Positions 1 through 64,000 of a stretch of DNA of 64,000 nucleotides are shown here, piece by piece; positions within the stretch are counted from its first letter, which is position 1; every line of letters begins with the position of its first letter. Made by a program: the position numbers and the translations under genes. The DNA is from an archaeon BMS3Abin17 (lineage in GTDB: Archaea > Nanobdellota > Nanobdellia > Pacearchaeales > GW2011-AR1), in assembly GCA_002897655.1 (NCBI GenBank), contig BDTJ01000038.1, positions 1,957-65,956 on the forward strand, written 5' to 3'. The notes below the pieces were generated by a model. The model had not been told where the DNA came from. It ran no database searches and was given only the letters and a program-made list of their open reading frames with translations.

Positions 1-2563
1 CTACATTTATGCTGATATTCCATTTCCCAGAACTGTTTGTATTAGTCCCGTCAAAACAGCTTATCCACCATTTATAATCTCCATCTGTCAAGGAGGTATT
101 TGCAGTAATTGTTGTTGAAGTTGCATTTAAGACACTTGCATTATTTCCGTAAGCAGTTGTATTTCCTGCACTATTGTTAAGCCATAAAGTACAATCCAAA
201 GTTGAAGCTTTTTCTTCAGTCACATTAAAAACAAAATCAGGAGAATTGTCTGTTGTGTTTAAAGTATTATTAGCAGGAAACTCCAATAAAACTATCGGAG
301 GGGAAATATCAGAGGCATCAATTGTAACTGTCCAATTTGCATCATTCCAATCTGATAATGAATTAACATCATAACAAAGGATGTTCCATTCATATGTCCC
401 ATCAGATATATTTGAAACATTAAAACTATTGTCGCCAGAAACTATATTTATAGAAGTTTGATTTAATAACCAAGTTCCGTTTATATTTGTGTACAAAGAA
501 CAATTTGCTATTCCTACATTGTCTGTTGCATTATAAACAAAAGTTATGTTTCCATCTGTATTGGTTGTTGCATTTGAAGGAGAAATTAAATTTACTATTG
601 GATTAGTTGTATCTGCTAAAATCGTGACAGTCTCGCTTGAAGTTTGTTCTGTATAGCCATTTTTAGTGCAAGTGATATTCCAATCATAGCTTCCTGCTAT
701 TGAAAATGTCTTGTTGACTTCCCATTTTCTCAAAGTATTATTCCATGTCATGTTATAAGAAGTTGTGTCATTAAAATTTGCAATGCAGGTTACAGATTGC
801 AAAATATGAGCATAGCCGTTTGCAGATGCCACTGCAATGTCATTTATTCCGTCATTGTTTATGTCAGAGATGTCTGTTGCTGGAGATGAACCATAATAAT
901 ACCCAATATATCCTAAACCAATAGTATACTCCCATAATAAGCTTCCTGATTTATTCAAAACATAAATTCTACTTCCTGCGCCAGCTATTATCTCATCAAA
1001 ACCATCATTATTCACATCTCCTATTGAAATTGACAGCACTGAACCAGAAGACAATGTAAAACTCCATAATTGACCAGAATTATTATTAAATCCTCTTAAA
1101 ATTCCTGAATCACCAACAATAACATCATCCTCCCATCCATCATTATCTAAATCTATGATAGTAGTTTCATAACCAAAACCAGTAGGCACTGTTGATTTCC
1201 AAATACAACCAGCAACTCCCCCATCACAAGTAAGACTCATTTGAGAACCCCATGTTCCATTCCAACTAAAAGCGAATAAATCTCCATATTCTCCAACAAT
1301 AATCTCGTCATTAAAGCCATCATGGTCTAAATCAACTGCCATTAATGCACGTGCATCTCCAAGATTAGAGGTATTAAAAATTAAAGTCCCATTGTCCCCG
1401 ACAAAAGCCATAAGATTTCCAGCCGAACCCCTCGTAACTCCGGCAACATCATCATCCCCATCCCGATCAAAATCCCCAACTGCAACTTCAAAAATCCTAT
1501 AACCAAAATTAGTTGAACCATTCCAAAAATTAGTCCAGGTTATTCCATCTGAAGTATTAAATGCAATGATTTTAGAACCACTCCCCACTACAAAATCATC
1601 TTTTATTCCATCATTATCCAAATCAGCAAGAACAACAGAATAAACATTCCCTAAATCACTGCTAGCCCATACTTGATCTCCAGTTTCATTAAACACCCTA
1701 ACATAACCAGCATCATCAGCAACAACAACCTCATTTTCATAACCATCATTGTCCAAATCTCCAACTTCAATTTCATATATATCGCTAGCAACACCAGTAT
1801 CTTGGGCAAATGAGGTTCCATTTGAATAATAAAAATATATCATGCCATAACCATTATCAGTTCCGACAGCAACACAATCTTTCTTCCCTTTGTTTTCACA
1901 ATCAAAATATGCAATTGACCAAGTTGAATCCTTATTATCCAAATCCCCTGTATTCCAAACAACCTGTCCAATTTCATAATTATTCAATCCAATGCCGGAA
2001 ACAGGCATCAAACTGCTTGTGTAATTAGCATAAAAATAAGTCTGCTCATTTACAACTTTCCCAGTATCATTTTCAATTGCTAAAGCCGTTGAATAAGAAC
2101 TAACATTAATTAAATCTGTAGTGCTCACATTTGCATAACTTAAATCATTAAAACAAGAAACATTCAAAGCATAAATTCCAATCGGCATTGTTGTTGTGTG
2201 GTTTGTGAGGTATTTTCCATCAGCAATTATTTCATACTGCAATGTCGAGGGATTAAAACTCATGTTAACAGCAGAAGTCCATAAACCTGTTTTATTGTGC
2301 CTGAACTCGCACCACACATTTGAACCATTAATGGAATTTCCAGAAGTTGCGTTTGTATAATTTGCGTAGATGACAGAATAATTCGCATAAACTATTTGTG
2401 AATCAGAATCATCCCAGACAGTTAAATTTGTCTCACCACTCTGCACACTCCCCAGACCAGTTACAAGAACTGTGTAAGCCAGACCAAAAAACAGCACACC
2501 AAGAATTAAAGTAAGACGCCAGAGGCCTTCGCCCCCCCCAGCTTTTTCGCCTGGCAAGTTCAT
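1..2563 (-). CDS. Secreted/anchored FG-GAP-like repeat (beta-propeller) surface protein with Ig-like C-terminal repeats; 3' end lies outside the window
   Basis: My own translation of the minus strand from the ATG at 2563 gives MNLPGEKAGGGEGLWRLTLILGVLFFGLAYTVLV, a signal/anchor segment. It is followed by many D-x-D-N-D-G-x-x-D/E calcium-binding FG-GAP-like motifs (DLDNDGYENEVVVADD, DLDNDGIKDDFVVGS, DFDRDGDDDVAGV, DLDHDGFNDEIIVGE, DLDNDGWEDDVIVGD, DVNNDGFDEIIAGA, DINNDGINDIAVAS) and many N-x-S/T sequons. The frame stays open to position 1. The supplied track does not list it because it runs off the window edge. Confidence 0.6.
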   Translation of the reverse strand, partial: MNLPGEKAGGGEGLWRLTLILGVLFFGLAYTVLVTGLGSVQSGETNLTVWDDSDSQIVYANYSVIYANYTNATSGNSINGSNVWCEFRHNKTGLWTSAVNMSFNPSTLQYEIIADGKYLTNHTTTMPIGIYALNVSCFNDLSYANVSTTDLINVSSYSTALAIENDTGKVVNEQTYFYANYTSSLMPVSGIGLNNYEIGQVVWNTGDLDNKDSTWSIAYFDCENKGKKDCVAVGTDNGYGMIYFYYSNGTSFAQDTGVASDIYEIEVGDLDNDGYENEVVVADDAGYVRVFNETGDQVWASSDLGNVYSVVLADLDNDGIKDDFVVGSGSKIIAFNTSDGITWTNFWNGSTNFGYRIFEVAVGDFDRDGDDDVAGVTRGSAGNLMAFVGDNGTLIFNTSNLGDARALMAVDLDHDGFNDEIIVGEYGDLFAFSWNGTWGSQMSLTCDGGVAGCIWKSTVPTGFGYETTIIDLDNDGWEDDVIVGDSGILRGFNNNSGQLWSFTLSSGSVLSISIGDVNNDGFDEIIAGAGSRIYVLNKSGSLLWEYTIGLGYIGYYYGSSPATDISDINNDGINDIAVASANGYAHILQSVTCIANFNDTTSYNMTWNNTLRKWEVNKTFSIAGSYDWNITCTKNGYTEQTSSETVTILADTTNPIVNLISPSNATTNTDGNITFVYNATDNVGIANCSLYTNINGTWLLNQTSINIVSGDNSFNVSNISDGTYEWNILCYDVNSLSDWNDANWTVTIDASDISPPIVLLEFPANNTLNTTDNSPDFVFNVTEEKASTLDCTLWLNNSAGNTTAYGNNASVLNATSTTITANTSLTDGDYKWWISCFDGTNTNSSGKWNISINV

Positions 2564-2616
2564 TTTAGAATGATTATACTGAATCAACAACAATTTATCC
2601 GTCCTCTTTTTATATA
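2426..2616. repeat. Direct repeat copy A (191 bp): promoter, 5' UTR and first ~40 codons of the FG-GAP surface protein gene
   Basis: Near-identical to 4703-4893 when read directly. It contains an 8-nt C run on the plus strand (poly-G on the coding strand). Confidence 0.75.
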
Positions 2617-2815
2617 ATAGAAATATGGGAAAAAGGATTTATATGTGTTTTGGATTTTGTAAGGAGACAAAATATTCTTCCGGTGAATTTTCTGCAAATA
2701 AAATAAATATTTTCAAAGATATCATCTAAGATTATAACGTTACTTAAATTATGTATAAAACAAACCATTCACCCTCTTACAATAATTATTTAAATGAGAG
2801 GTTTGTGATTAATTT

Positions 2816-3016
2816 ATGGAATCTATAAGTTTAGAAACAATACACAATGATTTGGAGTTGTTAAAAAAAGCTGTCGCAGAAATAAGAATTGCAGTAAACA
2901 TTGAACCGAAATTAAGAGAAGAAATTAAACAGCAGGTCAATGAAGCAAGAGAAAGAATCAAAAAAGGAGAGTTTGTCTCGAACGAAGAGATATTAAAAGA
3001 GTTCAATACAGCATGA
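2816..3016 (+). CDS. Putative antitoxin of a RelE/ParE-type TA pair
   Basis: 66-aa ORF overlapping the downstream toxin ORF by 4 nt; small charged helical protein. Confidence 0.45.
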   Translation: MESISLETIHNDLELLKKAVAEIRIAVNIEPKLREEIKQQVNEARERIKKGEFVSNEEILKEFNTA

Positions 3017-3288
3017 CCTATGAAATTATCTGGGATGAACAAGCGAGAAACTTTTTAAGAAAACTGGAAAAGAAAGAATCCCTAAGAATAATAAAAAAGA
3101 TTAATAGTATTGTTGAAAATCCAATGCATTTTTTAGAAACTCTTGTTGATATTAATAGTTATAAACTCAGAGTTGGTAATTATAGGGCACTAATTGATAT
3201 TGATAAAAAGAATAAATCTTTTAGCATTCTTTTTATAGGGCACAGGAAAAATATTTATAAGCATTTAAGAAACTTTAAAGACAAGTGA
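3013..3288 (+). CDS. RelE/ParE-family toxin
   Basis: 91 aa. The C-terminal segment YRALIDIDKKNKSFSILFIGHRKNIY is typical of RelE/ParE toxins. It is translationally coupled to the upstream small ORF. Confidence 0.6.
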   Translation: MTYEIIWDEQARNFLRKLEKKESLRIIKKINSIVENPMHFLETLVDINSYKLRVGNYRALIDIDKKNKSFSILFIGHRKNIYKHLRNFKDK

Positions 3289-3382
3289 ATCAATCCCTCT
3301 CGGCTTTTCCCCCGGGGAAATTCATTCTAAAATTATTATTCTGATTCAAAATCAATTTATCAACACACCTTTTATCATATTT

Positions 3383-4582
3383 TTATCCCTTTATTAATTC
3401 CCAGATATATTTTCCAGATTTTTTCCCTTTTAATCCGATTATTTCTCCCCTGCAATTATACTCTTTTGTAAAGGATTTTAAATTTCTTATATCAGAATTA
3501 TCAAAGTTATATTTAACTTCAATCCCGCAAATTTTATTTTTCCTCCCGATTAAAACAAAATCAACTTCTTGCTTATTCGTTGTCCTCCAAAATTTTATTT
3601 TTTCCCCTGATTTCATTAGCTCCAAAAAAACAAAAGTTTCAAATACATTTCCTAAGATTACTTTTGGGAATTCTTTAAACCAAAGTAAATTCATCATGCC
3701 TGTATCTAAAAAATATATCTTTGGATTTTTAGATAACTCGCTTCTTAAATTTTTATGAAAAGGGCTTATTCTTTTTATTATAAATGTATTCTCCAAAAGA
3801 TCAAGATATTCTGAAATAGTTTCCCTGTTTATATTAAGGGTGTTTGATAATTCCAGTATATTAAGAAGTTGCCCCGATTGCGATGCCAAAATCTCAATTA
3901 ATTTATTAAAAGAAGATATATTGCGGATATTTCCTATATCCCTTATATCTTTCCTTATATAGGTGTTAATTATCTGGGATAGATATGTTAGTTTTTTCTC
4001 TTCTAATCTCTCAAGAACTATTTTAGGATAACCGCCAAATTTTATATATTCTTCTGCCAGGATAATTAATTCATCATTTATTGCCTTAGTATTCTCAGTT
4101 TTTAATTGGTAATTTTTATTCTTAAAGATTAAAAACTCCTCAAAACTTAAAGGATAAAGCTCGAAATTAACTGTTCTTCCAACAAGACTTTCTTTAAATT
4201 TCTTTTTAATCTCAAATGTTGATGGTCCGGAAACAATTAATTTAACATTTTCATAATGATCATGCATTATCTTTAAAAAATTAGAGGGATTTTCCAGATA
4301 TTGTATTTCATCGATAATAAGGTAAATCTTTTTTTTATCATTAGCCCCTTTTTGGATAAGGTATTTATAAACACTTTCAGGACCCTCATTGCATAAATCT
4401 AATAAGTCTTTTAATTCCAAATCAAAATAAAAAGCATTTTCTTTTAAATGATTCTCAATTATATATTTTACAAGGGTTGTTTTACCGACCTGCCTAGAAC
4501 CATAAATGACTATCACTTCCCTTGATTTTAGATACTTTAGTATTTCATCTGTTATCTTTCTTTTGTATTTTCTATCTTTCAT
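3383..4582 (-). CDS. AAA+ ATPase of the DUF4143 (archaeal ATPase) family
   Basis: Walker A GSRQVGKTT near the N-terminus; 399 aa; overall organisation matches AAA/DUF4143 proteins. Confidence 0.65.
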   Translation of the reverse strand: MKDRKYKRKITDEILKYLKSREVIVIYGSRQVGKTTLVKYIIENHLKENAFYFDLELKDLLDLCNEGPESVYKYLIQKGANDKKKIYLIIDEIQYLENPSNFLKIMHDHYENVKLIVSGPSTFEIKKKFKESLVGRTVNFELYPLSFEEFLIFKNKNYQLKTENTKAINDELIILAEEYIKFGGYPKIVLERLEEKKLTYLSQIINTYIRKDIRDIGNIRNISSFNKLIEILASQSGQLLNILELSNTLNINRETISEYLDLLENTFIIKRISPFHKNLRSELSKNPKIYFLDTGMMNLLWFKEFPKVILGNVFETFVFLELMKSGEKIKFWRTTNKQEVDFVLIGRKNKICGIEVKYNFDNSDIRNLKSFTKEYNCRGEIIGLKGKKSGKYIWELIKG

Positions 4583-4702
4583 TTTAATATTAAATAATGC
4601 CCATAGATAGGGTAAATATTATTAGGTTATTTGTATACTATACTATGCACATTACTTTTTAAACCTTTCTTTTTCCTAGCTTTTCATTTCCTATATTGTA
4701 AG

Positions 4703-4893
4703 ATTTGTCTCACCACTCTGCACACTCCCCAGACCTGTTACAAGAACTGTGTAAGCCAGACCAAAAAACAGCACACCAAGAATTAAACTAAGACGCCAGA
4801 GGCCTTCGCCCCCCCCCATTTTTGGATGGGCAAGTTCATTTTATGAGTATTATACTGAATCAACAACAATTTTTCCACACCTCTTTTTATATG
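4703..4893. repeat. Direct repeat copy B (191 bp), a frameshifted duplicate of the surface-protein gene 5' end
   Basis: Same sequence as 2426-2616 but with 9 C instead of 8. On the minus strand it reads MNLPIQKWGG...* and stops after 19 codons. The -1 frame still encodes GEGLWRLSLILGVLFFGLAYTVLVTGLGSVQSGETNL. Confidence 0.75.
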
Positions 4894-4922
4894 ATATATT
4901 AAAGGAAAATTGTATTTATACT

Positions 4923-7730
4923 TCACTGTTTCGCTGATTTAAATGTTTTCCTTTTTTTATTCCTTTTTCTCAATAAAAGAATCACAATAGCAACTATAAA
5001 TGCCGGCACAAATACCTGGATAATAATCTTAAGTTTCTTTATTTCAAGATTCAAAAATTTTATTCTTTCCTTAATATTCTCGTCCTGGTTCTCACTTTCT
5101 TCATTTATTTCATTTTCAACAGCATTTCCTGTTATCTCTTGTTGTTTTGGTCTTGGAATTTCTTCATGAATTGTCTGAATTGTGATTTTTGCTTTTTTGT
5201 TTATAATGTTCTCTAATTTAACATATAGATTATAATAGCTCGGGGAAGTCAGATTCAATTTTGCACTCTGGCCTATTCCTAAAACTAATTTTATAATTGT
5301 GCTTTGAATAGTGATGTTAACAAAGTCTTTTCCAAGATAATTTAATGTTAGTGTGTGCGGTCTTGTTTTTTCATCGAAAAAAGTAAATGCAATTTTATCG
5401 TTTTTCTTCAGCTCTTTTGTGTATCCTGAAGAGATTTGTTCATTATTGAGTGTATATGTCTTAGATGCTGAAGTTCCCCCTCCGCCGCCAGTACTCTGTG
5501 CAACAACAGGGGGAGCACTCACAGTAAAAATTCTTTGACTTGAATTTTTCCTGTTGTTCGCTGAATCTGTGCAGTTCACAGACCAGTTATAATTTCCAGG
5601 GATAAATGTCTGGGTAAAATTTTGTGTTAAGGATAAATTTGTTACAGAAGAATTAGTCAGACTGATATTTTTATTTATAATCAAGCTACAGTTGGCAATA
5701 TTGAAATTATCTGTTATATTGTAGGTAAAAGTAATTTGCTGAGAATTAGAAGTGTAAGTAGCAGAATTACTTGGATTGATTAGCGTTATATTTGGTCTTG
5801 TTGCATCATAAGTTATGGTATAATTTGATTCAGCAAAACTATATTGGGATGCATTGTTATATGCCCTGCAATTCCAGAAATAAGATGTTTCGTCTGAGAG
5901 ATTATATTGAACAATTGTTGAATTAGAAGTTCCGGAAATGTTTTTTGTCAAATTATAAACCAGATTTTGTGAAGAATTCCAGACAAAAAATGTCAGATTA
6001 ATTAATTTAAAATTTGAAGATACCTCGGTTGAGCAGATGAGATTTGTTTGGTTTTGATTTGTGTGTGTGTTGTTTACAGGAGATTCCAAAGAAACACTTA
6101 TATTTGCAATATTAAAACTAAAATTCGCTTCAGCATATGCAGAGTTTCCATTACTATCAAAAGCAAAACAATTCCAGGTATAGCTATCTATAGAAAGCCC
6201 AATCACATTGAATGATGTTTCGCTGAATGAACTGGAAATTCCGGTGGTTGTTTGATTAATTAAATCAGAACTGGAATTCCATAAATAAAAAGTTATATTT
6301 GATAATTCAAGTGCATCAGTTGCATTGCAAATAAATGTCTGGTTTGTATTAAATGTTATAAAATTATCTGCAGGAGAAATTAAGTTTACATTGGGGGGGA
6401 TTTCATCAAAAGAAAGAACAGCAGAATAAATATCAATTCTTGAGAAATTTAATCCACTTCCTGAACTATCATCAATTAAAGCTCCGGTGTTATTCAGGGC
6501 ATTCTGAATTTCAGAAGGGGTTAAAACTCTACTGCTCTGTAATCTGTAAAATTGCCTGACTAATGCAAATGCTCCGGCAACATGGGGTGCTGCCATTGAG
6601 GTGCCTGATGCAACTGCATAAAGCCCTGAACATGCAATCTCAGAACAAATTGGAGCATTAAGATATTCTGTTGAATTTATATTTGAACCTGGAGCAAACA
6701 AATCTGTTATATTATTTCTATTTGAATAACTGGCTATATTATCACTTTTATCTGTTGCCCCGACAGCAGTTGCATTTTCAACACAAGCAGGAGAGGCAAT
6801 TTGAGTAGAAATTCCATTATTGCCTGTTGCAACTATAACTGAAATATTTTTTGCGACAGCAGAGTTAATAGACGGTGCCAGCGAATCATTATTGCAATAA
6901 TCATTGTATTGCCCTCCGCCCAAACTCATGCTTATTACAGAAATATTATAAATTGAAGAATTATCAACACACCAGTCTATAGCAGCCTGTATATCTGAGC
7001 TGAAACCACTGCCGCTTGAGTTTAATACTTTTATTGCTACTATGCCTGAACTTATTGCAACTCCTTTAATTCCTCCGCTTGCAGCAGCAATTCCTGCAAC
7101 ATGTGTTCCATGCCCATTATTATCTGCTGCATTGAAATTCTCTGATTGGTTATTAAGGCAGCAATATGTATCTTCTCCTTCTGTTGCAGAGCAATAGCAG
7201 TATTCTGCAACAACTCTTCCTTGCAGATCTGGATGAGTATTATTTATTCCAGTATCAATTACGCAGATTGCTTCATCAATCCCTGTTATGTTTATCCCAG
7301 AGATTTGTTTTGGCCAGAGTGTGCTGGCATTTATCAAAGGAACAGAATCCTGAAGAAAAGCTTTCATAACCCTATCTATTTTTATTGATTTAACATTAGG
7401 ATTGCCCCCTAACGCATTTAACTCCTTTTCAGAAACCTCAATAGCAATGCTTTCCTTAAAAATATGTTTTAAATTTTCTTCTTTAACCTGACTAATTATC
7501 TTATTTCTAATTTCCTCTTTTTCAGAATTTATTTCTGAGGGTGTTTTTTGAGTTTTAAAGAAAAAACCTTTTTCAGGAGCTGGCTCTTTTAATCCTACAA
7601 TAACCCTCACTTTCCCGTCCCCCAGATTTTTATAAACTTCTTCGCTGATTTTATTTGCCCTTGATGATGAACTGACAAATAAGATTAATGTTATTAAAAT
7701 TAGAAACCCAATTAAATATTTAATTTTCAT
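4923..7730 (-). CDS. Subtilisin-like serine protease (peptidase S8) with C-terminal repeat domains and a TM anchor
   Basis: Catalytic motifs DTGINNTHPDL, HGTHVAGIAA and GTSMAAPHVAG. Start chosen at the internal Met (MKIKYLIGFLILITLILFV signal peptide). C-terminal hydrophobic anchor plus a KRNKKRK tail; many N-glycosylation sequons. Confidence 0.85.
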   Translation of the reverse strand: MKIKYLIGFLILITLILFVSSSSRANKISEEVYKNLGDGKVRVIVGLKEPAPEKGFFFKTQKTPSEINSEKEEIRNKIISQVKEENLKHIFKESIAIEVSEKELNALGGNPNVKSIKIDRVMKAFLQDSVPLINASTLWPKQISGINITGIDEAICVIDTGINNTHPDLQGRVVAEYCYCSATEGEDTYCCLNNQSENFNAADNNGHGTHVAGIAAASGGIKGVAISSGIVAIKVLNSSGSGFSSDIQAAIDWCVDNSSIYNISVISMSLGGGQYNDYCNNDSLAPSINSAVAKNISVIVATGNNGISTQIASPACVENATAVGATDKSDNIASYSNRNNITDLFAPGSNINSTEYLNAPICSEIACSGLYAVASGTSMAAPHVAGAFALVRQFYRLQSSRVLTPSEIQNALNNTGALIDDSSGSGLNFSRIDIYSAVLSFDEIPPNVNLISPADNFITFNTNQTFICNATDALELSNITFYLWNSSSDLINQTTTGISSSFSETSFNVIGLSIDSYTWNCFAFDSNGNSAYAEANFSFNIANISVSLESPVNNTHTNQNQTNLICSTEVSSNFKLINLTFFVWNSSQNLVYNLTKNISGTSNSTIVQYNLSDETSYFWNCRAYNNASQYSFAESNYTITYDATRPNITLINPSNSATYTSNSQQITFTYNITDNFNIANCSLIINKNISLTNSSVTNLSLTQNFTQTFIPGNYNWSVNCTDSANNRKNSSQRIFTVSAPPVVAQSTGGGGGTSASKTYTLNNEQISSGYTKELKKNDKIAFTFFDEKTRPHTLTLNYLGKDFVNITIQSTIIKLVLGIGQSAKLNLTSPSYYNLYVKLENIINKKAKITIQTIHEEIPRPKQQEITGNAVENEINEESENQDENIKERIKFLNLEIKKLKIIIQVFVPAFIVAIVILLLRKRNKKRKTFKSAKQ

Positions 7731-8010
7731 TTGAAATAATCCCGCATTTTCCTCTAACACACCCGCAATAACCTGCACCACAATCTAACGGTCCTGCACA
7801 AACAGATGTACACATTATCTCCTTACAATAAGGAGCCTGTTTTTTTGGAACACAACTTTCAGGATGACAGCAAATTGCAGGAGCACATTCACTATTAGTT
7901 AGGCATCTCATAAGAGTATCTTGTTTATTTTGAGAGAGAAAATAAATCCCTCCAAAAATAACCAGTAATATAATAACTATCCAGAGGATTTTTTTGTGAT
8001 TAATTTTCAA
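7720..8010 (-). CDS. Small Cys-rich membrane-anchored protein
   Basis: 96 aa with an N-terminal TM helix and 14 Cys in an extracellular-like domain. Confidence 0.4.
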   Translation of the reverse strand: MKINHKKILWIVIILLVIFGGIYFLSQNKQDTLMRCLTNSECAPAICCHPESCVPKKQAPYCKEIMCTSVCAGPLDCGAGYCGCVRGKCGIISNEN

Positions 8011-8157
8011 ACCTCCTTTTATCTAATATATTAGAGGAAAAATGTTTTTTATATGTTATGATTTTATTAAGCTAAATTCATAAAGAAATATTGCACTCAT
8101 TTGTAAATTCACTTGCCTGCCAATAAAAATCTATTAATTAGAGTATTCCAACAATTT

Positions 8158-8709
8158 TCATTTTCTGCTCACATGTTTATTTTCTCTGACATAAAACCTC
8201 AGTTTTTCAGGCAAATCTTTTGTCACACCCACTCTGAATGCTTCTTCAATCTCAAATTTCTCATTGTTTTCCACAATCCATATTTCCGGATTACCAATTA
8301 TCTCTTTATTATGAAAACTTTTATCTATGTTCAGGGCTTTTGTAAGCAAACCAGGACCATTGCATCTTGCATTAAAGTTCAGTGGCTCAAGGGCTCTCAG
8401 AAGCACAGCCTCGGCTTTTCCCCTGCTTCCGGTAATAAAATTAATCAGCCAGTTATTATGAACTCCGTAAACAAGTATTGTTCCTGGCTCATCCTCCATT
8501 ACTTCCTTAAGATTGCCGTTTTTGCACGCCCTTGATGCAGGGTCTTCTCCTCCAAAATAAGCTTCTGTCTCAACAATCCTCGCCTTTAATATTTCCTTTC
8601 CCACTCTCCTGACCAAGACTTTCCCAAGCAGCTCCTGTGCAACTGTCTTCGCATCTCTTGAAAAAAATTTACCATTCAGTTTTTTGCTTGTGACCTTGAG
8701 GTTATTCAT
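8158..8709 (-). CDS. mpg: DNA-3-methyladenine glycosylase (Mpg/AAG family)
   Basis: The stretch TEAYFGGEDPASRA ... GPGLLTKALNID matches the conserved Mpg family core. Confidence 0.7.
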   Translation of the reverse strand: MNNLKVTSKKLNGKFFSRDAKTVAQELLGKVLVRRVGKEILKARIVETEAYFGGEDPASRACKNGNLKEVMEDEPGTILVYGVHNNWLINFITGSRGKAEAVLLRALEPLNFNARCNGPGLLTKALNIDKSFHNKEIIGNPEIWIVENNEKFEIEEAFRVGVTKDLPEKLRFYVRENKHVSRK

Positions 8710-9146
8710 TTTACAATTTTAAAATTTTTTATTCTAATAAACTCTTCAAAAGGTGCTTTAATAACATTTCCTTGGAAAAAAATATAAGTATCAGAATAAA
8801 AATCATGAGTTACTTGTTTAGAAATGTCGTAAATAAATGACTCTGTCGTTTTTCTAACCCTTATAAGCCTCCTTAACATAATTTCATCAGCATATTCCGG
8901 ATAATTAGAAATTTCCTCAAAAACAACCAAAGCTGGCCAGCTCATAACTATAATCTCAAAGATATCTTTTTTTGTTTTAACTTCCCTGCCTTTCTCTATT
9001 AATTCGAAAAAATAATCACATAATTCATTAAAAAAGTCTTCTGTTAGTTTCTCGTCCAAAACTCTATAAAATTCATTGCACTCTTCTTCATCATAATACA
9101 CAACTAGATTATTCCCTTCAACAACAAAAATAGAGTTAAAAAACAA
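8706..9146 (-). CDS. Hypothetical protein
   Basis: 146-aa ORF coupled by a 4-nt overlap to mpg. Confidence 0.35.
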   Translation of the reverse strand: MFFNSIFVVEGNNLVVYYDEEECNEFYRVLDEKLTEDFFNELCDYFFELIEKGREVKTKKDIFEIIVMSWPALVVFEEISNYPEYADEIMLRRLIRVRKTTESFIYDISKQVTHDFYSDTYIFFQGNVIKAPFEEFIRIKNFKIVK

Positions 9147-9285
9147 AATCCAGCCATTTTCTTAATTCATTAGATTCCCCTTCATACCAAGCCATTACAT
9201 CAAAGAGATAATGGTCTAACCTAGTAACCCCTTTAATATACCTCTTCTCCATTATATTTTTAAAAGTGAATGAGTTAAAAAAGCT

Positions 9286-10206
9286 ATGGCATCAACAAAC
9301 CAGTCACCATTTTATCAAAAAGCAGAAGTAAAGTTTCTATCATCCCAAACAGATGAAGAAAGAGTCAAGGCTTTAGAAGAAATGATAAGAGAGTGTCCTA
9401 AGCACAAATCTGCTGAGAAAATGCTTGCAAAATTAAAAACCCGTTATAAAAAATTAAAAGAAAGAATGGAAAGGGTGAAAAAAGTCCAAAAATCAAGAGG
9501 GGGAAAGGCGGGAATAAAAAAAGAAGACATGCAGGCAGTTATTATTGGCATGACTAATTCTGGAAAATCTTCATTAATCAATCTTTTGACAAATGCAAAA
9601 CCAGAGATAAATCCAAATAGATTCACAACAAATTATCCGATAGTGGGTATGATGAGTTATGCAGGAACAAGTATCCAGCTAGTAGAAGTTCCTGCAATTG
9701 AATCAGAATACTATGACAAAGGCATAGCACACACTGCAGACACAATAATTGTCTTAATTACAGGAATTGAGCAAATAAAACCAATACAAGAGTTTTTGAC
9801 AAAAGCTTATGGTAAAAAGATAATAGTTCTGAATAAATCAGACACTCTTTCTGAAAATGAAAAGAGAAAGATAGCGGCAACTCTTCAGAGCAAAAAACAT
9901 AACTTTGTCATCATATCCACAAAAGCAAAAGAGAATATTGAAGAATTAAAAAATAAAATATTCCAGAGCTTTGATAAAATAAGAATTTATACAAAAGAGC
10001 CTTGGAAAAAAGAAAAAACAGAAAAACCAATAATCCTTGAACCAAACTCAACAGTAAAAGATGTTGCAGAAAAAATACTAAAAGGATTTTCAGAAAAAGT
10101 CAAAGAAACAAAAATATGGGGTCCAAGCAGCAAATTTGCCGGGCAAAAAATAGGACTCCAGCATAAACTCAAAGATATGGATGTCGTAGAGTTTAAGACA
10201 AAGTAA
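9286..10206 (+). CDS. Obg/Drg-like GTP-binding protein with a C-terminal TGS-like domain
   Basis: G1 motif GMTNSGKSS and G4 motif NKSD. The C-terminal segment RIYTKEPWKK...KIGLQHKLKDMDVVEF resembles a TGS domain. The G3 motif is degenerate. Confidence 0.5.
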   Translation: MASTNQSPFYQKAEVKFLSSQTDEERVKALEEMIRECPKHKSAEKMLAKLKTRYKKLKERMERVKKVQKSRGGKAGIKKEDMQAVIIGMTNSGKSSLINLLTNAKPEINPNRFTTNYPIVGMMSYAGTSIQLVEVPAIESEYYDKGIAHTADTIIVLITGIEQIKPIQEFLTKAYGKKIIVLNKSDTLSENEKRKIAATLQSKKHNFVIISTKAKENIEELKNKIFQSFDKIRIYTKEPWKKEKTEKPIILEPNSTVKDVAEKILKGFSEKVKETKIWGPSSKFAGQKIGLQHKLKDMDVVEFKTK

Positions 10207-10210
10207 TTAA

Positions 10211-10621
10211 TTAAAGTAAGTCTTTTTTAGCATTCTCAGTTGCTATTTTTAAATCTTTTTCATATTTTAAAAAAATATCATTTGTCTCTTTCTTTTTTTC
10301 TTTGTTTATTGATTCTTTCACTTTTAATGTTAAATCTTTAGCATCTTTTAATATTTTTGGCTCTTCAACGGGAAAACCATTATTATAAACAGCAACTCTT
10401 CCACCAAAATAATTTATTTTAGTGTCTCTCACCTTATAACTAAACCAAGAATCATCATTAAAATCACTAGGTAAACTAACACATATTTCTTTTCCTTCAA
10501 CAATTAAGTGAAGGTCATTATAAAAAGAATCACATTTATGATTTTTACATCCAGATAATAAGAGACTAAATAATAAACCAGCAGTTAAAACTCCTGTAAC
10601 AAGTTTGGTTTTAAGGTTCAT
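10211..10621 (-). CDS. Putative lipoprotein
   Basis: Signal peptide followed by LLLSGC, a lipobox-like motif. Confidence 0.4.
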   Translation of the reverse strand: MNLKTKLVTGVLTAGLLFSLLLSGCKNHKCDSFYNDLHLIVEGKEICVSLPSDFNDDSWFSYKVRDTKINYFGGRVAVYNNGFPVEEPKILKDAKDLTLKVKESINKEKKKETNDIFLKYEKDLKIATENAKKDLL

Positions 10622-10912
10622 GTTTGTAACGATATCTCTTTGTTTTTAAACATTATTATACTTTAAAACATAATCAAGAATATTCCTCCTTTCCTACTCA
10701 AATTTTGCAATTAAGCATCTTCCTTTTCTCTTGCAATTTTTTCCTTCTAAAATTAAATAACATTCAGCGTTATAGGTTCTTGGTTTTGAATACACTCCAA
10801 TCATACCATTCTTATAAGCAACATCACTCATAGCATGAAGATTAGAACAAATATCCCAGTATAAAACTTCCATTATTTTTTTATCTTTTTTTACCATAGT
10901 TTTCTCAAAAAA

Positions 10913-11200
10913 TCACTTATTTTCAAAGATAATTCTCCCTTTATCCACAATTCTCTCAAGATTATAACTTATTGTGCAGACATTTTTCCATTCATCTTTG
11001 TCTCCTGGAAAATCAGGTAGGTCACTTATTGTAAAAATTCCATTATACCTTTTTCCATGCTCAAATAAAAGAATATTTTTCCCTTCTGTCTCAATAGAAT
11101 ACTTCCCACAAGGAGATGAAAAAACAACTTTCAAAGTCTTCTCTTTTCCTTTTTCCGGTCTTTCAACCTTAATATCCCACATTTCTGTTCTTTTAGGCAT
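10913..11200 (-). CDS. Hypothetical protein
   Basis: 95-aa ORF with coding-like composition. Confidence 0.3.
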   Translation of the reverse strand: MPKRTEMWDIKVERPEKGKEKTLKVVFSSPCGKYSIETEGKNILLFEHGKRYNGIFTISDLPDFPGDKDEWKNVCTISYNLERIVDKGRIIFENK

Positions 11201-11344
11201 TTTGATTAAAAGAATATTAAATTTAAAAAGAAATCTGTGTTAAAGTGCATACATTAACCATAAGCTTTTTTAGAAAGCTCTTCCAAGTCTTTCTTGTATA
11301 ACTTAAAAATGAATAAGAAAGTTTAAATATGATAAGTATCTCAT

Positions 11345-12703
11345 ATGGGTATGTTTTACACATTCAGTCCCAAAACCCCAAATATAAATAAAAGAGTTGT
11401 TAGGATACAAATACCTACAAAAATATATAAAAAAATTAAGAATAATTTTGTTAAAATAAATGTAAATGGTACAGAGTTAATAGATAAAATAACTTCAGAA
11501 AAAAGATTTGTTATACCAAAAGAACAAAAAATTATATTTTCTAATCAAAATATTGTTAAAATTGAGATTATTAAAAATAAAAAGAGAAAGAAAAAATCTT
11601 TCATTGTAAATAAAAAAATAGATATTCTAAATTGGCTCCCAGAAAAAAATCGTGAAGAAGTTAAAATAAATATTATTGGCAACAAGGACAATCTAACTTG
11701 TTTTATTAAAAATTTTAAAGGGAGAGTAAGGCAAGTAATTATTAAGAAATATGTCCCACTAGAATTTTGTAGATTGCTTGGATACTATCAAGCAGAAGGG
11801 GGAAAAGAAAAAATAATAAAGAAACGTCGAGGAAGAGAAGTTGTGATTACCAATACCAATCTTGACCTAGTCAAAGATTTTATTTTCTTGAGTAAATATC
11901 TAATAGATGCTTCCAATTGGAATGCTGAAATAAAGTTAACAAAAAGAAACGAGTTAAAAGAAAAGTTTATTATAAAAGAGCTAATAAAATTAGGAGTTAA
12001 AAAAAATAAGATAAAAATAAGAAAAGAAAAAAAATTAAAAGATTTTAGTATAAGGTTATCTATATGCTCAACGCTTTTGTCGGATATAATATTGAATTTC
12101 ATGAATTGCATCAGAAAAAAACTAATAGAGAGAAGACCACTGGGAAAAAATTACAAGATAATGTATATTAATTTTATGCAGGGTCTATTTTCAGGGGATG
12201 GAAACTATAATACATTTAAAAATAAAGATGGGGGAACACATCACAGATTAATCTTTTATGAGGGAAATAAGAACTATGCAATAGATTATCAAAAGTTATT
12301 AAGGAACGAAGGAATTAAAAGCAATATTATAAAAATCAAAGATAAAAATCTGTATATCATAAGAACTACTTTGAATTGGGAACTTTTGTTACTCCTCAAG
12401 GAATTAAATTTATTTGATTATCATAAAAAACATAAAGAAGCTTTAGTAAGTTCAATTAAAAGTCATAAAAGATATAAAAGTAATAAATATTTAATAAAAT
12501 TAGGAGATAATTTTAACATTAAACAAATTTGTGAGGTAAGTAATAAAAGTAAAGTAATATGTTATAATTGGATTAAAAAAATGGTTAATAATAATTTAAT
12601 TGTTAAAAATAAAATAAATGACTGGTCATCCTCATTAGGGGGGAAGAGAATTAAAGGTATTTTAAAAAATCTTGAAAATAAAGGAACTAATCCATCTCAC
12701 TAA
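11345..12703 (+). CDS. Free-standing LAGLIDADG-type homing-endonuclease-like protein
   Basis: Two LAGLIDADG-like motifs: LLGYYQAEGG and GLFSGDGNY. 452 aa and extremely Lys-rich. Confidence 0.45.
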   Translation: MGMFYTFSPKTPNINKRVVRIQIPTKIYKKIKNNFVKINVNGTELIDKITSEKRFVIPKEQKIIFSNQNIVKIEIIKNKKRKKKSFIVNKKIDILNWLPEKNREEVKINIIGNKDNLTCFIKNFKGRVRQVIIKKYVPLEFCRLLGYYQAEGGKEKIIKKRRGREVVITNTNLDLVKDFIFLSKYLIDASNWNAEIKLTKRNELKEKFIIKELIKLGVKKNKIKIRKEKKLKDFSIRLSICSTLLSDIILNFMNCIRKKLIERRPLGKNYKIMYINFMQGLFSGDGNYNTFKNKDGGTHHRLIFYEGNKNYAIDYQKLLRNEGIKSNIIKIKDKNLYIIRTTLNWELLLLLKELNLFDYHKKHKEALVSSIKSHKRYKSNKYLIKLGDNFNIKQICEVSNKSKVICYNWIKKMVNNNLIVKNKINDWSSSLGGKRIKGILKNLENKGTNPSH

Positions 12704-13721
12704 TTAATTTTTTTAATTCAACAATTCTTTTTTGAGACATATACTTTCTAACTGGCTCAAGAACCTTGATTAAAGATTCTGCAACAGCATTTTTTAAATC
12801 AAAGGGATGCAACTTTCCGCTTTCATATTTTTTTTCTAAACCCCCGTAATCATTAAACTCCAAATCCTCCCCATACTTTCTATCTCTCTTTACTTTTAAT
12901 TTTCCTTTTCTTGGGAAGATAATAAACTGGCAAATCTGTAAAATTGGGTTATTCTTAATCTCCTTTTCAGGACAGAATGATTTATTTATTTTTTTTCTTA
13001 TTGATTCTGGCTCTTCATCAATCATAATTCTTGAATTTGGGATGCTGGAAGACATCTTTCCGCCATTTAAACCAACCATATCTCCATGATGTATTATTAT
13101 TGGTGCCTTATAATCTAAATCAGGTAAATTCTCCCTCATTAACATATGAATCTTTCTTTGAGGCATATCTCCAAAAGCAATATCTACTTTCAAATGTTTG
13201 GCATCTATGGTTTGCATTAAAGGGTATAACATTTGAGCAACATGCGGGTCTTTCTCTTCCCTAGCAATAACAGCCATTGCTCTTTTAGCTCTCAAACCCC
13301 TAACTTTTAAAGATAATTTTAATACATCTAAAAAATATTCATGCCCCAACTGAAACTCGCTTCCTAAAATATAATCTGCTTTCTTCATATCAACCCCTAA
13401 AGCAGCAAATCCTTCTTTATACAATTCAGCTATATGTTCCACTTTTGCAAGACTTCCTTTTTCATTCAAAAAAGAGTGTAAATCTGCACAAAGTAATTTT
13501 AATTTCAAACCAGCTTTTTGAAAATCAATATGTTTGTTTACTCCAATCATAGTCCCAATATGCAACCCTTCCCCAGAAGGCTCAAACCCATGATATACCA
13601 CAACATTTTTCTTCTCTTTAAGAATTTCTTTTAACTCTTCTTCCCCAATTATCTCCTGTGTATTCCTCTTGATTAATTTAATCTTCTCATCCACATTTAA
13701 GTTCTTCTTTCTCCAAAACAT
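12687..13721 (-). CDS. tyrS: Tyrosyl-tRNA synthetase (archaeal type)
   Basis: N-terminus VVVYHGFEPSGEGLHIGTMIG (HIGH-like motif). KMSSS motif (GGKMSSSIPNS), the archaeal TyrRS form of KMSKS. 344 aa. Confidence 0.85.
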   Translation of the reverse strand: MFWRKKNLNVDEKIKLIKRNTQEIIGEEELKEILKEKKNVVVYHGFEPSGEGLHIGTMIGVNKHIDFQKAGLKLKLLCADLHSFLNEKGSLAKVEHIAELYKEGFAALGVDMKKADYILGSEFQLGHEYFLDVLKLSLKVRGLRAKRAMAVIAREEKDPHVAQMLYPLMQTIDAKHLKVDIAFGDMPQRKIHMLMRENLPDLDYKAPIIIHHGDMVGLNGGKMSSSIPNSRIMIDEEPESIRKKINKSFCPEKEIKNNPILQICQFIIFPRKGKLKVKRDRKYGEDLEFNDYGGLEKKYESGKLHPFDLKNAVAESLIKVLEPVRKYMSQKRIVELKKLISEMD

Positions 13722-13738
13722 GAAAAAGAGAGATTTTT

Positions 13739-14065
13739 TTAAGTTTTAAATGTTTTTGTTCTCATGTTAATAGAGATATTGCTCTTCCTTGTTAACAAAT
13801 TATCAACAGCTCCCATTAAAATAATCCCAGAAGTTTTATCCTTGTACTGTATGCCCTTCCTGTTATTTCTCCATATCTCTAATTTAGCTTTATCATTAAA
13901 AAGCTTGTATCCATTTCCAATCCCATATTCTCTTATTTCGGGAGGTAGTTCTCCTCTCTCCATAAACTTATCAAAGTGAATTTTTAGAATCTTATCCATT
14001 CCCCCTCTTAATTCATCGCAACTTTTCCAAAGAGAGCTGTATAATTCACTTTTCTTAATTGCCAT
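13739..14065 (-). CDS. Hypothetical protein
   Basis: 108-aa ORF between tyrS and AbiEii. Confidence 0.3.
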   Translation of the reverse strand: MAIKKSELYSSLWKSCDELRGGMDKILKIHFDKFMERGELPPEIREYGIGNGYKLFNDKAKLEIWRNNRKGIQYKDKTSGIILMGAVDNLLTRKSNISINMRTKTFKT

Positions 14066-14139
14066 ATTTATACACTCCTTTCCGCCTTTTTATCCTTTTC
14101 TTTAATTCTCATTTATCTCCAACTCTCCTACAATCCTTC

Positions 14140-15024
14140 CTATTTTTCCTGAAAGGCCCTAACAATCACCCCAATCATCTCCTTAACATTAACACTCTCA
14201 TCTGACTTCAACATTGAAGATATCTCTTTTTCATTCAAATCTGAAAGTTTAGAATCTAAGTTTTTAATAAAATCAAAGAGCTCTTTTCTTGTAAATTTCT
14301 CCTTAGAACTTTCATTTATTTTAGCAAGGATTAAATCAATTAGGACCTTGTCAATCTTAGCAATCTTATTCTTTAAAATAAAGTAAATGTCATATATATC
14401 CCTTATAGCAATGTTCTTTCTTACTAAAAGAGCTCTGAACTTTTCTGCAAGATTTTCGGTTAAATCAATTACTTCAATCTCAATATCTTTTTCTAAAATT
14501 GGCTGGCCCAGGGCATCAATAAATTCATGTTTGATTGTTTTCCTTTTTGTAGGTTTTCTCAACTTCTTTCTAAAAGAAATTTCTAATTTAATTGTCTGAA
14601 CAGAATTGTCAATTATAGAATTATATTTTGTTATAATCTCAAGTCCAACTATTCTGGGTTTAAATTTAGAAGTTAACATTTTCCAGCCTTTTCCTAACTC
14701 TTTGCTTGTTTCAAGTCCTAACTTATCTAAAATCTCAATTAACTCTCTTCTCAGTTTATCTAATATCATTTTTATTTGTCTTTTAGACATCTCTTTTGTA
14801 TCTTTATTATAAACAAAATCTAAATCCTCACTTAGTCTGTAAAATCCAAGATAACATTTATTCAAACATGTGCCTCCTTTAAAAACCAAATCTTTAATTC
14901 TCTTCTTTGATATTTTATGAAGAATTTTAGTTAAATGATAATCTTTCTCTAATAATCTGTCTGAAAATTTAAGTTTCTCAGCAAGATCCACAATTAGTTT
15001 TTTTAAATCAATCTTATTTTCCAT
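14140..15024 (-). CDS. AbiEii/DUF1814 nucleotidyltransferase toxin (type IV TA / abortive infection)
   Basis: Motif FKGGTCLNKCYLGFYRLSEDLDF matches the GGTAL...RFSEDLDF signature of AbiEii. Confidence 0.75.
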   Translation of the reverse strand: MENKIDLKKLIVDLAEKLKFSDRLLEKDYHLTKILHKISKKRIKDLVFKGGTCLNKCYLGFYRLSEDLDFVYNKDTKEMSKRQIKMILDKLRRELIEILDKLGLETSKELGKGWKMLTSKFKPRIVGLEIITKYNSIIDNSVQTIKLEISFRKKLRKPTKRKTIKHEFIDALGQPILEKDIEIEVIDLTENLAEKFRALLVRKNIAIRDIYDIYFILKNKIAKIDKVLIDLILAKINESSKEKFTRKELFDFIKNLDSKLSDLNEKEISSMLKSDESVNVKEMIGVIVRAFQEK

Positions 15025-15755
15025 TTTTTATCCAATAGTTTAGTTCTTGTTTTTTTGATTGTGGTATAATAAGACAATGCCTTTTTCTTTTTTAATAAAC
15101 TTAACAATTTATTGCTGTTAGTCAATAAACCAACAAGTTTTATTATTTTAATACTATCATACTTAATTGCATAATCAATTAACTTTGTTTTATCATATTT
15201 TACTTCCTTAATTCTATCCAAAACTTCACTCAAACCTCCAAGATATTCAGGATATTCAAGAACATCTATTATTGTTCTCTCTCTATCAGAATAAGGATAT
15301 TTATATTTCCTTAAAATTCCAAATAATTTATTCTTTTTAACTTTGAAAAATTTGTATTGATAGTGCAGGATTTTTTTATCAGCAGAATATTTAGTATTAA
15401 AGACAAACAGTTTATTAGGAATCTGTTCTGTAAATCCATGCAAATTAAACGCATTATACAAACCAACATAATACTCATCGGATTCTAAAAAATACTCATT
15501 CAACTCAAACTCATCTATTCCAACAGTTTTATCAACAGAACTAACAGGAACTACAATATAATATCCTCTCTTAAAAAAAACAAGCCTCTTTTTCTGCAGC
15601 ATTGACTTAATAAGATATTTAGGATTTTTTGATATTTTATATTTAGAGATCAAACTAATTAAATCATTTCTTTTAATTATCTTATATTTCTTATATTCTA
15701 AGATACCTTGTAACCTTCCTTGATTAGGGGTTAAGCTCAAATCCTTTGTTTTCAT
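15003..15755 (-). CDS. AbiEi-like antitoxin/transcriptional regulator
   Basis: 250-aa ORF immediately upstream of, and overlapping, AbiEii; the size and position fit AbiEi. Confidence 0.5.
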   Translation of the reverse strand: MKTKDLSLTPNQGRLQGILEYKKYKIIKRNDLISLISKYKISKNPKYLIKSMLQKKRLVFFKRGYYIVVPVSSVDKTVGIDEFELNEYFLESDEYYVGLYNAFNLHGFTEQIPNKLFVFNTKYSADKKILHYQYKFFKVKKNKLFGILRKYKYPYSDRERTIIDVLEYPEYLGGLSEVLDRIKEVKYDKTKLIDYAIKYDSIKIIKLVGLLTNSNKLLSLLKKKKALSYYTTIKKTRTKLLDKKWKIRLI

Positions 15756-16234
15756 CTTTCTTCACCCCTTTTTGGAAAGATGAAGGCTTGAAAATCTTTG
15801 ATTTTCATTGTTTTTTCCATTTTTGATAAGTTCTTATTTACTACCTTATTGAAAATAAGGAAAACAGGTATTTAAATCTTACCATCAAAGATTTATTTTT
15901 TCTGTTTATGATAACCCTGCAATTAATAATGTAATCTAAAATAACTAAAAAGTTACTGCATAAAACAAAATCTTTCTATTATTCACTATTCCTGGGGGAT
16001 TTCTCTATAAATTGCATCAAATAGCATAAAACATAGGGAAAATATTGTTCTATTTTCCATACAATTTAGTATAGTTTATGGAAGATTATTCTATTTTTAG
16101 CCCTATTTGCACAAAAATTTACAATATCTCTAACAAATAATGCTATATAGCGCAAACTTTATTTTATCATTCATTGACGGCACACCTATTTTTAGTAAAT
16201 ATAATCTTAAATATTCCTGAAACCCCTAAATCTC

Positions 16235-17422
16235 ATGTTAATCCAAATATCACTCTTCCTTTTAACAGGAATCCTAGCAGGCACTATCACAGGCCTGATA
16301 CCTGGAATACACATAAATCTTGTAGGAATAATTATTGTATCTTTATCTGTCTCCTATCTTAGCCCAATCTCCCCCATTTATCTCATTGTGTTCATTGTAT
16401 CAATGGCAATCACCCATACATTTATTGATTTTATCCCCTCCATACTCCTGGGATGCCCTGATACAGATACAGAACTCTCTGTTTTGCCAGGCCATAAGCT
16501 CCTGAAAAAAGGGCTTGGTTACGAAGCCATAATACTAACCTGCTATGGAAGTTTAGCAGCAATTTTTATCTTAATCCTGATATCTTTCCCTTCTGTTTTA
16601 ATTGTATCAAAAACATACGACAGCATAAGAAATTTGATTCCTTACTTTTTAATCCTGGTGTCTTTAACATTAATCTTAATGGAAAAAAAGAGATTATCGG
16701 CATTATTTGTTTTTTTGCTTACAGGTTTTCTTGGGTGGAGTGTTTTAAATCTTCACAGCATAAACCAGCCTCTTCTTCCATTATTGACAGGCCTTTTTGG
16801 GGGTTCTATGTTAATTCTTAGTATAAAAAACAAGATTAAAATTCCAAAACAAAAAATAACAAAGCCCAAGGCAAAATTAAAAATTCCATTATTAGGAGCA
16901 ATTATAGCTGCTCCAATCTGCAGTTTTCTTCCAGGCTTAGGAAGCGGACAGGCAGCAGTAATAGGAAATACTATTGCAAGAACAGACAAAAAAGGTTTTC
17001 TTGTTTTGCTTGGAGCAACAAACACCCTGGTCATGGGTTTTTCATTTATTTCACTATATACCATATCTAAAACAAGAACAGGTGCAGCAGTTGCAATACA
17101 TCAAATAATTGGAAATTTAGAGGTAAACATTCTTATCTTAATTCTTTTTGTGACATTGATTTCAGGCATAATATCCTTTTTTCTGACAATTCAGCTCGCA
17201 AAATTCTTTTCACAAAAAATAGACAGAATAAACTACACAAAACTCTCAATAATTACTTTGATAATCTTGGGGTTAATTGTTTATCTTGTATCTGATTTTA
17301 TTGGCTTGGCAATCCTAACAGCTTCAACCTTCACAGGAATATATTCCATAGGCTTGGGTGTCCGCAGAATAAGCATGATGGGCTGTTTATTGATTCCGAC
17401 AATATTATTATATTTGTTATAG
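16235..17422 (+). CDS. Polytopic membrane protein, TctA/DUF112-like
   Basis: About 10 predicted TM helices; the LLGCPDTDTELSVLPGHKLL region resembles the DUF112 family. Confidence 0.4.
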   Translation: MLIQISLFLLTGILAGTITGLIPGIHINLVGIIIVSLSVSYLSPISPIYLIVFIVSMAITHTFIDFIPSILLGCPDTDTELSVLPGHKLLKKGLGYEAIILTCYGSLAAIFILILISFPSVLIVSKTYDSIRNLIPYFLILVSLTLILMEKKRLSALFVFLLTGFLGWSVLNLHSINQPLLPLLTGLFGGSMLILSIKNKIKIPKQKITKPKAKLKIPLLGAIIAAPICSFLPGLGSGQAAVIGNTIARTDKKGFLVLLGATNTLVMGFSFISLYTISKTRTGAAVAIHQIIGNLEVNILILILFVTLISGIISFFLTIQLAKFFSQKIDRINYTKLSIITLIILGLIVYLVSDFIGLAILTASTFTGIYSIGLGVRRISMMGCLLIPTILLYLL

Positions 17423-17683
17423 AAAAAACCAAAGATTTATATAGTCAAAAAGACTATAAATTGCAAGGGAAATAAGAATGTATTTTAGGAGTATAAAGAA
17501 AACAAAACATTACAAAGAGCACCCTGAACAAAATTTCCCTTGGAGCAAAGTTATTGGGATTATACTAACAGCAAAAAATAAACGAAAGAAAGAAGATAAA
17601 ATTGAAATCAAAACAAAAAATCATTATATATTATGCCAATTAAAAAATAACATTTTAGGGGTAATAAACGCTAAACAAACAAA

Positions 17684-18010
17684 ATGAAAATTCAAAACTG
17701 TCCAGACTGCAAATCAAAATTAAAGAAAGTTCAGATTAAAATTGAAGATGCAGAAACCAAAGCAATTAGCTATCAGTGCCCTAACTGTGATTATTTCATT
17801 TTTGAACCAGAAACCACTTTAAAGATTATTGAAGAAATAAAAACAAAAGAGTCTCCTTTAAAAATAAAACAAAAAATAATAAAGTTGTCAAAAGACCGGC
17901 TTGGAATGTATTTTAATAAAGATATAATTGAAAGTTTAAATCTAAAATCTGGAGAGGAAATCCTGGTTTCTGTTCCTAACAAAAAGAAAGTAGTGTTAGA
18001 TATTTGTTAG
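17684..18010 (+). CDS. Zn-ribbon plus SpoVT/AbrB-like small DNA-binding protein
   Basis: Two Cys pairs (CPDC...CPNC), followed by KLSKDRLGMYFNKDIIESLNLKSGEEILV, which is AbrB-like. Confidence 0.4.
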   Translation: MKIQNCPDCKSKLKKVQIKIEDAETKAISYQCPNCDYFIFEPETTLKIIEEIKTKESPLKIKQKIIKLSKDRLGMYFNKDIIESLNLKSGEEILVSVPNKKKVVLDIC

Positions 18011-18615
18011 ATATTTATTATAAAGAATGAATAATATTATTGAAGGTTTGTAATAAGTTACAAAAGATATTCAGGAGAATATTCTCCAAAAGATGGCTTT
18101 TTTTTAATTTCATTGAGCCAAGGATTATATTTATACAAAGTATTCATTGTTCTAATTGATGTGTCTATTCTTCTAAAGAGTATATTAGCACCAGATTCAT
18201 CTTTTGATTTTTCTAAACTTTTTAAAATAGAAATATTGCAAAATATATCTTCTTTCACATCTGATAAAAAACTTAAAAGTTCTTTCTTCTCTTTTTTATT
18301 TACCATGAATAACCTCCAGATTAGAAATATTTAAACATTATTATACTCTAAAATGCCCAAAAACAATCTTTTAAAAAAATTATTTAATATAATTCTTCTA
18401 AATTTATTTTGCCTAAATCATGTCGTAACATATTTCTTCCGCAAATCTCTCTAACAACCTTAGTCTCTCCTTTGATATATTTAACAAAATCTCCAGCCAC
18501 TACATACACTCATACATTCTTTAATCTCATCCCCGCAAATACAACAAAACCTGTCCATCAACATAAGACCCCAGGAACATTTTTAAATATTAACTCCTTC
18601 TTATTTTTAATAAAA

Positions 18616-18834
18616 ATGGTGATAAATATTGAAGCAGTAATCTGGTACTTATTTCTCATAGATAGTATTGGTGCAAACATAATGGCATGGTGCTGTGCTA
18701 AATGGTATAAAAAGAAATACAAAGGATGGATGTACAAACATTTTCCTGCGGCAAAAGGCTGGATACTTTCCTATTTAATTCTCGTCCTATGGGTTGGATA
18801 TGCCCTATATAGATTAGGAGTATTGCCTTATTGA
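18616..18834 (+). CDS. Small membrane protein
   Basis: Two hydrophobic helices; start moved to the internal Met of the track ORF. Confidence 0.3.
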   Translation: MVINIEAVIWYLFLIDSIGANIMAWCCAKWYKKKYKGWMYKHFPAAKGWILSYLILVLWVGYALYRLGVLPY

Positions 18835-19124
18835 GAGATATATTTAATTTAGAATACATATTTTTAAACATAAGAAAATTAATCTCAGACTATGAATAAA
18901 CTTTTACACGCCTTAGACAATCTAATAATGCCAGACAGGTCAGTGAGAGAAATTAATAGAAAAATTGAAAAACATTTAGTTAATTTCCCTTTAGAAAGCT
19001 TAAATACCCATTACATTTCAGACATATATAGTAAAGCAAATATTTGCTGATTTCTCTAAAAAGATTATTTATGCTGTACCTATAAGATGGATTGTATCGC
19101 AAAAAAACCTCTTTACAATAGAAA

Positions 19125-21194
19125 TTATAAAAAATTATTTCTAGATTTACCAATATAGTGGTTCCAGAACGAAATTGCAATAACTTCTCCCGTTATACCG
19201 CCTCCATCTCCACTACTTGATTCTCCTCCGCCAGAGTTGCTTGTTCCTGAATCAGATGGTGCAGCTACACCTCCACCACTTGAAGAAGTTGTAGTGTCCT
19301 CTCCACCTTGAGTATAAACATCTGTAGGACCTTCATAACCTCCATCTCCTTCTGAAGGTGGTGTTTGCTGGGAACCTTCAGGAGGTTCACCATAATAATC
19401 TGAAGGCTCTCCAGGACCAGGACCTTCTCCAGAACCATATTGCTGTCCCTCATCTTCATAATAACATTTACACTGATCATTTATACAATCTGTTCTTGAA
19501 GCACCAGGACACTGGCTTGCGCAATCATCACATCCCGGACCAGGACCCCCTCTAAAATCATCTCCTTCTGGTGATCCTCTTTCCCATGGCTTATCTCCTT
19601 TATACTCCTTTTTCCATTTCTCTTCATCCTGATTCCATCTCTCTTCATTTTTTCTTCTCTCTTCATCATTTCTCCTCTCTTGTTCAGGCCATTCTTCTCT
19701 CATGAATTTTTCACAATCAGGAGGCCAGTGTATTCTGTTTTCCTTGCACTGCCAGGTTATCTCTCCTTCTGGTGCTTTAAACCCAGGACCAACACCATAT
19801 TGCTCCCCCATATCCTTGCCCATATTATCATAACATTCCAGTCTCTTCATAGAATCTTGTATTCCTCCGCAATCTTGTCCAAAACCAGGTCCAGGACCCA
19901 TTCCCGGCTTCATTGAAGAATCCATAAATTTTTTACACTCTCTTGGACTCAAGTCTTTTTCAACACATTCAGGAGGCATCATATTTCTTGCACACTCGTC
20001 AGGACTCATTCCTTCACATTCAGGAGGCATCATAATCCTGTCACATATATCTCTGGCACCTCTCTCATCTTTTATCTCGCCTGATTCAATTGCTTTTTTA
20101 ATAGCATCCTTACATTCAAAAGGTGCATGTACTCTGACCATAATCAACATACATTCTTTTGGAGTGCTGGCTCCCTCTTTTATACATTCTGGGGGCATAT
20201 GCATGTCATATCTTGCTTCCCCGTATTTCATTTCAATATCATCAAAAATTTCCTGCAAATGAGGAGGCAATTCAGGCATCTCAATTTCATCCATCATATC
20301 ACAAGCATCCTCAGACCCCGCATCACATTTAACAGCAAGAGGGGCTACTTTACTGCATGCAACTGAAAAATCATAAAAAGAAATATCCTCGCACCTGCAG
20401 TCATTTCCAGAAGTCTTAAAACACTCAGACATAATATCTCCAAACTCTCTTGCTTCTTTTTCCTGCTCTGCTGTCAGTGTCTTATGTAACTTTTTCTTCC
20501 ATTCAGGAGCATCATCTCCTGTCTTGCAAATTCTCGAGTATTCCATAGGATCTAATTCAGCCAATTGCACACATAAATCTTTAATTTTAGAGGAAATTTC
20601 AACAGCAGTTACAATAGAACTCTCTTTTTCAATTATGTCGTCATAAAATTCTTTTCTCTCTTCTTTAGGAATTTCGTCTTTTACCTCATTCAAGGCTCTG
20701 CGAATTACAGCTGCACTTCTTCTTGCTTCATCCCTCTTATCAGGATCCACATTTTTTTCAAGTTCTTTAGCATTTTCATTATACCTATCCAGTGCTTTTT
20801 TAGCAGCCTGATAGTCACCTTTTTCAATCATTGCTTTAACCTCTGCTATTCTTTCTTCCCTGTTATCTATTTCATTGCCAAATCTGTCAAAAAATTCATC
20901 AACAAAATAAAAAGCACTGTCAGGAGTCAGTCCAGGATTAGTAATCTTTTCCCCTGCATATTCCTCCTCCAGCCCTCCAAGAACTTTTTCACTTTCTGTT
21001 CCAGTAGCCACATCCCCCTGACCTTCATCAACTGTTGCATTTGTACCATCAATACCAATATCTGTAACTGCATCAGTTGCAGTGTCAGTTGTGTCTATCA
21101 AAGTATCATTTTCACCCTGAGCAAGAACAATTCCAGAAACTAATATTCCAAATACAGCTATGAATATAAATAAATATACCCCCCCTTTTCTCAT
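19125..21194 (-). CDS. Secreted acidic Cys-rich low-complexity protein with MMPPEC repeats and a Gly/Ser/Pro-rich tail
   Basis: Signal peptide MRKGGVYLFIFIAVFGILVSGIVLA. Repeated MMPPEC/MPPEC/PGPG motifs. The gene is noticeably GC-richer than its surroundings. Confidence 0.5.
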   Translation of the reverse strand: MRKGGVYLFIFIAVFGILVSGIVLAQGENDTLIDTTDTATDAVTDIGIDGTNATVDEGQGDVATGTESEKVLGGLEEEYAGEKITNPGLTPDSAFYFVDEFFDRFGNEIDNREERIAEVKAMIEKGDYQAAKKALDRYNENAKELEKNVDPDKRDEARRSAAVIRRALNEVKDEIPKEERKEFYDDIIEKESSIVTAVEISSKIKDLCVQLAELDPMEYSRICKTGDDAPEWKKKLHKTLTAEQEKEAREFGDIMSECFKTSGNDCRCEDISFYDFSVACSKVAPLAVKCDAGSEDACDMMDEIEMPELPPHLQEIFDDIEMKYGEARYDMHMPPECIKEGASTPKECMLIMVRVHAPFECKDAIKKAIESGEIKDERGARDICDRIMMPPECEGMSPDECARNMMPPECVEKDLSPRECKKFMDSSMKPGMGPGPGFGQDCGGIQDSMKRLECYDNMGKDMGEQYGVGPGFKAPEGEITWQCKENRIHWPPDCEKFMREEWPEQERRNDEERRKNEERWNQDEEKWKKEYKGDKPWERGSPEGDDFRGGPGPGCDDCASQCPGASRTDCINDQCKCYYEDEGQQYGSGEGPGPGEPSDYYGEPPEGSQQTPPSEGDGGYEGPTDVYTQGGEDTTTSSSGGGVAAPSDSGTSNSGGGESSSGDGGGITGEVIAISFWNHYIGKSRNNFL

Positions 21195-21401
21195 AAACCC
21201 TTAAAGAAAAAAGGGTTTATAAAATTAATTGAAAAAAAAATATCATTTTATTTTGATTAAAAATTTTGTTGATTATATTTATTATCAGGCATTTCTTGGG
21301 CTTTCAAAGATTGGACCAAGGTCAATTTATCCAAATCATTAACTCCTAATCTCCCTCAACCTTTTCCTTTTTTCTTCTTTCATTCATGAGAAATCATTTT
21401 C

Positions 21402-24400
21402 CTAAACCCACTTATCCAAGCCCTCTTGCTTTTCTGATTCCCTTCCAAAAATGCTATCAATATATCTTTTTGTTAATTCTAAATTCTGTCTCATGTATTT
21501 AGAGAGATTATACTTCTTAGCAAGGTCTAATGCAGGCTCTAGATATTTTCTTATTCCTCCCTCGTGGATTGTAAAAATTATTTTTCCCTTGCATTTAGGG
21601 CAAACCCCTGTTAAGGGAGGCCTTCTTAATATTTCATTGCATCCAACACATCTAAACTCCTGCATGGAAAATTTCCTCAAATTACCTTTCATATCTTTTA
21701 TAAAATGTCTTTCAATAATCAATCTTACAGTATCTGAAGTATCTGCTGCACGGACTCTTTCAACAAAACCCATCTGGTGCTGGACTTTTTCCTGCATTGT
21801 TGCAAGCAATTTGTAAGAAGAGCAAACAACCCCCTCATTAAAATCAGATGTATCATGAGTAAACCCAAAACCAGTAAAAGGATTTTTTTCTTGTTTCAAG
21901 ATTTGCCTAACATTATTTATTTTTACTTCAGAAGAATGTTTTCTTTGCTCAGCAAGCCTGTAAAGCTCAAGAGGATATTCATTTACAAACTCAAAATCAA
22001 GTATCTGGTCATCAACCTCTCCTGCATCAATCTTTGCATTTAGAACAAGAGGAGCATCCTGTGTTCCTCCCCTATGACTTGGCAAAAATTTTCTGGAAAA
22101 ATTTAACAGAACATCTCCCAAAAGCATGAGTGCAGCCTCGTCTCCATCACAATTATGAACAAGAATCTCATTGGCAAAAAAATTATGCTCTTCATCCACA
22201 TTAAAGCAATAGCTTTCCCTTTCCCCTAATTCTTCAATTTTCATAATTCTCGGATAAGCATAATTTTCATCGAAATCAATTCTCATTCCTCTTGGACTTT
22301 TCTGAATAAGCTCTGCTAAAATGCTCTTTTTCCTCTCTGAAATAAATCCTATCTGTTCAAACTTTTTGACAAAATTAGAAGGGATTGTTATCTTAGTTAT
22401 TTTAAATTTAGGAATTTCTCTGTTTTTCTTTATATAAAATTCACTAACTCTGTATCCTGGTTCTTTCTCATATTCATAAAATTTTGTAAAAATTCCAAAT
22501 CTTGATAAAACAAAACTTAAATCATGTTTTAATCCCTCGCTTACTGTATCACAGACCACCCTTGTATCACTTAAACTCACGCTTCCATCACCCTCAAAAT
22601 AACCTCTTAGCAATGCAGATAATTTCTCTTTATCTAAATCTAAAAATAAACTAGGAATTCTCTTATTTTTTGCGCCACTACTTAATCCAAGATAATCCTT
22701 AAATATTTCGTAAACAATCCTTGATGAAAAAGTTAAATGATCCTCATGGTTTTCGCTAGGTATTAAATTAAAATGAGATTTGAAAACATCCTTAATCAAT
22801 TCCTGAACTTCATTATTTGTGGCAGCAATAGAAACCTGATAAAAGCCTTTTTGAGAATTATTTTCTCTGATAAACCCTTCAGCAACGTATAATCCTAAAA
22901 CTTCCAACAATTTTTTATCAAAAGAAATTCTAATTGGAAGAGGAACATTATCTCTTTTAATAACTATTTTAACACTATTAGGTAAATCTTTCAATGTTTT
23001 TCCATATTTATTTAAAAATTCTTCGACAAAAATGATAGGAAAACTATCTCTCTGCCAAAAATTGTCATTTTTATTCAATCTCTCAAAAGAACCTAAATAA
23101 TCCTTGATATTTCTAAGCATTATATCTTTTCGTCCTCTAAAAATGTCTGGTAAAAAAATGTCTTTAATATCCTTTTCCTGAATATTTTTCTTGTAACCAA
23201 CCATTAATTTGTCTCCTTCCTGCAGTTGAAAGGCTCTTTTTTCTTTTTTCCCTTTAAGATATACTTTATGATTTTCAGTTAAATCTATCTGCCTCCCATC
23301 TTCTGAATAAATTTTAAGTAATTTTGTGGGAGTGTGTTTGGTTATCTCTTTTATTTTTTTCTCTCCAGGATTGCTCCATGTAGAAATACCAGATATATTC
23401 TTCTTTAAAGTCCCAAAATTATCTGCCTTCTCCTCGGGATTTGCCTCGTCAATAAATTTTCCTATTTTTTCAATGCTCCATCTTCCATCTTTATTAATAG
23501 AAACATAATTACCATATCCTAAACAATCCCTCCTAATTGCTGCATGCATAAAAGGGCTTGCAAATAATCCAAGAGTGTTTGAGAATCCAATAAATCTGCA
23601 GATAACTCCTGCACAATTATGAGGGGCCATACAAACACCTAACTGTCCAACTAAATCTTCTCTTTTTCTAATATTGTAGTATGGTTTTAATCCATAAAAC
23701 TTTACAAGCAGATCGTCCACAAAAGTAGCAACTCTCATAAACACATCATCTGCTTTTTCGTCAGGAGATTTATTAGAACAGGGCAATATAACATCATGAG
23801 GCATTAATTCCATTATTTGCTCGTCATTGACAAGAGGTTTTCCGTGTATGTCTTCTTCATATCCTAACTCTTTAAGCTTCTCAATACTGACAGAAATCTC
23901 TTTTGGCTTAAAAGACGTTAAAGGTAATTCAGTTGCATCAAATCTTATTGTCCCGTCTTTATTAACCTGCAGCCCATACATGGCTCTTAAAACTCCTTTT
24001 GCAAGAGATTCCACTTTATGCTCTGCTGACGAAGTTCCCCGGATTCCCTTAATCAAAAGAGGGATTTCTGTTTTATCAAGCCCAAGTTTTTCAATAGCTT
24101 TTTCAAGATAATGACCAATCCCTAAATCCTGTGCGCAATAAGTTTGCACTCTTTTGTGCTCCTCGCAGGGTTTTGAGGATTTTTCCCTGCACTCAAAACA
24201 ATAATACCCTCCTTCAGATTTATTCCCACAATTCTCACAGATCGGATAAATAGTATCTTTTTTGCACTTGCTGCAATAATAAATAGGAAAAGAGCTTTTT
24301 ACACTCCCAACTTCACAGGCAGTCTGAACACTTCTTAATCTTCCTCCCTCATTACCTACTGGAAACAAAACATTCGGGCTTCCTGCTAATTTTCTTACTT

Positions 24401-26234
24401 TTGCCTTTTCAGGCCTTCCCATCCTTGCTCCGATAAAATCCCCTGCCTTGTCCTTTATCTTAAATTCAGAAACAGAGTTGATTATTTCTAAAATCGGTTT
24501 ATCTGATTTGAATCTTTCTTCATCAATATGCTCTTTTAATATATTATTTTTATCAACTAAATTAAAATCAACCCCAAGATTTGCAAGCAAGGCCTTGCTG
24601 TTTTCCCTGCTTATCACAACATTCTCAATTGTTACTTCATGTTCTACCCCTAATAATTCAAGTGCTCTTTTTCCCCTCTTAAATTTCTCTTGCTCAGTCT
24701 GATTAAAAGGGAAGATAATTTTATTATCTGTTTTTGAATGTTTTAGCCAGTCTAATAATCCTAAAACCTGTTCTTTTGAAATCTCTGTCCAATAAAATAT
24801 AAATTTTGGGTGAAGAGGAATCTTATATTTCCTGCTTATTTCAACAGCTTTCTCAAAAGAAACCTCATAAAAATTAATTTCTTTTTCTAGTTCAGGATTT
24901 TTCTCCCGAAGTTCCAGACCCCACCACTCCTCTACATAACCTGGTTTTATCAAATCAGAATTCCTGTTGCTCAGGTCGCTAAAAGGAAATAAAATATCTC
25001 CAAGGTAAATTATCTCTTCAACATCTGGATAAAGTTTTTTTGCTTCTTCCATGCTTTCAAGTTTCTTAACACTTCCATTAAACAACTTTATTATAGGGCC
25101 ATCAATAAGGTCGCAGGTAGTTACAGCACAGCCTTTTGTGGGTTTTTCTAACTTTAATTGTGTCCCAATTGCAATAAAACCATCTGTCATTGCCATGGTG
25201 GCAGGATGTATTGACGCCGCACTAAATCCACTTACCCTTCCTCTCCCATATCTAAACCTAAATCCCCCTGATCTTGAAGGATGCCCAAAAATAGGTCTTC
25301 CGGCAACTAAATCCTTTATATAAGTTGGAGAATCATCTGTATCTCCTAAATCTCTTTTTTCATGCAATTTAATATATTCTTCTAAAAAATCAAAACCTGT
25401 TGAATTTATTCCTTTTTTCTTTGCCCGGGCCAATAACCTAAACCCTTTTGCTGCTTTTTGCGCAAGCCCTTCTGAAAAAATAAGGCACATCCCCCCTCTT
25501 ATATTATTTGTTTCAACTCTGCCTAAATTTTTATAATTAGAAACTTCTAATTTTTCAGTTTGCTCTCCAGAAATTTGGATAGGGAGATTTTTAGCTAAAA
25601 AATACATTTCCTCTTCAGTGGGAAAATACTGAAGATTAGTTATCCTCTCATGATAATCTGTATTTTCAGCAATATATCTTTTAATTTCTTCTTCACTAGG
25701 GTCATATTTTGCAAACCCAAAGGATTCTCTAAGGTAATCAATCAGCATCAATACAACACAACTTGCAGTAGTTCCTGCAGAACGAATTGGTCCTGAAAAA
25801 TAAGCTATAAAATACTCCTTTCCTTCCCTTGTTTTTCCAAGTTTTAGTTCAGTAAACCCCTCTATAGGAGAAGAGACAACCCCCAGAGTAGTATATGCAA
25901 AACCAACTCTTATTCCTGCTTCAATTGATTCCAACAAACTGGCAAACTTACAGAATTTTTGTTTTGATACTTCTTCTGCAATCTTAAAGGAAACCATAAT
26001 ATCCAACTTCCCATACTCTTTTTCAAGCTCAAGAATTCTTTCTGCAATTTTAGAGCCCTGCATTTGAGGATATAGTGTTGAAATTAACCCCACAACTTTT
26101 TCAGCCATTGTCATTGCAAGTGGAATCTCTACTTTATCCACAGGGTCTAATCCTTGTTTCCTCGCTTCCTCACAAACAGCATAGACACTCTTAACCTGTT
26201 TCTCAAGATCTTTGAAATATTTTTTGGGGTTCAT
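21402..26234 (-). CDS. polC: DNA polymerase II (PolD) large subunit DP2, containing an intein
   Basis: 1610 aa. The two-barrel DP2 regions are conserved, with Cys-cluster Zn fingers (CSKCKK...CENCG, CVGCNE...CPKC). Without the intein the extein is about 1152 aa. Confidence 0.9.
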   Translation of the reverse strand: MNPKKYFKDLEKQVKSVYAVCEEARKQGLDPVDKVEIPLAMTMAEKVVGLISTLYPQMQGSKIAERILELEKEYGKLDIMVSFKIAEEVSKQKFCKFASLLESIEAGIRVGFAYTTLGVVSSPIEGFTELKLGKTREGKEYFIAYFSGPIRSAGTTASCVVLMLIDYLRESFGFAKYDPSEEEIKRYIAENTDYHERITNLQYFPTEEEMYFLAKNLPIQISGEQTEKLEVSNYKNLGRVETNNIRGGMCLIFSEGLAQKAAKGFRLLARAKKKGINSTGFDFLEEYIKLHEKRDLGDTDDSPTYIKDLVAGRPIFGHPSRSGGFRFRYGRGRVSGFSAASIHPATMAMTDGFIAIGTQLKLEKPTKGCAVTTCDLIDGPIIKLFNGSVKKLESMEEAKKLYPDVEEIIYLGDILFPFSDLSNRNSDLIKPGYVEEWWGLELREKNPELEKEINFYEVSFEKAVEISRKYKIPLHPKFIFYWTEISKEQVLGLLDWLKHSKTDNKIIFPFNQTEQEKFKRGKRALELLGVEHEVTIENVVISRENSKALLANLGVDFNLVDKNNILKEHIDEERFKSDKPILEIINSVSEFKIKDKAGDFIGARMGRPEKAKVRKLAGSPNVLFPVGNEGGRLRSVQTACEVGSVKSSFPIYYCSKCKKDTIYPICENCGNKSEGGYYCFECREKSSKPCEEHKRVQTYCAQDLGIGHYLEKAIEKLGLDKTEIPLLIKGIRGTSSAEHKVESLAKGVLRAMYGLQVNKDGTIRFDATELPLTSFKPKEISVSIEKLKELGYEEDIHGKPLVNDEQIMELMPHDVILPCSNKSPDEKADDVFMRVATFVDDLLVKFYGLKPYYNIRKREDLVGQLGVCMAPHNCAGVICRFIGFSNTLGLFASPFMHAAIRRDCLGYGNYVSINKDGRWSIEKIGKFIDEANPEEKADNFGTLKKNISGISTWSNPGEKKIKEITKHTPTKLLKIYSEDGRQIDLTENHKVYLKGKKEKRAFQLQEGDKLMVGYKKNIQEKDIKDIFLPDIFRGRKDIMLRNIKDYLGSFERLNKNDNFWQRDSFPIIFVEEFLNKYGKTLKDLPNSVKIVIKRDNVPLPIRISFDKKLLEVLGLYVAEGFIRENNSQKGFYQVSIAATNNEVQELIKDVFKSHFNLIPSENHEDHLTFSSRIVYEIFKDYLGLSSGAKNKRIPSLFLDLDKEKLSALLRGYFEGDGSVSLSDTRVVCDTVSEGLKHDLSFVLSRFGIFTKFYEYEKEPGYRVSEFYIKKNREIPKFKITKITIPSNFVKKFEQIGFISERKKSILAELIQKSPRGMRIDFDENYAYPRIMKIEELGERESYCFNVDEEHNFFANEILVHNCDGDEAALMLLGDVLLNFSRKFLPSHRGGTQDAPLVLNAKIDAGEVDDQILDFEFVNEYPLELYRLAEQRKHSSEVKINNVRQILKQEKNPFTGFGFTHDTSDFNEGVVCSSYKLLATMQEKVQHQMGFVERVRAADTSDTVRLIIERHFIKDMKGNLRKFSMQEFRCVGCNEILRRPPLTGVCPKCKGKIIFTIHEGGIRKYLEPALDLAKKYNLSKYMRQNLELTKRYIDSIFGRESEKQEGLDKWV
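22152..23525 (-). mobile_element. Intein (458 aa) with a LAGLIDADG homing-endonuclease domain inside DP2
   Basis: The insert starts with Cys after ...FMHAAIRRD and ends ...ILVHN followed by CDGDEAA. Internal LAGLIDADG motifs LLEVLGLYVAEGFI and LLRGYFEGDGSV. Junction codons were checked on the nucleotide sequence. Confidence 0.85.
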
Positions 26235-26238
26235 TTTT

Positions 26239-26799
26239 TTATTTTAACAATAGCATTGCTGCATTGTATTTTGGTTTGATTAAATTTTGGGCTTCTGAAG
26301 AGATTTTATTATATGAGCGGATTAACTTCTCTCTTACCTCATCTTGAGCTTCTCCTTGGTTTTTATTCTCATATAGAAAGGCTGCCATAAAAATACCAGA
26401 TATATTATCAAAATGAGTCATGGCGTCTGCATCTGCAACTATCTGAGCCTCACGAGATTTTCTCTTATTCAACTGAGAACCCCTATGATTCAAAATGCAG
26501 TGTTTAACTCTTTCTATTTTTTCCTTAGAATAATTTAATTCTTTTAGTTTTTTTTCTGCAATTTTGGCAGAAGTTAGATGATGGTCATCTCTTCCAAAAA
26601 TTATTGACCCCACATCATGCAACCATGCTGCTAATTCAACTATTTCGACATCTGCCTTAAATTTTTCTGCTAAAAGTTTTGAGTATTTATGTACAAGAAC
26701 AAAATGAAAAGGATAGATCTCATAGCCATACTTGCTACTAGGTTTTTTGCACTCTTCTTCTACAAATTTTCTGATTTGCTCTACAATATTTTCATCCAT
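26239..26799 (-). CDS. HD-domain phosphohydrolase
   Basis: HD motif AAWLHDVGS; 186 aa. Confidence 0.6.
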   Translation of the reverse strand: MDENIVEQIRKFVEEECKKPSSKYGYEIYPFHFVLVHKYSKLLAEKFKADVEIVELAAWLHDVGSIIFGRDDHHLTSAKIAEKKLKELNYSKEKIERVKHCILNHRGSQLNKRKSREAQIVADADAMTHFDNISGIFMAAFLYENKNQGEAQDEVREKLIRSYNKISSEAQNLIKPKYNAAMLLLK

Positions 26800-26801
26800 T
26801 T

Positions 26802-28388
26802 TTATTCAAAATCCAGCATTTTAACAGCTCTTGTTTTTAAATTGAACATTGGCACCTTGCAATGATCTGGTTCATTTCCAAATTTCTCCTGATAAGGTGT
26901 TTTTTCTTCCCAAGAAGAACTTGAGATAAGTAAAATATTATTATAATAAGATACAGCGCTTTTGTGTGTGTGCCCTGCAAAAAAGATATCCGGAACTTGT
27001 CTTATAAGATGGGAGTCAAGCTTGCTTGGAAAATACTGGGCAGAGGTATGTGCAGGAGCCAGATGCCTGTTCTTTAAAAGATAGCTCATGATTTTTTCAG
27101 GAGCATTCATCACTTTTTCAGCCATTAGTTTTGGGATTGTGTTTGCATAATAGGGAAAAGAAAATCCATGATAAGTCAGAACATTAAACCCTGGAAAATC
27201 CTTTACAGCCCCTATATTTACTGTTGCAGGATTTTCTGTAAGAATTACATTTTTTAGATTATATAATGGCCAGGCATATTTTTCATCTAGCAAAGGCTGT
27301 GGCTCCATTAATCTTACACAATCATGATTTCCAGGGGAAATGATTATCTTAACATCTCTTCTTATCTTACTTAACAATTCTGAAACCATTATAAACTGCT
27401 CTTCTAAATCCTTTATTTTCAGGTCTTTTTCTTGGCCAGGGTAATTCCCAACACCTGTAACAAGGTCACCCACAATAAACAAATACTTTATTTTTTCAGA
27501 TTCAGGTGTATTTGGAACTTTGTTGTTGAGATAATCAATTAATTTGAGAAAATTCCCTTCTAAGAATTTTTTGCTTCCAAAATGCAAGTCCCCTATAAAC
27601 AAAACATGCTCTTCAACAGGGGATTTTTTTCTTTCAAATATTACAGAGTCTGGGAATACAATCTCCTTGGCAAAAAGAATCTCTCTTTTACCAGAGCCAT
27701 TAACCCCAATTACAGAATCAAGTGCAACATCCTCTGCTTTTTTGTAAAGTTCCTGATTGTTGCTGTTAATAAAAATCTTTGTTTTTCCAGTTAAATCTTC
27801 AACCTCAAGGAGAATATTCTTGTTCTTACTTACTCTTTTATCAGAAACCATTCCAATAATAGAGATTCCTCTTCTGTCTCCTGAAATCTTGTTTATAGAG
27901 ACAAGATTATCCAGTGCATAATGATTCTGAAGGATGTTTTTCATCTCAATAAATCTGTTTTTGAAGGAATCTAAAAAATCACTAACTCCTAATTTTTTTG
28001 GCTTTGAAAAATAAGTTGTTAGAACCTTTACCTTCTCTATATAAGCGCCCAATTCATTTGTAATCTCTGTTTTTTCAGGTTCATTGATTTTTGTAATCTC
28101 TGTTGAAACTTCTTTTGAAATTTTTATGCTTAATCCCAGCTGAATTTTTAATTTCTCTAATTTTTTCTGGTTTTCCTCAGGCAAGTCAGAAAAAAACTGA
28201 TTCACAGTTTCCTTATTCTCATTAAAAAGTTTTTTTGTGATTAGTCTTTTTTGGGTGTGGTTTTTTATCTTTTCTATAATAACTTTAACACTTTCAACAT
28301 CCCCTGTTTCACTAAATAAACTCAAAACCTCTTCATCAACTAACAAGCCTTTTTCTATACAAAATTTTAACAGTTCCGGGGTATTCAT
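26802..28388 (-). CDS. polB: DNA polymerase II (PolD) small subunit DP1
   Basis: Calcineurin-like phosphoesterase motifs GDLHFGS and GNHD. N-terminal OB-like region. Lies next to DP2. Confidence 0.85.
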   Translation of the reverse strand: MNTPELLKFCIEKGLLVDEEVLSLFSETGDVESVKVIIEKIKNHTQKRLITKKLFNENKETVNQFFSDLPEENQKKLEKLKIQLGLSIKISKEVSTEITKINEPEKTEITNELGAYIEKVKVLTTYFSKPKKLGVSDFLDSFKNRFIEMKNILQNHYALDNLVSINKISGDRRGISIIGMVSDKRVSKNKNILLEVEDLTGKTKIFINSNNQELYKKAEDVALDSVIGVNGSGKREILFAKEIVFPDSVIFERKKSPVEEHVLFIGDLHFGSKKFLEGNFLKLIDYLNNKVPNTPESEKIKYLFIVGDLVTGVGNYPGQEKDLKIKDLEEQFIMVSELLSKIRRDVKIIISPGNHDCVRLMEPQPLLDEKYAWPLYNLKNVILTENPATVNIGAVKDFPGFNVLTYHGFSFPYYANTIPKLMAEKVMNAPEKIMSYLLKNRHLAPAHTSAQYFPSKLDSHLIRQVPDIFFAGHTHKSAVSYYNNILLISSSSWEEKTPYQEKFGNEPDHCKVPMFNLKTRAVKMLDFE

Positions 28389-28529
28389 TTTTTTGTTTTT
28401 TTGTTTTATTTTAAAAAATTAATGCTCAAAACCGCGAAAATCATTGATTTTCGTAGCACCAAAAACTGAAAGTTTTTTAGTGTTTTTAATTTTGTTGTAT
28501 TCATTTTTTACAATTTCACAGTGTTTATC

Positions 28530-28955
28530 TTAAGTTAATATAAAATCTTTTACTTCATTTAATTCTTCTTTATTTAAATCTGTGAAAATTTCTTTTTCAT
28601 AAATCTGTGATTTTTTATAAAGTTCGTCTTCAAACCCTCTGGGGATTAAATGAAAATGCAGGTGATTTACCTTTAATTTGCTTTGAGGGAGAAATGGGCG
28701 ATAATTCTGGCATATATCCACTCCCCTAAATTTTTTTAATAATAGTAATTGCGTTTTGATTAACTGATTGAATATTTCTTTTTTTTCGTCATCTGTTAAT
28801 TCTGAAATGTTTTCTACATGTCTCTTAGGCACTATTAAGCAATGTGCTTTGGCCAATGCAGGATTGCTCAGGATAGTTAAGGTGTTTGGAGTTTCATCTA
28901 TAATAATCTCCCTGTCTCTATCTTCAACATATTTACAAAAAGGACAATGACTCAT
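28530..28955 (-). CDS. HIT-family (histidine triad) protein
   Basis: Motif HLHFHLIPR (HxHxHxx). Confidence 0.7.
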   Translation of the reverse strand: MSHCPFCKYVEDRDREIIIDETPNTLTILSNPALAKAHCLIVPKRHVENISELTDDEKKEIFNQLIKTQLLLLKKFRGVDICQNYRPFLPQSKLKVNHLHFHLIPRGFEDELYKKSQIYEKEIFTDLNKEELNEVKDFILT

Positions 28956-28962
28956 TTTATTT

Positions 28963-30174
28963 TTATTTATAATTCAAAGAATTTTCAATGATTTCTTTTG
29001 CCTTCTTAAGGATGTTATCTGTTATTGCCAGCTTTATCTCTCTCATTCTTCCCCCTCTTCCTTTTGAAATAACAGTCACATTAATAACGCCCAGCATATC
29101 AAATTCCTGAATAATATCCCCTACTCTTCTCTGAGTAAGTACTTCTAATTTGTTTTTTGAACACAATTCCTGATAATAGTTATAAACATCTCCTGTAAAA
29201 ATAGGTTGTTTTTTATTTTTTTGAGACAGCTGAATAATAGAATATAGCACTAATTGAAATTGCTTTGGCTCTGAGCTAATAACATCTAAAATCTTGTCTC
29301 TTTCTATCTTGTTGTTTGCTTCATCCAAATACTTCATGAGAATTTTCTTGCTATTATCTCTCTCTGCTAGTTCTCCCGCAATTCTCAATAGATCCAGTGC
29401 TCTTCTTGCATCCCCATGCTCTCTTGCAGCATAAGCAGCGCATTTAGCAATAACCCCTTCCTGAACAACCCCCTCTTTAAAAGCATCTTTTGCCCTTTTT
29501 GTCAAAATCTTCTGTAATTGCAAGGCGTTATATGGGTGAAATACTATCTCTTCCTCTGAAAGTGAACTTCTGACCCGGGGGTCTAGACCATCTAAAAAAG
29601 TCAAATCATTACTAATTCCCACAATACACATTTGTGTTTTTGAAAGCTCTGTATTAAGCCTTGTGAGATTATACAAAAAATCACTTGAAATTTTCTTCAT
29701 GGTCTGGTCAATCTCATCTAAAATCAAGACAATCATTTGTTTTTCTGCATCAATAATCTCAATAAATTTGTTATACACAGATTCTGTTGGCAAACCTGTT
29801 GCAGGAACCTTCCCCCCCATCTTCTTAATTAATTCTGCGAGAATCCGATATTCTGTATCTGAAACTTTCTTTAATTTACAGTTCAGGTATTCTATTCTTA
29901 ATTTAAACCCTGCGCCTTCTTTTGTTCTTTTAAAAAGCTCATCCCTAACAAACTGGATTGAAAGGGTTTTCCCTGTTCCTGTCTTTCCGTAAAGAAACAA
30001 ATTGCTGGTTCTCTCGCCTTTTAAGACAGGAGCAAGTATAGAAGCTATCTGTTTAATCTGTTCCTCTCTATGAGGGATGCTCTCTGGCTGATAGTTTGCC
30101 TGCAAAATTGATTTGTTTTTAAAAAGTCCTTCCCTATTTACAGAGTCAAAGATCTCATTAAGCTCTTTTTCCAT
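28963..30174 (-). CDS. cdc6: Orc1/Cdc6 replication initiator
   Basis: Walker A LYGKTGTGKT, AAA+ core and a C-terminal winged helix. Confidence 0.9.
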   Translation of the reverse strand: MEKELNEIFDSVNREGLFKNKSILQANYQPESIPHREEQIKQIASILAPVLKGERTSNLFLYGKTGTGKTLSIQFVRDELFKRTKEGAGFKLRIEYLNCKLKKVSDTEYRILAELIKKMGGKVPATGLPTESVYNKFIEIIDAEKQMIVLILDEIDQTMKKISSDFLYNLTRLNTELSKTQMCIVGISNDLTFLDGLDPRVRSSLSEEEIVFHPYNALQLQKILTKRAKDAFKEGVVQEGVIAKCAAYAAREHGDARRALDLLRIAGELAERDNSKKILMKYLDEANNKIERDKILDVISSEPKQFQLVLYSIIQLSQKNKKQPIFTGDVYNYYQELCSKNKLEVLTQRRVGDIIQEFDMLGVINVTVISKGRGGRMREIKLAITDNILKKAKEIIENSLNYK

Positions 30175-30382
30175 TTCTCACACACCTTTATTTCCTATGA
30201 AACTACATAGATATTTAAATTTTTCAACGGTAAAAAATTAATTTATTATATAAAGAATTAGGACTACTCAAAAAGAAAGACACCACAATTTCTAATGGAA
30301 AAATGAAATTAATGGCCTAAAAAACATCTTGCTTATAATTTTATTTTCCTTGTATTATAATTATATAAAAAATATTTGTAAT

Positions 30383-30496
30383 ATCAAAAAGTCCTTGTGT
30401 TTTACCGCACCTTAAAAGGTGCGGTTTGTTTGGACTTTAGGATGTCCAAGGATTCATCCACACACTAAAGTGTGTGGTTTTCTCCAGGAATCCCTG
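30383..30496. repeat. Inverted repeat arm 1 (~110 bp) containing two hairpins
   Basis: The reverse complement is about 97% identical to 31811-31919. Internal palindromes ACCGCACCTTAAAAGGTGCGGT and CCACACACTAAAGTGTGTGG. Confidence 0.8.
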
Positions 30497-30567
30497 ACAT
30501 AAAACTTTGAAGTTTTCTTATTATATTAAATAAAAAGATATTGCTATTATAATTAAAAGATTTATTT

Positions 30568-30630
30568 ATTATTATATATATTATATTATATATATTATAT
30601 ATATTATATTATATATATTATATTATATAA
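30568..30630. repeat. AT microsatellite (TATATATTATAT units)
   Basis: Visible tandem repetition. Confidence 0.8.
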
Positions 30631-30809
30631 ATTTTTTTAAATAAAATAAAAAAATAAAAAACCAAAAATTTCTTTTTAAAGGTTTCCATATGAAACCAAG
30701 GGGTCTGTGTCTGAGCTTAAATCCACCTTGATCTAAAACCTCTTCGTAATATATACTCTCAAAACCTATATAATTTTACAGAAAAGTTTATAAAGATTTT
30801 TCTTCTGAG

Positions 30810-31076
30810 TTGGTTATGCAGAACAATAAGAACCCTTTTAGTGTTATTTCCGGAAAAATGATAGTAACCAAAGAGGGGAAAAGGCTTGGGTTTGTTAAAG
30901 ATATTACATTTGAAACTAAATCTGGAGAACTTATTAACCTGGTAGTAAAAGATTCTACCCCCTATACTAAAAACCTTAATTTAGAGAGGACCAGCTCAAA
31001 CGAACTTCTTATACCTTACAGTGCAATAATCGCTATAGGCGATTTTGTAATAGTCTCTGAAGAAGATTTGATTTGA
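30810..31076 (+). CDS. PRC-barrel-like small protein
   Basis: 88 aa; the GKRLGFVKDITFETKSGELINLVV pattern is typical of archaeal PRC-barrel proteins. Confidence 0.45.
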   Translation: MVMQNNKNPFSVISGKMIVTKEGKRLGFVKDITFETKSGELINLVVKDSTPYTKNLNLERTSSNELLIPYSAIIAIGDFVIVSEEDLI

Positions 31077-31156
31077 ATAAATAATCTTCTAAAACCCCTT
31101 TAACTCTCCATTAATAATATACAAATATTTAAAAACATAATTTTGATTAAAATTAA

Positions 31157-31570
31157 ATGAAACTCTTAGGATTTAATTTCACTAAAATAAGTGTTGAAAG
31201 ATTTTTAGATACTAGCGAAAACCTGAAAATTAATACAAATGTGGATATAGGAGAGATAAAAAAAATAAAAGAAGACATTTTCAAAGGCAAAGAAGACTTC
31301 ATGGGAGTAAAATTCACATTTACAGTTGATTATGATCCAAATATAGCAAAAATAGAATTAAAAGGGACGATTCTTCTTTCTGTAGATCCAAAAACTGCAA
31401 AAGATGTTCTAAAACAATGGGAAGAAAAGAAAATCCCTGAAAAATTCAAACTAGTAGTTTTTAATACAATCCTGAGAAAAGCAAATATAAAAGCCCTTCA
31501 ATTAGAAGAAGATATGGGCCTCCCTTTGCATATAACACTTCCTCATGTAAAGGCAGAGGATAAGAAATAA
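31157..31570 (+). CDS. Hypothetical protein
   Basis: 137-aa ORF. Confidence 0.35.
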   Translation: MKLLGFNFTKISVERFLDTSENLKINTNVDIGEIKKIKEDIFKGKEDFMGVKFTFTVDYDPNIAKIELKGTILLSVDPKTAKDVLKQWEEKKIPEKFKLVVFNTILRKANIKALQLEEDMGLPLHITLPHVKAEDKK

Positions 31571-31810
31571 TTCTATTGAATAATTATTTAAACAGTAACC
31601 GAATAACTAACCAGGAAGAAACAATCCAATGTATGGGAGAACAGGGGAGAAAAACCCCCATTTTTGAAAACTAGCAGAGCATGGAAAATATTCCTTTAGA
31701 GAAGATTTAAACCATCATTGTCGCTCAAAATGGGAAGCTAATTATTGCCGCTTTCTATTATGGATCAAAAAGAAATATCAATACGAGTTAAAAACATTTG
31801 TTATGCCAAG

Positions 31811-31919
31811 GATTCTGGAGAAAACCACACACTTTAGTGTGTGGATGAATCCTTGGACATCCTAAAGTCCAAACAAACCGCACCTTAAAAGGTGCGGTAA
31901 AACACAAGGACTTTTTGAT
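31811..31919. repeat. Inverted repeat arm 2 (~110 bp)
   Basis: Reverse complement of 30383-30496. Confidence 0.8.
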
Positions 31920-32139
31920 TAAATTACCTAATGGAATAAAAGCTACATACACTCCTGATTTCTTAGTCGATAATAAAGAATGGCATGAAGTTAAGGGATG
32001 GAAGGGTCGCTCTAAGATAAGAAAGTGGGAATTATTCCAAAAACAATATCCAACCCAAAAATTAGTTCTTATTGATAAGAATAATTATAAAAAGATAGAA
32101 AGGTTATATAAATTTATAATCCCAAATTGGGAATTTTAG
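31915..32139 (+). CDS. Small protein with a PD-(D/E)xK-like motif
   Basis: YTPDFLVDNKEWHEVKG fits the PD...(D/E)xK pattern; 74 aa; it starts at the end of inverted repeat arm 2. Confidence 0.3.
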   Translation: MIKLPNGIKATYTPDFLVDNKEWHEVKGWKGRSKIRKWELFQKQYPTQKLVLIDKNNYKKIERLYKFIIPNWEF

Positions 32140-32380
32140 AGTTTTAAAATGAGTAGAATATCAAAAGAGAAACGAGAGAAAATTATGGCTGATATCTTGG
32201 CCACAATATACCAACACACTCCTAAACCCCTTTTTACAGTTAATATAGCTAGGTTCCTTGCAAGAGACGAGGAGTTTGTCAAAGGGCTCTTATTAGAGTT
32301 AAAAAACAAGAAATTAGTTGTAGAAGTAAAGAAAAACCCAAAAGGAGTAGAGTACCTTAGAAGATCTAGATGGAGACTCA

Positions 32381-33193
32381 GTGATTCAGCATATCAATCC
32401 TATAAGCAACACCAACCAACTCAAATATAATATATTCCACCCACTTAAAGTTTTTATACTTCTTAGTTTTGATTTTTTGATGGATGTAGTAAAAGAGGCA
32501 TTTCAAAAAGTAAAACAAGATATGGGGTTGATGAAACAAGAGATAGATTTCTTAAAAAAAACTCTTGAGGAAACAAGAAACCAGATGATTGAAATCTGTG
32601 AAATTTTAAAGAAAATAAACGAAAAAGACCCTGAAAAGACCTCTAAACCGGCTTCGACACACCCTTTTCCAACCCCGACACTTTCGACACATCCTTCGAC
32701 ACATAACATGTCTTTTAAGCCCTTAAAACACCAAAATATAGGGATTTCCACAGGAAACCAAGGGGTTCCAACAGACAGACAGACAAACCAACAGACAGAC
32801 AGACAGACACAAAATCAGCTAAAAATTAGTGAAAAAATCACTGAAGATTTCTCTCAAGATTCTATTGAAAACGCAGCAGAAATTCTCGAATCTCTTGACA
32901 CCCTCAAGAAAGAAATCAGGTTGAAATTTAAAAGACTTACAGAGCAGGAGATGTTGATTTTTTCAACATTATATCAGCTAGACGAGGAGCATGGACACAC
33001 AGATTATAAGACCCTTTCAAATAAGCTTAATCTTACTGAAAGCTCTATACGCGATTATATAGGGAGATTAATAAAAAAAGGAATTCCCGTCGACAAAGTT
33101 AAAATAAACAATAAAAACATTGAATTAAGAATATCCAGGAATCTTAAGAAAATAGCCTCACTTCACACAATCCTTCAATTAAGGGGGCTTTAG
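32381..33193 (+). CDS. Coiled-coil plus C-terminal winged-HTH protein with a QTDRQT low-complexity repeat
   Basis: (ACAG)n microsatellite at 32770-32815 encoding QTDRQTNQQTDRQTQ. The C-terminal region LIFSTLYQLDEEHGHTDYKTLSNKLNLTESSIRDYIGRLIKKGIP is wHTH-like. Confidence 0.4.
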   Translation: MIQHINPISNTNQLKYNIFHPLKVFILLSFDFLMDVVKEAFQKVKQDMGLMKQEIDFLKKTLEETRNQMIEICEILKKINEKDPEKTSKPASTHPFPTPTLSTHPSTHNMSFKPLKHQNIGISTGNQGVPTDRQTNQQTDRQTQNQLKISEKITEDFSQDSIENAAEILESLDTLKKEIRLKFKRLTEQEMLIFSTLYQLDEEHGHTDYKTLSNKLNLTESSIRDYIGRLIKKGIPVDKVKINNKNIELRISRNLKKIASLHTILQLRGL

Positions 33194-33384
33194 ATAGTTA
33201 TACCCTTCACCGAATAAACCTTATTTTAACTCTAACTTTCTGGGTTTAAAGGTCTTTTTTAGGTTTAAAGCCCCTAATCCCTTTAAATTTGCCTATTTCA
33301 ACATCTTTTTGGCTTTTAACAACTCTCACTTTTTGGGTTTTGAGCCTTGTTTTTAGGCAGATTTACACTCACTTTTGACCTTTT

Positions 33385-33996
33385 TTACCTATTTTTGACC
33401 TTTTTGGCCTTATTTACACTCACTTTTGCCTTCTTTAAGAGCCTGTCTTTAATATGGTCTGGTATATAGACCCTCTTTTTGCCATTCCTCTCAATCGACT
33501 CTTCTATCAATCCCTCACTTTTTTGTTTTATTGAATTTACCTGTCCCCTGATTGTTGATCTTTCTTTTCCAAGCATTGCCGCAAGATCATCATAGCTTAG
33601 CTTCATATCTGTATTCAAAAGTATCCAAAGGATTGCTCTTTCAGTGATTGAAAATTGGTCAAAATTTGGTGTTTGGACAGCTGTTTGGACAGCTGTTTGG
33701 ACAGCATAAACACCTGTTTGTTTCTTAAACACCTGTTTGGGTGTTTTAAACACCCTGTTTGTTTTCATCTCCCCAAGCATAGAGATGACATTTTTCAATC
33801 CTTCAACTTCATTATTTATCGACGATAAAATGCTTTTTACCTCTTCTATGTCCTTTTGTTGAAGGTTTCGCTCAGAATCTAAGTGTTTGATCCAACCACT
33901 AACAGAAAGTATGTCTTTTTTGACAGATTCAAAACCACTTTTTGTGTCCTCTTTTAACTGTTCAACCTCTTTTTTTCTCTTAAAAATCCAAAACAT
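33385..33996 (-). CDS. Paralogous coiled-coil plus wHTH protein with an AVQT repeat
   Basis: 12-bp tandem repeat at 33671-33706 encoding AVQTAVQTAVQT. The C-terminal region ILWILLNTDMKLSYDDLAAMLGKERSTIRGQVNSIKQK is wHTH-like. Confidence 0.4.
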   Translation of the reverse strand: MFWIFKRKKEVEQLKEDTKSGFESVKKDILSVSGWIKHLDSERNLQQKDIEEVKSILSSINNEVEGLKNVISMLGEMKTNRVFKTPKQVFKKQTGVYAVQTAVQTAVQTPNFDQFSITERAILWILLNTDMKLSYDDLAAMLGKERSTIRGQVNSIKQKSEGLIEESIERNGKKRVYIPDHIKDRLLKKAKVSVNKAKKVKNR

Positions 33997-34347
33997 ATAA
34001 TTATTTCGTAAAGGATATTTAAAAATGTTTTGTTTTCCCTCGCCAAATAATCTAATTTATTAAATTAATAATCTCAAAAAAATCCTAAAAAATGTGTCGA
34101 AGAACCTCCTTTCCTGTGGAAAAAGAGGGTGTTTGTCTTAAAAAAATAGGAAAACAGGCTGTTTAAACACCTTTAAACACCTAAACCTCTTTTAAACACC
34201 TTAAACACGGTTTAAATACTCAACAAACTAAGCTAACCTAAGTGCACAACATCCCCCAAAACTAAATAATTATTGAAATATTTACTGAAAAATTTAAAAA
34301 CACTAAATCTTTCTACATACATTAAAAGAAGGTTATGATAAATTATA

Positions 34348-34623
34348 ATGAAGGCTAAACTTATGCGTTTTTTAGGCATTGAAAGCAGGTTTAAGAGAGA
34401 GTTTCGACGGCAAGCGCGCTCATTCATCATTGTTTTCTTAGGGTTTACAATAGCATTTACTTGGCGTCAGACAATTTTTGACATCTCTTCTGCATTTATG
34501 GGAATTATAACTAACATAAAAGACTCTTCAACACTTAGTCTTTTAGCCTCGATATTCATAACTATGGTAAGCATTTTTTTTATATACTTAACTGCACGTC
34601 TTTTAAAGGAAGACCACTATTAA
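34348..34623 (+). CDS. Small membrane protein
   Basis: 91 aa with two TM helices. Confidence 0.35.
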   Translation: MKAKLMRFLGIESRFKREFRRQARSFIIVFLGFTIAFTWRQTIFDISSAFMGIITNIKDSSTLSLLASIFITMVSIFFIYLTARLLKEDHY

Positions 34624-34644
34624 TTAAGATAAGCTAAGTTCACA

Positions 34645-34988
34645 ATGGTAATAAAAAAATTAAGAATATATCTCAGAAAGGAAGAGAAAAAACACTGCAT
34701 CATACTAGAAGGTCCCTAACTTATGCAAGGTCTTCTGCAGCAAGGTTCAAAAATGAGTTTCGGAAGCATTTAGTTACTGTAATTGCAGCTGCTTTAGGGT
34801 TTCTTATTGCTTTAAGTTAGAGAGAACCACTCTCAGACCTTACAAATTTAATAATTGAAAGAGTTGGATTGCAAGGAGAAGCATTAATCTACAAGTTTAT
34901 AGCTGCAATAATTGTAACAATCCTCCTGGTCTTTGGATTAATCATCTTAACGAGCTGGGAAGTCAAGAAAGAAGATCCAAAGAAGTAA
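34645..34988 (+). pseudogene. Degraded tandem paralogue of the 34348 gene (frameshift plus TGG->TAG nonsense)
   Basis: My own translation gives ...SRFKNEFRKHLVTVIAAALGFLIALS*REPLSDLTNLI..., parallel to SRFKREFRRQARSFIIVFLGFTIAFTWRQTIFDISSAF in the upstream gene. The stop falls at the Trp position. Confidence 0.4.
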
Positions 34989-35300
34989 TTCCTCCAACAA
35001 AATCTTTAAATACACACTACCTAATAAAATATATGGGCTATAAATTCTGTAGATGGCAATTTGCTCTATTAAAAGACGAATCTTCTCTTATTTGCCATGG
35101 AAAATATGAGGGGTTTCTTAGTAAAGTAAATTGTTTATATTCTGAGGAGGAAATTAAAAAAGCTATTGAAGCTAATAAACAAGGAAAAACCCTTGAAGGA
35201 TTTTGTGACGAAGTTTTCTTCATAAAAGATAAACTAACTTAACCAAAGTTCACAATATAAGGACAATAATCCTTAAAAACAATAAATTTCTTAATCAAAC

Positions 35301-35621
35301 ATGCTAGAAAAGTTCTGTAAACAACAAGGCCATATCGCAATAGAAGAAGGTAAAGGAAATATTTCTTATTGTGAGGATCAAAAAGGAGCAAGATTTATTT
35401 GCAACCCTTATACAACTGGTGAAAGAATTACCTTGTGCCCTTATGACGCATCTCAGATTTGTAAGGATAGGAAGGAGAATTTAACTGTTGTGGATAAAAA
35501 AGGTGAGTGTATTGTATTTGTACCAACTGAAGATATTACCTCTTCACTAACTTCACCTTTGTACACAAAAGATGGTACTGCAGATGATATACATGAAGTA
35601 GGAGGCGATTATAATAATTAA
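35301..35621 (+). CDS. Small Cys-containing protein
   Basis: 106 aa; coupled to the next ORF (TAAAATG junction). Confidence 0.3.
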   Translation: MLEKFCKQQGHIAIEEGKGNISYCEDQKGARFICNPYTTGERITLCPYDASQICKDRKENLTVVDKKGECIVFVPTEDITSSLTSPLYTKDGTADDIHEVGGDYNN

Positions 35622-35622
35622 A

Positions 35623-35940
35623 ATGACAGAAGATTTAGGTGATAAAATTGGTTTTTATTCCTTAGCAGGAAATCTATGGGAAATTAGGAAGGAAGGAGGT
35701 AAACTTGTAACCCATAACGAATATGGTCGTGGTAGATTAAATGCTTCTGTAATCTATTCAAATGCTATCAAACTGAATAAATCAGAGTTAGAACTTAGAA
35801 AAGCATCATTACAGAAAAAAATATCTTTTATAGATGGAACTCTTTTTTCAGATCCTGCACAAACCTCAGCTAAGTGCACAAGTGGTTATGATGCAGACCA
35901 CACAGATCATGAACACCCAACAGATTTAGATCATCTATAA
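35623..35940 (+). CDS. Small hypothetical protein
   Basis: 105 aa. Confidence 0.3.
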   Translation: MTEDLGDKIGFYSLAGNLWEIRKEGGKLVTHNEYGRGRLNASVIYSNAIKLNKSELELRKASLQKKISFIDGTLFSDPAQTSAKCTSGYDADHTDHEHPTDLDHL

Positions 35941-36036
35941 AAATCCCTTTAAGAAGGGATAAAGTTCGCACAAGGCTTATTGTCGGTAATTCGTATTTTT
36001 ATAATATACGAACGTTATTATTAAGAAGTTAGAACA

Positions 36037-36543
36037 TTGTTATTTATATACAAACCTTTTTTTGTGCATATGAGGCCAATTAGGATTTGTAAAGAATGTG
36101 GTAAAGAGAAAGAACATCATGCAAAAGGCCTATGTTATTATTGTTATAAAAAATTTTTTTGGAAACCAGAGAAAAAAGAATGTAAAAGATGTGGAAGGAT
36201 TATAGCAATACATGCAAAAGGCCTTTGCCCTGGCTGTTATCAATTCATTTTCCATATAGAGAAAAATAAGGCTTGGAATAAGAAAAATCTCTATAATCTA
36301 AATTACGAGGTTTATAACAAGATAACAGAAAAATGCATAATCTGTGATTTTAATAAATTAGTAGATTTACACCATCTTGATGAAAACAGGCAAAATAATT
36401 CAGAAGAGAATTTAATTGGGCTATGTCCAAATCACCATCAAATGCTACATAATTTTAAATTCAGGAAAGAAATACGTAAATTATTGAAAGATAAAGGAAT
36501 AATTTTACCAGAAGATAAAAAACTTGATTTTACTTTAGAGTAA
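36037..36543 (+). CDS. HNH endonuclease with N-terminal tandem Zn ribbons
   Basis: Repeated C-x2-C...HAKGLC-x2-C ribbons. HNH core CIICDFNKLVDLHHLDENR...NLIGLCPNHHQMLH. Confidence 0.6.
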   Translation: MLFIYKPFFVHMRPIRICKECGKEKEHHAKGLCYYCYKKFFWKPEKKECKRCGRIIAIHAKGLCPGCYQFIFHIEKNKAWNKKNLYNLNYEVYNKITEKCIICDFNKLVDLHHLDENRQNNSEENLIGLCPNHHQMLHNFKFRKEIRKLLKDKGIILPEDKKLDFTLE

Positions 36544-37614
36544 ATGAGCTATTTTAAGCCATTATGAGACGCTCTTTACAAATAAAACATATTAGAGTCT
36601 TCCATCACCAAAACCACAATCACTCAAACATAATGGAGAATCCAATGCCTTCATTTCTTGTCCAACAAGTTTTTTTGTGAGTTGTGAAAAGACCCTCTCA
36701 AAGCCTATTTCAAGCTGAGCTATTACTTTAGGGGTTGCAACATAAATAACATCAGATTTTTCCATCTTAGAAAGATGACTAAGAATTTCCTGATAAGAAG
36801 AAAAACGTATAATTGGTTTGGTCCATTCTGTTACAAGAGAATCAGTTTCATCAGCCTTATTCGGAAATTGAACTCCAAACAATCCCTTTTTAGGAGAGTA
36901 TGTAAGTTTCCGCATTTTATTTGCACCAAAGGGACTTGGAACAGGGCCACTCCCCTTAAGTTCTAATATATTTTCAAAAAGAGAATATGGTGTGTTTGAA
37001 TCTTCCGGCATATTTATTTTGTAATTATTTAGGTTAATAAAGATTATTATTCTAGAATTTATTAATAATATCCTTCTCCCCCTTTATATTAGCCTTAATT
37101 CTTGAAAAAAGGGTTCTTTTCTTAAATAATCCTGGGTGATTACAAATCGTCCTAAGAGAAGCATAATCTTTCCCATCTTTATCACAAGCTCTATTTTCAT
37201 AATTAACACACTTTATAGTGCAACTTGGAAGAGCATAAGTTCCAGGAGGAATAAATCTTGCTAACAAACCATCAACAGATAAAAACATAACCACAATCTA
37301 CAAAGAAAGCATCGTTAATAAATATTATTATAATCTACCAAGGCATAAAACCATTAAAGAAGGGGCTAAGAACACCTTCTTCTAAATTTTTCAACAAAAC
37401 TTCTGGATGCCAACAAGGCCCGCCCTCTCTTACAGGCTCCCCATAATATTTGAACTCTTTGTGCCAGCATTTATCTTCCCCAAAACCTTCAACAGGGCAT
37501 TCTCCTCCAATGCAAAATGCTCCTTCAGAAGATTTTCTTAAATCACTATAATTTAAATCCATGATTTACAAAACATCTAGAATTAATAAATATTTCTTTT
37601 CAAAACTATCTACT

Positions 37615-37842
37615 TTATTTTTTCTTTTTCTTCTTTTTTCTGCCACGTTTTTCTCTTGAAAACATAGCAACAAGCTTATCATCAGGCTTTAATCCACGAT
37701 AACTTGTGCCTGATTTTGTTCTGACAGCACTTTTCCTTAAAATATCTTCAATTTGTTCTCTTAATGTAAGAAGATTTTTCTTTGCTCTTTTCTTTAAAAT
37801 CTTAGAAACATCATCGTCGATATTAATTGTTATTTTTGGCAT
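37615..37842 (-). CDS. Ribbon-helix-helix (CopG/Arc-like) small DNA-binding protein with a poly-Lys tail
   Basis: MPKITINIDDDVSKILKKRAKKNLLTLREQIEDILRK is an RHH-like pattern. Confidence 0.4.
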   Translation of the reverse strand: MPKITINIDDDVSKILKKRAKKNLLTLREQIEDILRKSAVRTKSGTSYRGLKPDDKLVAMFSREKRGRKKKKKKK

Positions 37843-37843
37843 T

Positions 37844-38119
37844 TCATTTCCTCTTCACATAAGTTTTCTGAACTTTAAATGATTTGTAAATACCCTCGAG
37901 GAGATCTGTGCCTGCATAACCCGCAAGTAGACTTAATCTTGGATCAAAATCAAAAATTATACCGACGAAAACACCAATAATCAATGCAACAGCGACGGTA
38001 ATCGCATAATAGCCCCATAAAATTCTTCTCCTGAGAGACAATGCCTTTAAAAGCCCGACGACACCACGAGTCAGCCCGCCAATTCCACCAAGCAATCCTG
38101 CAAGATAAATAGATTCCAT
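37844..38119 (-). CDS. Small membrane protein
   Basis: Two or three TM helices; coupled to the RHH gene. Confidence 0.3.
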   Translation of the reverse strand: MESIYLAGLLGGIGGLTRGVVGLLKALSLRRRILWGYYAITVAVALIIGVFVGIIFDFDPRLSLLAGYAGTDLLEGIYKSFKVQKTYVKRK

Positions 38120-38825
38120 TTAATTACAACCTCTTCCACCCATTTACATTCAATGGGAAGAAGTTATTTAAGAGTTTCGGGAAGAGAGAAATGTATATAT
38201 CTTAGAGTGTAATAATGTTTAAATATAATTAGAATTTATCAAGGAATATGGTTGAGAAAGTATGTGCTTATAATTATATTATTCTTGTTGCTGAGGATGG
38301 GACTTTGACTCGTAAAGGAAAAGGAAGGACTTTAGAGCACAAAACTTATCTCCTAGGTTGTAAAAAAGAAGAGAAAGTTACCCAATGTATATCTCCCAAC
38401 TCGCCAAAATTAGCAGAAAATTGTGAAAAATTAGCAGATAAAAGAAATTGGGGGAAAAACCAAGAAGAAGAGGTTCTTGATAAAGAAATAACTTATTCAA
38501 ACCCTTTAACAATTTTTTGTGGTAGACAAGAATTATTAAGAATTGAAACAGCGAAGAGGGGTGAAGTAAAAAGAGTTCCTTATTATATTGATGAAGGAGA
38601 ATTACCTGGAGGATATGTATCATGTAAAGGGAGGCAGAGATCACCACATCCCCAAGACAAATGCGGTTTTAGAATAGAAGATATTGGCCGTTCTTCAGAA
38701 GATAAACGAAGAATCATTGCAAGAATCCCTGGAGCAGTTTGTTATGATGTAAGTTTGATATCTTAACTAAAAAGAAACTGCAGAGGTTCCTCTTCAATTA
38801 CATATAACTTTTTTTGCATGAACTT

Positions 38826-39605
38826 TTATTTCCTTGCTTCAAGAATTAAAATATATGGATTCTGAACATATTTTTTCCAATTATATTTGGGATATTTCTT
38901 TATCCCTTCTTTTAAGATATTTAAAGACATCCATTTTATATTTTTAAAACCAGCTTCCTTAAGGCAAGATTCATAAGTACTTTTTGACCAGTGATATGTT
39001 TTAAAAGAGCATATTTCTTTTAGATTGTCATATAATTTGACTGTGAGCTCATCACCTTCTTTAAGAAATTTTGGGCCTTCTACTTTTGCACCAAACTCCT
39101 TAAAGTCCTGAAGGGGGTTTGTTGGACTTTGATTTAATGTAATAAATCTTCCCCCTTTTTTTAAGTTTATATAAATGTTTTTACACATCTGAATAAGTTC
39201 TTCTTTTGTTTTTGCGTAATGCAATAAGAAAGCTGCAATAACCATATCAAACTCTTTTATCTTTCCCAATTTAATAACATCTCCAACCAGATATTTAACA
39301 TCTAACGATTCTTGAAGAGTTTTTTCTTTAGCAAGTTTAATCATTTCTTTAGAAATGTCCACTCCCACAACTTCCTTAGCCCCCTCTTTTTTAAATTTCC
39401 TAGAAAAATTTCCATCTCCACAGGCCAGATCAAGCATTGTTCTCCCTTTAACCTTCCCAACTTTCTTGATAAAACTTGGGTTAATAATATAAATTCTTTC
39501 TAAACGACTCTCTTCTGATTCAGTATATCCTTCAGCGATTTCATCATATTCGGCCATAAACCTAATATAGTTTGTTATTCTTAAAAATCTTCTTACTTCA
39601 TACAA
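38826..39605 (-). CDS. Class I SAM-dependent methyltransferase
   Basis: Motif I LDLACGDGNFSRKF; 259 aa. Confidence 0.7.
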   Translation of the reverse strand: MYEVRRFLRITNYIRFMAEYDEIAEGYTESEESRLERIYIINPSFIKKVGKVKGRTMLDLACGDGNFSRKFKKEGAKEVVGVDISKEMIKLAKEKTLQESLDVKYLVGDVIKLGKIKEFDMVIAAFLLHYAKTKEELIQMCKNIYINLKKGGRFITLNQSPTNPLQDFKEFGAKVEGPKFLKEGDELTVKLYDNLKEICSFKTYHWSKSTYESCLKEAGFKNIKWMSLNILKEGIKKYPKYNWKKYVQNPYILILEARK

Positions 39606-39670
39606 TCCTTAAGAGAGCTTCCTAAAAAGAAAAAATAACCTACTAGATTATCGAGGAGAAAATTAATTAA

Positions 39671-39958
39671 TTAAACTTTATAGACTTCATCGTGGTGTTT
39701 GTATTTTTCAATTATAATTGTCTTGGTTTTTTCATTTATAGAATAAATTAGCACATAGTGTCCAATATGAACTCTCCAGAAATTTTGAAGCGGTTTTTTC
39801 AGGGGCTTAAAATGATAAGGGGTTTCTCTTATTTCCTTTATTTTTTTGGAGATATATACTGAACTTATTTTGTCTTTTTTAGCAAGTTTTTTTAGAACTT
39901 TCTCAACATCTTTTCTTATTTCAATATTATACATTTTAACAGGATTAATCCAACCCAA
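39671..39958 (-). CDS. RelE/ParE-family toxin
   Basis: FWRVHIGHYVLIYSINEKTKTIIIEKYKHH is a RelE-like C-terminal pattern. Confidence 0.55.
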   Translation of the reverse strand: MGWINPVKMYNIEIRKDVEKVLKKLAKKDKISSVYISKKIKEIRETPYHFKPLKKPLQNFWRVHIGHYVLIYSINEKTKTIIIEKYKHHDEVYKV

Positions 39959-40178
39959 AATGTTTATCCCAATCTTTAATCTTTACAGTTTCTTCTTTTT
40001 GAGCTTCTAATAATTCTTTAACAAATTCAGGCCTCAATTCAGGTTCTAAGAGCTCTTTTCCATAAGTGTTTAGAATAAGATTAATCGCGTCACTTTTATC
40101 ATTTAAATTTTCCTTAGCTTTCACTATGTTTAAAATTCTGTTTGCCTGATCATCAATATTCACTATTGCCTTTACCAT
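39945..40178 (-). CDS. Cognate antitoxin
   Basis: 77-aa ORF overlapping the toxin start. Confidence 0.45.
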   Translation of the reverse strand: MVKAIVNIDDQANRILNIVKAKENLNDKSDAINLILNTYGKELLEPELRPEFVKELLEAQKEETVKIKDWDKHFGLD

Positions 40179-40336
40179 TTTTATATATTAACACCACATT
40201 AATGCCATATTAATATAACTATATAAATCTTCCCAAAACTCCCGACAATCCTTCTTGTGCGAACTTAAAGATGTTATTGGGGGGTGGTTTGAGAAGGTCA
40301 GGAAAAAACTTTAAATGCCAATATATTTGCGAATAA

Positions 40337-42400
40337 ATGAAGGCTTTATTAAAAAAATATTTTGGATATGATTCTTTTAAACCTCTGCAAGAGGAGATTA
40401 TTAATAATGTTCTTAAAAAAGAAGATACTTTTGTTCTTATGCCAACAGGAGGTGGAAAATCTCTTTGCTACCAACTTCCCGCATTAAAATTTGAAGGAGT
40501 TACTATTGTAATTTCTCCCCTTATTTCTCTTATGAAAGATCAAGTAGATAATCTGAATGCAAATGGAATTAATGCAGAATACATTAATTCTTCCCTTTCT
40601 TTTGAAGAAATTGAAGATATCAAGGAAAAAATCCATAAAAAAGAAGTAAAGATTCTTTATGTTGCTCCTGAAAGACTGGCATTGGAAAGTTTTAAAATAT
40701 TTTTAGCAACGATTCAGATAAGTTTAATTGCTATAGATGAGGCACATTGCATCTCTGAATGGGGGCATGATTTTCGGCAGGAATACAGGAATTTGAGATT
40801 TTTAAAGACAATTTTTCCATATGTGCCAATAATTGCTTTGACTGCAACAGCTACATTAAAAGTAAGAGAAGATATCTTGAAACAGCTATCTTTAAAGAAC
40901 CCCCAAATTTCTGTTTCAAGTTTTAACAGGGAAAATCTCAACTTGATTGTGATGGAAAAAAAGAATACTTTTAATAAAATTTTAAGTTTAATTAAAAAAC
41001 ATAAAAATGAATCAGTGATTATTTATTGTTTTTCACGTAAGGATTCAGAGAAAATTGCTCAACGTTTAAGAGAAAATGGATTTAAAGCCCTTCCTTATCA
41101 TGCTGGACTGAATAATGAAACAAGAAAACAAAATCAGGATTTGTTTATTAAAGATAAAGTTGATATTATTGTAGCTACAATTGCATTTGGCATGGGAATT
41201 GATAAACCAGATGTTAGATTGATTATCCACCATACATTTTCAAAAACACTTGAGGGTTATTATCAAGAGATTGGAAGAGCAGGACGTGATGGCTTTTCAA
41301 GTGATTGTGTTTTATTCTATTCATGGGGGGATAAAAGGAAACATGAATTTTTTATTAAACAAATTATGGATGAATTTGCCCAAAAGAAGAGCATGGATCA
41401 ATTAAGGAAAATAATGGACTATTGCGAATATACTTCTTGCAGAAGAAAATATATCTTAAGATATTTTGGCGAAAATTTCCAGGAAGATAATTGTAAGGGT
41501 TGTGATATTTGTTTAAACTTGCAAGAAATAAAAGGAGAGGGGGATAAGAAATTATTCTTTGAAAAAGTAAAAGAAAATATATCTTATGATAAATCTTTAT
41601 TTGAAGAATTGCGTGTTTTGAGGAAGCAAATTGCTAATGAGAAGAATTTCCCCGCCTTTGTAATTTTTGGTGATGTTTCCTTAAGGGAAATGGCATCTTA
41701 CTTTCCAAAGAATAATGAAGAATTCTTAAGAATTAAAGGAGTTGGAGAACAGAAGTTAAATGATTATGGAGAATTATTTTTGGAAGCAATAAATAATTAT
41801 GTGAAGGAAAATGATATTGATGCTATGGGGATTCCTAGAAAGGAAAAGAAAAAGAGTAAAACAAGATTTTTGTCAAAAAACTATCAAAAAACAAAAGAGA
41901 TGATTTTAAAGAAAATCTCAATAGAAGAAATAGCAGGAATACATGGATTCAAAGAAAGAAGAATAATTTACCATATTGAAAAACTTCTAGAGGGTGGGGA
42001 AAACATTGATATCAATTATCTTATACCTTCTAAAGAGAGATTTGAGAGTATAAAATCTGCTTTTGAGGAATTTGGTACTAAACTGCTTGCTCCAATTTAT
42101 AATTATTTTAATGGAGAATTTTCTTATGATGAAATTAGATTAGTAAGAATGGCTATAAAGTTAAAAAATGAAGATGTGGAGAAAGATGATAAAGAAAATA
42201 ATTCAAAAATAGATTATCATCAAAGATTAGAAGAAATCAAAGAAGAATTTCCAAATGCTTATGAATCTTGGGATGAAGATGAAGATAATAAACTAAAAAG
42301 ATTGTTTTCTAAGAATGTTCCTATTCAAGCACTCACAAAAATCTTCAAAAGGCAACCAAGTGCAATTAGATCCAGATTAAGGAAATTTGGGGTTTTGTGA
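40337..42400 (+). CDS. recQ: RecQ-family ATP-dependent DNA helicase
   Basis: Walker A PTGGGKS, DEAH box AIDEAHCISEWGHDFR, helicase C, an RQC Zn-binding Cys cluster and a C-terminal HRDC-like region. Confidence 0.85.
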   Translation: MKALLKKYFGYDSFKPLQEEIINNVLKKEDTFVLMPTGGGKSLCYQLPALKFEGVTIVISPLISLMKDQVDNLNANGINAEYINSSLSFEEIEDIKEKIHKKEVKILYVAPERLALESFKIFLATIQISLIAIDEAHCISEWGHDFRQEYRNLRFLKTIFPYVPIIALTATATLKVREDILKQLSLKNPQISVSSFNRENLNLIVMEKKNTFNKILSLIKKHKNESVIIYCFSRKDSEKIAQRLRENGFKALPYHAGLNNETRKQNQDLFIKDKVDIIVATIAFGMGIDKPDVRLIIHHTFSKTLEGYYQEIGRAGRDGFSSDCVLFYSWGDKRKHEFFIKQIMDEFAQKKSMDQLRKIMDYCEYTSCRRKYILRYFGENFQEDNCKGCDICLNLQEIKGEGDKKLFFEKVKENISYDKSLFEELRVLRKQIANEKNFPAFVIFGDVSLREMASYFPKNNEEFLRIKGVGEQKLNDYGELFLEAINNYVKENDIDAMGIPRKEKKKSKTRFLSKNYQKTKEMILKKISIEEIAGIHGFKERRIIYHIEKLLEGGENIDINYLIPSKERFESIKSAFEEFGTKLLAPIYNYFNGEFSYDEIRLVRMAIKLKNEDVEKDDKENNSKIDYHQRLEEIKEEFPNAYESWDEDEDNKLKRLFSKNVPIQALTKIFKRQPSAIRSRLRKFGVL

Positions 42401-42461
42401 TGGATTAATCTGACTATTAAATTAAGATAAGTTTTTATAATTCTTTGAATATTTTTATATA

Positions 42462-43157
42462 ATGAAGATAAAAGACATTCCAAAAGATGGCAGACCAAGA
42501 GAAAGATTCCTAAAACATGGTCCTGAAACCCTAAGTGATGCAGAACTTTTTGCAATTATTCTTAGAACAGGGACAAGAGGAAAATTAAACAAAGAGAGGG
42601 AACTAATGCCCGGAGAAAACGTGGTTGATATGTCAAACAGATTAATCAAAGAATATGGTTTAGATAAATTATTTGATTGTTCTCTCAAAGAACTCCAGAA
42701 AATTAAAGGCATTGGACCTGCAAAAGCAATGCAGATTTTGTCCATGGCAGAATTAGGTAAAAGATATTCACAATCTAAAAATCCAATAACTAAAATAAAT
42801 GATGCCAAAGATGTTTTTAATTATTTTCATGAAAGACTTAAAGACAAAAAAGAAGAAAATTTCTATATTTTAATGTTAAATACTCAAAATAATATAATTG
42901 GAGAGCAATTAATAAGTAAAGGAATTCTCGATGCTTCAATAATTCACCCAAGAGAAATATTTAAGCCAGCAATTAAAAACAGTGCATCTAAGATAATTTT
43001 AGTGCATAATCATCCATCAGGAGACCCGAATCCCAGTGCAGAAGATGAAGAGATTGCAAAAAGGTTAATGAAAAATGGAGAAGAGCTAGGAATAAAGGTT
43101 TTGGACAATGTAATAATTGGAAATGAAAAGTTTTGGAGTTCGGTTGAGAAAGATTAA
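42462..43157 (+). CDS. radC: RadC-like JAB/MPN domain protein
   Basis: N-terminal HhH region and the JAMM motif HNHPSGDPNPSAED. Confidence 0.8.
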   Translation: MKIKDIPKDGRPRERFLKHGPETLSDAELFAIILRTGTRGKLNKERELMPGENVVDMSNRLIKEYGLDKLFDCSLKELQKIKGIGPAKAMQILSMAELGKRYSQSKNPITKINDAKDVFNYFHERLKDKKEENFYILMLNTQNNIIGEQLISKGILDASIIHPREIFKPAIKNSASKIILVHNHPSGDPNPSAEDEEIAKRLMKNGEELGIKVLDNVIIGNEKFWSSVEKD

Positions 43158-43176
43158 GTTTATCTTTTATCAGTCT

Positions 43177-43818
43177 TCAAAACATCAAATTAACTAAATT
43201 TGGGAATATGTATTTTTCCTTAGGGCAATTAATCTCAAAGTGTTCCTTAAGATATTCATATCCATTTGGATCTAAATCCTGACCATCTGCTGTAACAAAG
43301 TTAAATATTTTCTCTTTTATCTGCTGTAATTGCAATGCGCTGGCCAGAATTTTGCAATCTGCATGATTTGGAATTATGTCATGAATCTTACCAACTAAAT
43401 CTCCATTGATTTGATTTATCGGAATTACTTTTTCATCAACTTTTGTTTTTAAAAATTGTTCGATCTTTATTTCGGAAAGTCTTCTGTCAAGTTTAAGAGA
43501 ATTAGAAACCTCTTCTGAGTTTCCATATTTAAATCTTTCATATATCTGTTTAATAAAAGGAATATCTCTTTTAGATATTAAAGGGCTTTCTTCAAAAGAG
43601 TAGTTGGAATTCTGAAGCTTTCTGAGAACTTCTTTATGAATCCTCGCTCTTTTTTTAATTATCTCACTAAGTTCTCTTAAAACTGCCCAGCACAAAATAA
43701 ATTTTCCAGATTTATTTACAACAAAGAGATAACATTTTTTCACAATATTCCCGGAAGAATCATTATAATTTGAATAATTAAAGATTATATTAGTATCAAG
43801 AAAATTATCCTTTTTCAT
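43177..43818 (-). CDS. PIN-like domain protein
   Basis: N-terminal MKKDNFLDTNIIF (acidic LDTN start typical of PIN) plus later conserved acidic residues. Confidence 0.35.
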   Translation of the reverse strand: MKKDNFLDTNIIFNYSNYNDSSGNIVKKCYLFVVNKSGKFILCWAVLRELSEIIKKRARIHKEVLRKLQNSNYSFEESPLISKRDIPFIKQIYERFKYGNSEEVSNSLKLDRRLSEIKIEQFLKTKVDEKVIPINQINGDLVGKIHDIIPNHADCKILASALQLQQIKEKIFNFVTADGQDLDPNGYEYLKEHFEINCPKEKYIFPNLVNLMF

Positions 43819-44880
43819 TTAATCTTCCCCTGTCCAATTTTCCATTATCTTTCTGATTTCCTGAACTTCTTTAGATACTTCTAATGAATCTACATCAAAA
43901 TTTGCAAGATTAGTAATATAAATTGAATTTAAATCAGAAAGGGCCTCTTTAAGTGTTCTTTTTCTGTCCTCAAAGATATTTCCCAGATAAAAATTCATGA
44001 TAATTTCTTTTTCCATAACATTTGACCCGGTAGTTTTACTTTTATATAATTTATACAATGCTATCAGTTTCCAGAGAGAATCAAATGCAATAAAAATTTC
44101 TTTTCTATAATCCTGAAGTTTTAAGCCAATTAAATTCATTTTTCCCATTATTGAGATGGCTTTTTCTGTTAGGTCAAATATTTCCGGAAATTCAGGATTT
44201 ACAGGACAGGCAATAAAAAACTTATTCAGCAGATTTTCAATTTCTTGGTTTTTCCATTCAGATTTATTTAAAATATTAAAAATTTCATCAGAAAGAACAT
44301 ATAACTCTTCACCATATTTCTTGTGTTGCTCTTTTTGTATCTGAACAGAGCCTTTTTTTCTGTTTTCATCTGCAAATTCTTTAATTAAATTTTGGACTTT
44401 AACTTTATGTTTTAAATTATATTCTTCATGATATTCTGCAGTTGGATCCACCATTATCTGGGGCACCATGCCGTATAAATACCAAACAATCGGCAAATCA
44501 TTTAATCCGGATTCTTTATTATCAATAACATGCACTGCACATTTTGCAAGATGTGTTTTTGAAGGAATTCTTCCATGTTTTTTATATTCTTGTTTTATAA
44601 TGTAAAATAAAGTTCTAAATTTTTTCCTTTGTTCATCAGTTATTGGAAAATCAAAATAAGTATCCCCCATTACCTTTTGATATAATGTTAGCTTCTCTGT
44701 CGAGATGACCTCTTTAATTCTTCCCTCTTCACCCAGTTCTTTCACAAATTTCTCCACAGTCAGCCAGTTCGAATCAATGTCATTGCTTATTTGCTGGATA
44801 GTAAGAGGCTTTAACCATAAGATGTCAAGAATTCTCTCCTTTACCTCTTCACCCTTGCGCTTCATATGCACATCATGCAA
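43819..44880 (-). CDS. Hypothetical protein with an N-terminal wHTH
   Basis: 353 aa; abuts the PIN-like ORF in the same orientation. Confidence 0.35.
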   Translation of the reverse strand: MHDVHMKRKGEEVKERILDILWLKPLTIQQISNDIDSNWLTVEKFVKELGEEGRIKEVISTEKLTLYQKVMGDTYFDFPITDEQRKKFRTLFYIIKQEYKKHGRIPSKTHLAKCAVHVIDNKESGLNDLPIVWYLYGMVPQIMVDPTAEYHEEYNLKHKVKVQNLIKEFADENRKKGSVQIQKEQHKKYGEELYVLSDEIFNILNKSEWKNQEIENLLNKFFIACPVNPEFPEIFDLTEKAISIMGKMNLIGLKLQDYRKEIFIAFDSLWKLIALYKLYKSKTTGSNVMEKEIIMNFYLGNIFEDRKRTLKEALSDLNSIYITNLANFDVDSLEVSKEVQEIRKIMENWTGED

Positions 44881-44958
44881 AAACAGTTTTTAAATCTTTG
44901 GCTATCCGTTATATGATGTAATGGGCTGTTTTATCTTTTATAAGGTGGTGTTTTGGTT

Positions 44959-45318
44959 TCATTTGTCTTTTAAAGATATTCTAAAATCCCTTTCTTTTTT
45001 AATCAGGTCCAGGATTTCACTATCAAGTTCCTTCTTTCTGACTGCAGGAGCAAGTTTAAAATAATTTAAAGATGAAAATTTATCATATAAGCCTTTATTT
45101 TTAATGAGATTTACAAAGTTTTCTTTATCTTCAGGGTAAATAATCTTTTCATACTCCTTTACTGAACATTTTTTATTTGTTCCAAAAAGAATATCAGTAT
45201 TTTTTTCTTTAGCTAATTCAATAATTTTTATTTTAATTTCCTTCTCTTTCAGTTCTATTTCACTTTTTAATTTTTGAATTCTTTCAAATTCATCAACTAA
45301 ACCATCATCATTTGCCAT
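44959..45318 (-). CDS. Stand-alone homologue of the C-terminal domain of the Cas4-like nuclease at 60395-61576
   Basis: KKCSVKEYEKIIYPEDKENFVNLIKNKGLYDKF...ERDFRISLKDK aligns with KKASVREFDRIVMPEGEDKAKFLQLLKDKGVYEEC...EKDYRISLSRRK. Confidence 0.45.
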   Translation of the reverse strand: MANDDGLVDEFERIQKLKSEIELKEKEIKIKIIELAKEKNTDILFGTNKKCSVKEYEKIIYPEDKENFVNLIKNKGLYDKFSSLNYFKLAPAVRKKELDSEILDLIKKERDFRISLKDK

Positions 45319-45916
45319 TTTTTATATCCTGTATTTTAATCTCAAGTTCTTTTTCTTCACCAAAATCATATGTAAATCTAAAAGAATCCTTTTTATTCAG
45401 TCCTCCTGCTTCAAGAACAAAACCTATTTTATAATCATCAAGTCCGTCGAATCTTTCCTGCCATTCATCGCAAAGAGTTCCAAAAACATATTTTCCAATA
45501 TGGAATTCATATAAATGCCCAGGATCTAAATCAAATTCCTGTTCTATTCTTTCAAATAAATCTCTCAATGTCTTATTTCCATTGATTTCTATTTCTGAAT
45601 TGTCTTTCTTCCCAGAGATTTTAAATATAAAGGTTTTATCCATCCCAGCCCATTTAAAGTTCTTTAATTCTAATCTCTTCTTTTCATGTTCAATTAGGTT
45701 TGTAATCCTGTCAAAATCTGCTTCTTCAAACATGCTTATTTCTTTTGCTTTAGATAAACCTTCTTTGAGGTCTTTAATAAGAAGTTTTGTAAACCTCTCT
45801 TTAGTCAGTTTTTCCATTTCAGATAGTTTTTCCAGCATTGATTTTTTAGTTTGTTTTGATTGTTGAGCTGGCATTTTATTTTTTGGCTTCACTTGTGAAT
45901 TTTTTATTTTTATCAT
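45308..45916 (-). CDS. Hypothetical protein, partner of the 119-aa ORF
   Basis: 202 aa; overlaps the downstream ORF by 11 nt. Confidence 0.35.
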   Translation of the reverse strand: MIKIKNSQVKPKNKMPAQQSKQTKKSMLEKLSEMEKLTKERFTKLLIKDLKEGLSKAKEISMFEEADFDRITNLIEHEKKRLELKNFKWAGMDKTFIFKISGKKDNSEIEINGNKTLRDLFERIEQEFDLDPGHLYEFHIGKYVFGTLCDEWQERFDGLDDYKIGFVLEAGGLNKKDSFRFTYDFGEEKELEIKIQDIKNGK

Positions 45917-45934
45917 TTTTGATTTAATTGATAG

Positions 45935-46367
45935 TTATCTTTTATCAACCCAGGCTTTAGAATAACCTTTTTTCTCATAAATTTCTTTCATTCTTTCCGG
46001 TGCAAGTTCAGGATTTTCAATTTCATCGACTCTTTCGCTTCCTACTTTTGCCAACCATAGTTTAAATGGCTCTGCTTTCCTTGAAGGAATTGATTGGATT
46101 ATTCTGAATATTGTTTCCACAATCTGTTAGATAATATTTTCCATCAGAAGATTTAAATTTTAGTTGTCCGATTTTTGCGGACAACTCAGAACCTTCTTGT
46201 TTAAGTTTTACTTTCAAATCAGACCAGTATTTTCTAGGACGAGCACTTTCAGTCAAAATCGCAACAATATCTATAATAGAATAAAACCATGCTCCTTCAT
46301 TCAATGTTTTGGGGTACACTGAGCAGTGCTTATTATCTATCCAAATCCTTCTTATTTTCAAAAACAA
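45935..46367 (-). pseudogene. Bro-N/DinD-like (antirepressor-family) gene split by a frameshift
   Basis: Two overlapping ORFs (46062-46367 and 45935-46120). Together they give a Bro-N-like sequence: ...SIPSRKAEPFKLWLAKVGSERVDEI. Confidence 0.4.
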
Positions 46368-46880
46368 TTAATTTTTTACCTCGAAGAGGTCTTGCCCCTC
46401 TTTGGGGTTCTCGTGACCTTTGATTATCTTTTTCATCCATCTTCAACCTCTGAAACCTCGAATACTTTTCTTAATTCCTCAAGTTTTTTCTTATCCAAGT
46501 AAATAAAAATAAAATATTCTTTTTTTCCAATATCAATGCTCCTTATTCCGATTTCTAGATAATCCATTTTTTTAAATTTATCAGAAAATAAACCAAATAC
46601 ATTTACATCTTTTCTTAGGATAATTACAAAAAAACCCACTGATTTTTTATCAATTAAATCAAAAATTTCATCAAAGGTTTTATCTGCTTTTTCTCTTCTA
46701 AGCGATTTACTGCAATCTAACACATCAACTTTTATAATTTTGCTATTCTCTTTAGCCCATTTTAAGACTTTCTTTATTTTTTTAACATTCTTTTTTTTCA
46801 ATTCATAAAAAATATCACCCATCTTCAACCTCCAAACCAACCTTCTTCAAATTTAATATCTTTCTGATTCATTTTTCACA

Positions 46881-48308
46881 TTAATTTTTAACAATCCAGC
46901 TCCCCCCTTTATCAGGACCAATTCTTTTAATAATACTTTTCTGCTTTAATTGTTTAATATTTTTTTTAATTCCTTCAAGGCTTAATCTTAATTCATTTGC
47001 TAATTCTTCTCCAGTAATCTTAGGATTCCTGCTCATAAGATAGATTATTCTTAGTTGGGTCTTATTTGTTTCAGGGTACTTTTCAGAGTACTTTTCAGGG
47101 TACTTTTCAGAGGCATTTCCATCAAATTTAACTTTAAGAGGAAAACTAATTTTATAAAAAGTTGTTCCATCTTCTACAATAGGTTCAGTTTTATAATAAG
47201 ATTTCCAACCATTAAACATCTTATCAAAACCATATCCTGCATTTTCAGCTAACTTTAAAACTCTAAAGAGCTTTATTAAAATAGGATTTCTTGGAAAAGT
47301 TAGTTCTTGTTTTCTTAGCACTTCCACAGGAACAGGCAAACTCCCGGGATTCATAAATTCAATTCTATCTAAAAAAACTCGAATTCTCGGTTTCATAGTG
47401 CTAAAATAGTCTGAATGTGCCAATAAATTCACAATTGCCTCTCTAATTGCAAGAACTTGCGGTTGATTTTCATCCCTAAAAAATCCCTTGAGTTTAAAGG
47501 GGATATCTATTTTAGTGTGTAATCTTTCAGATAAACTAAAAAAATAATTAAAAAGATTTTTTTGCAAAGGCATTCTATATGTATATCTTTCTGGAGCATC
47601 GGCATAGGAAGTCCCATGAATTTCTAAATAATCTATCATAAAATTTGGGAAGATCTTGCTGATAGAATCCTCGGTTCCAAACATTAAAAGTCCTGCAATA
47701 CTCACCTCCTTATTAATCGTTACCCTTAATTTCTCAAAGATTTTTTCCTGAGATAGTTCATTATAAGGGTTTGAGGGATCTAGATTTCTTAGATAATTCC
47801 TAAATCTTTCTAATGTCTCATTATCTAAATCTTTTAATTTAAATTCAGTGGTTTCTTTATCTTTGGTTCCAAAAGCAGAATCTCTAAACATAGAATTAAC
47901 TTCCTCCTGTGTTGCTCTTTGATCTCCACTTCCAGAACGAATAAAAGTATTTTTTGGATTATTATAAAAAACAGGTTTGTTTTCAGAAAGAGGAATATAA
48001 AATGCCAAGATAGTTTTATCTTCAAATTTATACTTTTTTGATTTCACTTTAATTACAGAATTGAATTTAGATTTGTTCCTCAAAACAGTTGTAAAATCTT
48101 GTTCAATTTTTTCAGGGGTTTTAACTCCCCGAATGGAATACTTTTTTCCTTCTTTCCTGACTCCAAAAATTAACCATCCCCCATTAGTGTTTGCAAATGC
48201 AGAAATACTCTCCCAACTATTTTTTGGAATTTCTGATTTTGCTTCTTTAACTTCAAAATCTTCCCATTCAATGTCCTGTAGTTTTTTTATCAATTCACCT
48301 TTGTTCAT
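46881..48308 (-). CDS. AlbA_2 (Schlafen-like divergent AAA) plus HATPase_c_4 putative DNA-binding regulator
   Basis: SAFANTNGGWLIFGV is the AlbA_2 signature. C-terminal HTH. 13-bp tandem repeat at 47073-47112 encoding YPEKYSEKYPE. Confidence 0.55.
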   Translation of the reverse strand: MNKGELIKKLQDIEWEDFEVKEAKSEIPKNSWESISAFANTNGGWLIFGVRKEGKKYSIRGVKTPEKIEQDFTTVLRNKSKFNSVIKVKSKKYKFEDKTILAFYIPLSENKPVFYNNPKNTFIRSGSGDQRATQEEVNSMFRDSAFGTKDKETTEFKLKDLDNETLERFRNYLRNLDPSNPYNELSQEKIFEKLRVTINKEVSIAGLLMFGTEDSISKIFPNFMIDYLEIHGTSYADAPERYTYRMPLQKNLFNYFFSLSERLHTKIDIPFKLKGFFRDENQPQVLAIREAIVNLLAHSDYFSTMKPRIRVFLDRIEFMNPGSLPVPVEVLRKQELTFPRNPILIKLFRVLKLAENAGYGFDKMFNGWKSYYKTEPIVEDGTTFYKISFPLKVKFDGNASEKYPEKYSEKYPETNKTQLRIIYLMSRNPKITGEELANELRLSLEGIKKNIKQLKQKSIIKRIGPDKGGSWIVKN

Positions 48309-48570
48309 TTTACTCCAAAACCAACCTTCTTCTTAGTTCCATTAACAGGCACACCGTGAGTTCTGTTTATCCCCTGATTAATTAATTCTTTTTTTGCATC
48401 TTCTTTTTCCATTCATTTCTTCCTCAACTTTATTTCACCTTTTTTGGCAGATGCTTCAAGTTCATCACCTTCCTTAAGAGAAGAATCTTTGACTATTTTT
48501 TTTGGTAATACAATAACGTATTTGTGATAGATTTTATCACCTCTTTTTTTAGATAATTGTTTTTGGATTT

Positions 48571-49152
48571 TCATTTTTTATTCTCAAATTTTTTAATAAA
48601 CCACAACCTTATGAACATAGGGGGATGAAGAATCCACTTATTATATATCTTACCTATTGAAAAAGGAATATAGTCATTATAATCATAAACTTTTCTTAAA
48701 GTAGAACTTAACAATCCTTTTTCAGTTCTTTTTAGAGAATGAATATCTGCAAGTATCTCCTTTGGCCAACAAAATAAGGCTTCTAGTATTGCCCCCATTA
48801 AAATTAAAACTGGAAAAAATCCAATTAAAATAGCAAAAGTAATAATTGCTGGAACTTTAAGTAAAAAGAAAATTATTTCTTGATTAAAAGTTAATACAAA
48901 CCATAATGCAATGGATAAACTAATTAAAAAAGGCAGTATTGATAATATTTGGTTAAAGGGAGTTAAATGCCCCGCTTCATGGAGAAGTACAGAATTGTAT
49001 TCTTTTGGATTTAAGAAGGTCTTTATCCTCCCAGTCACAATAATAGTTTTACCATCTAATTTTGCCCACGCATTAACTTCAGCAGGCTTTGTTTTAATAA
49101 TGACTTTTTTTCCATCAAGAATTTTAGACTCCTTTAATTTCATAATTTTCAT
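48571..49152 (-). CDS. Membrane zinc metalloprotease-like protein (HExxH)
   Basis: Motif LLHEAGHL followed by three or four TM helices. Confidence 0.4.
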   Translation of the reverse strand: MKIMKLKESKILDGKKVIIKTKPAEVNAWAKLDGKTIIVTGRIKTFLNPKEYNSVLLHEAGHLTPFNQILSILPFLISLSIALWFVLTFNQEIIFFLLKVPAIITFAILIGFFPVLILMGAILEALFCWPKEILADIHSLKRTEKGLLSSTLRKVYDYNDYIPFSIGKIYNKWILHPPMFIRLWFIKKFENKK

Positions 49153-49373
49153 AATTCAATGAAGTATTTATGTTTTTCTGTACCGAAACTACTTAAGAGT
49201 AAAGACGTCTGTACCGAAAGATATATAATGTGTCTGTACCTACAAACGTTATGCCACTCTGCTACCACAAAGAAGCCTTTGTTTCAGGGGCTGTATCTGC
49301 CCTTTTCCTGTTTGCAGTGATAACTCTCTTTGAGGATGTTATTTGGGGGTGGTTTGGGAGGGTTAGGGAAAAG

Positions 49374-50828
49374 TTAATCTTTAAGGTCACTTTGAATTTC
49401 TTTTAATTGTTCTAAGGCAGATTCTAATTCTTCTGTTAATTCATCTGCAATAATATCAGGATCAGGAAGTTTGTCTAAATCATCTAAACTTTCATCTTTT
49501 AACCAGAAAATATCTAGATTAGTCTTATCTCTCTTTAGTATCTCTTCGTAACTAAAACATTTAAATCGTTCAGACTCTTTTCTTTTATGTCTATTGTTAG
49601 GATTATAGCATTTTACAAAATCATCTAAATCTTCTTCTTTTAAGGTATTTTCTTTTAATGTAAAATGTTTATTTGTTCTTAAGTCATAAATCCATATTTT
49701 AGAAGTTTGGGATTGTTTTGAAGCTTCTCTTTTATCAAAAAATAAGACATTCGCTTTAACACCCTGAGCATAAAATATTCCTGTTGGTAATCTCAATATT
49801 GTGTGTAAATCACAAGTTTCCATTAATTTCTTCCTTATTATTTCTCCTGCTCCACCTTCAAATAGAACATTATCTGGAAGAACGATTGCTGCCCTCCCAT
49901 TTATCTTTAATATGCTTTTTACGTGTTGTAAAAAGTTTAATTGTTTATTACTTGTTTCTGTCCAAAAGTCATCTCTTACAACTGTTAAGGTCTGTTTAGA
50001 TGTTTCTCCTTCTTCTGTTACAATTGTCTCAGAAGATTTTTTTCCAAAAGGAGGATTTGTCAGAACTATATCATAAACTGCCCCTGGATTTTTCTTCAAG
50101 GAATCCTCAAGGCTTATTGGGCTTTGTTCTCCATTGATCCCATGTAGATATAAATTCATTACACAAAGTCTTGCAACCATTGGGACAATATCATTTCCAC
50201 TAAATGTCTTGTGTTTTAATTTTATATTTTGGTCTCTGTCTAATTCATAATTTTTAACAATATGATTATATGCAGAAAGTAAAAATCCTCCTGTTCCAGA
50301 AGCAGGATCATGAATTTTTATTCCTGGTTCTGGTTTTATAACTTTAACAATTGAGTTAATTAAGGGTCTTGGTGTGAAATATTGCCCTGCTCCGCCCTTA
50401 ACATCTGCCGCATTTTTTTCTAAAAGCCCTTCATAAGCATCACCTTTAACATCTGCATCTAAGTTCAACCAATTTTCTTTGTTTATTAAATCAACAATTA
50501 ATTTTCTTAATTTCGCAGGATCTTGTATTCTATTTTGAGATTTTCTGAATATAACCCCTATAATTCCAGATTCTTTTCCCAATTCATTTAATAATTTAAT
50601 ATAATGTCTTTCTAGTTCTGGACCTTCTTTGTCTAAAAGAGATTGCCAATTATATTTCTTAGGAATATCGCTTTTTTTACTGTAAGGAGGCTTTGTTCTC
50701 TCATCATCCATTTTCAAAAACAGCAGATATGTCAGTTGTTCAACGTAATCCCCATAAGAAAGACCGTCATCTCTAAGTACATTACAATAATTCCATAATT
50801 TACTTACTAATTGTTGTGATGTTGTCAT
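49374..50828 (-). CDS. hsdM: Type I restriction-modification methyltransferase subunit
   Basis: HsdM N-terminal region, an AdoMet pocket and the motif NPPFG (LTNPPFGKKS). Confidence 0.9.
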   Translation of the reverse strand: MTTSQQLVSKLWNYCNVLRDDGLSYGDYVEQLTYLLFLKMDDERTKPPYSKKSDIPKKYNWQSLLDKEGPELERHYIKLLNELGKESGIIGVIFRKSQNRIQDPAKLRKLIVDLINKENWLNLDADVKGDAYEGLLEKNAADVKGGAGQYFTPRPLINSIVKVIKPEPGIKIHDPASGTGGFLLSAYNHIVKNYELDRDQNIKLKHKTFSGNDIVPMVARLCVMNLYLHGINGEQSPISLEDSLKKNPGAVYDIVLTNPPFGKKSSETIVTEEGETSKQTLTVVRDDFWTETSNKQLNFLQHVKSILKINGRAAIVLPDNVLFEGGAGEIIRKKLMETCDLHTILRLPTGIFYAQGVKANVLFFDKREASKQSQTSKIWIYDLRTNKHFTLKENTLKEEDLDDFVKCYNPNNRHKRKESERFKCFSYEEILKRDKTNLDIFWLKDESLDDLDKLPDPDIIADELTEELESALEQLKEIQSDLKD

Positions 50829-51055
50829 TTTTTTAGATAATTTATAACTTTATTATATCTTACTATTTGTAAAATGTCAAAGAAGATTACTCCTATTAAA
50901 ACAATCCATGTTACATAAGCTAATTTTAATTTAAATGTTAAATCTTCAATAGTGTAATACCCAATTGAAGTTGATAAAGTAACTGCTAAAAGAGTAAACA
51001 ACCAAGTCCTCGCGTTTTCATATTTTACCTTTAATAATTCATATTCTCTATCCAT
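50825..51055 (-). CDS. Small two-TM protein embedded between hsdS and hsdM
   Basis: 76 aa; its ends overlap both neighbours. Confidence 0.35.
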   Translation of the reverse strand: MDREYELLKVKYENARTWLFTLLAVTLSTSIGYYTIEDLTFKLKLAYVTWIVLIGVIFFDILQIVRYNKVINYLKK

Positions 51056-52205
51056 TTTTCACCAACTTTCCTTCAAAAGCAACTTTCAGGATTGATTTTC
51101 TGAGCATCTCTGCCTTTTTCAAAGAGTTATCAACAACTTCTTCAACTTTGTCTATAACTGAAAATTTTGATTCTATATTGGAGACTATTTTTTCCCAATC
51201 TTCTTTATCTGGAAGAGTCACAATAAAAGAGTTAAGGGTATTTTTGGATATTGCTTTAAAAGTAGTGCCAGTCCCTTTACTATCTAATCTTTGCCCATAA
51301 TAATTTATTAAATAGAAAAGTAAAAGAGATTCAGTTTCATTTTTAGCTTTTATTGCCGCAATTCCTCTACCAATAGCACATTTTTCAGGAGAAATATTAC
51401 AAGGACCAATTGGAGCTCTTATTGATACTAACAAGTCCCCTTTATCTGCTTCTTTGTTATACTTCTCAGTCCAAATTTCTATATTTGGAAATTTATAATT
51501 AAATTCTTTTTTTCCTTGAAAAAAAGCTAAACCTTTTTTTTCTTTATTATAATATTCAGATTTTGGTGATTGCCCCATAATTATTTCAAATGCTTTTCCA
51601 AGTTCTGTTTCTTTTCCATTCTCAAAAGCCTTTTTCAAGACAGCTTTTTTGTAAAGTTCTATTTTTTGTTTGACTGTTTTTAGTGATTTGATTGCTTCGT
51701 CAAGTCGTGTGAATTGAGTTTCTATGGCAGAGACGATTTTTTGTCTATCTTCAAATTTTTCTGGATAATATATTACATATTCTTTTAAAGTATTCGGAGA
51801 AATATTTGGTTGTGCCCCCCCATACGCTTCTTTGAGAATTTGTTGGCTTTTTGTTTGTAGAAAATAATAAATATAATCTTCTGATTTTTTATCTTTAGAT
51901 CTTATTAGCGCAATCCTTTGATTTAATAAAGCTGGTTTACTTTCCTTATAAATCCCAATTTTTCCAGTAGTTGCACCAGATAAGGCAATTAAAATATCAT
52001 CTTTTTTCAACACAGAATTTTTTATTTTCTCATTTAATTCCTTATCATAATAATGTTGATTTTTTTCTAAAATCATAACTTCTTGACCATTAGTTATATT
52101 TGAAATTCTAATTATTGGGATTCCTTGTTTTGCAAATTCTGAACTTTTGAAAGCAAACCCTGATTTTACTTTTGCTACTTCGTTAAGTTTTTTTGTTTGT
52201 CGCAT
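51048..52205 (-). CDS. hsdS: Type I R-M specificity subunit
   Basis: Two target-recognition-domain halves separated by conserved central and C-terminal coiled regions; 385 aa. Confidence 0.8.
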   Translation of the reverse strand: MRQTKKLNEVAKVKSGFAFKSSEFAKQGIPIIRISNITNGQEVMILEKNQHYYDKELNEKIKNSVLKKDDILIALSGATTGKIGIYKESKPALLNQRIALIRSKDKKSEDYIYYFLQTKSQQILKEAYGGAQPNISPNTLKEYVIYYPEKFEDRQKIVSAIETQFTRLDEAIKSLKTVKQKIELYKKAVLKKAFENGKETELGKAFEIIMGQSPKSEYYNKEKKGLAFFQGKKEFNYKFPNIEIWTEKYNKEADKGDLLVSIRAPIGPCNISPEKCAIGRGIAAIKAKNETESLLLFYLINYYGQRLDSKGTGTTFKAISKNTLNSFIVTLPDKEDWEKIVSNIESKFSVIDKVEEVVDNSLKKAEMLRKSILKVAFEGKLVKNG

Positions 52206-52206
52206 C

Positions 52207-52611
52207 TTAACTTCTTCCCCCTTTTTTTATTAATTCAATAATTTGTGGTAGATACTGAACAATCCAGGGTGCATTGATCAATAACCATTTACCTATATCT
52301 TTTCCCTTTACTTTTTTTTGTAATTCTATTTCTTCAACAAGTCTTTGACCCTCAGAAGTAATTTTTATATTAAGTGGTTTCCCATTCACCATTCTTATAT
52401 CTATAATTAGATTTTCTTCTTCTAAGAATTTCATTTGCTGATTTATGTTAACCTCGGAGCAACTCAATTTTTGAACTATTTCCTTAAATGAAGCTCTTTT
52501 ATTTTCCTGGTTTAACAAATAAAGAAATCCTAAAATTTTATATCTAATTAATATATTTTCTAAAATTAAATCTTTCATTTTCTTTCTTTCCTTGGAAATA
52601 AAAAATACCAA
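52207..52611 (-). CDS. wHTH transcriptional-regulator-like protein
   Basis: 134 aa; ILGFLYLLNQENKRASFKEIVQKLSCSEVNINQQMKFLEEENLI looks PadR/MarR-like. Confidence 0.35.
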   Translation of the reverse strand: MVFFISKERKKMKDLILENILIRYKILGFLYLLNQENKRASFKEIVQKLSCSEVNINQQMKFLEEENLIIDIRMVNGKPLNIKITSEGQRLVEEIELQKKVKGKDIGKWLLINAPWIVQYLPQIIELIKKGGRS

Positions 52612-53048
52612 ATTTCTTTAATTAATACACCTGATAATCCTGCAATAAAAATTCCAAATATAATTAAGGAAACTGGCTTAGCCCAATTTGATTTTTCAAG
52701 ATTAAGGATAAAAATAAAAAGGGTTATTAAAACATTTAATGCTGTTGCAACCGCAATAATTATAGTAGCTTTAAGAGTTTTATTATTAATCTGTTCTTGT
52801 CTTTGATTTTTATTATATTCTTCCAAGGAAGCAAAACCCTTTGGTGCAAGTTTGATATAAAATATATCTATCCAATTATTTGATTTATTTTTCTCCCTTA
52901 TTTTTTGTAAAAATATAAACCTTTCTTCACGCATAGCTTCAAAATCAGTTAGAAAAAACCCCAAGTCCTCAAATTTTTCTATTAATTCTAAGACATTTGG
53001 CTCTTGTTTTGATAATATTTCAAAGAGTTTTATGTAGTTGTTTTTCAT
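52575..53048 (-). CDS. Membrane protein (C-terminal two TM helices)
   Basis: 157 aa. Confidence 0.3.
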   Translation of the reverse strand: MKNNYIKLFEILSKQEPNVLELIEKFEDLGFFLTDFEAMREERFIFLQKIREKNKSNNWIDIFYIKLAPKGFASLEEYNKNQRQEQINNKTLKATIIIAVATALNVLITLFIFILNLEKSNWAKPVSLIIFGIFIAGLSGVLIKEIWYFLFPRKERK

Positions 53049-53076
53049 TTTGATTGTGGCTATTTATTTTGAGCTG

Positions 53077-53634
53077 TCATTTTTCTAATATTCTCTGGGC
53101 TTCATCTATTCCAATAATTTCTAATTTATATTTAGTAAATCTCTTAGCAATTTTTTTAGATTCTTTTTTGAATTGACTATCGCTTGTTATTAAAAAATCG
53201 CATTCATTACTTAAAGCCGTTGCTAAATGAACACAATCTGGAGACCAGATATTTGAACTTGAACTAATATCACTAGCAACTTGCCAACCATCTTCTGATA
53301 AAGAAAGTTTTTCTAAGAAAGGATAAGATTCTAATAAATTATCAAGGTATTCAGAAATTTTCTTGAAATGATGATCTTCTAAATTAGGATTATTTCTTTC
53401 TCTAATTATCCTTTTAAATTCAAATTTTTTATTAATTGCTTCTTGAAAGAATAAATCATCTTTTTTAGCATCACAAAGTTCCATTAAAAGAAATGCAGAG
53501 GTATAACAGCTACATTTTTTCTTATTTTGAAGATTTCTTATTACTTCAATTAAATGAATCGCTTTTGTATTTCTTTTTTCCATAATATCTCTAATAAAAT
53601 TTGTATCTAAGTAAATCTTAGGATATTTCTTCAT
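53077..53634 (-). CDS. PIN-domain (VapC-like) protein
   Basis: N-terminus MKKYPKIYLDTNFIRD plus downstream acidic residues. Confidence 0.45.
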   Translation of the reverse strand: MKKYPKIYLDTNFIRDIMEKRNTKAIHLIEVIRNLQNKKKCSCYTSAFLLMELCDAKKDDLFFQEAINKKFEFKRIIRERNNPNLEDHHFKKISEYLDNLLESYPFLEKLSLSEDGWQVASDISSSSNIWSPDCVHLATALSNECDFLITSDSQFKKESKKIAKRFTKYKLEIIGIDEAQRILEK

Positions 53635-53795
53635 TTTCTCCTCCTCTTTTTTGTAGTATAAAAAGTAACTTTTACAGGTTTTTTTATTGTTTTAGTCGCT
53701 TTAAATTTTACAAGAGTTCCATCTGACCTTCTAAAACGAACTACTGTTGGTTTTTTTATTTTCTTTTTCGCCCAAAAACTAATTCTTCTTGCCAT
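53631..53795 (-). CDS. Unlisted 54-aa strongly basic ORF, translationally coupled (ATGA) to the PIN gene
   Basis: My own translation: MARRISFWAKKKIKKPTVVRFRRSDGTLVKFKATKTIKKPVKVTFYTTKKRRRK. It contains the GGAGG upstream of the PIN start. Confidence 0.3.
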   Translation of the reverse strand: MARRISFWAKKKIKKPTVVRFRRSDGTLVKFKATKTIKKPVKVTFYTTKKRRRK

Positions 53796-54456
53796 CTTCA
53801 ATCTCCAAAATTTTAATTAACTCTGAATCAATATGTTTTATTTTATTAACGCTTCTTATTGTAATATCAACTTTTCCACCAGGAGCGGATTTTATATTTA
53901 TATCAATTTTCTCTTTTTTTCCAGTTATTTTATTATCAAAAATCTCTTTATCCCAGATAATTGCATTTTTATCTATAATCATTATTTTTCCTCCCAACAC
54001 TTTTTCAGAAACTGGGATTATTCTATATCTTCTATCTAATCTTGGATATTTTTCTTCATAGTCAATTCTATTCATTAGTTTAGTAAACACTTCTACATAA
54101 AACTTAGTTGAAAGGAGAATTATAGCATTATTAAGATCAAATATATACTTTGGAAATTCATTAATATCTTCTTTAAATTTTATCTTTTCTATTTCATTTT
54201 TATCTAAAATACTTTTTATTAAAAAATCTACCTCCCCCCCCGCAACCATTCTACCTGCGCCAGGAAGGTATTCGGAAAATGAAGGACTGATAAAAATATT
54301 CTCATCAATTAAAGGCCTTATCCCTATTTGAATAAATTTTCCATCAGTTTTTTCAACTAAATTCACCTTAGCAATATCTTCAATAATTAAACTTCTATTA
54401 TAATCTTCTAAAGTATATTCATAAAATTTCTTAATTTTTTCTTTATTATAACTCAT
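53779..54456 (-). CDS. Hypothetical protein
   Basis: 225 aa, within the R-M operon. Confidence 0.35.
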   Translation of the reverse strand: MSYNKEKIKKFYEYTLEDYNRSLIIEDIAKVNLVEKTDGKFIQIGIRPLIDENIFISPSFSEYLPGAGRMVAGGEVDFLIKSILDKNEIEKIKFKEDINEFPKYIFDLNNAIILLSTKFYVEVFTKLMNRIDYEEKYPRLDRRYRIIPVSEKVLGGKIMIIDKNAIIWDKEIFDNKITGKKEKIDINIKSAPGGKVDITIRSVNKIKHIDSELIKILEIEDGKKN

Positions 54457-54680
54457 TTTGTTTTCTCTCCTTTTTCAAAGGGGTTAAGAGTTATTTTTTC
54501 TAAAAGTTCAATTTTTGCATTTTTATTTGAATTCTCATTTTCTAAAAATCTTATCCTAGGTTTAATATCTTTTTTTAAATCTGAAACCTGTTTTAAAACC
54601 CACCCCAAAAAAATCAAAATTAAAGTTATAAATATCCCTAGAATCCATTCCCAACTTAAACTAATTGTTGAAGTTCCCAT
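54453..54680 (-). CDS. Small single-TM protein
   Basis: 75 aa; shares its boundary with the hsdR stop. Confidence 0.3.
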   Translation of the reverse strand: MGTSTISLSWEWILGIFITLILIFLGWVLKQVSDLKKDIKPRIRFLENENSNKNAKIELLEKITLNPFEKGEKTK

Positions 54681-57451
54681 TACCCCCCAACCCCCAAATT
54701 TATTCCCCTAATCATCTTTCCAAACTTTTCCTGTCCTTCAAAGACCTTCACGGCTTTGCCTAATCCTCCCATTTGCTGAAGTGAACCATATTCAAAATCA
54801 TCTGCTTCAATTTCTGCTGTTGTTGCAATATGTTGTTTTATTTTTCCTAACCAGGTTAGTTGCTCTTTTGTGAATTCTACTCCTTGTTCTTTTTGTGTTG
54901 CAAGCCATTCTTTAAATCTCTTTTCAATTGTATCGAGATATGGCTCAAGCTCTTTTGTTTTTTCTATCTCATGCCTGAGGAGAGATATAAAATCTGCTAT
55001 TCTCTCAGATTTTGATTGGCCTTTAACCTTCCCTTCTTCTAAATTTTTGTAAGCATTCCAAAGTCTTGAAGTGGTTAGCCCATAAGAGGGGGATTTAATT
55101 GTCTCTGAAAGACTTTTAAGATCTTTCCATTTAATCTTTCCTTTATGTTTATATAATATCTGAATTGCATCTAATTCGTCTTTATTTTTCTTGATAAATT
55201 CTCTAAAAGAACCTACAACCTCTTTTGCTTTTTCTTTAGCAATTTCAGAAAATCCTGCATACTCAACTTCATCAAGAGTAACATCATCAAGAATTATCTC
55301 TGTTTCTCTTTTAATTTCAGGAAGTCTTTCTAAAAGTTTTGGATTCTTAGTAAAGTCTAGGGAAGCATTTTTGATTCTTTTTCTTGTAAATTCTTCAATT
55401 TGTGTTTTTGTTGGTTCATAGCCAAATTCTTTTTGAGCTTCTTCTAATATTTTATCTCCATCAACTGCCAATACTAGTTCCTTAGAAAAATCACTTAGTT
55501 TTTTACCTGAAATATTCTGGATTTCTTTATTTTGCTTTTCTGTTAATCTTTTTTCTAATCTAGAAAGTCTTGAAGCCATAGAAGAAAGATGCTCTTTCTT
55601 TAACTTGCCTTTTCCATATTGAAATAATTTTATTAACTTTTCAAAAGAAATCTTTTTACCTAACTGTTCTAATGGAGAAGTCTCATTTAAATCTTTATTG
55701 TCTAAAACCCCCACTGCATCAACAATAACAAATCTTTCTTTAACTGCATTAGGTGTAACTTGTCTAAAATCTTCTGCTTTCATAACTCTAACCCCCCTAC
55801 CTTTCATTTGTTCAAATAATAACCTGCTTTTAACAGCCCTCATAAAAAATACTATCTCCAAAGGTTTAATATCAGTTCCTGTCGCAATCATATCCACAGT
55901 AACAGCAATCCGAATTTTAGGAGATGTTCTAAAATCCTTAATCAGTTGTTTTGGACTTATACCCTCTGTTTTATAAGTTATTTTAACTGCAAAATCATTC
56001 CCTTCTCCAAAAACCTCTCTGACAATTTCCAAGATATCCTCTGCATGGTCGTCACTTTTTGCAAAAATTAAGGTTTTAGGAACCCAATCTCTATTAGGAA
56101 AAATACTTGGCAACATTTTATCTTTAAATGTTTTTATTATTGTCCTAATTTGGTCTTTTGATACAACTCTTCTATCAAGTTCCTCTGCATTATATTGAAC
56201 TTCATCCTCAAGTTTTTCCCATCTTTTTTGTCTTGTTCTTTTGTCTCTTTTAATAATCGTCTCTCCTTTTGGAATAATATTTCCTGTTTTTGTAACTTTT
56301 GTTCTAATATCATAAACATCAAAATCAACATTTACATTATCTGCAACAGCTTCCTCATGCCCATACTCCATAACGAGATTTTTATTAAAAAAACCAATAG
56401 TGCCTTTAGAAGGTGTAGCTGTTAAACCAATTAAAAAAGCATCAAAATATTCTAAAACCTGCCTCCATAATTTATAAATGGATCTATGGCACTCATCAAC
56501 AATAATTACATCAAATGTTTCTATTGGGATCTTAGGGTTATATTCTAATTTTTCATACTCTCCAGATAAAGCATCTATAAACTTTTCATCATCCTCTTGT
56601 TCCCCTGTTAATTTTTCTCCTTTAATTATAGAATACATTCTTTGAATCGTGGAAATACAAACCCTTGTAGAGTCACTTATTTTGTTTCCTTTCAACAATT
56701 GAAGATTGTGCAAATCAGTAAATTTCCTCCCATCTCCAGGAACTTCAAAATTCTCAAATTCTTGTTCTGTTTGTTCCCCTAAATTAGACCTGTCCACTAA
56801 AAATAAAATTCTATGAGCATTGCCATTTTTAATTAAATCCTCACAAATATTAACTGCAGTAAAAGTTTTTCCAGAGCCTGTTGCCATCTGAATTAATGCT
56901 TTTGGATTTCCATTAGCCAAAGACTCCTTAATGTTTTTTATAGCTTTAATTTGAACAGGCCAAAGGTTTTTATTTTTATATTCTTTGTTTAAAGAAAGAT
57001 TATACCTTAAATTTCCTTTTTTTCCTTTTTTAATCCAATCCTCCAGAGTTTCAGGTTTATGAAAAGCGAAAACCTCTCTGCTTCTTGGCTTTGCATCCCA
57101 CTTATTAGTGAATCTAATTTCAGAGCCAGAGGATTCATAAAGAAAAGGCAATTCTCCTTCGAGTTTCTCAAAATCCTCTGGAAATCCTTCAGAATATTTT
57201 GCAGTTTGAGGCTCTTTACCCATTAATGACTCCCCTTCTTTTTTAGCCTCAATTACTCCTACTGCTTTTCCATTTACAAATAAAACATAATCTGCCTGGT
57301 CTTTACCCATTTGGAAGTATTCAACAGCAACTCCTTTTGAGCTATGAACATTGGCAATTTTATAGTTTTGAATATTCCACCCAACAGCATCTAATTGGGG
57401 GTTAATCTTCTCATGCCTTGCTTTATCTTCTGGTCTTAATGAGTGTGTCAT
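54680..57451 (-). CDS. hsdR: Type I R-M restriction subunit
   Basis: Walker A QMATGSGKT, DECH box (IIVDECHRS) and helicase C; 923 aa. Confidence 0.9.
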   Translation of the reverse strand: MTHSLRPEDKARHEKINPQLDAVGWNIQNYKIANVHSSKGVAVEYFQMGKDQADYVLFVNGKAVGVIEAKKEGESLMGKEPQTAKYSEGFPEDFEKLEGELPFLYESSGSEIRFTNKWDAKPRSREVFAFHKPETLEDWIKKGKKGNLRYNLSLNKEYKNKNLWPVQIKAIKNIKESLANGNPKALIQMATGSGKTFTAVNICEDLIKNGNAHRILFLVDRSNLGEQTEQEFENFEVPGDGRKFTDLHNLQLLKGNKISDSTRVCISTIQRMYSIIKGEKLTGEQEDDEKFIDALSGEYEKLEYNPKIPIETFDVIIVDECHRSIYKLWRQVLEYFDAFLIGLTATPSKGTIGFFNKNLVMEYGHEEAVADNVNVDFDVYDIRTKVTKTGNIIPKGETIIKRDKRTRQKRWEKLEDEVQYNAEELDRRVVSKDQIRTIIKTFKDKMLPSIFPNRDWVPKTLIFAKSDDHAEDILEIVREVFGEGNDFAVKITYKTEGISPKQLIKDFRTSPKIRIAVTVDMIATGTDIKPLEIVFFMRAVKSRLLFEQMKGRGVRVMKAEDFRQVTPNAVKERFVIVDAVGVLDNKDLNETSPLEQLGKKISFEKLIKLFQYGKGKLKKEHLSSMASRLSRLEKRLTEKQNKEIQNISGKKLSDFSKELVLAVDGDKILEEAQKEFGYEPTKTQIEEFTRKRIKNASLDFTKNPKLLERLPEIKRETEIILDDVTLDEVEYAGFSEIAKEKAKEVVGSFREFIKKNKDELDAIQILYKHKGKIKWKDLKSLSETIKSPSYGLTTSRLWNAYKNLEEGKVKGQSKSERIADFISLLRHEIEKTKELEPYLDTIEKRFKEWLATQKEQGVEFTKEQLTWLGKIKQHIATTAEIEADDFEYGSLQQMGGLGKAVKVFEGQEKFGKMIRGINLGVGG

Positions 57452-57485
57452 ATTTACCTAAGAAACCTCTTGATTTTAAGTTTAT

Positions 57486-59189
57486 CTATTCAAATCTTCT
57501 CATAAATTTATTAATTTCTTCTGCAATTCTCTTTCTTCTGAACTCTAAAAATTTCTTATAATTATTTATCTCCCAATCCTCTTTTTCTAGAGAAATAAGT
57601 TGCGAAGCGAGTGTATCTTTGCCCCTTTTTTCAATAATCTCTTTAAGATATATTTTTGGCTCCTTTTTTGCTATTTGACGGTTTGTTTTCCCCCCTATAA
57701 ATGCAAGATTAGATATTTCATTTACTTCTTTTTTCTCAAATCCCGCCTTTTTTAGTAGAGATTTGGGAAATATGTGGTGATATTGTAATGAATGAGCTCT
57801 TCCAATATGCCTTTCTGATAGAGAAAGGCCAGTCCACCAGTCTTTTGCTTCATTTTGTTTAAGAACAAAATATAACATTGAAAAAAATGGACTTCTTATC
57901 CCCTTTTCAAATATGTCCTTTTCACCCACTTCAAACTTTTTAACATGTGTTTGTAATTGGTTAAGCAAATTATCTACACTATTCCCTCTAAAAATAATAG
58001 ATATATCTAAATCTAGGATTGATTCAGAAGAACCCATCCCATAATGACCCCTCATATGTGCTAAATAAAACCACCTTAATAATCTTTTTTCATCTTCTCC
58101 AGATAATTTTTCATTATTATTCATTGCATAAATTGCTATCGGGATTAATAAAAAAGGGGAGGAGATATTGGAAAGATTATCTACTCCAGCATTGCTTCTT
58201 AGGAAATTCACAGCAAATCTTAGACCATTCTTTGCAAGTTCCCATGACTCCTCTAATTTTTTCTTTTTTATTTTCCCCACAGTCTTGAATTTACTTTGTT
58301 GGGTAGCAAATACTACAAGAGTTCTTACAGGTAACCCGGATTCAAGAATATAATCTTCATCTTCTTTGAATTCTTTAGCAAATTCCTCAATTTGATCCAT
58401 AAAACCTTTCCATTTAGAAGTAATTTGAGCAAGTGCTAAATCAGAACCTCTCAACTTTATCCCTAAAGAATTAACTCTAACAAATATCTCTGTTACTTCT
58501 TCATAAGATTTATTTTTATCTAAAACTTGCATACCATATGTATAATCTGCTATTTTCTTTAAATTTTGTAATCGTGCAGAATATTTGTCCCATTTTTCGT
58601 CATCAGAATTTATCCCAATCGATTTTAAAATTTGACTTTCAGATTTCTTAAAAACATCTGAAACTGGTATCCATAAAGGATTATTTTTTAAGGTTTTACT
58701 TGATACAACAAAAATTTTCTTTTTTAGTTCTTCCCATATATCTCTTTCAGAAGAATCTCCATTTTCTAAATTCTCAGAACTTTCTTGGCCATCATTTTCA
58801 TCAACTTCAGTCACTTCAACAGGGGGGCCTTCTGGATGTTCTAGATTGAATAAGATCTCGATAGGCCTTTTCCTTTTTCTAACATGAACTGGTTCTCCCG
58901 ATATAATTGCAGATAAAGAAGTGATTCTTTGCTGACCATCTAAAAGAAGCCATTTTTGTGAGGTTGTTGGAGGTTTAGTAGACTTTATTGCTAAATCTCT
59001 TTCTTGAATATCTTCATCTGTTTCCCAGACTAATATAGTCCCTGAAGGATATTTTCTATACAAAGAATCTAATAGGTCTCTTACCCTTGTTCCAGGCCAG
59101 ATATACTTTCTTTGCATTTCAGGCAATTTTAATTCTTTTCTCAATACTTTATCTACTAATTCTCTTACCGAAATATATGTTTCAACCAT
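57486..59189 (-). CDS. GmrSD-like DUF262/DUF1524 type IV restriction-like enzyme
   Basis: N-terminal DUF262 motif LLLDGQQRITSL. C-terminal His-Me finger (HHIFPKS...N). Confidence 0.8.
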   Translation of the reverse strand: MVETYISVRELVDKVLRKELKLPEMQRKYIWPGTRVRDLLDSLYRKYPSGTILVWETDEDIQERDLAIKSTKPPTTSQKWLLLDGQQRITSLSAIISGEPVHVRKRKRPIEILFNLEHPEGPPVEVTEVDENDGQESSENLENGDSSERDIWEELKKKIFVVSSKTLKNNPLWIPVSDVFKKSESQILKSIGINSDDEKWDKYSARLQNLKKIADYTYGMQVLDKNKSYEEVTEIFVRVNSLGIKLRGSDLALAQITSKWKGFMDQIEEFAKEFKEDEDYILESGLPVRTLVVFATQQSKFKTVGKIKKKKLEESWELAKNGLRFAVNFLRSNAGVDNLSNISSPFLLIPIAIYAMNNNEKLSGEDEKRLLRWFYLAHMRGHYGMGSSESILDLDISIIFRGNSVDNLLNQLQTHVKKFEVGEKDIFEKGIRSPFFSMLYFVLKQNEAKDWWTGLSLSERHIGRAHSLQYHHIFPKSLLKKAGFEKKEVNEISNLAFIGGKTNRQIAKKEPKIYLKEIIEKRGKDTLASQLISLEKEDWEINNYKKFLEFRRKRIAEEINKFMRRFE

Positions 59190-59227
59190 ATTATTTCCTA
59201 TAATTCTCCATTTTTAATCATTTCCAT

Positions 59228-59356
59228 TCACTCCTCCCCAACATCCCCTCTCTTACTCAAAGATATCCTGTGATCTTTTTCAATGTTTGCCCTATCCTTT
59301 TCCGGCATTGCATCAAGCATTCTTTTTCTGTTCTTGGGTGCCTGCAATCCAGTCAT
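59228..59356 (-). pseudogene. 42-aa ORF that duplicates the Cas4-like C-terminal tail
   Basis: My own translation: MTGLQAPKNRKRMLDAMPEKDRANIEKDHRISLSKRGDVGEE, compared with the Cas4-like end ...KDKVNIEKDYRISLSRRKDLEEE. ATGA overlap with the Fic stop. Confidence 0.4.
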
Positions 59357-60300
59357 TTTTTCTTTTTTTCAAGCTTCTCCTGAAATTTTTTGTATTCTTT
59401 TATATACAATTTTATTGTTGGTTTTAAATTTTTATTTAGTTCATATTCTTTTAATGTTCTGTAATATTCCTGGCTATTTTTAAAATCAATATTAACCGGG
59501 GGGAGGTTATGTTTAATTAAGATATTATTTAATAAGATTCTTCCAACCCTTCCATTTCCATCTGCAAATGGATGGACATTCTCAAATTGGTTGTGTATTA
59601 CAGCACCAAGAATTAATGCAGGATATTTCTCTTTATTTTTGTTATACCAATTTATTAATTCTTTTAATAAGTAATTAATTCTGGTCTGTGGCGCCCCTTC
59701 ATGAACCACTTGCCCAAGATTATTTGTGACAACAACTTCTTCTCCTTTTTTTCTTAAGCTTCCTGCAAAGGATTTAGAATTTTTAAAAACAATTTTATGG
59801 ATTTTTTTAATTAAATTAATTGAAATATGCTCTTTGGCCTGCCTGATAAATCTTATTGCTTCATCTACTCCATAAGCTTCTGCAATATCTTCTTTTGATT
59901 TGTCCAGCCATTTGTCTTTTTCTAAAATATCCTTAACTTCTTTCTGGCTTAATTTGCTTCCTTCTATAGCATTAGTATTATAGGTAAAAATTTTAGAGAA
60001 TATTTTCCAGTCTTTTTCAGATAAATGGAATATCTTTAAGGGAATCTCTGCCTCTAATTTTTTTATTTCCTTAATCTCCTGTTTAGTCAATTCAAAATCT
60101 AAAGGGTCTTTTATGACTTTATATTTGTGTATTTCTTCAAGGATTAGTTTTTCTGCAATTTCTCTCCTTTCTTTTAATTTTCTGTTGCTTAAATCAGTTC
60201 CAAGATACTTTCTGAATTTATGAACTTTTAATCCCTCCCTATAAGAATGAGCTAAATAATATTTTGTTTTCTTTCCCTGCTTTCTTTTTTCAATATGCAT
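59353..60300 (-). CDS. Fic/Doc-family protein
   Basis: Fic motif HPFADGNGRVGR. Confidence 0.8.
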   Translation of the reverse strand: MHIEKRKQGKKTKYYLAHSYREGLKVHKFRKYLGTDLSNRKLKERREIAEKLILEEIHKYKVIKDPLDFELTKQEIKEIKKLEAEIPLKIFHLSEKDWKIFSKIFTYNTNAIEGSKLSQKEVKDILEKDKWLDKSKEDIAEAYGVDEAIRFIRQAKEHISINLIKKIHKIVFKNSKSFAGSLRKKGEEVVVTNNLGQVVHEGAPQTRINYLLKELINWYNKNKEKYPALILGAVIHNQFENVHPFADGNGRVGRILLNNILIKHNLPPVNIDFKNSQEYYRTLKEYELNKNLKPTIKLYIKEYKKFQEKLEKKKK

Positions 60301-60394
60301 AATAATATATGGGTGTCTACATATTTAAATCTTTTGTTCTCAGGTGTCTACATTTTAAGTAATTTGTAGTCACCTCTCTTGTGGTGCGAGTTTC

Positions 60395-61576
60395 TCACTC
60401 CTCCTCCAAATCCTTCCTTCTACTCAATGATATCCTGTAATCTTTTTCAATGTTTACTTTATCCTTGATTTCTTGCTCAATTTCATCCTTGAGGACCTTG
60501 CTGTTAAGCTTTGGATAGCAGAGCATAGAGCATTCTTCATACACCCCTTTATCTTTTAATAACTGCAGGAACTTTGCCTTATCTTCTCCTTCAGGCATGA
60601 CAATCCTGTCAAACTCCCTGACAGAGGCTTTCTTATTGCTTCCATACGCCACATCTATCTCAAACTGCTTTGCATATCTTATCAGGTTATCCTTAAATTC
60701 TTCTTCTGCTGTTTTTAATTCTGAAAGCTTTGTCTTTATCTCAGAATACTTATCAACCAACTTAACACCTTCATCTTCCTTGAACTGTTCAACAACTTCA
60801 ATCTTTTCCAATTCTGCCTGATGCTTGAATGAGGGGCATTCTCCCCTGAACCCGCAATAATCACATAAAGCAGTAACATTTGTAGGAAACTCTGTCGCAG
60901 ATTCAATCTCTCTTATCCTCTCAATAACTTCATCCTGCAGTTTTTCCACCTGTTTATCTGTTCTTTCAGAGACAGCATCTTTATTAAAAGCCAGCATATG
61001 CCAGATTAACTTTACTGACTTTGCATCTTTGAATTTATCCTTAACCCAGATAGAATACATTGCCAGCTGCCTGTCTTCATCTGCTTCATTCTGGTCTTTC
61101 ATTCTTGAATTTGTCTTGTAATCACAAACATAATAATTTCCCTTGCTGTCACAACCCAGCTTATCTATCCTCACATGCCACTGATTCCCGTCTTTCAGGG
61201 TCATCCTGTCCTGAGTCTCTAATCCCAGTATTGTCATATCCTCAAAAGGCTTCATCCTGTCATAATAATCTGTCAGGAACTTTTCACCCATCTTCCTGTA
61301 ATTCTCAGCATCAAGGCCTTTCTTAACAATTAAAATATCATAAGAATAATTCTTCTTCCACAAATCCCTGTAGAACTTAACAAGGCTCTCCTTTGCAACC
61401 CTTTGCCTGAATTTCTTTCTTTTATACAGGTCTTCCAGAGCCTGATGCACCATGTCCCCCATAAATGCCTCAATAGTAGTGGGAGTTTCTGGCTTCTTCT
61501 TATCAATATAACGCAGTTTATACTGATATGGGCAATTTTCAAAAGTCGTAACTCTCGAATGCGAGTATGTTGCCAT
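60395..61576 (-). CDS. Stand-alone Cas4-like PD-(D/E)xK nuclease (DUF83-like) with a C-terminal extension
   Basis: N-terminal Cys (FENCPYQYKLRY), a D...VCDYKT motif, QLAMY and a C-terminal CDYCGFRGECP cluster. No cas genes or CRISPR array nearby. Confidence 0.6.
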   Translation of the reverse strand: MATYSHSRVTTFENCPYQYKLRYIDKKKPETPTTIEAFMGDMVHQALEDLYKRKKFRQRVAKESLVKFYRDLWKKNYSYDILIVKKGLDAENYRKMGEKFLTDYYDRMKPFEDMTILGLETQDRMTLKDGNQWHVRIDKLGCDSKGNYYVCDYKTNSRMKDQNEADEDRQLAMYSIWVKDKFKDAKSVKLIWHMLAFNKDAVSERTDKQVEKLQDEVIERIREIESATEFPTNVTALCDYCGFRGECPSFKHQAELEKIEVVEQFKEDEGVKLVDKYSEIKTKLSELKTAEEEFKDNLIRYAKQFEIDVAYGSNKKASVREFDRIVMPEGEDKAKFLQLLKDKGVYEECSMLCYPKLNSKVLKDEIEQEIKDKVNIEKDYRISLSRRKDLEEE

Positions 61577-61609
61577 AAAATTAGATATATTAGGGGGTTT
61601 TAAGGTTTT
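61577..61609. promoter_or_regulatory. Shared promoter/leader module, copy 1
   Basis: AAAATTAGATATATTA... directly 5' of the Cas4-like ATG (minus strand). Confidence 0.5.
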
Positions 61610-61662
61610 TTATGTTGGTTTATTCACACAAAACCTGATATCTAAAGCTATTAGGAAGAATT

Positions 61663-61950
61663 TTAATAAACATTCTTTCTATATCCAATTCTAAGGACAA
61701 TTATTTTTCTCCCTGAGACAATTATGTCTAGAATTGCCCTGTATTTTAAGACTCTTAATCTCCAAAGCTTAGAGCCTTTTAATTTCTTTAAATGTGGAAA
61801 AGGATTTTCTCTTATAGAATATAATTTTTTTAATATCATATCTGCATCTTTTTTCTGAATTTTTTTAAGAAATCTTTCAGCAATCTCCTCAATTTGGAGT
61901 GAATGCATTTTAATGCAAGGATACTCCAAGTTCCTTTGCAACTTGTTCAA
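61663..61950 (-). CDS. RelE/ParE-family toxin
   Basis: LWRLRVLKYRAILDIIVSGRKIIVLRIGYRKNVY. Confidence 0.6.
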   Translation of the reverse strand: MNKLQRNLEYPCIKMHSLQIEEIAERFLKKIQKKDADMILKKLYSIRENPFPHLKKLKGSKLWRLRVLKYRAILDIIVSGRKIIVLRIGYRKNVY

Positions 61951-62146
61951 TTGATTTTATTTTTCCTTTCTTGACATTTTCTAGTGCTATTTTAATGTCG
62001 TCAATTTCTTCTGGAGTTAACTCGTCCTCTTCGACTTCGTCCAATACATTGTTTAAAACCTCGTCATAAGATTCTCTTTCATATCTTTTCATTGTTCTAA
62101 GCCGATTAAGAGTTTCTTGGCTTATTTGCACAGTTGTTTTTTCCAT
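61910..62146 (-). CDS. Cognate antitoxin
   Basis: 78 aa; overlaps the toxin start. Confidence 0.45.
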   Translation of the reverse strand: MEKTTVQISQETLNRLRTMKRYERESYDEVLNNVLDEVEEDELTPEEIDDIKIALENVKKGKIKSIEQVAKELGVSLH

Positions 62147-62350
62147 GTTATATAGTAACTATAATTACTATATAAATGTTCTGTTTTTGGGATTATCTGG
62201 AGTTTTGAGAAAATTTATATACTCTTTTGCTCTTTATATTTAAGGCAGTAATGCGCTTTGGCGTTTCATCTTTTGGGATGAGACAAATGAGAGTAAGGTT
62301 CTTTGAACCCTGGCCACTGTCTATTTTTTTATTATTTTGACCAACTCTTC

Positions 62351-62545
62351 TTATTTCTCTTTTTTTCTGCTTGTAGATTCTATTTTCAATTGCAGGGCAT
62401 TAAACAAATGCACAATTTGGTCCTTTAATTTTTGCGGGACATTAATTCCATAGATAATTTTTTTATTTTTAATTAATGCAACAGAGTAATCTTTTTCAAA
62501 AATCTCGCTTCCAGATTTATCAATCCGAAATAAAGTAATTGCCAT
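62351..62545 (-). CDS. Small hypothetical protein
   Basis: 64 aa, preceded by promoter module copy 2. Confidence 0.3.
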   Translation of the reverse strand: MAITLFRIDKSGSEIFEKDYSVALIKNKKIIYGINVPQKLKDQIVHLFNALQLKIESTSRKKEK

Positions 62546-62585
62546 AAAATTAGATATATTAAATGGTTTTAAAGAATTCGGTGTT
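62546..62585. promoter_or_regulatory. Shared promoter/leader module, copy 2
   Basis: 35 nt identical to copy 3 and 22 nt identical to copy 1. Confidence 0.5.
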
Positions 62586-62612
62586 ATTGCTTTTTACATA
62601 GAATTTATTTTA

Positions 62613-62969
62613 TCAATTATACACCAGTATCTCTTTTCTTGGAGATTTATGCCCTAAACTCAGTGTTAAGGGAATCTGCACATTAACTTCTTTCTTGTTT
62701 TTATTAAAAGAAATCATAAGCAAAACATAAATATTATTTGTTTTATATGTAATTGACATCTTTATGTTTTTAATATTGCTTAAAACATCTTTATTAATTC
62801 CTAAATTCTCACTTGCACTCATTATTTCCATCCCGCAAAGAAGATTATTATGGCTTACATCTAAGACAAAATCTCCAATATCTAAAGAAGCTTTTACCTT
62901 CTCGCCGTCAGATATAAAGAATATATCATTATCAGCATCATAATCTATTGTTTTAATTTGTCTTGCCAT
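62613..62969 (-). CDS. DUF2283-like antitoxin
   Basis: MARQIKTIDYDADNDIFFISDGEKV...GMEIMSAS fits the pattern YD.eaD.lyi...GiEil. Confidence 0.5.
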   Translation of the reverse strand: MARQIKTIDYDADNDIFFISDGEKVKASLDIGDFVLDVSHNNLLCGMEIMSASENLGINKDVLSNIKNIKMSITYKTNNIYVLLMISFNKNKKEVNVQIPLTLSLGHKSPRKEILVYN

Positions 62970-63253
62970 TTTCTATCACTATTCCAAGCACTTATGACTT
63001 TTAAATCTTTTGAGAGATTAATCTCAATTATTGAAACTAATGAATATTTCCTGCTCATCCTAAACCATAGCTTAAATCTGTTTATTTCCTTTCCCCGCTC
63101 AATTTTTTCTAACTTATTAATCTGAGATAAAAAACTTCTGACAATACTTTCATTTATTGGCCTTTCCCTTGTTCTCTTATAAAAATGAGGGTCAAAAATA
63201 ATGTTATCCTGATTTAATCTTTCAAGAAACTTTTTAACCTCTTTTAATTCCAT
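62945..63253 (-). CDS. DUF4258-like (RelE/ParE-superfamily) toxin
   Basis: DPHFYKRTRERPINESIV matches the H..R..ER.I signature. Confidence 0.5.
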   Translation of the reverse strand: MELKEVKKFLERLNQDNIIFDPHFYKRTRERPINESIVRSFLSQINKLEKIERGKEINRFKLWFRMSRKYSLVSIIEINLSKDLKVISAWNSDRKWQDKLKQ

Positions 63254-63292
63254 TTAACTAGATATATTAAATGGTTTTAAAGAATTCGGTGT
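63254..63292. promoter_or_regulatory. Shared promoter/leader module, copy 3
   Basis: TTAACTAGATATATTAAATGGTTTTAAAGAATTCGGTGT. Confidence 0.5.
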
Positions 63293-63311
63293 CAGACTCT
63301 CCCGCACTCCT

Positions 63312-64000
63312 TTATTTCTTCTCTTTTTTCATACCTTCAAAAGCCCTTAAAATCTCAAGAGGAAGTCCAAGAACTACTGTATTGCTTTTATCAGAACTTA
63401 AATCATTGAGAGTCTGCAAAGTTCTCAAATGCAAAGCACCAGGCCCAGTTGCAAGGGTTCTTGCTGCTTTTGCCATATTATCTGAAGCAATAACTTCTCC
63501 TTGTGCTTTAATAATAACAGCCCTTTTCTCTCTTTCAGCTTCTGCTTCTTTTCCAATTGTTCTTTTTAACTGCTCTGGCAATTCAACATGTTTTAATTCA
63601 ACAGATTCAACTTTAATTCCCCAAGGGTCTGTTGCTTTGTCAACAATCTCCCTTATTCTTTTAGAAACAGAATCTCTTTTACTTAATAATTCATCTAACG
63701 ATACCTCTCCAACAACATCTCTCATTGTTGTCTGAGCTAATTGAGAAACCGCATAATTAAATTCTTCTACTTCAATAATTGCTTTTTTTGAATCAGCAAC
63801 TTTGTAATAAAGCACAGCATTTACTTTAAGAGAAACATTATCTTTTGTAATAGCATCCTGGTCAGGAACATCAACTGCCTTTACCCTTATATCAACTCTT
63901 TGCCATGATTGAATAATAGGAATAACAATCCTTAGCCCGGGAATCATTATCCCGGAGAATTTTCCTAATGTAAATTTCACACCCCTTTCATATTCTTTGA
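63312..64000 (-). CDS. SPFH/band-7 (stomatin/prohibitin-like) protein; 5' end probably outside the window
   Basis: SPFH core VDIRVKAVDVPDQDAITKDNVSLKVNAVLYYKV... The frame is open to the window end (the track start is a GTG). Confidence 0.6.
   Translation of the reverse strand, partial: KEYERGVKFTLGKFSGIMIPGLRIVIPIIQSWQRVDIRVKAVDVPDQDAITKDNVSLKVNAVLYYKVADSKKAIIEVEEFNYAVSQLAQTTMRDVVGEVSLDELLSKRDSVSKRIREIVDKATDPWGIKVESVELKHVELPEQLKRTIGKEAEAEREKRAVIIKAQGEVIASDNMAKAARTLATGPGALHLRTLQTLNDLSSDKSNTVVLGLPLEILRAFEGMKKEKK

Follow-up and report, generated by a model that had tools for sequence, protein, structure and literature searches.

At the locus described here, in the small, Pacearchaeota-like DPANN archaeon BMS3Abin17, two cassettes appear to have been inserted by a homology-driven, non-autonomous process which duplicated the promoter and 5' end of the target gene over a long stretch; we assign this reading a probability of about one half. 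It is based on the anatomy of the locus in six further assemblies, the absence of genes for mobility, repeat copies that diverge like alleles, the recurrence of the pattern, a circularly permuted contig (L020), and the conservation of the cassette across DPANN. A hypervariable FG-GAP surface-protein gene would have been the target, at its promoter and 5' end. With every insertion, a displaced copy of the gene start would be left, i.e. a stub of ~232 nt that is frameshifted from its first ATG (copy B) and an older relic of ~81 nt (copy C), and the downstream copy A would drive the intact surface-protein gene. Coordinates are listed in Table 1; the window is the whole stretch of DNA that was analyzed (64,000 nucleotides).

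Table 1. Features of the insertion locus and of two further examples in the window.
Feature	Position	Strand	Basis or details
FG-GAP / Ig-like giant surface protein gene	1..2563	-	5' 854 codons, translated; remainder beyond window edge
Copy A, live promoter and 5' end	2412..2643	-	upstream region 2564-2643; ATG 2561-2563
Copy A, inner parts		-	variable 21 nt 2540-2560; poly-G (C8 on +) 2532-2539; codons 12-46 2426-2531
Unique spacer, presumed TA-operon promoter divergent from copy A	2644..2815	.	promoter from position only
Putative antitoxin, 66 aa	2816..3016	+	ORF list; role from position upstream of ParE
ParE/RelE-family toxin, 91 aa	3013..3288	+	PF05016, E 2e-7, 31.8 bits vs cutoff 23
Copy C, older degraded copy (promoter, ATG and 11 codons)	3295..3375	-	ATG 3323-3325; MNFPGGKAERD*
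AAA_14 + DUF4143 ATPase, 399 aa	3383..4582	-	Pfam
Own upstream region of ATPase cassette	4583..4688	-	partly conserved upstream of L036, L037 ATPase homologues
Copy B, displaced stub with promoter	4689..4920	-	ATG 4837-4839; variable stretch 4818-4836
Copy B, inner parts		-	poly-G (C9 on +) 4809-4817; codons 12-46 4703-4808
S8 subtilase, C-terminal anchor	4923..7781	-	Pfam; conserved backbone gene upstream of locus
Second example, 43-nt promoter + ATGG in three copies	61573..63292	-	63250-63292, 62542-62584, 61573-61615; z = 15-22
Third example, Fic gene 59353-60300	59228..60466	-	Fic by Pfam; bracketed by nuclease 3'-end copies
Nuclease gene ends	live 3' end 60395-60466; displaced 42-codon 3' stub 59228-59356	-	

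Copies A and B are 91% identical over 200 columns (blastn, 2423-2619 versus 4699-4896), with a local alignment score far above that of shuffles (z = 127); the long direct repeat reported in the initial annotation is thereby confirmed. The statement that the copies differ in one substitution and the number of Gs only does not hold, as we count 13 mismatches and 5 gap positions. Homology extends over ~232 nt; copy B starts 2 nt past the stop codon of the S8 gene. Identity amounts to 67/83 columns in the promoter, 25/32 from the ATG to the poly-G tract and 98% in codons 12-46, and this uneven distribution (2/106 differences in codons 12-46 versus 23/115 in the other two segments; Fisher p = 1e-5) would fit recombination or gene conversion in codons 12-46. 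Four versions of the 21 nt that follow the ATG were seen, with synonymous-type changes: NLPGEKA, NLLREKA, NFPGGKA and the frameshifted NLPIQKW. Because of these versions, and because the stub at the Fic locus (see below) has kept an open frame, the repeat copies look like diverged alleles, not like decayed fresh duplicates. Copy C, situated in the convergent ATPase/ParE intergenic region (3289-3382), is 74-76% identical to the other copies (shuffle test: z = 19 against A, z = 14 against B). When both strands of A, B and C were folded, no hairpin signal appeared (z -1.0 to +0.3).

That copy A represents the real 5' end of the surface-protein gene, as had been proposed, is borne out by an ATG at 2563-2561 and by the Pfam domains FG-GAP, FG-GAP_3 and Big_7. 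The gene product, which exceeds 1508 aa in contig L001, possesses an N-terminal hydrophobic helix (by inspection), and its poly-G tract (G8 at codons 9-11) encodes Gly-Gly-Gly in the n-region of the signal peptide. Copy B, read from its first ATG, indeed terminates early (after 18 codons), but the cause is not merely the G count: the net -1 frameshift results from changes beside the G-run, not simply from one extra G. An internal ATG fused to the G-run opens an ORF of 42 codons (4691-4819) whose frame is that of the signal peptide. The initial annotation had overlooked this ORF as well as the ~232-nt extent of homology and copy C.

The foreign-looking unit between A and B measures 2277 bp and consists of an ATPase cassette and a ParE-type toxin-antitoxin (TA) pair (2816-3288), in agreement with the gene content given initially (RelE/ParE pair and DUF4143 ATPase). 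The 66-aa ORF ends in a stop codon that shares 4 nt with the start of the toxin gene (ATGA), and it has no match in Pfam or PADLOC. With a toxin that matches the family model and a translationally coupled small ORF upstream of it, the pair is a predicted type II TA system of the ParE/RelE superfamily. The ATPase matches PADLOC model PDC-S01 over its full length (E 2.6e-87; residues 6-376 on model positions 2-357 of 375) and is, through this annotation, a candidate defence protein. By inspection, its upstream region shares the motif ACAAATAAC.TAA with the upstream regions of the homologues in L036 and L037. The spacer at 2644-2815 is without homology to the flank of copy B. A scan of ~75 ORFs of the 64-kb window turned up no domain of an integrase, a transposase or a reverse transcriptase; for ORFs of at least 80 aa no Phage_integrase match passed the threshold, and a 475-aa ORF (46881-48308) has a partial, sub-threshold match to Phage_int_SAM_5 (21.2 bits, cut-off 22.3). 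An insertion sequence or transposon was rejected, given the lack of a transposase domain, inverted repeats that are only weak and at chance level, and a duplication of ~232 nt. The same applies to a diversity-generating retroelement, as no RT domain is present and the mismatches between A and B, and between nuclease and stub, are of all types.

Beyond the window, the anatomy of the locus is present in six further assemblies (SPAdes, MEGAHIT, Logan), and the order S8-B-ATPase-C-TA-A-FG-GAP is continuous in contigs L001 (8.6 kb), L002 and L015/L022 (17.6 kb, coverage 44). Over the entire cassette region the two 'strains' do not differ (100% identity) and are thus not independent witnesses; since all assemblies are identical in the cassette, none of them shows turnover in this population. 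The initial annotation had suggested a comparison with related genomes for an empty site. A cassette-free allele does not occur among the fetched assemblies, and metagenome scans for a single-copy, uninterrupted target found nothing. The S8 protein matches that of 'archaeon BMS3Abin17' at 100% identity. In the closest S8-bearing relatives (54-63% amino acid identity), Rpp14 and the proteasome alpha gene come after S8 in place of the BMS3Abin17 cassette locus, and the FG-GAP gene is missing. How the event proceeded, and in which direction, is consequently inferred.

In contig L020, the order is circularly permuted: ATPase-5' / hybrid repeat / TA / C / ATPase-3'. Its ATPase-5' part is 100% identical, and its repeat combines a B-type coding part and G8 with an A-type promoter. 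A circle or a tandem duplication arising when A and B recombine would be expected to have this order at its junction, which renders the recombination between repeats suggested in the initial annotation plausible. A SNP of L020 (3465G) is also found in L021, from another sample. However, the coverage of L020 is 1.9 and its ends are adapter-capped, and a chimeric path, running through the repeat from a variant A allele into the B flank, could account for it. In its variable stretch of 21 nt, L020 agrees with neither A nor B, hence it is not simply the product of A x B in this strain.

According to the insertion model, the cassettes would have arrived by homology-dependent recombination and not by means of a transposase or integrase. 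Two routes are conceivable: a Campbell-type integration of a circular cassette that bears its own version of the gene start, or a one-sided, homology-facilitated illegitimate recombination. Copies A and B may still recombine, giving rise to a circular or tandemly duplicated unit of 2277 bp, and the TA pair would counter loss of the block. Against this model stand the need for homologous integration in these archaea via repeats that may be only 43 nt long and 79-93% identical, the low coverage and possibly chimeric nature of L020, the absence of an empty site, and a cassette that is identical in all assemblies.

The closest known analogue of the locus would be the insertion with long target duplication (Nobusato et al. 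2000; PMC2853133). Such inserts of a few kb carry defence-type genes, lack mobility genes and are flanked by variable direct repeats (>30 bp) that duplicate the target, often overlap the end of a neighbouring gene, are usually >90% identical, and were checked against an empty site (PMC2853133). The authors propose a cycle in which the element inserts, is amplified through its repeats and is then released (Furuta, Abe & Kobayashi 2010, PMC2853133). Our locus shares the small insert (2277 bp, i.e. <20 kb), the direct repeats of >30 bp (~232 nt) and the lack of a detectable mobility domain. Yet long target duplications were described for bacterial restriction-modification genes, with no archaeal case passing the screen (PMC2853133), whereas the cargo here is a TA pair with a candidate defence ATPase, or a Fic gene. 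Moreover, the repeats are allele-like promoter and start (or 3'-end) segments, a third copy is nested between them, and no empty site was found. A further parallel are the sequential displacement arrays, with orphan modules at T6SS effector/immunity, Rhs and CDI loci (e.g. Kirchberger et al. 2017, PMC5361080), in which a new module enters via a conserved segment and the old one becomes a stub, so that stubs line up in direct orientation. Entry through a conserved gene segment and displaced stubs would be common to both. What is displaced in those arrays are 3' toxin tips together with immunity genes from a single family; at this locus, the conserved segment is a promoter and 5' end, and the cargo has no relation to the target gene.

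A doubtful alternative is that no mobile unit exists: B and C would be static leftovers of earlier alleles or tandem paralogues, overwritten when a new allele came in together with its adjoining cassettes, one end being joined by homologous crossover inside the hypervariable gene and the other by illegitimate recombination. The allele-like divergence of the stubs and the presence of an identical cassette in every assembly agree with this, as does a sharp breakpoint at position 2170, below which the body of the FG-GAP gene is only 82% identical between otherwise identical strains. This breakpoint inside the FG-GAP gene shows allele swapping there. Extra steps are required, though, to explain 98% identity in codons 12-46 beside a promoter that is ~80% identical, the co-extensive ends of A and B, and the permuted order of L020, and serial overwriting hardly yields arrays of up to 8 repeat-cassette units.

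As the initial annotation had indicated, the pattern is found elsewhere in the window, namely at two more loci between 59.2 and 63.3 kb. The three 43-nt copies precede, respectively, a 102-aa/DUF2283 pair, a 64-aa ORF followed by a DUF7557/ParE pair, and a PD-(D/E)XK nuclease gene. At the Fic locus both repeat copies terminate exactly at the stop codon; the stub is 52% identical to the nuclease C-terminus at the amino acid level (E 2e-9), its indels are in frame, and its frame is open. The ATPase has >3000 homologues, many of them 70-85% identical in DPANN MAGs, as compared to 60-63% for the best homologues of the S8 protease; as judged from these identities, conservation across DPANN is far stronger for the cassette than for the backbone. 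The ATPase of L036 is flanked by a 21-nt direct repeat (~30 nt with one gap), and that of L037 abuts the 3' end of another gene. Close homologues lie in arrays with 7-8 repeats and up to 8 cassettes (L026): in L026-L035, TA or defence cassettes each stand behind a 100-205-nt repeat ending in a start codon, and the cassette content varies from sample to sample. The repeats of different loci or organisms have no sequence in common.

Tentatively, and with some doubt, one may suppose that DPANN archaea capture genes in an integron-like manner, independently of attC and IntI, at repeats that reach from a TATA-box promoter to the start codon. If so, each captured TA or defence cassette would be delivered with, or put behind, a ready promoter, and arrays would accrete up to 8 units as in L026; for the array described here, the site would have been the promoter of a surface-protein gene and the start of its signal peptide, with poly-G as a preferred breakpoint. 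We consider unlikely a site-specific system, integron-like in its logic, in which the promoter-to-start-codon repeats serve as sites for tandem accretion and a recombinase is encoded elsewhere. Three direct copies bound two cassettes at two loci of the window, homologous ATPase cassettes occur in arrays of 7-8 repeats whose content varies by sample, and the boundaries fall on gene landmarks (stop codon, start codon, poly-G), all of which would suit such a system. It is contradicted by repeats without a common sequence, by duplicated lengths that range from 30 to 232 nt, and by the lack of a recombinase gene in 64 kb, of a hairpin, and of an R''/R' motif.

Small TA- and defence-rich cassette arrays separated by similar repeats have been reported as CALINs in Nanoarchaeota/DPANN (Ghaly et al. 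2022, PMC9668308), and our locus resembles them in these respects. An assignment to integron cassettes or CALINs was rejected: no IntI was found among the scanned ORFs of the window, which holds no attC-like hairpin either, the repeats do not fold into attC, an imperfect hairpin with R''/L''-L'/R' (RYYYAAC...GTTRRRY), and neither GTTRRRY nor R''/R' was seen in the copies on inspection. Unlike in integrons, each repeat is a promoter that runs up to the next gene's start codon, and the TA cassette is inverted. With CIME/ICE accretion the locus shares three direct copies that bound two adjacent non-autonomous, integrase-free inserts, each with a surrogate target-gene end. Accretion of this kind, in which tandem elements gather at one att site, needs a tyrosine or serine site-specific recombinase and a conserved core. 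For an att-site integrative element, no recombinase is present in the cassette or window, and a conserved core is not evident.

Homopolymer contingency loci with poly-G/C tracts are a feature of Neisseria, Haemophilus and Campylobacter; to our knowledge, none has been established in archaea. Such a locus has a homopolymer of about 7 or more in its promoter or 5' coding region. The BMS3Abin17 locus is similar in that G8 lies in the first codons of a surface gene, where a one-base change would shift the frame; it differs in that the live copy shows no length polymorphism and the host is an archaeon. The counts of 8 Gs in copy A and 9 in copy B agree with the earlier description of an 8-versus-9 difference. 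The tract was rightly called unusual, as the window contains 3 G/C runs of at least 8 where ~0.07 are expected (~40-fold over); however, one of the three lies in an unrelated, ordinary non-surface ORF. It seems improbable that the surface protein is phase-variable, i.e. that G8 slips and toggles FG-GAP expression with copy B as a spare start, a scheme compatible with the other readings. The excess of runs, the position of the tract, the different tract lengths of the paralogous copies, and three MEGAHIT k127 contigs from two samples that end exactly after the 8th C of copy B, as length heterogeneity there would predict, speak in its favour. However, these contig ends are equally explicable by a junction molecule of the L020 type or by a drop in coverage at the homopolymer, the 8-versus-9 difference is mixed up with adjoining substitutions and a deletion, and another G8 run occurs in an ordinary ORF. 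At the level of assembly consensus, copy A has G8 in 7 of 7 cases (window, L001, L002, L003, L004/L019, L018, L015/L022) and copy B has G9 in 6 (window, L001, L002, L003, L015/L022, L023); the junction repeat of L020 carries G8 as well. Since tract length is invariant in the fetched assemblies, the slipped-strand switch proposed in the initial annotation is unsupported.

Finally, that the duplication is a collapsed or mis-joined repeat is hardly credible: several contigs break at the repeats, but contigs from different assemblers and samples span the whole locus continuously, and A and B each have private differences. The poly-G run falls at three recombination boundaries.

The locus lies in a stretch of about 30% G+C that carries archaeal genes for Orc1/Cdc6 and for the PolD subunits DP1 and DP2, the latter with an intein. 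With the exception of the toxin-antitoxin (TA) pair, all genes of the locus are encoded on the minus strand. The S8 protease is 100% identical to a protein of 'archaeon BMS3Abin17'; its next closest counterparts, from Woese-, Pace- and Nanoarchaeota MAGs, reach 54-63% identity. In relatives, the gene order is S8-Rpp14-(variable)-proteasome alpha-SBDS-exosome, and the FG-GAP gene is absent there. One related MAG (S8 58% identical; L009, 11197-12309) carries an insert of a 130-aa ORF plus a DUF2283/MJ0788 TA pair between Rpp14 and proteasome alpha; hence, variability downstream of the S8 gene extends to other lineages.

Features of the cassette locus (window coordinates, numbered on the plus strand)
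Feature	Position	Strand	Remark
S8 protease	7781-4923	-	
Copy B	4920-4689	-	
ATPase upstream region, 106 nt	between copy B and ATPase gene	-	
AAA_14/DUF4143 ATPase	4582-3383	-	
Copy C	3375-3295	-	within 94-nt convergent spacer
ParE toxin	3013-3288	+	
66-aa ORF upstream of ParE toxin	2816-3016	+	
Unique spacer, 172 nt	between TA pair and copy A		
Copy A	2643-2412	-	
FG-GAP/Big_7 surface protein gene	from 2563, extends beyond window edge	-	

The homology between copy A (the live promoter and 5' end of the surface-protein gene) and copy B (a displaced stub) covers about 232 nt; it begins 2 nt past the S8 stop codon and stops after codon 46 of the surface protein. The initial annotation had described near-identical repeats of 191 bp. 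A repeat is present, as is its recurrence, but the near-identity is contradicted by the blastn alignment of 200 columns, which has 91% identity, 13 mismatches and 5 gap positions. The divergence is unevenly distributed (p=1e-5, Fisher's test). Only 2 of 106 positions differ in codons 12-46; 25 of 32 columns are identical from ATG through G-run, and 67 of 83 in the 80 nt upstream. The near-identity of codons 12-46 suggests that this block underwent exchange or gene conversion recently. Copy A contains a G8 run and reads MNLPGEKAGGGEGLW..., while copy B has G9 yet is net one base shorter than A, so that translation from its first ATG meets a stop after 18 codons. Furthermore, an ATG fused to the G-run of copy B (AAAATGGGGGGGGGC) opens a 42-codon ORF in the frame of the signal-peptide helix. 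An older, degraded copy C, absent from the first account, keeps about 50 nt of promoter as well as the ATG and 11 codons (MNFPGGKAERD*); it is 74-76% identical, with z=14-19 versus shuffles.

Our main reading, to which we assign a probability of about 0.5, is an integrase-free insertion of the cassette (ATPase plus TA pair) accompanied by a long duplication of the target promoter and 5' end. According to this model, the insertion would have been made and re-shuffled by host homologous recombination, either through a circular intermediate or by one-sided homology combined with an illegitimate join, and the TA pair would oppose loss of the block. The closest described phenomenon is the 'insertion with long target duplication' of bacterial restriction-modification genes (PMC2853133), for which amplification and release via the repeats have likewise been proposed; its authors encountered no archaeal case. 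No integrase, transposase or reverse-transcriptase domain was detected in the scanned window ORFs of at least 80 aa. Copies A, B and C fold no better than shuffled controls and are thus not attC sites. On the same lack of folding, integron attC sites were rejected for the repeats of the related arrays L026-L035 as well; a DGR TR/VR pair is dismissed because no reverse-transcriptase domain was detected and the mismatches are of all kinds rather than adenine-specific, and a transposon target-site duplication because the A/B duplication is far too long.

The mobility of the cassette, also proposed initially, gains from the permuted order of one contig and from the recurrence of the pattern, but no cassette-free assembly has come to light. 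The permuted contig (L020; ERZ1742238, NODE_34086; 2017 nt, coverage 1.9) starts with 318 nt of the ATPase 5' end and its upstream region, which match window 4385-4702 at 100% identity, followed by a repeat J, the TA spacer and genes, copy C, and the 3' portion of the ATPase gene to 3941. Over about 1300 nt it differs from the window twice, by a gap beside the repeat boundary and by T3465G; the 3465G variant is also found in a contig of another sample (L021). J combines both B-type diagnostic bases of codons 12-46 with a G8 run and an A-type promoter, which is the hybrid expected on a circle or tandem duplication from recombination between A and B. The 21 nt of J from the ATG to the poly-G run constitute a fourth version (MNLLREKA, in frame), so that plain recombination of the window's A and B does not account for the L020 molecule. 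This unique segment must derive from genuine reads, but 84 identical bases could have allowed a chimeric path where J joins the ATPase flank. Both contig ends (1-83, 1918-2017) still carry Illumina P5 and P7 adapters, which reveals that the assembly was built from untrimmed reads.

Three boundaries meet at the poly-G run, i.e. the right end of the homology of copy C, the switch of J from A to B, and the jump in A/B identity; we infer that the run is likely a recombination breakpoint. A hairpin with compensatory changes between ATG and poly-G was rejected, since the stems are only 4-5 bp, are not kept in J, and do not fold significantly. A second C8/G8 run at 54234-54241, in an unannotated 225-aa ORF (53779-54456, minus strand) where it encodes VAGGEV, indicates that G8 runs are not limited to the start of the surface protein.

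A serious, if somewhat unlikely, rival is that the repeats are 'scars' of serial overwriting. In copies A, J and C, the codons past the ATG show mostly synonymous or conservative changes (AAC/AAT, TTG/CTT/TTC, GCT/GCA/GCC). Similarly, a 42-codon stub at the Fic locus of the window aligns over its whole length with the nuclease C-terminus (52% identity, in-frame gaps, no stop codon). Such changes and the open frame of the stub, on which the insertion reading draws as well, suggest that the copies diverged as functional genes before juxtaposition; decay after in-place duplication would be less expected from these patterns. The permuted order of L020 and the hybrid J are what the insertion model accommodates.

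A site-specific recombination system of a new type is quite improbable. Arrays of short cassettes do exist around a 78% identical ATPase homologue (P0132) in the contigs L026-L035, which contain MNT/HepT, HicBA, NYN, Bro-N and MazE/ParE. In L026 (1-8993; JGI 3300025669), the array comprises MNT/HepT twice, the PDC-S01-like ATPase, Bro-N, HicBA twice, NYN and MazE/ParE. Unstructured repeats of 100-205 nt without hairpin precede each cassette in 7-8 copies of 85-100% identity and end in ATGGAA; cassette content varies by sample, with permuted orders in L032 and L034. Another homologue (L036, 85% amino acid identity) lies between two copies of a 21-nt direct repeat, which are 95% identical and about 30 nt long if one gap is admitted. 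Repeats at different loci have no sequence in common, and neither those of L026 nor those of L036 proved related in sequence to the window, which argues against a single site-specific enzyme and for a homology-dependent or target-duplicating mechanism. The motif CCCGACAAT, present both in the repeat of L036 and in that at window position 40241, is a single match equalled in 11 of 100 shuffles and is ascribed to chance.

Also improbable is the slipped-strand switch at poly-G put forward in the initial annotation, which is unsupported at assembly level: wherever the tract is covered, the assembly consensus is G8 in A and G9 in B. The same arrangement is present in at least six other assemblies (ERZ1742235, ERZ1742237, GCA_011050875.1, GCA_011041355.1, DRR093003/4/5, SRR7787891). 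Three MEGAHIT k127 contigs from two samples terminate right after the eighth C of copy B, with B-private bases in the last 127 nt (L004 and L019 are one and the same contig). This suggests a branch at that point, from C8/C9 heterogeneity or a J-type molecule; a drop in homopolymer coverage is also possible.

Look-ups with S8, ATPase, ParE and nuclease returned the same arrangement only. In search of an empty site, the S8 protease scan of genome contigs yielded one relative, whose contig ends inside S8; two metagenome contig scans and a viral scan gave no match, and the FG-GAP N-terminus retrieved only four distant homologues, none syntenic. Contigs of an apparent second 'strain' (L001/L002) are 100% identical to the window over 2171-7125. 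Identity of the FG-GAP body (window 1-2170 versus L001 4959-6672) falls abruptly to 82% at a sharp breakpoint near 2170; with at least 5 kb of 100% identity upstream, the pattern is indicative of allele swapping or of diversifying recombination in the surface protein. The assemblies thus document a hypervariable, recombining surface-protein gene without independent histories of the cassette.

The toxin exceeds the Pfam threshold of the ParE_toxin family, and the ATPase is a full-length match to the PADLOC candidate defence family PDC-S01 (E 2.6e-87). It has more than 3000 homologues, many of them 70-85% identical in Pace-, Nano- and Diapherotrites-type MAGs, and is also annotated in a Pacearchaeota MAG. 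The best relative of the backbone S8 gene is far more distant (60-63%), a difference that fits horizontal spread of the ATPase. Carriage on plasmids was rejected: only bacterial-plasmid homologues were found, all below 33% identity.

The genomes of DPANN archaea contain almost no transposases or integrases, and the locus thus offers a testable model for the movement of TA and defence genes there, in which cassettes would be mobilised by the host's recombination together with long promoter or gene-end duplications, and the TA pair would lock the block in. It ties cassette traffic to a hypervariable surface-protein gene whose product probably mediates host or virus contact. If true, the model would explain why metagenome assemblies fragment at such regions. 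It is backed by the arrays in relatives and by two sister loci of the same design in the window, both within the 54-64 kb defence island (type I HsdR, GmrSD, Fic, PD-(D/E)XK nuclease, ParE). There, a 43-nt promoter plus ATGG occurs three times, 5' of a 102-aa/DUF2283 pair, of a 64-aa ORF followed by a DUF7557/ParE pair, and of the nuclease gene; the final 72 nt of the nuclease gene, including the stop codon, recur after the Fic gene. The 64-aa ORF (62351-62545) is not a recognizable nuclease remnant (BLASTP non-significant). Outside the window, L037 contains an ATPase homologue of 83% identity whose cassette directly adjoins a membrane-protein gene at its 3' end; the ORF of that gene (3-745) continues into the conserved upstream region of the cassette, which includes its promoter, so that the cassette appears to have replaced the gene's original 3' end.

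In the split type I restriction system, HsdM (49374-50828) and HsdS (51048-52205) lie apart from HsdR (54680-57451), with HTH, PIN-domain and unknown ORFs in between; GmrSD, Fic and a Cas4-like PD-(D/E)XK nuclease come next in what is a dense defence island (49374-57451). A G-rich 43-nt direct repeat (40265-40307 and 49330-49372, 84% identical, about 9 kb apart) adjoins a ParE gene (39671-39958) and the HsdM stop. It encloses RecQ, RadC, PRiA4_ORF3-like, Schlafen/AlbA_2-HATPase and M48-like peptidase genes, and 40265-49372 may be another inserted block. At 14140-15755, an AbiEii toxin gene and, after it, a weak match to an AbiEi-like antitoxin make up a type IV TA pair. The intein of the PolD large subunit (21402-26234) has a LAGLIDADG domain, and a free-standing 452-aa LAGLIDADG protein gene (11345-12703) overlaps a gene for a class I (Trp/Tyr) tRNA synthetase (12687-13721) at the latter's end.

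Follow-up and report, generated by a model that had tools for sequence, protein, structure and literature searches.

Introduction

Insertion sequences of the IS200/IS605 type and the PATEs derived from them in haloarchaea and cyanobacteria have similar subterminal hairpins at their two ends, and have neither terminal inverted repeats (TIRs) nor target site duplications (TSDs); outer stems around each hairpin are atypical of such ends. REP systems have been reported in Bacteria only (survey in PMC6006769), and the foot of the REP palindrome carries a conserved GTAG or CGTC tag (PMC3733652). For archaea, a bulk census of MITEs gives a density of 105 MITEs per Mb for one Woesearchaea genome (PMC11602168), which is the only mention in the literature that we found for the repeats described below; the family appears to be uncharacterised.

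We analyzed 64,000 nt (64 kb; hereafter the window) from the archaeon BMS3Abin17 (contig BDTJ01000038.1), in which a preliminary description had placed a candidate oriC next to cdc6, together with a near-perfect pair of inverted repeats of ~110 bp. The pair is real: two segments of 119 to 120 nt, about 97% identical, lie at 30383-30502 (+; copy L) and 31801-31919 (-; copy R). We consider it probable, at roughly 80%, that these segments are not part of the origin, and are instead copies, inserted independently of each other, of a repeat found widely in Nanoarchaeota.

This repeat resembles REP/BIME and REPIN elements in being a short, GC-rich, imperfect palindrome in an AT-rich genome, in its high copy number and mostly intergenic location, and in its modular arrays with covarying stems, without TIRs or TSDs; its core palindrome is almost the same as those on either side of Y1 genes at a fixed locus in Dehalococcoidia. 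It differs from them in its archaeal hosts, in hairpins that lack the GTAG or CGTC tag, and in the arrangement of these hairpins: whereas a REPIN doublet joins inverted REPs into one long hairpin, the hairpins here are direct, and nested in longer variable stems. Unlike in REP/RAYT systems, searches of the window and of the archaeal loci L006-L093 revealed no RAYT. With the PATEs of IS200/IS605 it shares subterminal hairpins at both ends, the absence of TIRs and TSDs, strand-asymmetric features, short invariant junction sequences that could be target or cleavage sites, and a 115-nt solution that fits an interrupted ORF (118 nt also restores the frame), but our searches turned up no cognate tnpA or tnpB sharing its ends. 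Like the strict MITEs (Sulfolobus SM1-4; Neisseria Correia/NEMIS), the elements are small, non-coding, multi-copy and structured, sit between genes and occasionally within them, and are associated with broken assemblies, while convincing TIRs and variable TSDs, as in strict (DDE-derived) MITEs, are missing.

A probable conventional origin upstream of cdc6

The orc1/cdc6 initiator gene lies at 28963-30174 (-; Pfam Cdc6_C, 1.4e-26, with Cdc6_lid and AAA domains), and Pfam confirmed the gene order cdc6, HIT, DP1, HD and DP2 (with an intein), as well as the PRC-barrel gene; for the 137-aa ORF, the Pfam search returned no family match. This gene order, and the ORB-like dyads, G-string and AT microsatellite quoted in the preliminary description, were all found in place: TTTCCTATGAAAC at 30191-30203, GGTTTCCATATGAAACC from 30681 followed by AAGGGGTC, and the microsatellite at 30562-30633. 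Both of the ORB-like boxes that had been reported upstream of cdc6 thus exist, but a third, better conserved box at 30280-30301 (-) had been overlooked. GC skew within the 64-kb window was uninformative for placing the origin.

For comparison, we used three relatives with cdc6 genes 82-86% identical to that of the window (L094, L096 and L097), two of which (L096 and L097) cover the whole intergenic region. Upstream of cdc6, all three keep the box proximal to the cdc6 start, ORB-A (TTTCATAGGAAATAAAGGTGT, 30182-30202, -), at the same place, as well as a nearly identical copy of ORB-B (TTTCCATTAGAAATTGTGGTGT, 30280-30301, -), beside which a block TTTCTTTTTGAGTAGT...TTTATATAA is likewise conserved. 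Further upstream lies an AT-rich tract at 30518-30668, a TATATATTA-type microsatellite detected as TRF arrays (GC 0.295 around the tract), which is a candidate unwinding element, followed by ORB-C (TTTCCATATGAAACCAAGGGGT, 30683-30704, +), inverted with respect to ORB-A and ORB-B. L096 and L097 have counterparts of ORB-C, and AT-rich or microsatellite tracts at the matching position. A distal ORB-like box, TTTCCACAGGAAACCAAGGGGT, lies at 32745-32766 (+) inside a 270-aa HTH_36 ORF, and L096 and L097 carry its motif in their homologs of this ORF.

Since relatives retain the ORB boxes and AT-rich tract upstream of cdc6, the earlier oriC call is supported, and we conclude from these sequence comparisons that the region is probably a conventional archaeal oriC. 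In the predicted layout, ORB-A and ORB-B would lie by cdc6, followed by the AT-rich unwinding tract, with the inverted ORB-C on its far side. The combination of cdc6, ORB boxes and an AT-rich tract fits the general definition of archaeal origins (PMC4010727). As in the oriC1-type origins of Pyrococcus, Sulfolobus and haloarchaea (PMC4010727), the candidate is adjacent to cdc6 and has an AT-rich tract, and its TTTCCAnnnGAAA...GGGGT/GGTGT boxes are arranged in inverted orientation around the tract and kept in relatives. It differs from these origins in the 120-nt foreign repeat that separates the unwinding tract from ORB-B, and in the extra conserved ORB-like box ~2 kb away in coding sequence. 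The region thus provides a comparatively footprinted candidate oriC for Pacearchaeota-type DPANN archaea, with three ORB boxes and a conserved distal box, in which the spacing between unwinding tract and ORB appears to tolerate a structured insertion of 120 nt.

Structure of the repeat pair and its family

The gap-free arms of the inverted pair (30383-30487 and 31815-31919) span 105 nt, are 98% complementary and are separated by a spacer of 1327 nt; a single indel extends the similarity to 30502 and 31801. Copy L runs from ATCA to GACATAA and matches the family model R1 over its full length with 106.1 bits, while copy R scores 113.7 bits; the R1 scores are strand-asymmetric, with 106-114 bits on the forward strand of the two copies and 34-42 bits on the reverse. 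The two strong hairpins per arm that had been described were located in both copies. Hairpin 1 is the 22-nt palindrome ACCGCACCTTAAAAGGTGCGGT, at 30404-30425 (+) in copy L and at 31877-31898 (-) in copy R, and hairpin 2 is CCACACAC-TAAA/TTTA-GTGTGTGG, at 30458-30477 (+; TAAA in copy L) and as a palindrome match at 31825-31844 (-) in copy R. For both hairpin sequences, ~0 chance matches are expected in the window. Two long hairpins were also predicted when each arm was folded, which the preliminary description had proposed as a check together with covariation, and each arm folded far better than shuffled sequence (z -6.6 to -8.6).

Only two mismatches occur in the 105-nt core, and both are central loop bases of hairpin 1, the loop of which reads TTAAAA on the plus strand of both arms. 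This constancy had been taken as a sign of selection on the loop. It is instead an exact loop inversion: copy L carries the canonical orientation, ACCGCACC-TTAAAA-GGTGCGGT, while in element orientation the loop of copy R is TTTTAA, the flipped state. In the family as a whole, loop orientation is kept in 88% of the hairpins and exactly flipped in ~12% (in element orientation, TAAA 87 vs TTTA 10, and TGAA 11 vs TTCA 3).

A family unit measures 117-140 nt and consists of two adjacent modules between ATCA and GACATAA, in each of which a GC-rich hairpin, with the loop T(A/G)AA, sits inside a variable outer stem and precedes a T-run. The two hairpins of a unit point the same way and have separate outer stems; in the archaeal units, the hairpin sequence is ACC...GGT and then TTTG or TTTT, and T-runs are present on both strands. 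That loops and T-runs are strongly conserved between species may also be due to a host function. Stem pairing is well conserved: 95% of the pair cells are paired, against 38-49% in slid controls, and 34 of the 37 pairs show compensatory changes. The pair cells are 94.2% Watson-Crick, with 1.2% G·T and 1.3% A·C.

At the ends of the element, AT is invariant on both sides (AT|CA...GAC|AT), which could be a fixed 2-bp target duplication. Inverted repeats at these ends are unconvincing: ATCAAAAA... and ...CTTGACATAA share a weak, gapped similarity (TCAARAAC). Outside the conserved ATCA...CATAA ends, flanks matched in 7 of 36 pairs at 2 nt, in 2 of 36 at 3 nt and in none of 36 at 4 nt, so that no variable TSD was found among the 36 flank pairs.

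Dispersal of the family and the gene split by copy R

The preliminary description had left it to a search of other genomes whether the element is multicopy or specific to the origin; it is multicopy, with more than 100 copies at unrelated loci in dozens of MAGs. Among GTDB species genomes, exact matches to the 22-nt palindrome were found in 88 stretches; of these, 78 belong to 34 archaeal MAGs (Nanoarchaeota, Woesearchaeota and Pacearchaeota), on up to 9 contigs per MAG. The family model gave 79 matches at E<1e-9, non-overlapping family matches numbered 125 in 617 kb, and the junction motif was found in at least 120 metagenome stretches. The copies are short, non-coding and mainly intergenic, and those of the same genome are near-identical; the 64-kb window holds two. 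The exact palindrome had no matches in viral contigs, and a subfamily-specific 23-mer had none in JGI metagenomes. Clustering of the proteins encoded near elements revealed no recurrent neighboring family, the top cluster being translated repeat sequence. At the origins of the relatives, the R1 search of L094-L097 gave no match at E<0.1, and the repeats are therefore not origin-specific.

Copy L lies in the interior of the origin, with the AT-rich tract on one side and ORB-B on the other. Copy R splits a pseudogene for a DUF1064/TnsA-like PD-(D/E)xK nuclease (31629-32139, +), so that one part of a conserved protein (RSxWEANY...TF) lies on one side of it and the other part (YTPDF...HEVKG) on the other, and we therefore consider this copy an insertion. 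When rebuilt, the 130-aa nuclease aligned end-to-end with P0002-P0005 at 41-46% identity. The reading frame is restored by removing 115 nt, which is the length of the conserved 119-nt unit once a conserved flank of 4 nt (ATCA or TTAT) is left out, and also by removing 118 nt. An ATG at 31760 had been considered as the start of the interrupted ORF and was rejected, since the homologs gave the true frame (RSKWEANY...). The pseudogene also has an in-frame TGA at 31665-31667, which is GGA in the variant strain L102; this strain carries copy R as well. The nuclease gene is missing from the relatives L096 and L097. An empty site was not found: the variant strains L098 and L102 both carry elements, L099 has a chimera with Illumina adapter as its upstream sequence, and in L096 and L097 the intergenic DNA is too diverged for base-by-base alignment. 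Between the two copies lie the PRC-barrel gene (30810-31076, +) and the 137-aa gene (31157-31570, +). Because both of these adjoin cdc6 in the repeat-free L096 and L097, we regard them, on comparative grounds, as conserved chromosomal genes next to the origin and not as cargo of the repeats.

Alternative explanations

The location of the pair suggests a role in replication, in which the repeats would be extended recognition or architectural elements that bracket the initiation zone, through Orc1/Cdc6 binding or cruciform extrusion. Copy L does lie between the ORB boxes of the origin, both ORB-C and the AT-rich tract fall between the two copies, and the stability of the hairpins is very high. 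However, three relatives keep their ORB boxes without the elements, copies are scattered over many contigs at more than 100 unrelated sites, copy R lies within the nuclease ORF and no ORB-like motif occurs in the elements, so that this role, which the preliminary description had offered as one option, is extremely improbable. We give just as little credence to a single composite or invertible unit of 1.5 kb, with the PRC-barrel and 137-aa genes inside and the arms as its terminal inverted repeats. Inverted copies with 97% identity around 1.3 kb would suit such a unit, and pairs of this kind can mediate inversion, but each arm is a complete unit of the family, copy R is inserted in a separate gene, and the two enclosed genes sit beside cdc6 where the repeats are absent. 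All assemblies that span both arms (L001, L002, L100 and L101) show one orientation; neither the inverted orientation nor the 1.5-kb unit at another locus was found in the assemblies. The preliminary suggestion of a MITE-like mobile element came closest of its options, with the correction that the arms are not the TIRs of one element but two complete copies.

If each arm were instead a structured ncRNA gene present in many copies per genome, the very strong compensatory changes, the loop orientation kept in ~88% of the hairpins and the T-runs after the hairpins would all be accounted for. Against this, G·T pairs are no commoner than A·C pairs, unlike in selected RNA helices, the copies are oriented without bias with respect to neighboring genes (22 in the direction of the upstream gene, 19 opposite to it), one of them interrupts an ORF, and copies within a genome are near-identical, as for spreading repeats. 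Rfam returned nothing meaningful, either at gathering scores over the window or at E up to 10 over 30150-32000, and a tRNA/tmRNA scan found none. We therefore disfavor this option, also put forward earlier, as highly unlikely: strong covariation with almost no G·T, the lack of orientation bias and the lack of an Rfam match point to a DNA palindrome, like REP/BIME or IS200-derived elements. Two more specific candidates were rejected: an H/ACA sRNA, given near-identical multiple copies with no ACA box 3' of the lower stem and no K-turn, and a terminator, since the elements show no preferred orientation with respect to the gene upstream. Less remote as an explanation, but still unlikely, is a conventional MITE mobilized by a DDE transposase, with the invariant AT ends as a 2-bp target duplication. 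It would fit the invariant ends, the weak end similarity (TCAAAAAAC vs TCAAGAAC), the restoration of the nuclease frame by removing 113 nt plus one AT (115 nt), and the MITE-rich Woesearchaea genome of the census (PMC11602168), but there are no clear TIRs, a variable TSD was not seen among the 36 flank pairs, and protein clustering near elements showed no DDE transposase sharing the ends; moreover, strand-specific loop orientation is unexpected for recognition of double-stranded DNA. Finally, the repeats may be kept mainly for a host function, as proposed for REP/BIME, with bidirectional terminators, mRNA stabilizers or binding sites for chromatin or topology proteins as possible roles by analogy. 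Such a function is compatible with mobility, and the mostly intergenic copies, the T-runs on both strands and the core palindrome kept across many species speak for it, whereas the absence of any orientation or position preference relative to gene ends, the insertions within an ORF and an origin, and the variable presence among close relatives make it quite unlikely as the main explanation.

Possible mobilization by a Y1 transposase

By analogy with IS200/IS605-derived PATEs and REP/RAYT systems, we infer that the repeats may be mobilized by a Y1 (HUH) transposase. This is supported by the similar subterminal hairpins at both ends and the 88% loop orientation, by the nuclease frame restored upon removal of 115 nt (as also of 118 nt), by the same palindromes flanking Y1_Tnp genes in Dehalococcoidia, and by a Y1_Tnp gene near a family element in the metagenome contig L115. 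A Y1 tyrosine transposase provided in trans would cut and rejoin the elements as hairpins of single-stranded DNA, and they would insert beside a short conserved motif with no duplication of the target. Template switching within the palindromes would produce the loop flips and make the stems symmetrical. At this locus, copy L probably landed between the unwinding tract and ORB-B, and copy R in the opposite orientation, 1.3 kb away, in the nuclease gene, which has begun to decay since.

Searches for the transposase itself, with an IS200 TnpA sequence and a profile of P0126-P0230 as queries, matched only L057, a bacterium, and L115. In Dehalococcoidia (L057, L106, L108 and L109), Y1_Tnp genes are flanked by ACCGCACC-TTGAAA-GGTGCGGT and CCGCAGC...GCTGCGG; the named homologs of the Dehalococcoidia Y1 protein all belong to Chloroflexota. 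In L115, the distance between the Y1_Tnp gene (Pfam, 2e-18) and a family element is ~370 nt, and the hairpins that flank the gene differ from those of the family. The 64-kb window yielded no transposase of any kind, ~1.2 Mb of element-bearing archaeal sequence yielded none flanked by family hairpins, and the archaeal loci L006-L093 yielded no Y1 gene with the same flanking palindromes. We therefore put forward only tentatively, as a possibility that we hold to be rather doubtful, that the family is the first REP/REPIN-like, Y1-dependent palindromic system of Archaea, one that has a high copy number, persists largely by vertical descent across Woesearchaeota and Pacearchaeota, shares its core palindrome with Dehalococcoidia and flips its loops in ~12% of hairpins. 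Were this the case, REP/RAYT-like biology would extend to Archaea, and either cross-domain transfer or a common recognition code with Dehalococcoidia would be implied.

Whatever moves them, dense and strongly structured palindromic repeats are carried by streamlined DPANN genomes of ~1 Mb, where they fragment assemblies, and the family model offers a way to mark assembly breaks and wrongly binned contigs in DPANN MAGs. On L070, a 1610-aa ORF resembled the DP2 of the window, with no detectable DNA similarity between the two. At the locus studied here, contigs from the window's own organism break at copy L: the Logan contigs L003 and L004 begin inside it, and L005 stops just short of it.

Two insertions of a dispersed palindromic repeat flank the PRC-barrel gene

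The inverted repeat pair reported in the preliminary description is real: a repeat search returned 105-nt arms at 30383-30487 and 31815-31919 that are 98% complementary and 1327 nt apart, and a gapped alignment extended their similarity to ~30502 and ~31801 with one indel and two substitutions (copy L, 30383-30502, + strand; copy R, 31801-31919, - strand). The two strong hairpins described for each arm were borne out as well, both being long and folding with z-scores of -6.6 to -8.6 against shuffled sequence. Within the 105-nt core, mismatches are confined to the two central loop bases of hairpin 1, so that this hairpin has the same + strand sequence, ACCGCACC-TTAAAA-GGTGCGGT, in either arm; hairpin 2, CCACACAC-TAAA-GTGTGTGG, is properly complemented between the arms.

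Both arms are recent insertions that belong to one family of structured palindromic repeats, abundant in Woesearchaeota and Pacearchaeota. Across the GTDB species genomes, 88 stretches contain the palindrome ACCGCACCTTNNAAGGTGCGGT; 34 archaeal MAGs (carrying the labels Nanoarchaeota, Woesearchaeota, Pacearchaeota, Nanoarchaeia, Altiarchaeales or archaeon) account for 78 of these, a single MAG contributing as many as 9 contigs, and many matches sit at true contig ends. Read 5' to 3', the family unit consists of ATCA(A/C)AAA and a variable arm; the hairpin ACCnnnCC-TTAAAA-GGnnnGGT, followed by TTTG and the complementary arm; TTTT(A/T)GGATGCTCAAG and a second variable arm; and a second hairpin (loop TAAA or TGAA), TTTT and a complementary arm ending in CTTGACATAA. 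Both window copies fit this unit end to end, scoring 106 and 114 bits forward and 34-42 bits on the reverse strand. Further copies were numerous: nhmmer found 125 non-overlapping ones in 617 kb, cmsearch found 79 at E<1e-9, and the junction motif GTTTTTWGGATGCTCAAGRA is present in at least 120 metagenome stretches. The many scattered copies that were proposed to favor a MITE do exist at the level of the lineage; a family-model search of the 64-kb window itself returned two copies only. As far as our searches went, the family is uncharacterized in the literature; the one mention found is a bulk MITE census in which a density of 105 MITEs per Mb is listed for a Woesearchaea genome (PMC11602168).

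A contig from a Candidatus Altiarchaeales MAG (L041) carries, at 4389-4504, a related unit of two hairpins that shares the core palindrome, and the family, or at least its palindrome, therefore extends beyond Nanoarchaeota; the archaeon with the highest MITE density in the census is Ca. Altiarchaeum (PMC11602168). A contig labelled Patescibacteria (L077, JBBTSA010000023.1) begins with a genuine archaeal copy at 14-88; it may derive from a Nanoarchaeota genome that co-occurs in the same Hainich sample series and have been binned wrongly.

The uncomplemented loop of hairpin 1 had been taken as a sign of selection on structure and loop. Read in element orientation, the loops of the family are TAAA in 87 cases and TTTA in 10, and TGAA in 11 and TTCA in 3; ~12% of the loops are thus inverted exactly, as the reverse complement of the canonical sequence, a frequency that no other variant approaches. 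The right copy carries one of these, its hairpin 1 loop being an ordinary flipped variant rather than evidence of selection on one loop sequence. Small loop inversions between hairpin arms are a known mutational outcome of palindromes. In a variant-strain contig (L102, ~900-960, corresponding to window 31805-31860), a 7-nt change makes the second module of the right copy perfectly symmetrical, which may reflect template switching or, at the 2x coverage of this assembly, an artefact.

Copy R interrupts a DUF1064/TnsA-like gene

Copy R is demonstrably an insertion into a gene, now a pseudogene (31629-32139, +). A 74-aa ORF beginning inside the right arm has as homologs 124-139-aa proteins with PF06356 (DUF1064) and PF08722 (TnsA-like), the N-terminal half of which carries RSxWEANYARYLNWL...YEPxTF. 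The window encodes this missing half directly across the element, as RSKWEANYCRFLLWIKKKYQYELKTFV, ending at 31802, and joining the two parts gives a 130-aa protein that can be aligned with the homologs over the full length (41-46% identity) and has every motif residue. Inspected by eye, the two halves are in frame after removal of 115 or 118 nt, and not of 119 nt. At the in-frame TGA of the gene (31665-31667), the variant strain has GGA (L102, ~725) together with the same insertion; the insertion therefore preceded the decay of the gene, which is under way, and TGA/GGA is a strain-level polymorphism, L102 being a co-occurring strain, that records ongoing pseudogenization after insertion.

The elements as DNA palindromes and their possible mobilization

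In an alignment of 79 family members fitted to the structure of the model, 95.4% of pair cells were paired and 34 of 37 pairs had changed on both sides; slid control alignments gave 38-49% paired, none of 500 shuffles reached the observed values, and an independent MAFFT/RNAalifold run found 26 of 37 pairs compensated. The preliminary description had offered structured ncRNA genes as one explanation of the arms. This reading is disfavored because G·T wobbles are no commoner than A·C mismatches (Watson-Crick 94.2%, G·T 1.2%, A·C 1.3%), the elements show no consistent orientation relative to neighboring genes (22 same and 19 opposite for upstream genes; 16 and 27 for downstream genes), no Rfam family matches the elements, and one copy is inserted into an ORF.

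A Y1 enzyme acting in trans might mobilize the elements as single-stranded hairpins, a tentative reading to which we assign a probability of roughly 0.4; its chief rival is a MITE of the DDE type whose AT duplication is fixed. Bearing on both, the family elements have no terminal inverted repeats, and the flanks outside the invariant ends show no target duplication (of 36 compared, 7 match at 2 nt, 2 at 3 nt and none at 4 nt). No recurrent protein family lies beside the elements, the 64-kb window contains no transposase, and no empty site was recovered among the variant-strain and relative sequences compared. For the Y1 reading, the ORFs of the window and of the compared loci L001-L109 included one Y1 transposase, on a Dehalococcoidia contig caught by the palindrome search (L057, 3252-3677, -; Pfam 6.6e-25). 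In this gene, ACCGCACC-TTGAAA-GGTGCGGT lies 22 nt ahead of the ATG and CCGCAGC-TTTCAA-GCTGCGG directly beyond the stop codon, and homologs of the gene on L106, L108 and L109 (601-981, +) are flanked by arrays of the same REP-like palindromes. In three MAGs (L057, L106, L109) the gene has the same neighbors, an mrr-like gene remnant on one side and leuA on the other. This arrangement is RAYT-like behavior, though NCBIfam scores the proteins as IS200-type; a survey placed REP-associated Y1 proteins in Bacteria only, with Archaea having only the IS200-type (PMC6006769). A second sample, 617 kb of metagenome sequence, yielded one IS200-type Y1 gene, on contig L115, at a distance of ~370 nt from a degenerate family element; the hairpins flanking this gene are unlike those of the family. 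The Dehalococcoidia flanking palindromes, ATGCCGCACC-WTTCAW-GGTGCGGTAG, are almost identical to the archaeal palindrome.

A candidate replication origin upstream of cdc6

The proposed oriC next to cdc6 (28963-30174, -) is supported at the sequence level, since archaeal origins are generally defined by an AT-rich tract that lies between conserved ORB repeats and adjoins cdc6 (PMC4010727); the candidate appears ordinary and well formed. The previously described ORB-like dyads lie within one base of where they had been placed, the AT microsatellite is present at 30562-30633, and Pfam agrees with the order cdc6, HIT, DP1, HD, DP2 (with intein) and with the PRC-barrel gene (30810-31076); the 137-aa ORF (31157-31570) has no family match. 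Three relatives (L094, L096, L097) whose Cdc6 is 82-86% identical to that of the window share a common order of features, reading cdc6 as +: an inverted box (ORB-C; GGTTTCCATATGAAACCAAGGGGTCTG at 30681-30706, +, in the window, CATTTCTATATGAAATCAAGGGGTGTG in L097, CTTTTCTATAGGAAATAAAGGTGTGAG in L096), a tract of AT-rich or microsatellite sequence, a highly conserved box (ORB-B, 30280-30301, -; TTTCCATTAGAAAT-nnn-GGTGTC) and a box just ahead of the start codon (ORB-A, 30182-30202, -; TTTCATAGGAAATAAAGGTGT in the window). The L094 contig starts 331 nt upstream of cdc6, so only the last two boxes are visible there. GC skew inside the window gave no information on the origin.

The arms had also been considered as extended origin recognition elements, which did not hold up: the covariance model of the repeat (R1) has no match in L094-L097 at E<0.1, and, compared with these contigs, the window's lineage alone has the repeats. 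Nor are the PRC-barrel and 137-aa genes the content of an element bounded by terminal repeats. The relatives keep the order cdc6 / PRC, 139-141 aa, 90-94 aa, HTH_36 without the repeats, and the two genes are therefore conserved origin neighbors rather than cargo. L096 and L097 also lack the DUF1064 gene.

A fourth ORB-like box, TTTCCACAGGAAACCAAGGGGT (32745-32766, +), lies ~2 kb from the origin inside a 270-aa HTH_36 ORF, matches ORB-C at 20 of 22 positions in the same orientation, and is kept in the homologous gene of L096 (~4152-4173, -) and L097 (~3916-3937, -); in the window it is followed, within the ORF, by an (ACAG)n microsatellite (32771-32809). By analogy, it could be a putative distal Cdc6 binding site, and would then resemble the downstream ORB clusters of haloarchaeal oriC2, which have been proposed as regulators (PMC4010727).

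Source organism, assembly breaks and neighboring genes

Marine-metagenome contigs and MAG GCA_011041355.1 (NCBI: Candidatus Pacearchaeota archaeon) encode exactly the Cdc6 protein of the window, and contigs L001-L005 are 100% identical to the window. Two of these, the Logan contigs L003 and L004, begin exactly within hairpin 1 of the left arm, and L005 terminates ~50 nt before the element, which is the behavior of a repeat in an assembly graph. The first 160 nt of another public contig (L099, ERZ1742238 NODE_27646) join Illumina adapter sequence (CAAGCAGAAGACGGCATACGAGAT...GTGACTGGAGTTCAGACGTGTGCTCTTCCGATCT) to the repeat edge and are a chimeric contig end.

Past the origin-proximal genes, 33385-40000 holds a row of short ORFs, most without a family match, including one (36037-36543) with weak similarity to HNH and RecA-dependent nucleases. 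A ParE toxin pair lies nearby in L001, and serine recombinase/resolvase genes occupy the corresponding place in relatives (L096, 769-2152; L097, 1217-1990); the region may be the remnant of an integrated element beside the origin. The window's DP2 (PolD large subunit; 21402-26234, -) contains an intein with a LAGLIDADG homing endonuclease domain (Pfam Intein_splicing, LAGLIDADG_3) that is also present in L094, the DP2 proteins of L096 and L097 being ~1160 aa without it. Finally, 40337-42400 (+) encodes a full bacterial-type RecQ helicase (DEAD, Helicase_C, RecQ_Zn_bind and HRDC, then HTH_40).

What the first reader, a model, noticed from the sequence alone, without database searches (positions are those of the whole stretch)
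40270..49378. G-rich 40-bp direct repeats bound a 9-kb block (recQ to metalloprotease)
GATGTTATTGGGGGGTGGTTTGAGAAGGTCAGGAAAAAA lies at 40270-40312. GATGTTATTTGGGGGTGGTTTGGGAGGGTTAGGGAAAAG lies at 49335-49378. They are about 85% identical, in the same orientation, and conspicuously G-rich for this genome. They flank recQ, radC, the PIN/wHTH pair, the Cas4-C-like pair, the Bro-N pseudogene, AlbA_2 and the protease. The second copy ends exactly at the hsdM stop codon. They could be att-like boundaries of an integrated element or a repeated regulatory/structural (G-quadruplex-capable) motif.
Basis: seen in the sequence. Interest (0 to 1): 0.55.

Follow-up and report, generated by a model that had tools for sequence, protein, structure and literature searches.

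The report
Small membrane-protein gene and its orphan fragment
The two G-rich repeats are coding sequence: one is the end of an intact, unannotated 51-codon gene for a small membrane protein of an undescribed DPANN-archaeal family, and the other is a stranded fragment of a second copy of that gene, so they are not shown to be attachment sites or G-quadruplex signals.

Summary
The repeat is real: 36/43 nt identical, direct, two copies only, and far above chance once composition is weighted (51 bits against at most 35 in shuffles). It is coding-derived. Copy 2 (49330-49372) is codons 27-42 of an unannotated 51-codon gene (49251-49406). A family HMM built without any window sequence matches that gene full-length (E=1e-22). 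The family has 59 members of 40-56 aa, all from DPANN/Pacearchaeota-type metagenome contigs, with no Pfam or NCBIfam model. Copy 1 (40265-40311) matches only the C-terminal third of the same HMM, is the second-best hit in the window, and is 27/29 nt identical to a homologous gene from another metagenome. It is an orphan gene fragment wedged between the DUF2683/ParE promoter and the recQ promoter. In 11 of 13 independent contexts the small gene sits divergent to an orthologous MazE/AbrB-like gene, behind a promoter bracketed by operator-like boxes. This suggests a toxin-antitoxin-like module (inferred). G4 potential is not conserved. No recombinase, empty site or compositional difference supports an integrated element. 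The geometry (fragment, recQ-radC ... MazE, intact gene) is nonetheless a circular permutation of the canonical module, and the segment shows unexplained G enrichment at synonymous sites. An att-like role is therefore not excluded.

The parts
49251..49406 (+). Intact, unannotated 51-codon gene for a small membrane protein (MPLCYHKEAFVSGAVSALFLFAVITLFEDVIWGWFGRVREKLIFKVTLNFF*). Its last 33 nt overlap the convergent hsdM.
   Evidence: 13 homologues with E<=1e-3 among 1.84e9 representatives, best 1.8e-6. A family HMM without window sequence gives 76.9 bits, E=1.3e-22, HMM positions 1-42 of 44. A profile search finds 59 members of 40-56 aa. AlphaFold predicts two helices (residues 4-26 and 28-50) at pLDDT 83. 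No gene is called here in the public records.
49330..49372 (+). Repeat copy 2: codons 27-41 (LFEDVIWGWFGRVREK) of the small gene, at the start of the second helix.
   Evidence: L080's homologous gene carries nearly the same DNA, 43/48 nt.
40265..40314 (+). Repeat copy 1: orphan 3' fragment of a homologous small gene (..ELKDVIGGWFEKVRKKL*). It has no start codon, no TM-coding part and no promoter. Its stop codon lies inside the recQ TATA box.
   Evidence: Second-best hit of the external family HMM in the six-frame window: 15.4 bits, i-E 0.002, HMM positions 29-42 only. 27/29 nt identical to the L080 small gene. 37/48 nt identical to copy 2 and 36/48 to L080 when in register. No family similarity upstream.
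49153..49250 (.). Divergent promoter region between the M48/MazE operon and the small gene. It has three CTGTACC boxes (49178-49184, 49209-49215, 49234-49240) bracketing a TATA box (49220-49230).
   Evidence: 3 of the window's 5 CTGTACC/GGTACAG occurrences lie here. Any 7-mer present three times in 98 nt occurs in 138 of 20000 shuffles. The same geometry is seen with lineage-specific box sequences in L072, L078, L080, L081, L082, L085 and L086.
48413..48574 (-). MazE/AbrB-like 53-aa gene, the conserved divergent partner of the small gene and the presumed regulator.
   Evidence: PF04014 in the precomputed gene table. PHROG 'antitoxin' hit. Orthologues at 50-72% aa next to the small gene in 11 of 13 contexts.
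48571..49152 (-). M48-like peptidase with TM segments, the first gene of the operon that contains the MazE-like gene.
   Evidence: Peptidase_M48, E=1e-5. L080 has a GNAT gene at this position instead.
40309..40336 (+). recQ promoter (CTTTAAAT TATA box) and short leader. This is the right-hand joint of the copy 1 fragment.
   Evidence: Homologous TATA-to-ATG segment upstream of recQ in L060, L068 and L070.
40337..43157 (+). recQ (40337-42400) and radC (42462-43157), co-oriented genes directly downstream of the copy 1 fragment.
   Evidence: Pfam hits. A small gene followed by RadC is the arrangement in L072-L075.
39671..40178 (-). DUF2683/ParE toxin-antitoxin pair. Its promoter region forms the left-hand joint of the copy 1 fragment.
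   Evidence: Pfam hits. The sequence left of 40265 is unrelated to the family.
49374..50828 (-). hsdM of a type I restriction-modification operon, convergent with the small gene and overlapping it by 33 nt.
   Evidence: Pfam N6_Mtase/HsdM_N; overlap computed. Convergent neighbours, one of them overlapping, also occur in L080, L081, L084, L085 and L086.

Best explanation
The repeat consists of two homologous pieces of a protein-coding gene, not a non-coding signal. Copy 2 is the part encoding LFEDVIWGWFGRVREK in an intact 51-codon gene (49251-49406). This gene belongs to an undescribed family of roughly 45-aa single-pass membrane proteins from DPANN (Pacearchaeota-type) archaea. The protein has an N-terminal CYHKEAF motif, a hydrophobic helix, a kink at Phe27/Glu28, and then an amphipathic basic helix. 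The gene is expressed from a promoter whose TATA box is bracketed by three operator-like boxes. It is paired, divergently, with a conserved MazE/AbrB-like gene. I infer that the AbrB-like protein represses the small gene through the boxes, and that the small protein is a membrane-acting toxin or effector, which would make the pair a toxin-antitoxin-like or abortive-infection-like module typical of accessory islands. Copy 1 is what remains of a second family member, about 16 codons plus a stop. It lost its promoter, start codon and TM-coding part at a joint with the DUF2683/ParE module, and it abuts the recQ promoter on its other side. It is a gene remnant that marks rearrangement joints in a fast-changing defence island. 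Most of the G-richness comes from Gly, Trp, Val, Glu and Arg codons, plus an unexplained preference for G-ending synonymous codons in this segment. Shown: the homology, gene integrity, family membership, conserved neighbourhood and promoter architecture. Inferred: repression by the MazE-like protein, toxicity of the small protein, and the order of the rearrangements.
For: The repeat is real. The copy 2 ORF has significant homologues, all 41-56 aa. An HMM built from those alone ranks the copy 2 ORF first (E=1e-22, full length) and copy 1 second (i-E 0.002, C-terminal positions only) in the six-frame window. There are 59 family members and no Pfam or NCBIfam model. L080's gene carries the same G-rich DNA, and copy 1 matches it at 27/29 nt. 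The MazE-like partner is orthologous and divergent in 11 of 13 contexts. The box-TATA-box geometry is conserved while the box sequence co-varies by lineage. The two-helix model has pLDDT 83. No second MazE-like gene lies near copy 1, which fits inactivation of an unguarded toxin gene. No recombinase is found in the block.
Against: The copy 1 match to the family HMM covers only 14 residues, so its E-value is modest. The function of the small protein and of the boxes is untested, and PADLOC has no model for either. The small gene is not called by any public annotation of this locus, and no expression data exist. The excess of G-ending synonymous codons and the mosaic conservation (window vs L080 third positions: 7/7, 0/8, 12/13) point to a nucleotide-level constraint or recombination that simple gene decay does not explain. 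None of the 13 other contexts has two copies or a fragment, so 'two modules side by side' has no precedent.
Confidence: 0.75

Rival explanations
1. Att-like sites: the 9.07-kb block is an integrated, circularly permuted module. A circle carrying MazE-operon <-> small gene -> recQ -> radC recombined, within the G-rich 3' segment of its small gene, with a similar sequence lying between the DUF2683 promoter and the hsdM stop. That would leave the 3' segment at the left end and the gene body plus 3' segment at the right end.
For: The repeats are direct and lie at both ends of the block. Joining the 5' part of copy 2 to the 3' part of copy 1 rebuilds the family's canonical order, MazE <-> small gene -> co-oriented cargo, as seen with RadC in L072. 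'Small gene upstream of recQ' occurs in none of 12 recQ loci or 13 small-gene loci, so that joint is new. The repeat segment shows excess synonymous conservation and G-ending codons, as expected of a DNA-level site. In relatives, recQ-led blocks are flanked by duplicated gene 3' ends (radC).
Against: No integrase, transposase or other recombinase is found in or next to the block. GC content equals that of the flanks. The repeats are only 84% identical with a 12-nt maximal identical core. No empty site or circular junction was found, and contigs ending near copy 2 match the window exactly. The target would itself have to be a pre-existing fragment. The family is absent from IMG/VR viral contigs.
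Confidence: 0.15
2. A nucleic-acid-level functional motif (a G-quadruplex, or a regulatory DNA or RNA element) that merely overlaps coding sequence and is kept at both sites for that function, for example as part of the recQ promoter.
For: Copy 2 is the only canonical G4 motif in the 64-kb window. G-ending synonymous codons are enriched in the segment: 57% against 17% in the genes' 5' parts and 29% in the background. Copy 1 is still G-rich in a 31% GC genome and sits directly upstream of the recQ TATA box.
Against: Copy 1 and all eight homologous genes lack a canonical G4 motif. Neither strand folds better than shuffles, with z from +0.4 to +1.3. RNAalifold finds no conserved structure. There is no Rfam hit. 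recQ relatives have no such element upstream. The two copies have opposite positional relationships to their neighbouring genes.
Confidence: 0.06
3. Relics of a radC 3' end: the G-rich repeat would descend from the ...VIDSVIVGG..WW... C-terminal coding end of radC, which lies directly upstream of recQ in the relatives L068 and L070.
For: radC precedes recQ in L068 and L070, and its stop lies at the same place relative to the recQ TATA box. Gapped DNA alignments give p=0.001 for the L068 relic versus copy 1 and p of about 0.01 for the L060 radC 3' end versus both copies, against shuffled queries. Genuine radC 3' relics exist in L068 and L070.
Against: An HMM of the relatives' RadC C-termini finds only the intact radC in the window and neither copy. 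The alignment needs several codon gaps, and 10 of 14 DNA comparisons are not significant. The small-gene family explains both copies without gaps and with much better statistics.
Confidence: 0.03
4. Chance similarity of two G-rich stretches.
For: With flat scoring the pair is within the upper range of shuffles.
Against: Composition-weighted score is 51 bits against a maximum of 35 in 60 shuffles. Both copies are hit by an external protein HMM. The same DNA occurs in L080.
Confidence: 0.01

Closest known systems
Gene 3'-end duplications left by site-specific integration (tRNA or protein-gene 3' ends; for example Tn554-family insertion at att554 in the radC 3' region, which leaves 3' radC remnants; bioRxiv 10.1101/2020.09.30.320143)
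   Same: A short direct repeat consisting of the 3' part of a gene, one copy attached to an intact gene and the other orphaned, bounding a block of accessory genes.
   Different: No recombinase is present. The orphan lies upstream (left) of the block and the intact gene lies at the far end, the reverse of the classical topology. The repeats are only 84% identical. No empty site is known.
Small hydrophobic toxins of type I/type V toxin-antitoxin systems (Hok, TisB, Fst, GhoT) - from established knowledge
   Same: A protein of about 45-50 aa with a single hydrophobic helix, tightly controlled expression, located in accessory or defence islands, and poorly annotated.
   Different: The partner here is a divergently transcribed MazE/AbrB-fold protein, not an antisense RNA or an RNase. 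Toxicity is untested. The family is archaeal (DPANN) and shows no sequence similarity to these toxins.
MazE/AbrB (SpoVT-AbrB, PF04014) antitoxins and transition-state regulators
   Same: The 53-aa partner matches PF04014. Repeated operator boxes bracket the promoter, as expected for a DNA-binding repressor or antitoxin.
   Different: There is no MazF or PIN toxin directly downstream as in canonical type II operons. The conserved partner is the divergent small membrane-protein gene.
Pseudogene or gene-remnant scars in prokaryotic defence islands
   Same: Copy 1 is a truncated, promoter-less gene piece between two unrelated modules.
   Different: It retains its G-rich composition and an open frame despite AT pressure, and it lies in a geometry that would rebuild a full module by recombination with the intact copy.

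Membership tests
CYHKEAF small membrane-protein family (undescribed; defined here by 59 members) | Full-length match to the family profile, length of about 40-56 aa, and invariant C4, K7, F10, G13, F27 (E8 and E28 in at least 90%) | tested here: met
   Copy 2 ORF: 76.9 bits, E=1.3e-22, HMM positions 1-42 of 44. Invariant columns are listed. Copy 1 matches only HMM positions 29-42 (i-E 0.002), so it is a fragment, not a member gene.
CYHKEAF small membrane-protein family | Divergent MazE/AbrB-like neighbour and a box-TATA-box promoter | tested here: met
   For copy 2, the MazE-like gene is at 48413-48574 (with an M48 gene interposed) and three CTGTACC boxes are present. Copy 1 has neither.
Integrated mobile element bounded by att sites | Direct repeats at both ends | tested here: met
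   36/43 nt, same orientation.
Integrated mobile element bounded by att sites | Integrase, recombinase or transposase encoded in or next to the element | tested here: not met
   Pfam, PADLOC, PHROGs and PDB sequence searches of all block proteins found none. The only trace is a faint Phage_int_SAM_5 hit inside the AlbA_2 protein.
Integrated mobile element bounded by att sites | Empty site or excised circle in relatives or in the population | tested here: inconclusive
   All contigs carrying the flanking genes show the same arrangement or simply end. The recQ relatives share no flanks.
Integrated mobile element bounded by att sites | Classical topology for insertion into a gene's 3' end (intact gene proximal, orphan 3' copy distal) | tested here: not met
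   The orphan fragment is at the left end and the intact + strand gene is at the right end.
G-quadruplex motif | Four G3+ tracts with loops of 1-7 nt, conserved in all copies and homologues | tested here: not met
   Present only in copy 2. Absent from copy 1 and from 8 homologous genes.
Structured non-coding RNA or tRNA-derived att | Rfam or tRNA match, or a fold more stable than shuffles, or covariation | tested here: not met
   No tRNA. No Rfam hit. z-scores from +0.4 to +1.3. RNAalifold gives -2.1 kcal/mol with 1 compensatory pair.
Dispersed intergenic repeat (REP/MITE-like) | Many copies per genome in intergenic positions | tested here: inconclusive
   Only 2 copies in 64 kb. The 50 core matches in GTDB representatives are all chance matches with no extension. 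The rest of the source genome could not be scanned.
radC 3'-end relic | Match to the RadC C-terminal profile | tested here: not met
   An HMM from the relatives' RadC C-termini hits only 43083-43139, the intact radC.
Canonical type II MazEF toxin-antitoxin system | A MazF/PemK toxin gene co-transcribed with mazE | tested here: not met
   No MazF-type protein is found in the operon by Pfam. The genes downstream of mazE differ between loci.
Type I toxin-antitoxin system | An antisense RNA antitoxin overlapping the small toxin gene | not testable with these tools
   This needs transcriptome data.

The most novel reading that the evidence does not exclude
The G-rich 3' segment of the small gene may be a DNA-level recombination site through which integrase-less 'small gene -> cargo' modules are inserted, excised as circles or shuffled in DPANN accessory islands, possibly using a host recombinase. 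On this reading the window preserves one such event: a 9-kb circularly permuted module carrying recQ-radC. The radC 3'-end duplications that flank recQ blocks in related archaea would be the same process acting on a similar G-rich gene end.
Probability: 0.12. Interest if true: 0.7.

Novelty: new variant of a known kind. Interest (0 to 1): 0.36.

Why it matters
For the original claim, the result is deflationary. A striking G-rich "att-like" repeat turns out to be a missed small gene plus a remnant of a second copy. This is a reminder that unannotated small ORFs can look like non-coding signals. The positive outcome is modest but real. It is an undescribed small membrane-protein family with about 59 detected members, restricted to DPANN/Pacearchaeota-type archaea. 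The family is consistently paired with a MazE/AbrB-like gene behind a promoter whose operator-like boxes co-vary with lineage, and it is embedded in defence and accessory islands next to RadC, reverse transcriptase, methyltransferase, ParB-TIR and restriction-modification genes. DPANN genomes are rich in uncharacterised genes, and a candidate toxin-antitoxin or abortive-infection module with a clear regulator-operator-effector layout can be tested directly. If the less likely recombination-site reading were true, it would reveal how integrase-less gene modules move in these reduced genomes.

Tried and rejected
1. tRNA- or Rfam-based att or ncRNA: no tRNA and no Rfam family in the window.
2. 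Stable RNA or DNA structure: z-scores were positive for both strands and both copies, and RNAalifold on 8 family genes found no conserved structure.
3. Bacterial-type promoter and terminator scans were uninformative. The organism is an archaeon.
4. Dispersed repeat: the 17-base core scan of GTDB representatives gave 50 hits, none extending beyond the core. The source lineage is apparently not among the representatives.
5. Conserved recQ upstream element: absent from 12 recQ loci at 57-77% aa identity.
6. radC 3'-relic origin of the repeat: I pursued this seriously because radC precedes recQ in L068 and L070. It was rejected after the RadC C-terminal HMM failed, the composition-controlled DNA tests were mostly non-significant, and the small-gene family explained both copies.
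7. Remains of the small gene's 5' part or a second MazE gene near copy 1: none found. The ACCACA..GCC match 77 nt upstream is not distinguishable from chance.
8. Viral or MGE carriage: no RadC or small-gene relatives in IMG/VR.
9. Known defence systems: PADLOC has no model for the small protein or the MazE-like protein. Only the AlbA_2 protein hits pAgo-associated models.
10. Literature: no description of the family was found.

Full report
**1. Observation**

The two quoted sequences are present. Each quoted string is 39 nt long, so they span 40270-40308 and 49335-49373. With five more bases on the left, the ungapped direct repeat is 40265-40307 versus 49330-49372, with 36 of 43 positions identical.

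No further copy exists in the 64-kb window. This holds for pattern search, blastn-short and a two-sequence nhmmer profile.

The two sites are the two most G-rich 40-mers on a strand that is only 13% G. Flat scoring puts the pair at the upper edge of dinucleotide shuffles. Composition-weighted scoring gives 51.4 bits against a maximum of 26.8-35.0 in 60 shuffles. The repeat is therefore real. Its last base does abut the hsdM stop codon.

**2. Setting**

The window is archaeal. It encodes PolD DP2 (with an intein) and DP1, Orc1/Cdc6 and DUF2683, at about 31% GC. Identical genes occur only in one marine-metagenome population: DRR093003/5, MAG GCA_011050875.1 and ERZ1742237.

The region from about 31 kb to 61 kb is an accessory or defence island. 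It holds toxin-antitoxin pairs, recQ-radC, PIN, an AlbA_2 protein, a type I restriction-modification operon, GmrSD, Fic and PD-(D/E)XK genes.

**3. Leads that failed**

- There is no tRNA and no Rfam family.
- Neither strand of either copy folds better than shuffled sequence.
- A 17-base core scan of the GTDB species representatives gave 50 single hits, about the chance expectation, and none extended beyond the core.
- Twelve recQ loci from relatives (57-77% aa identity) have no such element upstream of recQ.
- In two of those loci radC sits directly upstream of recQ, and its G-rich 3' end (..VIDSVIVGGEEWW..) resembles the repeat. I therefore tested a 'radC relic' origin. A profile of the relatives' RadC C-termini found only the intact radC in the window. 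Composition-controlled DNA alignments were significant for only 3 of 14 comparisons. I rejected this origin for the window's repeat.

**4. What the repeat is**

Both copies are open in the frame that reads DVIGGWFEKVRKKL* (copy 1) and DVIWGWFGRVREKL (copy 2). Copy 2 lies at the end of a 67-codon open stretch.

An exhaustive HMMER search of that stretch against 1.84 billion representative proteins returned 13 hits with E<=1e-3, the best at 1.8e-6 with 44-60% identity. All are 41-56 aa long (one 96), and all align from the Met at 49251 to the end of the repeat. They share the pattern M.LCYHKEAF.LG..SALF.FA.I.LFEDVI..W..KIRK.

An HMM built only from these external sequences ranks the copy 2 ORF first in the six-frame window: 49251-49376, 76.9 bits, E=1.3e-22, HMM positions 1-42 of 44. 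It ranks copy 1 second: 40270-40311, 15.4 bits, i-E 0.002, HMM positions 29-42 only.

A profile search of 5.8 billion clusters found 59 members of 40-56 aa. The only names attached were 'hypothetical protein' from Candidatus Pacearchaeota or 'archaeon'. There is no Pfam, NCBIfam, PADLOC or PHROG model.

The homologous gene in L080, from an unrelated JGI metagenome, contains TTTGAGGATGTTATTTGGGGGTGGTTTGAGAGGGTTAAGGAGAAG. This is 43/48 nt identical to copy 2 and 36/48 to copy 1, and copy 1 matches it at 27/29 nt by blastn.

Copy 2 is therefore codons 27-42 of an intact gene of 51 codons (49251-49406). No public record of this locus annotates that gene. Copy 1 is an orphan fragment of a homologous gene. 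Nothing upstream of 40265 resembles the family. On its right the fragment runs straight into the recQ TATA box, a promoter segment shared with the recQ relatives.

AlphaFold on the family alignment predicts two helices, residues 4-26 (hydrophobic) and 28-50, at pLDDT 83. The repeat encodes the start of the second helix.

**5. The module the gene belongs to**

Thirteen independent contexts were retrieved. In 11 of them a 52-61-aa MazE/AbrB-like gene lies divergent to the small gene, sometimes preceded by one other gene. That gene is orthologous to the window's 48413-48574 at 50-72% aa identity.

What follows the small gene varies:

- co-oriented RadC plus a methyltransferase (L072-75);
- a reverse transcriptase plus a nuclease, inserted between rpsL and nusA (L076);
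- a methyltransferase (L077);
- a 405-aa protein (L078/79);
- ParB_N plus TIR (L082/83);
- convergent conflict-system genes (L080, L081, L084, L085, L086). In L085 the convergent gene overlaps the small gene's 3' end, as hsdM does in the window by 33 nt.

The divergent promoter has a conserved geometry of box, TATA, box, about 10 nt, then ATG, usually with a third box upstream. The box sequence changes with lineage: TCTGTAC(C) in the window, L080 and L082; GGTACC in L072 and L085; AGATACC in L078; AGAGACC in L081; GGCGCC in L086. In the window the boxes are at 49178-84, 49209-15 and 49234-40, and the TATA box is at 49220-30.

This layout suggests, by inference, that the AbrB-fold protein represses a potentially harmful small membrane protein. 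That would make the pair a toxin-antitoxin-like or abortive-infection-like module.

**6. How the two copies relate**

Copy 2 keeps the family's canonical upstream context (M48-MazE operon, boxes, start codon). Copy 1 keeps the canonical downstream context (gene end followed within 25 nt by co-oriented cargo, recQ-radC). L072 has exactly the arrangement small gene then RadC.

There are two possible histories.

- **(T) Two modules.** Two modules once lay in the island, and the left one lost its regulator, promoter and 5' two-thirds when the DUF2683/ParE segment was joined to it. Losing the repressor would favour inactivation of a toxic gene, and no second MazE-like gene remains.
- **(I) One permuted module.** A single circular module, MazE <-> small gene -> recQ -> radC ..., recombined through the 3' segment of its small gene with a similar chromosomal sequence. 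This would give the present circular permutation.

I favour (T) because no recombinase is detectable and GC content is uniform. In addition, the copies are only 84% identical with a 12-nt maximal core, copy 1 is no closer to copy 2 than to L080's gene, and contigs ending near copy 2 show no alternative junction. History (I) is not excluded.

**7. Residual oddity**

The G-richness is not only a matter of amino-acid content. Among purine-ending synonymous codons, the repeat segment uses G-ending codons 42:32. Codons 1-26 of the same eleven genes use them 11:53, and the window's long genes use them 29% of the time.

At four- and six-fold sites, third-position identity is 0.81 in the repeat segment and 0.50 in the TM segment. 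Between the window and L080, third positions at identical residues match 7/7 in the N-terminal segment, 0/8 in the TM segment and 12/13 in the repeat segment.

The sequences are phylogenetically related, so these are not formal tests. The pattern suggests either recombination between family members at the conserved gene ends or a nucleotide-level constraint. It is not explained by a conserved RNA structure or by G4 potential, which only copy 2 has.

**8. Comparison with known systems**

- The repeat resembles the gene-3'-end duplications left by site-specific integration, for example Tn554-family insertion in the radC 3' region. It fails that family's tests for a recombinase and for topology.
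- The small protein resembles type I/V membrane toxins in size and hydrophobicity. It has a protein partner of the MazE/AbrB fold, which is divergently transcribed.
- The module is not a canonical MazEF system, because no MazF is present.

It is best described as a new family and a new variant of toxin-antitoxin-like modules, with the function inferred only.

**9. Verdict**

The feature is an intact, overlooked small gene plus an orphan fragment of a homologue, and the fragment marks a rearrangement joint in a defence island. The interest lies mainly in the undescribed small-protein/MazE-like module and in the unexplained nucleotide-level conservation of its G-rich segment.

Noticed in passing
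L070:13670-13735 and 13798-13875; L068:2047-2103; L060:15959-16006, 17118-17207, 18381-18449, 19302-19406: Relatives carry orphan radC fragments. In L070 an intact radC (7054-7749) is followed by recQ and about 4 kb of genes, then by two radC 3' relics that abut the stop of a convergent type III res gene. Relic A differs from the resident radC end by 8 synonymous and 6 non-synonymous codons and shares a 20-nt identical core. In L068 a radC 3' relic follows recQ directly. L060 has four radC 5' fragments about 1.2 kb apart, each ahead of different genes. This looks like repeated recombination or insertion at radC ends, comparable to Tn554 at att554 in staphylococcal radC.
   Followed up: partly
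window 30383-30487 and 31815-31919: A 105-nt inverted repeat, 98% complementary, with arms 1327 nt apart, lies immediately upstream of orc1/cdc6 (28963-30174, - strand). Each arm contains the palindromes ACCGCACCTTAAAAGGTGCGGT and CCACACACTAAAGTGTGTGG. It may be replication-origin architecture or the terminal inverted repeats of an inserted element.
   Followed up: partly
window 2380-2620, 4657-4897 (and weaker 3150-3390): A direct repeat of about 200 nt at about 95% identity, containing a C8-9 run, lies in intergenic or upstream positions of - strand genes. There is no Rfam match.
   Followed up: partly
window 61570-61605, 62539-62584, 63250-63292; also 59228-59299 vs 60395-60466: Three copies of a roughly 40-nt promoter-like sequence (TTGCCATAAAATTAGATATATTA..GGTTTTAA) and a 72-nt C-rich direct repeat lie near the right end of the window.
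   Followed up: no
L076:6001-8744 (GCA_043810755.1): In another archaeon the small gene, a 571-aa reverse transcriptase (RVT_1) and an Exo_endo_phos nuclease form a 2.8-kb insertion between the ribosomal S12 gene and nusA/rpoA. This is a highly conserved core region and an unusual place for an accessory module.
   Followed up: partly
window 49153-49250 and homologous regions in L072, L078, L080-L082, L085, L086: The operator-like boxes keep their positions around the TATA box but change sequence between lineages (TCTGTACC, GGTACC, AGATACC, AGAGACC, GGCGCC), alongside divergence of the MazE-like protein. This looks like regulator-operator co-evolution.
   Followed up: partly
window 42779-43263 (ends of L006 and L001): The ERZ1742237 assembly breaks on both sides of the radC/PIN convergent junction, leaving about 480 nt unassembled. 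This may reflect strain heterogeneity at that joint inside the block.
   Followed up: no
window 21402-26234 and 11345-12703: PolD DP2 carries an intein with a LAGLIDADG domain. A free-standing 452-aa LAGLIDADG ORF lies 9 kb away. It contains the third-best, probably chance, hit of the small-protein HMM (12355-12393, KSVYHKNYFELG).
   Followed up: no
window 47069-47116: A 12-nt tandem repeat (TTTCAGGGTACT, four units) lies inside the AlbA_2 gene and encodes a repeated EKYPEKYSEKYPE stretch. The AlbA_2 protein also matches PADLOC pAgo-associated models.
   Followed up: no

Follow-up and report, generated by a model that had tools for sequence, protein, structure and literature searches.

The C-terminal module of an archaeal Cas4-like nuclease also occurs as a free-standing gene and is probably an autonomous domain

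The 393-aa Cas4-like nuclease encoded by the archaeon BMS3Abin17 ends in a module that is also encoded, within the same window (the whole 64-kb stretch of DNA analyzed here), as a separate 119-aa protein. The account that we favor, and to which as a whole we give about an even chance of being right, is that these two are old paralogs of an autonomous, non-catalytic domain that was released from the nuclease and re-partnered as a small subunit, an adaptor, in DPANN archaea. The domain family is uncharacterized, and its organization in these archaea, a conserved tail with swappable heads, is unusual. Fission and fusion of domains are in themselves common in evolution, and what is seen here is real but fairly ordinary domain shuffling.

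Two homologous copies of the module

The free-standing gene, the nuclease gene and the two domains of the nuclease lie as follows:

44959..45318, minus strand: free-standing 119-aa module gene, an ORF whose product is a member of a conserved DPANN clade of 117-139-aa proteins
60395..61576, minus strand: ORF of the 393-aa Cas4-like PD-(D/E)XK nuclease
60833..61567, minus strand: Cas4-like PD-(D/E)XK nuclease domain, residues 4-248 (PDDEXK_1, E = 9.6e-29)
60413..60781, minus strand: fused module copy, residues 266-388 of the 393-aa protein (A4 profile, E = 4e-43)

Residues 4-116 of the 119-aa protein align with residues 268-384 of the 393-aa protein, with 50 of 117 positions identical (43%) and 67% positives (BLASTP E = 8e-25 with compositional adjustment on). 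The Smith-Waterman score of the 119-aa protein against the nuclease tail is 237; 2000 shuffles score 42.5 ± 7.3 with a maximum of 81 (z = 26.8), and six other K/E-rich proteins of the island score only 28-55. Because the score lies so far above those of the shuffled sequences and of the other K/E-rich proteins, the 119-aa protein and the nuclease tail are true homologs. The original prediction, that the approximately 125 C-terminal residues of the Cas4-like protein align with the 119-aa ORF, is thus borne out by a significant pairwise alignment of 117 residues, and the similarity outlasts the shuffling that would have exposed it as compositional bias.

A six-frame profile scan finds exactly two copies of the module in the window. 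Their aligned codons share 55.5% nucleotide identity, and they must therefore have diverged long ago. The 119-aa protein is 58-75% identical to its orthologs elsewhere and 43% identical to the nuclease tail; since it is nearer to its counterparts in other genomes than to its neighbor in this one, the sequences indicate that the window copies are old paralogs and not the products of a recent local duplication.

The nuclease that carries the fused copy

The 393-aa translation contains the RecB-type motifs D138, D152-Y-K154 and Q170xxxY174 and a four-Cys (1+3) cluster (C15, C238, C241, C247); these motifs and the cysteine cluster are common to its nuclease part, the CRISPR-associated Cas4 proteins and AddB/AdnAB. 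The nuclease part also has weak matches to TIGR00372 cas4, to PADLOC Cas4/DruK and to the AdnAB nuclease domain. Its TIGR00372 score is 31 bits, below the cut-off of 65, and there is no CRISPR-type tandem or spaced repeat array in the window, so that the protein is "Cas4-like" rather than Cas4; no cas genes were recognized among the window ORFs examined. The neighbors of the nuclease gene encode instead RelE/ParE-like toxin-antitoxin (TA), Fic and GmrSD proteins. Canonical Cas4 lacks the C-terminal module, whereas the window protein has both domains in order, PDDEXK_1 at residues 4-248 and then the module at 266-388.

Predicted fold and family matches

The AF2 model of the 119-aa protein (pLDDT 89.7) comprises, in order, a helix at residues 7-39, strands at 43-45 and 49-60, helices at 65-74, 86-94 and 100-103, and a strand at 107-118; the two strands within 43-60 form a beta-hairpin, preceded by the 33-residue helix and separated by the three short helices from the terminal strand. 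In the AF2 model of the full-length 393-aa protein, a shallow alignment left the N-terminal nuclease half poorly modeled, but the tail has pLDDT values of 84-95 and the same order of elements as the 119-aa model. These models support one predicted fold for both copies and a module that is an autonomous unit. Conservation across the family is mostly structural (G46, P62, G76, L89 and an N-terminal GxxLV[DN]xY), and few basic residues are conserved; as the fused copy is in addition acidic (pI 5.1), there is no hint of a classical DNA-binding surface.

Neither window copy matches a family in Pfam, NCBIfam or PADLOC, and among the PHROGs they match only phrog_27254 (E = 0.0076) and phrog_29534 (E = 0.01), neither of which is significant. 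Profiles A1 and A4 find no solved structure by sequence, and Foldseek against the PDB gives nothing credible (best E ∼1, RdgC), with no Gam-like entry among the matches listed. Of 47 divergent relatives of the module, 12 match DUF7376 (PF24091; best E = 3.9e-6) and five match DUF7307, "Pam3 gp33-like" (PF23984; best E = 3.7e-5), and the DUF7307 match of protein P0241 falls on the module region. The thresholds of these two families are reached neither by the window's two copies nor by the 119-aa clade; a distant relationship of the module to DUF7376 and DUF7307 nevertheless appears likely from the divergent sequences. The literature searched on the function of DUF7376, DUF7307, PF22709, TOTE and MM3350 held nothing informative.

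Related exonucleases of phages

When the two AF2 models were compared by Foldseek with predicted viral structures (BFVD), they retrieved one common set of matches. This set contains many small (118-165 aa) uncharacterized proteins of phages and giant viruses (probability ∼1.0, E values down to 4e-5), as well as full-length phage PD-(D/E)XK/RecB-like exonucleases of 392-398 aa, such as that of Tsukamurella phage TIN4; the exonuclease of Arthrobacter phage KellEzio is aligned over ∼400 columns. A tblastn search with the nuclease leads likewise to the replication/recombination modules of Gordonia and Rhodococcus phages, where the matching "Cas4 family exonuclease" genes encode 396-401 aa. The 396-aa "exonuclease" gp43 of Gordonia phage GordDuk1 can be aligned with the nuclease as far as residue 335, and the module profile matches its C-terminus in the right register, although with a marginal score (8.5 bits). 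The two-domain form is therefore not special to BMS3Abin17. The phage proteins (GordDuk1 gp43, Demosthenes gp38 and those of TIN4 and KellEzio; 392-401 aa) are about as long as the archaeal protein and, like it, have an N-terminal PD-(D/E)XK/Cas4-like nuclease with a Cys cluster followed by a ∼125-aa C-terminal extension of the same predicted fold. They are only ∼21-24% identical to the window nuclease, however, and in Demosthenes gp38 the C-terminal module is undetectable by sequence. Their genes also lie in replication/recombination modules (with RusA, clamp and polymerase genes), not in restriction-modification (R-M) islands.

Distribution of the fused and free forms

A search of 1.84 billion representative proteins with the module profile gave 302 matches. 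Among the best 150 of these, most are stand-alone proteins of at most 165 aa (∼115-165 aa). The second group in size has the module close to the C-terminus of a protein that is 340 aa or more in length (∼350-410 aa), and fragments make up most of the remainder. In the six representatives of ∼380-405 aa that were tested, a PDDEXK_1 nuclease precedes the module. Relatives of intermediate length mostly carry PDDEXK_1 too and look like half-genes from short contigs, and many of the short metagenomic "stand-alone" matches are gene fragments. One apparent multi-module protein, P0255 (696 aa, six matched stretches), proved to be a false positive made up of repeated HTH_Tnp_1 units.

The search with the 119-aa protein gave 221 homolog clusters, the best 120 of which are all stand-alone, 117-139 aa long and 58-75% identical to it. 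The N-terminus MSNDNGLVDE is almost invariant in this clade, and its named sources are always Nano-, Woese- or Pacearchaeota. One database entry, a hypothetical protein from "archaeon BMS3Abin17", has 100% identity to the 119-aa protein. Species-representative genomes contain 19 loci with the module, all in these same groups. The nearest neighbor of 190 of 210 stand-alone modules is another stand-alone module. The 119-aa protein has no tblastn match in 50,697 phage genomes, and no relative of its family was found in the IMG/VR viral contigs scanned. The module is thus widespread in both forms, fused and split, and its occurrence in either state agrees with the autonomy that had been proposed for it and that the confident fold in both contexts also indicates.

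Two loci appear to record the separation itself. At L038 (Woesearchaeota, JAGVZP010000026.1), the nuclease ORF (281 aa) and the module ORF (135 aa) have 29 nt in common, and the linker at the domain boundary carries an exact tandem duplication of 55 nt (coding NKTEEEFKDDDGVKLVDE). The gene is split because this duplication shifts the reading frame and makes a new ATG at the duplication junction; the out-of-frame linker copy creates both the stop codon of one ORF and the start codon of the other, a concrete mechanism of gene fission. What L038 shows is either a fission in progress or an artefact of the assembly. At L036, a 139-aa module that is 58% identical to the tail of the window nuclease is coupled, across a 4-nt gap, to a different protein of 449 aa with weak PD-(D/E)XK/Mrr-like matches. 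Domain fission and fusion, as originally suggested, therefore accounts well for the homology, for the wide occurrence of both forms and for the splits visible at L038 and L036, and comparison of these sequences supports the release of the module from the nuclease as a separate gene several times, independently. A third candidate, a "221-aa PDDEXK_1 + 107-aa" pair at L011, was rejected, as its 107-aa ORF is ParE-like and unrelated to the module.

The free module might have served a nuclease-only gene nearby, and this possibility was discarded for the 119-aa clade. A nuclease-domain HMM run over 27 module loci finds the nuclease family only at L032 (fused) and L038 (split), so the 119-aa clade, with no nuclease-only genes of this family nearby, has apparently been re-partnered and is not the detached subunit of an adjacent nuclease.

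Two-gene cassettes and their upstream partners

The 119-aa gene follows, and overlaps, a gene for a 202-aa protein:

45308..45916, minus strand: 202-aa upstream ORF; its C-terminal half is MM3350/PRiA4_ORF3-like and its N-terminal ∼100 residues are without assignment
45308..45318, minus strand: 11 nt shared by the two ORFs, from the start codon of the 119-aa ORF to the stop codon of the 202-aa ORF (AAAAATGGCAAATGA)

The 202-aa protein matches PF07929 over residues 108-199 (E = 7.9e-10; 39.2 bits, the cut-off being 26.6) and, weakly, PDB 2i1s; its homolog at L023 scores 48.5 bits on PF07929. At the junction, the sequence AAA AAT GGC AAA TGA in the frame of the 202-aa ORF includes ATG GCA AAT GAT, the start of the 119-aa ORF, a geometry that would permit translational coupling.

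The 119-aa gene is nearly always the distal member of such a tight pair, as seen at ∼20 independent loci, and the junctions are mostly of -11, -4, +1 or +2 nt. The original prediction had given the module its own 202-aa partner; the partner does recur, with homologs directly upstream of the module gene at L017, L021 and L023 as well as in this window, but it is not exclusive. The upstream gene encodes a WYL protein at L004, L007, L009/L019 and L025, an AlbA_2-HATPase_c_4-wHTH protein at L001, a DUF6398+TPR protein at L030 and L011b, a Zn-ribbon protein at L011a, a TM protein at L018, and a 171-aa protein without family assignment at L028. Where the gap is at least 94 nt (nitroreductase, XPD-like helicase and HEPN genes), the adjacent genes look like mere neighbors, and some of the other "partners" may be simple neighbors as well. 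A sensor role had also been suggested for the module; it is rather the variable partners (WYL, CARF-like, AlbA_2) that have the look of sensors or binders, and what stays constant is the module. The further idea that more than one system of this island uses the module is plausible in that the two copies have different immediate neighbors.

Possible role of the module and alternative explanations

In the favored account, the domain would be built of an amphipathic helix of ∼33 residues and, after it, a small beta-hairpin/alpha/beta body, and would reside mainly at the C-terminus of archaeal and phage Cas4-like PD-(D/E)XK nucleases of ∼380-410 aa. In DPANN archaea, one lineage of released modules, the 119-aa clade, would have become a conserved small subunit, expressed from the distal gene behind interchangeable upstream "heads" (MM3350/PRiA4_ORF3-like, WYL, AlbA_2-wHTH, TPR or nuclease-like) in cassettes that usually lie in restriction/defense islands, and may have a part in defense. 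The long helix may drive dimerization, and the globular part may dock onto the upstream-encoded protein or the attached nuclease, and/or onto DNA. As a shared adaptor, the module could then assemble different nucleic-acid-binding heads or put them in position, possibly at DNA ends, as end-binding proteins of the Gp157/Mu-Gam type would. A non-catalytic adaptor is suggested because an autonomous, conserved fold is combined with changing covalent or operonic partners and with repeated fission; the heterogeneity of the partners, which include a TM protein, makes a single docking mode uncertain.

It is also conceivable, though we think it rather unlikely, that the module is a true DNA-end-binding ("end protection") domain of the Gam/Gp157 family, which in fused form would tether the Cas4-like exonuclease to double-strand ends and in free form would cap or mark DNA ends (e.g., type I R-M or GmrSD products) for the partner sensor. 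Sipho_Gp157 and Mu Gam are small phage proteins in which a hairpin and an alpha/beta body come after a long coiled-coil helix, and the order of elements (long helix, hairpin, "DK..L..LLK.G" helix, terminal strand) looks like that predicted for the module. Foldseek against BFVD finds a "Siphovirus Gp157" at E = 9e-3 and 4e-3 from two independent models, and a Gam-type "host-nuclease inhibitor" at E = 0.18 and 0.10; PF22709 (Mu_Gam-Sipho_Gp157-TOTE) is matched by two of the 47 divergent relatives, at 1.6e-3; and hhalign of the module against a Gp157 profile of 11 sequences (Sfi21 orf157 and 10 relatives) gives E = 0.004 in the expected register. Phage Gp157 genes, moreover, adjoin genes for annealing proteins and exonucleases, so that it would be reasonable for an exonuclease to be fused to a Gp157-like domain. 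Against this, the profile-profile probability is only 8%, and neither hmmsearch nor hhalign finds anything against Gam (a profile of Mu gam and five relatives), a test of low power in which the Gp157-vs-Gam control is itself weak (22%). Neither window copy matches PF05565, PF07352 or PF22709 in Pfam, the fold matches listed include no Gam-like PDB entry, and the module has no conserved basic surface. Gp107 of Brevibacillus phage SecTim467, the second-best fold match and the best that could be checked, was considered as a bridge and belongs to neither family by sequence. The module is also ∼40 residues shorter at its N-terminus than Sipho_Gp157 and Mu Gam, has no significant sequence relationship to them, and has no annealing-protein gene nearby, whereas their genes lie in recombination modules. 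The resemblance is thus a weak one.

The two-gene cassettes, with their 4- or 11-nt overlaps and their frequent location in TA-rich defense islands, also recall toxin-antitoxin or regulator-effector pairs in which the 119-aa protein would be the effector and the variable upstream proteins the regulators or antitoxins. The upstream genes often encode regulator-type domains (WYL, wHTH, Zn-ribbon, MM3350), and a cassette also occurs in an unrelated housekeeping context (L009), as a mobile cassette might. We nonetheless consider such an arrangement improbable: a domain that in hundreds of proteins forms the permanent C-terminal end of a nuclease is hard to square with a toxin, no known toxin fold or family resembles it, several of the partners are, unlike antitoxins, large (a 460-aa ATPase-like, a 351-aa TPR and a 449-aa nuclease-like protein), and the family is absent from the viral contigs scanned. 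In a comparison with the type II TA families of Pfam, NCBIfam and PADLOC, neither the 202-aa nor the 119-aa protein matches a known toxin or antitoxin. The chance is far smaller still, indeed close to nil, that the 119-aa ORF is only the decaying remnant of a second nuclease gene or that its similarity to the tail is compositional. Both sequences are rich in K and E and a frameshifted Bro-N gene lies nearby, but these explanations are excluded by the shuffles (z = 26.8), by the more than 200 orthologs of the same length that share its N-terminus and 58-75% identity, by its confident AF2 fold, and by the gene upstream, which is an intact PRiA4-like gene with no nuclease-coding remnant. The boldest reading, also one that we hold to be improbable, makes the 119-aa clade the universal "socket" of an unrecognized modular defense or DNA-surveillance system of DPANN archaea, a Gam/Gp157-like end-binding dimer with swappable heads. 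If it were true, the dimer would originally have been borrowed from a phage-type Cas4 exonuclease, the sensor heads would be the WYL, MM3350-like, AlbA_2-wHTH, CARF-like and TPR/SEC-C proteins, and detection of restriction-generated or viral DNA ends would be coupled to type I R-M, GmrSD and Fic responses.

On the favored account of a released and re-partnered adaptor, the extension that is widespread at the C-terminus of "Cas4 family exonucleases" from phages and archaea would be an autonomous, repeatedly detached module, one whose sequence is highly conserved despite the swapping of its partners. By Rosetta-stone logic, the sharing of one tail by nuclease, WYL, MM3350-like and AlbA_2 heads offers a handle on its role, and the MM3350/PRiA4_ORF3 domain, no less enigmatic, gains a candidate partner in the module. 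The small genomes of DPANN archaea are rich in uncharacterized defense islands, and the cassette is a tractable candidate for biochemistry.

Genomic neighborhood

The genes between and around the two copies of the module in the window include the following:

45935..46400, minus strand: Bro-N gene remnant in three reading frames (tblastn with the Bro-N protein of L017, E = 1e-34)
46433..46840, minus strand: 135-aa ORF by the PRiA4-like/module pair, 78% identical to L017:3505-3939, with no Pfam match
46881..48308, minus strand: 475-aa AlbA_2 (Schlafen-like)-HATPase_c_4-wHTH protein (Pfam)
49374..57451, minus strand: type I R-M genes with inserted genes (ORF translations), comprising hsdM (49374-50828), hsdS (51048-52205) and hsdR (54680-57451)
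57486..60300, minus strand: GmrSD (57486-59189) and Fic (59353-60300) genes (Pfam), immediately downstream of the fused nuclease

The Bro-N remnant sits between the 135-aa ORF and the 202-aa gene, with its pieces in frames 1, 2 and 3; the L017 protein used as the query is Bro-N by Pfam. At L017, the homolog of the 135-aa ORF (3505-3939) lies directly upstream of the PRiA4-like gene, and the set of genes common to L017 and the window comprises Bro-N, the 135/144-aa ORF, the PRiA4-like gene and the module. Homologs of the 475-aa protein gene adjoin the module gene at L001 (4-nt overlap) and lie nearby at L004, L018 and L034.

Type I R-M genes are recurrent neighbors. Homologs of hsdM lie 0.5-1.7 kb from the module at L004, L018 and L021, and 1.3 and 2.8 kb from the fused form at L032. 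In the window, the gene order is nuclease, Fic, GmrSD, hsdR; at L032 (GW2011_AR20, a complete genome), it is CARF-like/wHTH, nuclease, GmrSD, two hsdM genes, with ThsB-TIR nearby, and the GmrSD gene directly after the nuclease-module gene is GmrSD_N+HNH. At L011, a Fic gene lies 180 nt downstream of a free module gene. The genes that recur near the module are thus type I hsdM/hsdS (the window, L004, L018 and L021, and L032 for the fused form) and those of AlbA_2-type, Fic and TPR+SEC-C proteins. Association with defense islands is frequent, not obligatory; the module locus at L009 is surrounded by genes for SRP54, RIO kinase and ribosomal proteins.

Type I R-M loci can harbor inserted restriction-linked accessory genes, among them the "rlo" genes of Campylobacter, PrrC, Fic and others. 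We know of no described rlo gene that matches the module. Like such accessory genes, the module gene and its partners are placed in between the hsdS, hsdM and hsdR genes or next to them (in the window and at L004, L018 and L021), and the fused form at L032 is similarly placed among hsd genes. The window itself is part of an archaeal chromosome, as it encodes the DP2 subunit of PolD.

Gene neighborhoods of the free-standing module

The 119-aa module gene of the window and its upstream 202-aa MM3350/PRiA4_ORF3-like partner are flanked by the following features, two of which have relatives in L017, a module-carrying locus of another genome:

46433-46840, minus strand, 135-aa ORF without a family assignment (counterpart L017:3505-3939, 144 aa)
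45935-46400, minus strand, Bro-N family gene in pieces (homologous to L017:302-730, E=1e-34)
43177-44880, minus strand, a 353-aa ORF and a 213-aa ORF, downstream of the 119-aa gene

The 135- and 144-aa ORFs are 78% identical between the two genomes. The L017 ORF overlaps the start of its PRiA4-like gene, and in the window the 135-aa ORF is set apart from the 202-aa gene by the Bro-N remnant alone; the two-gene module cassette may thus include this ORF as a third member. The window Bro-N homolog is scattered across three reading frames, and is either a frameshifted pseudogene or the product of a sequencing error. On the downstream side, the 353- and 213-aa ORFs abut, the stop codon of one being followed directly by the start codon of the other. 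The 213-aa ORF is weakly PIN-like, the 353-aa ORF has no family match, and the pair is not conserved beside the module in other loci.

In each of two genomes (loci L011 and L017), a pair of free-standing module genes occurs within a span of a few kb:

L011:5999-6364 and 8432-8806
L017:8-298 and 4492-4851

The upstream partners differ within these pairs, and in L011 they are a Zn-ribbon and a TPR protein. Large proteins with TPR and a SEC-C motif recur beside the cassette (L001:6362-7894, 510 aa, and L017:1847-3508, 553 aa); the L001 gene directly follows the module gene, with a 1-nt gap.

Fused and split states

The fused nuclease of L032 (archaeon GW2011_AR20, CP010426) sits inside a compact defense island:

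L032:1688-9654, 8xMP membrane protein, ThsB-like TIR, CARF-like/wHTH regulator, nuclease-module, GmrSD_N+HNH and two tandem hsdM-like methylases

In L038 (Woesearchaeota JAGVZP010000026.1), 55 nt at the nuclease/module linker are duplicated exactly and in tandem (4950-5059). The duplication breaks a fused gene into overlapping ORFs of 281 and 135 aa, and its junction is the site at which the new start codon arises. The locus shows either a textbook mechanism of gene fission or an artifact of assembly.

Brevibacillus phage SecTim467 (KT151957) gp107 matches the module by predicted fold, with no sequence match between the two. It shares a recombination block with RecA and gp114, a nuclease-only RecB-family exonuclease:

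87929-88426, gp107, 165 aa
91214-92071, gp114, 285 aa

gp107 and gp114 may be a phage instance of the split state.

Other features of the window

21402-26234, minus strand, 1610-aa ORF, archaeal PolD large subunit DP2 (PDB 6knb_B, E=5e-245)

The DP2 ORF has an intein-like insertion (residues ~1103-1361) that matches the PI-PkoII homing endonuclease and the gp41-1 intein. Within the AlbA_2-wHTH gene, a 12-nt unit present 3.5 times (47069-47110) codes for an EKYP/EKYS peptide repeat immediately ahead of the wHTH domain.
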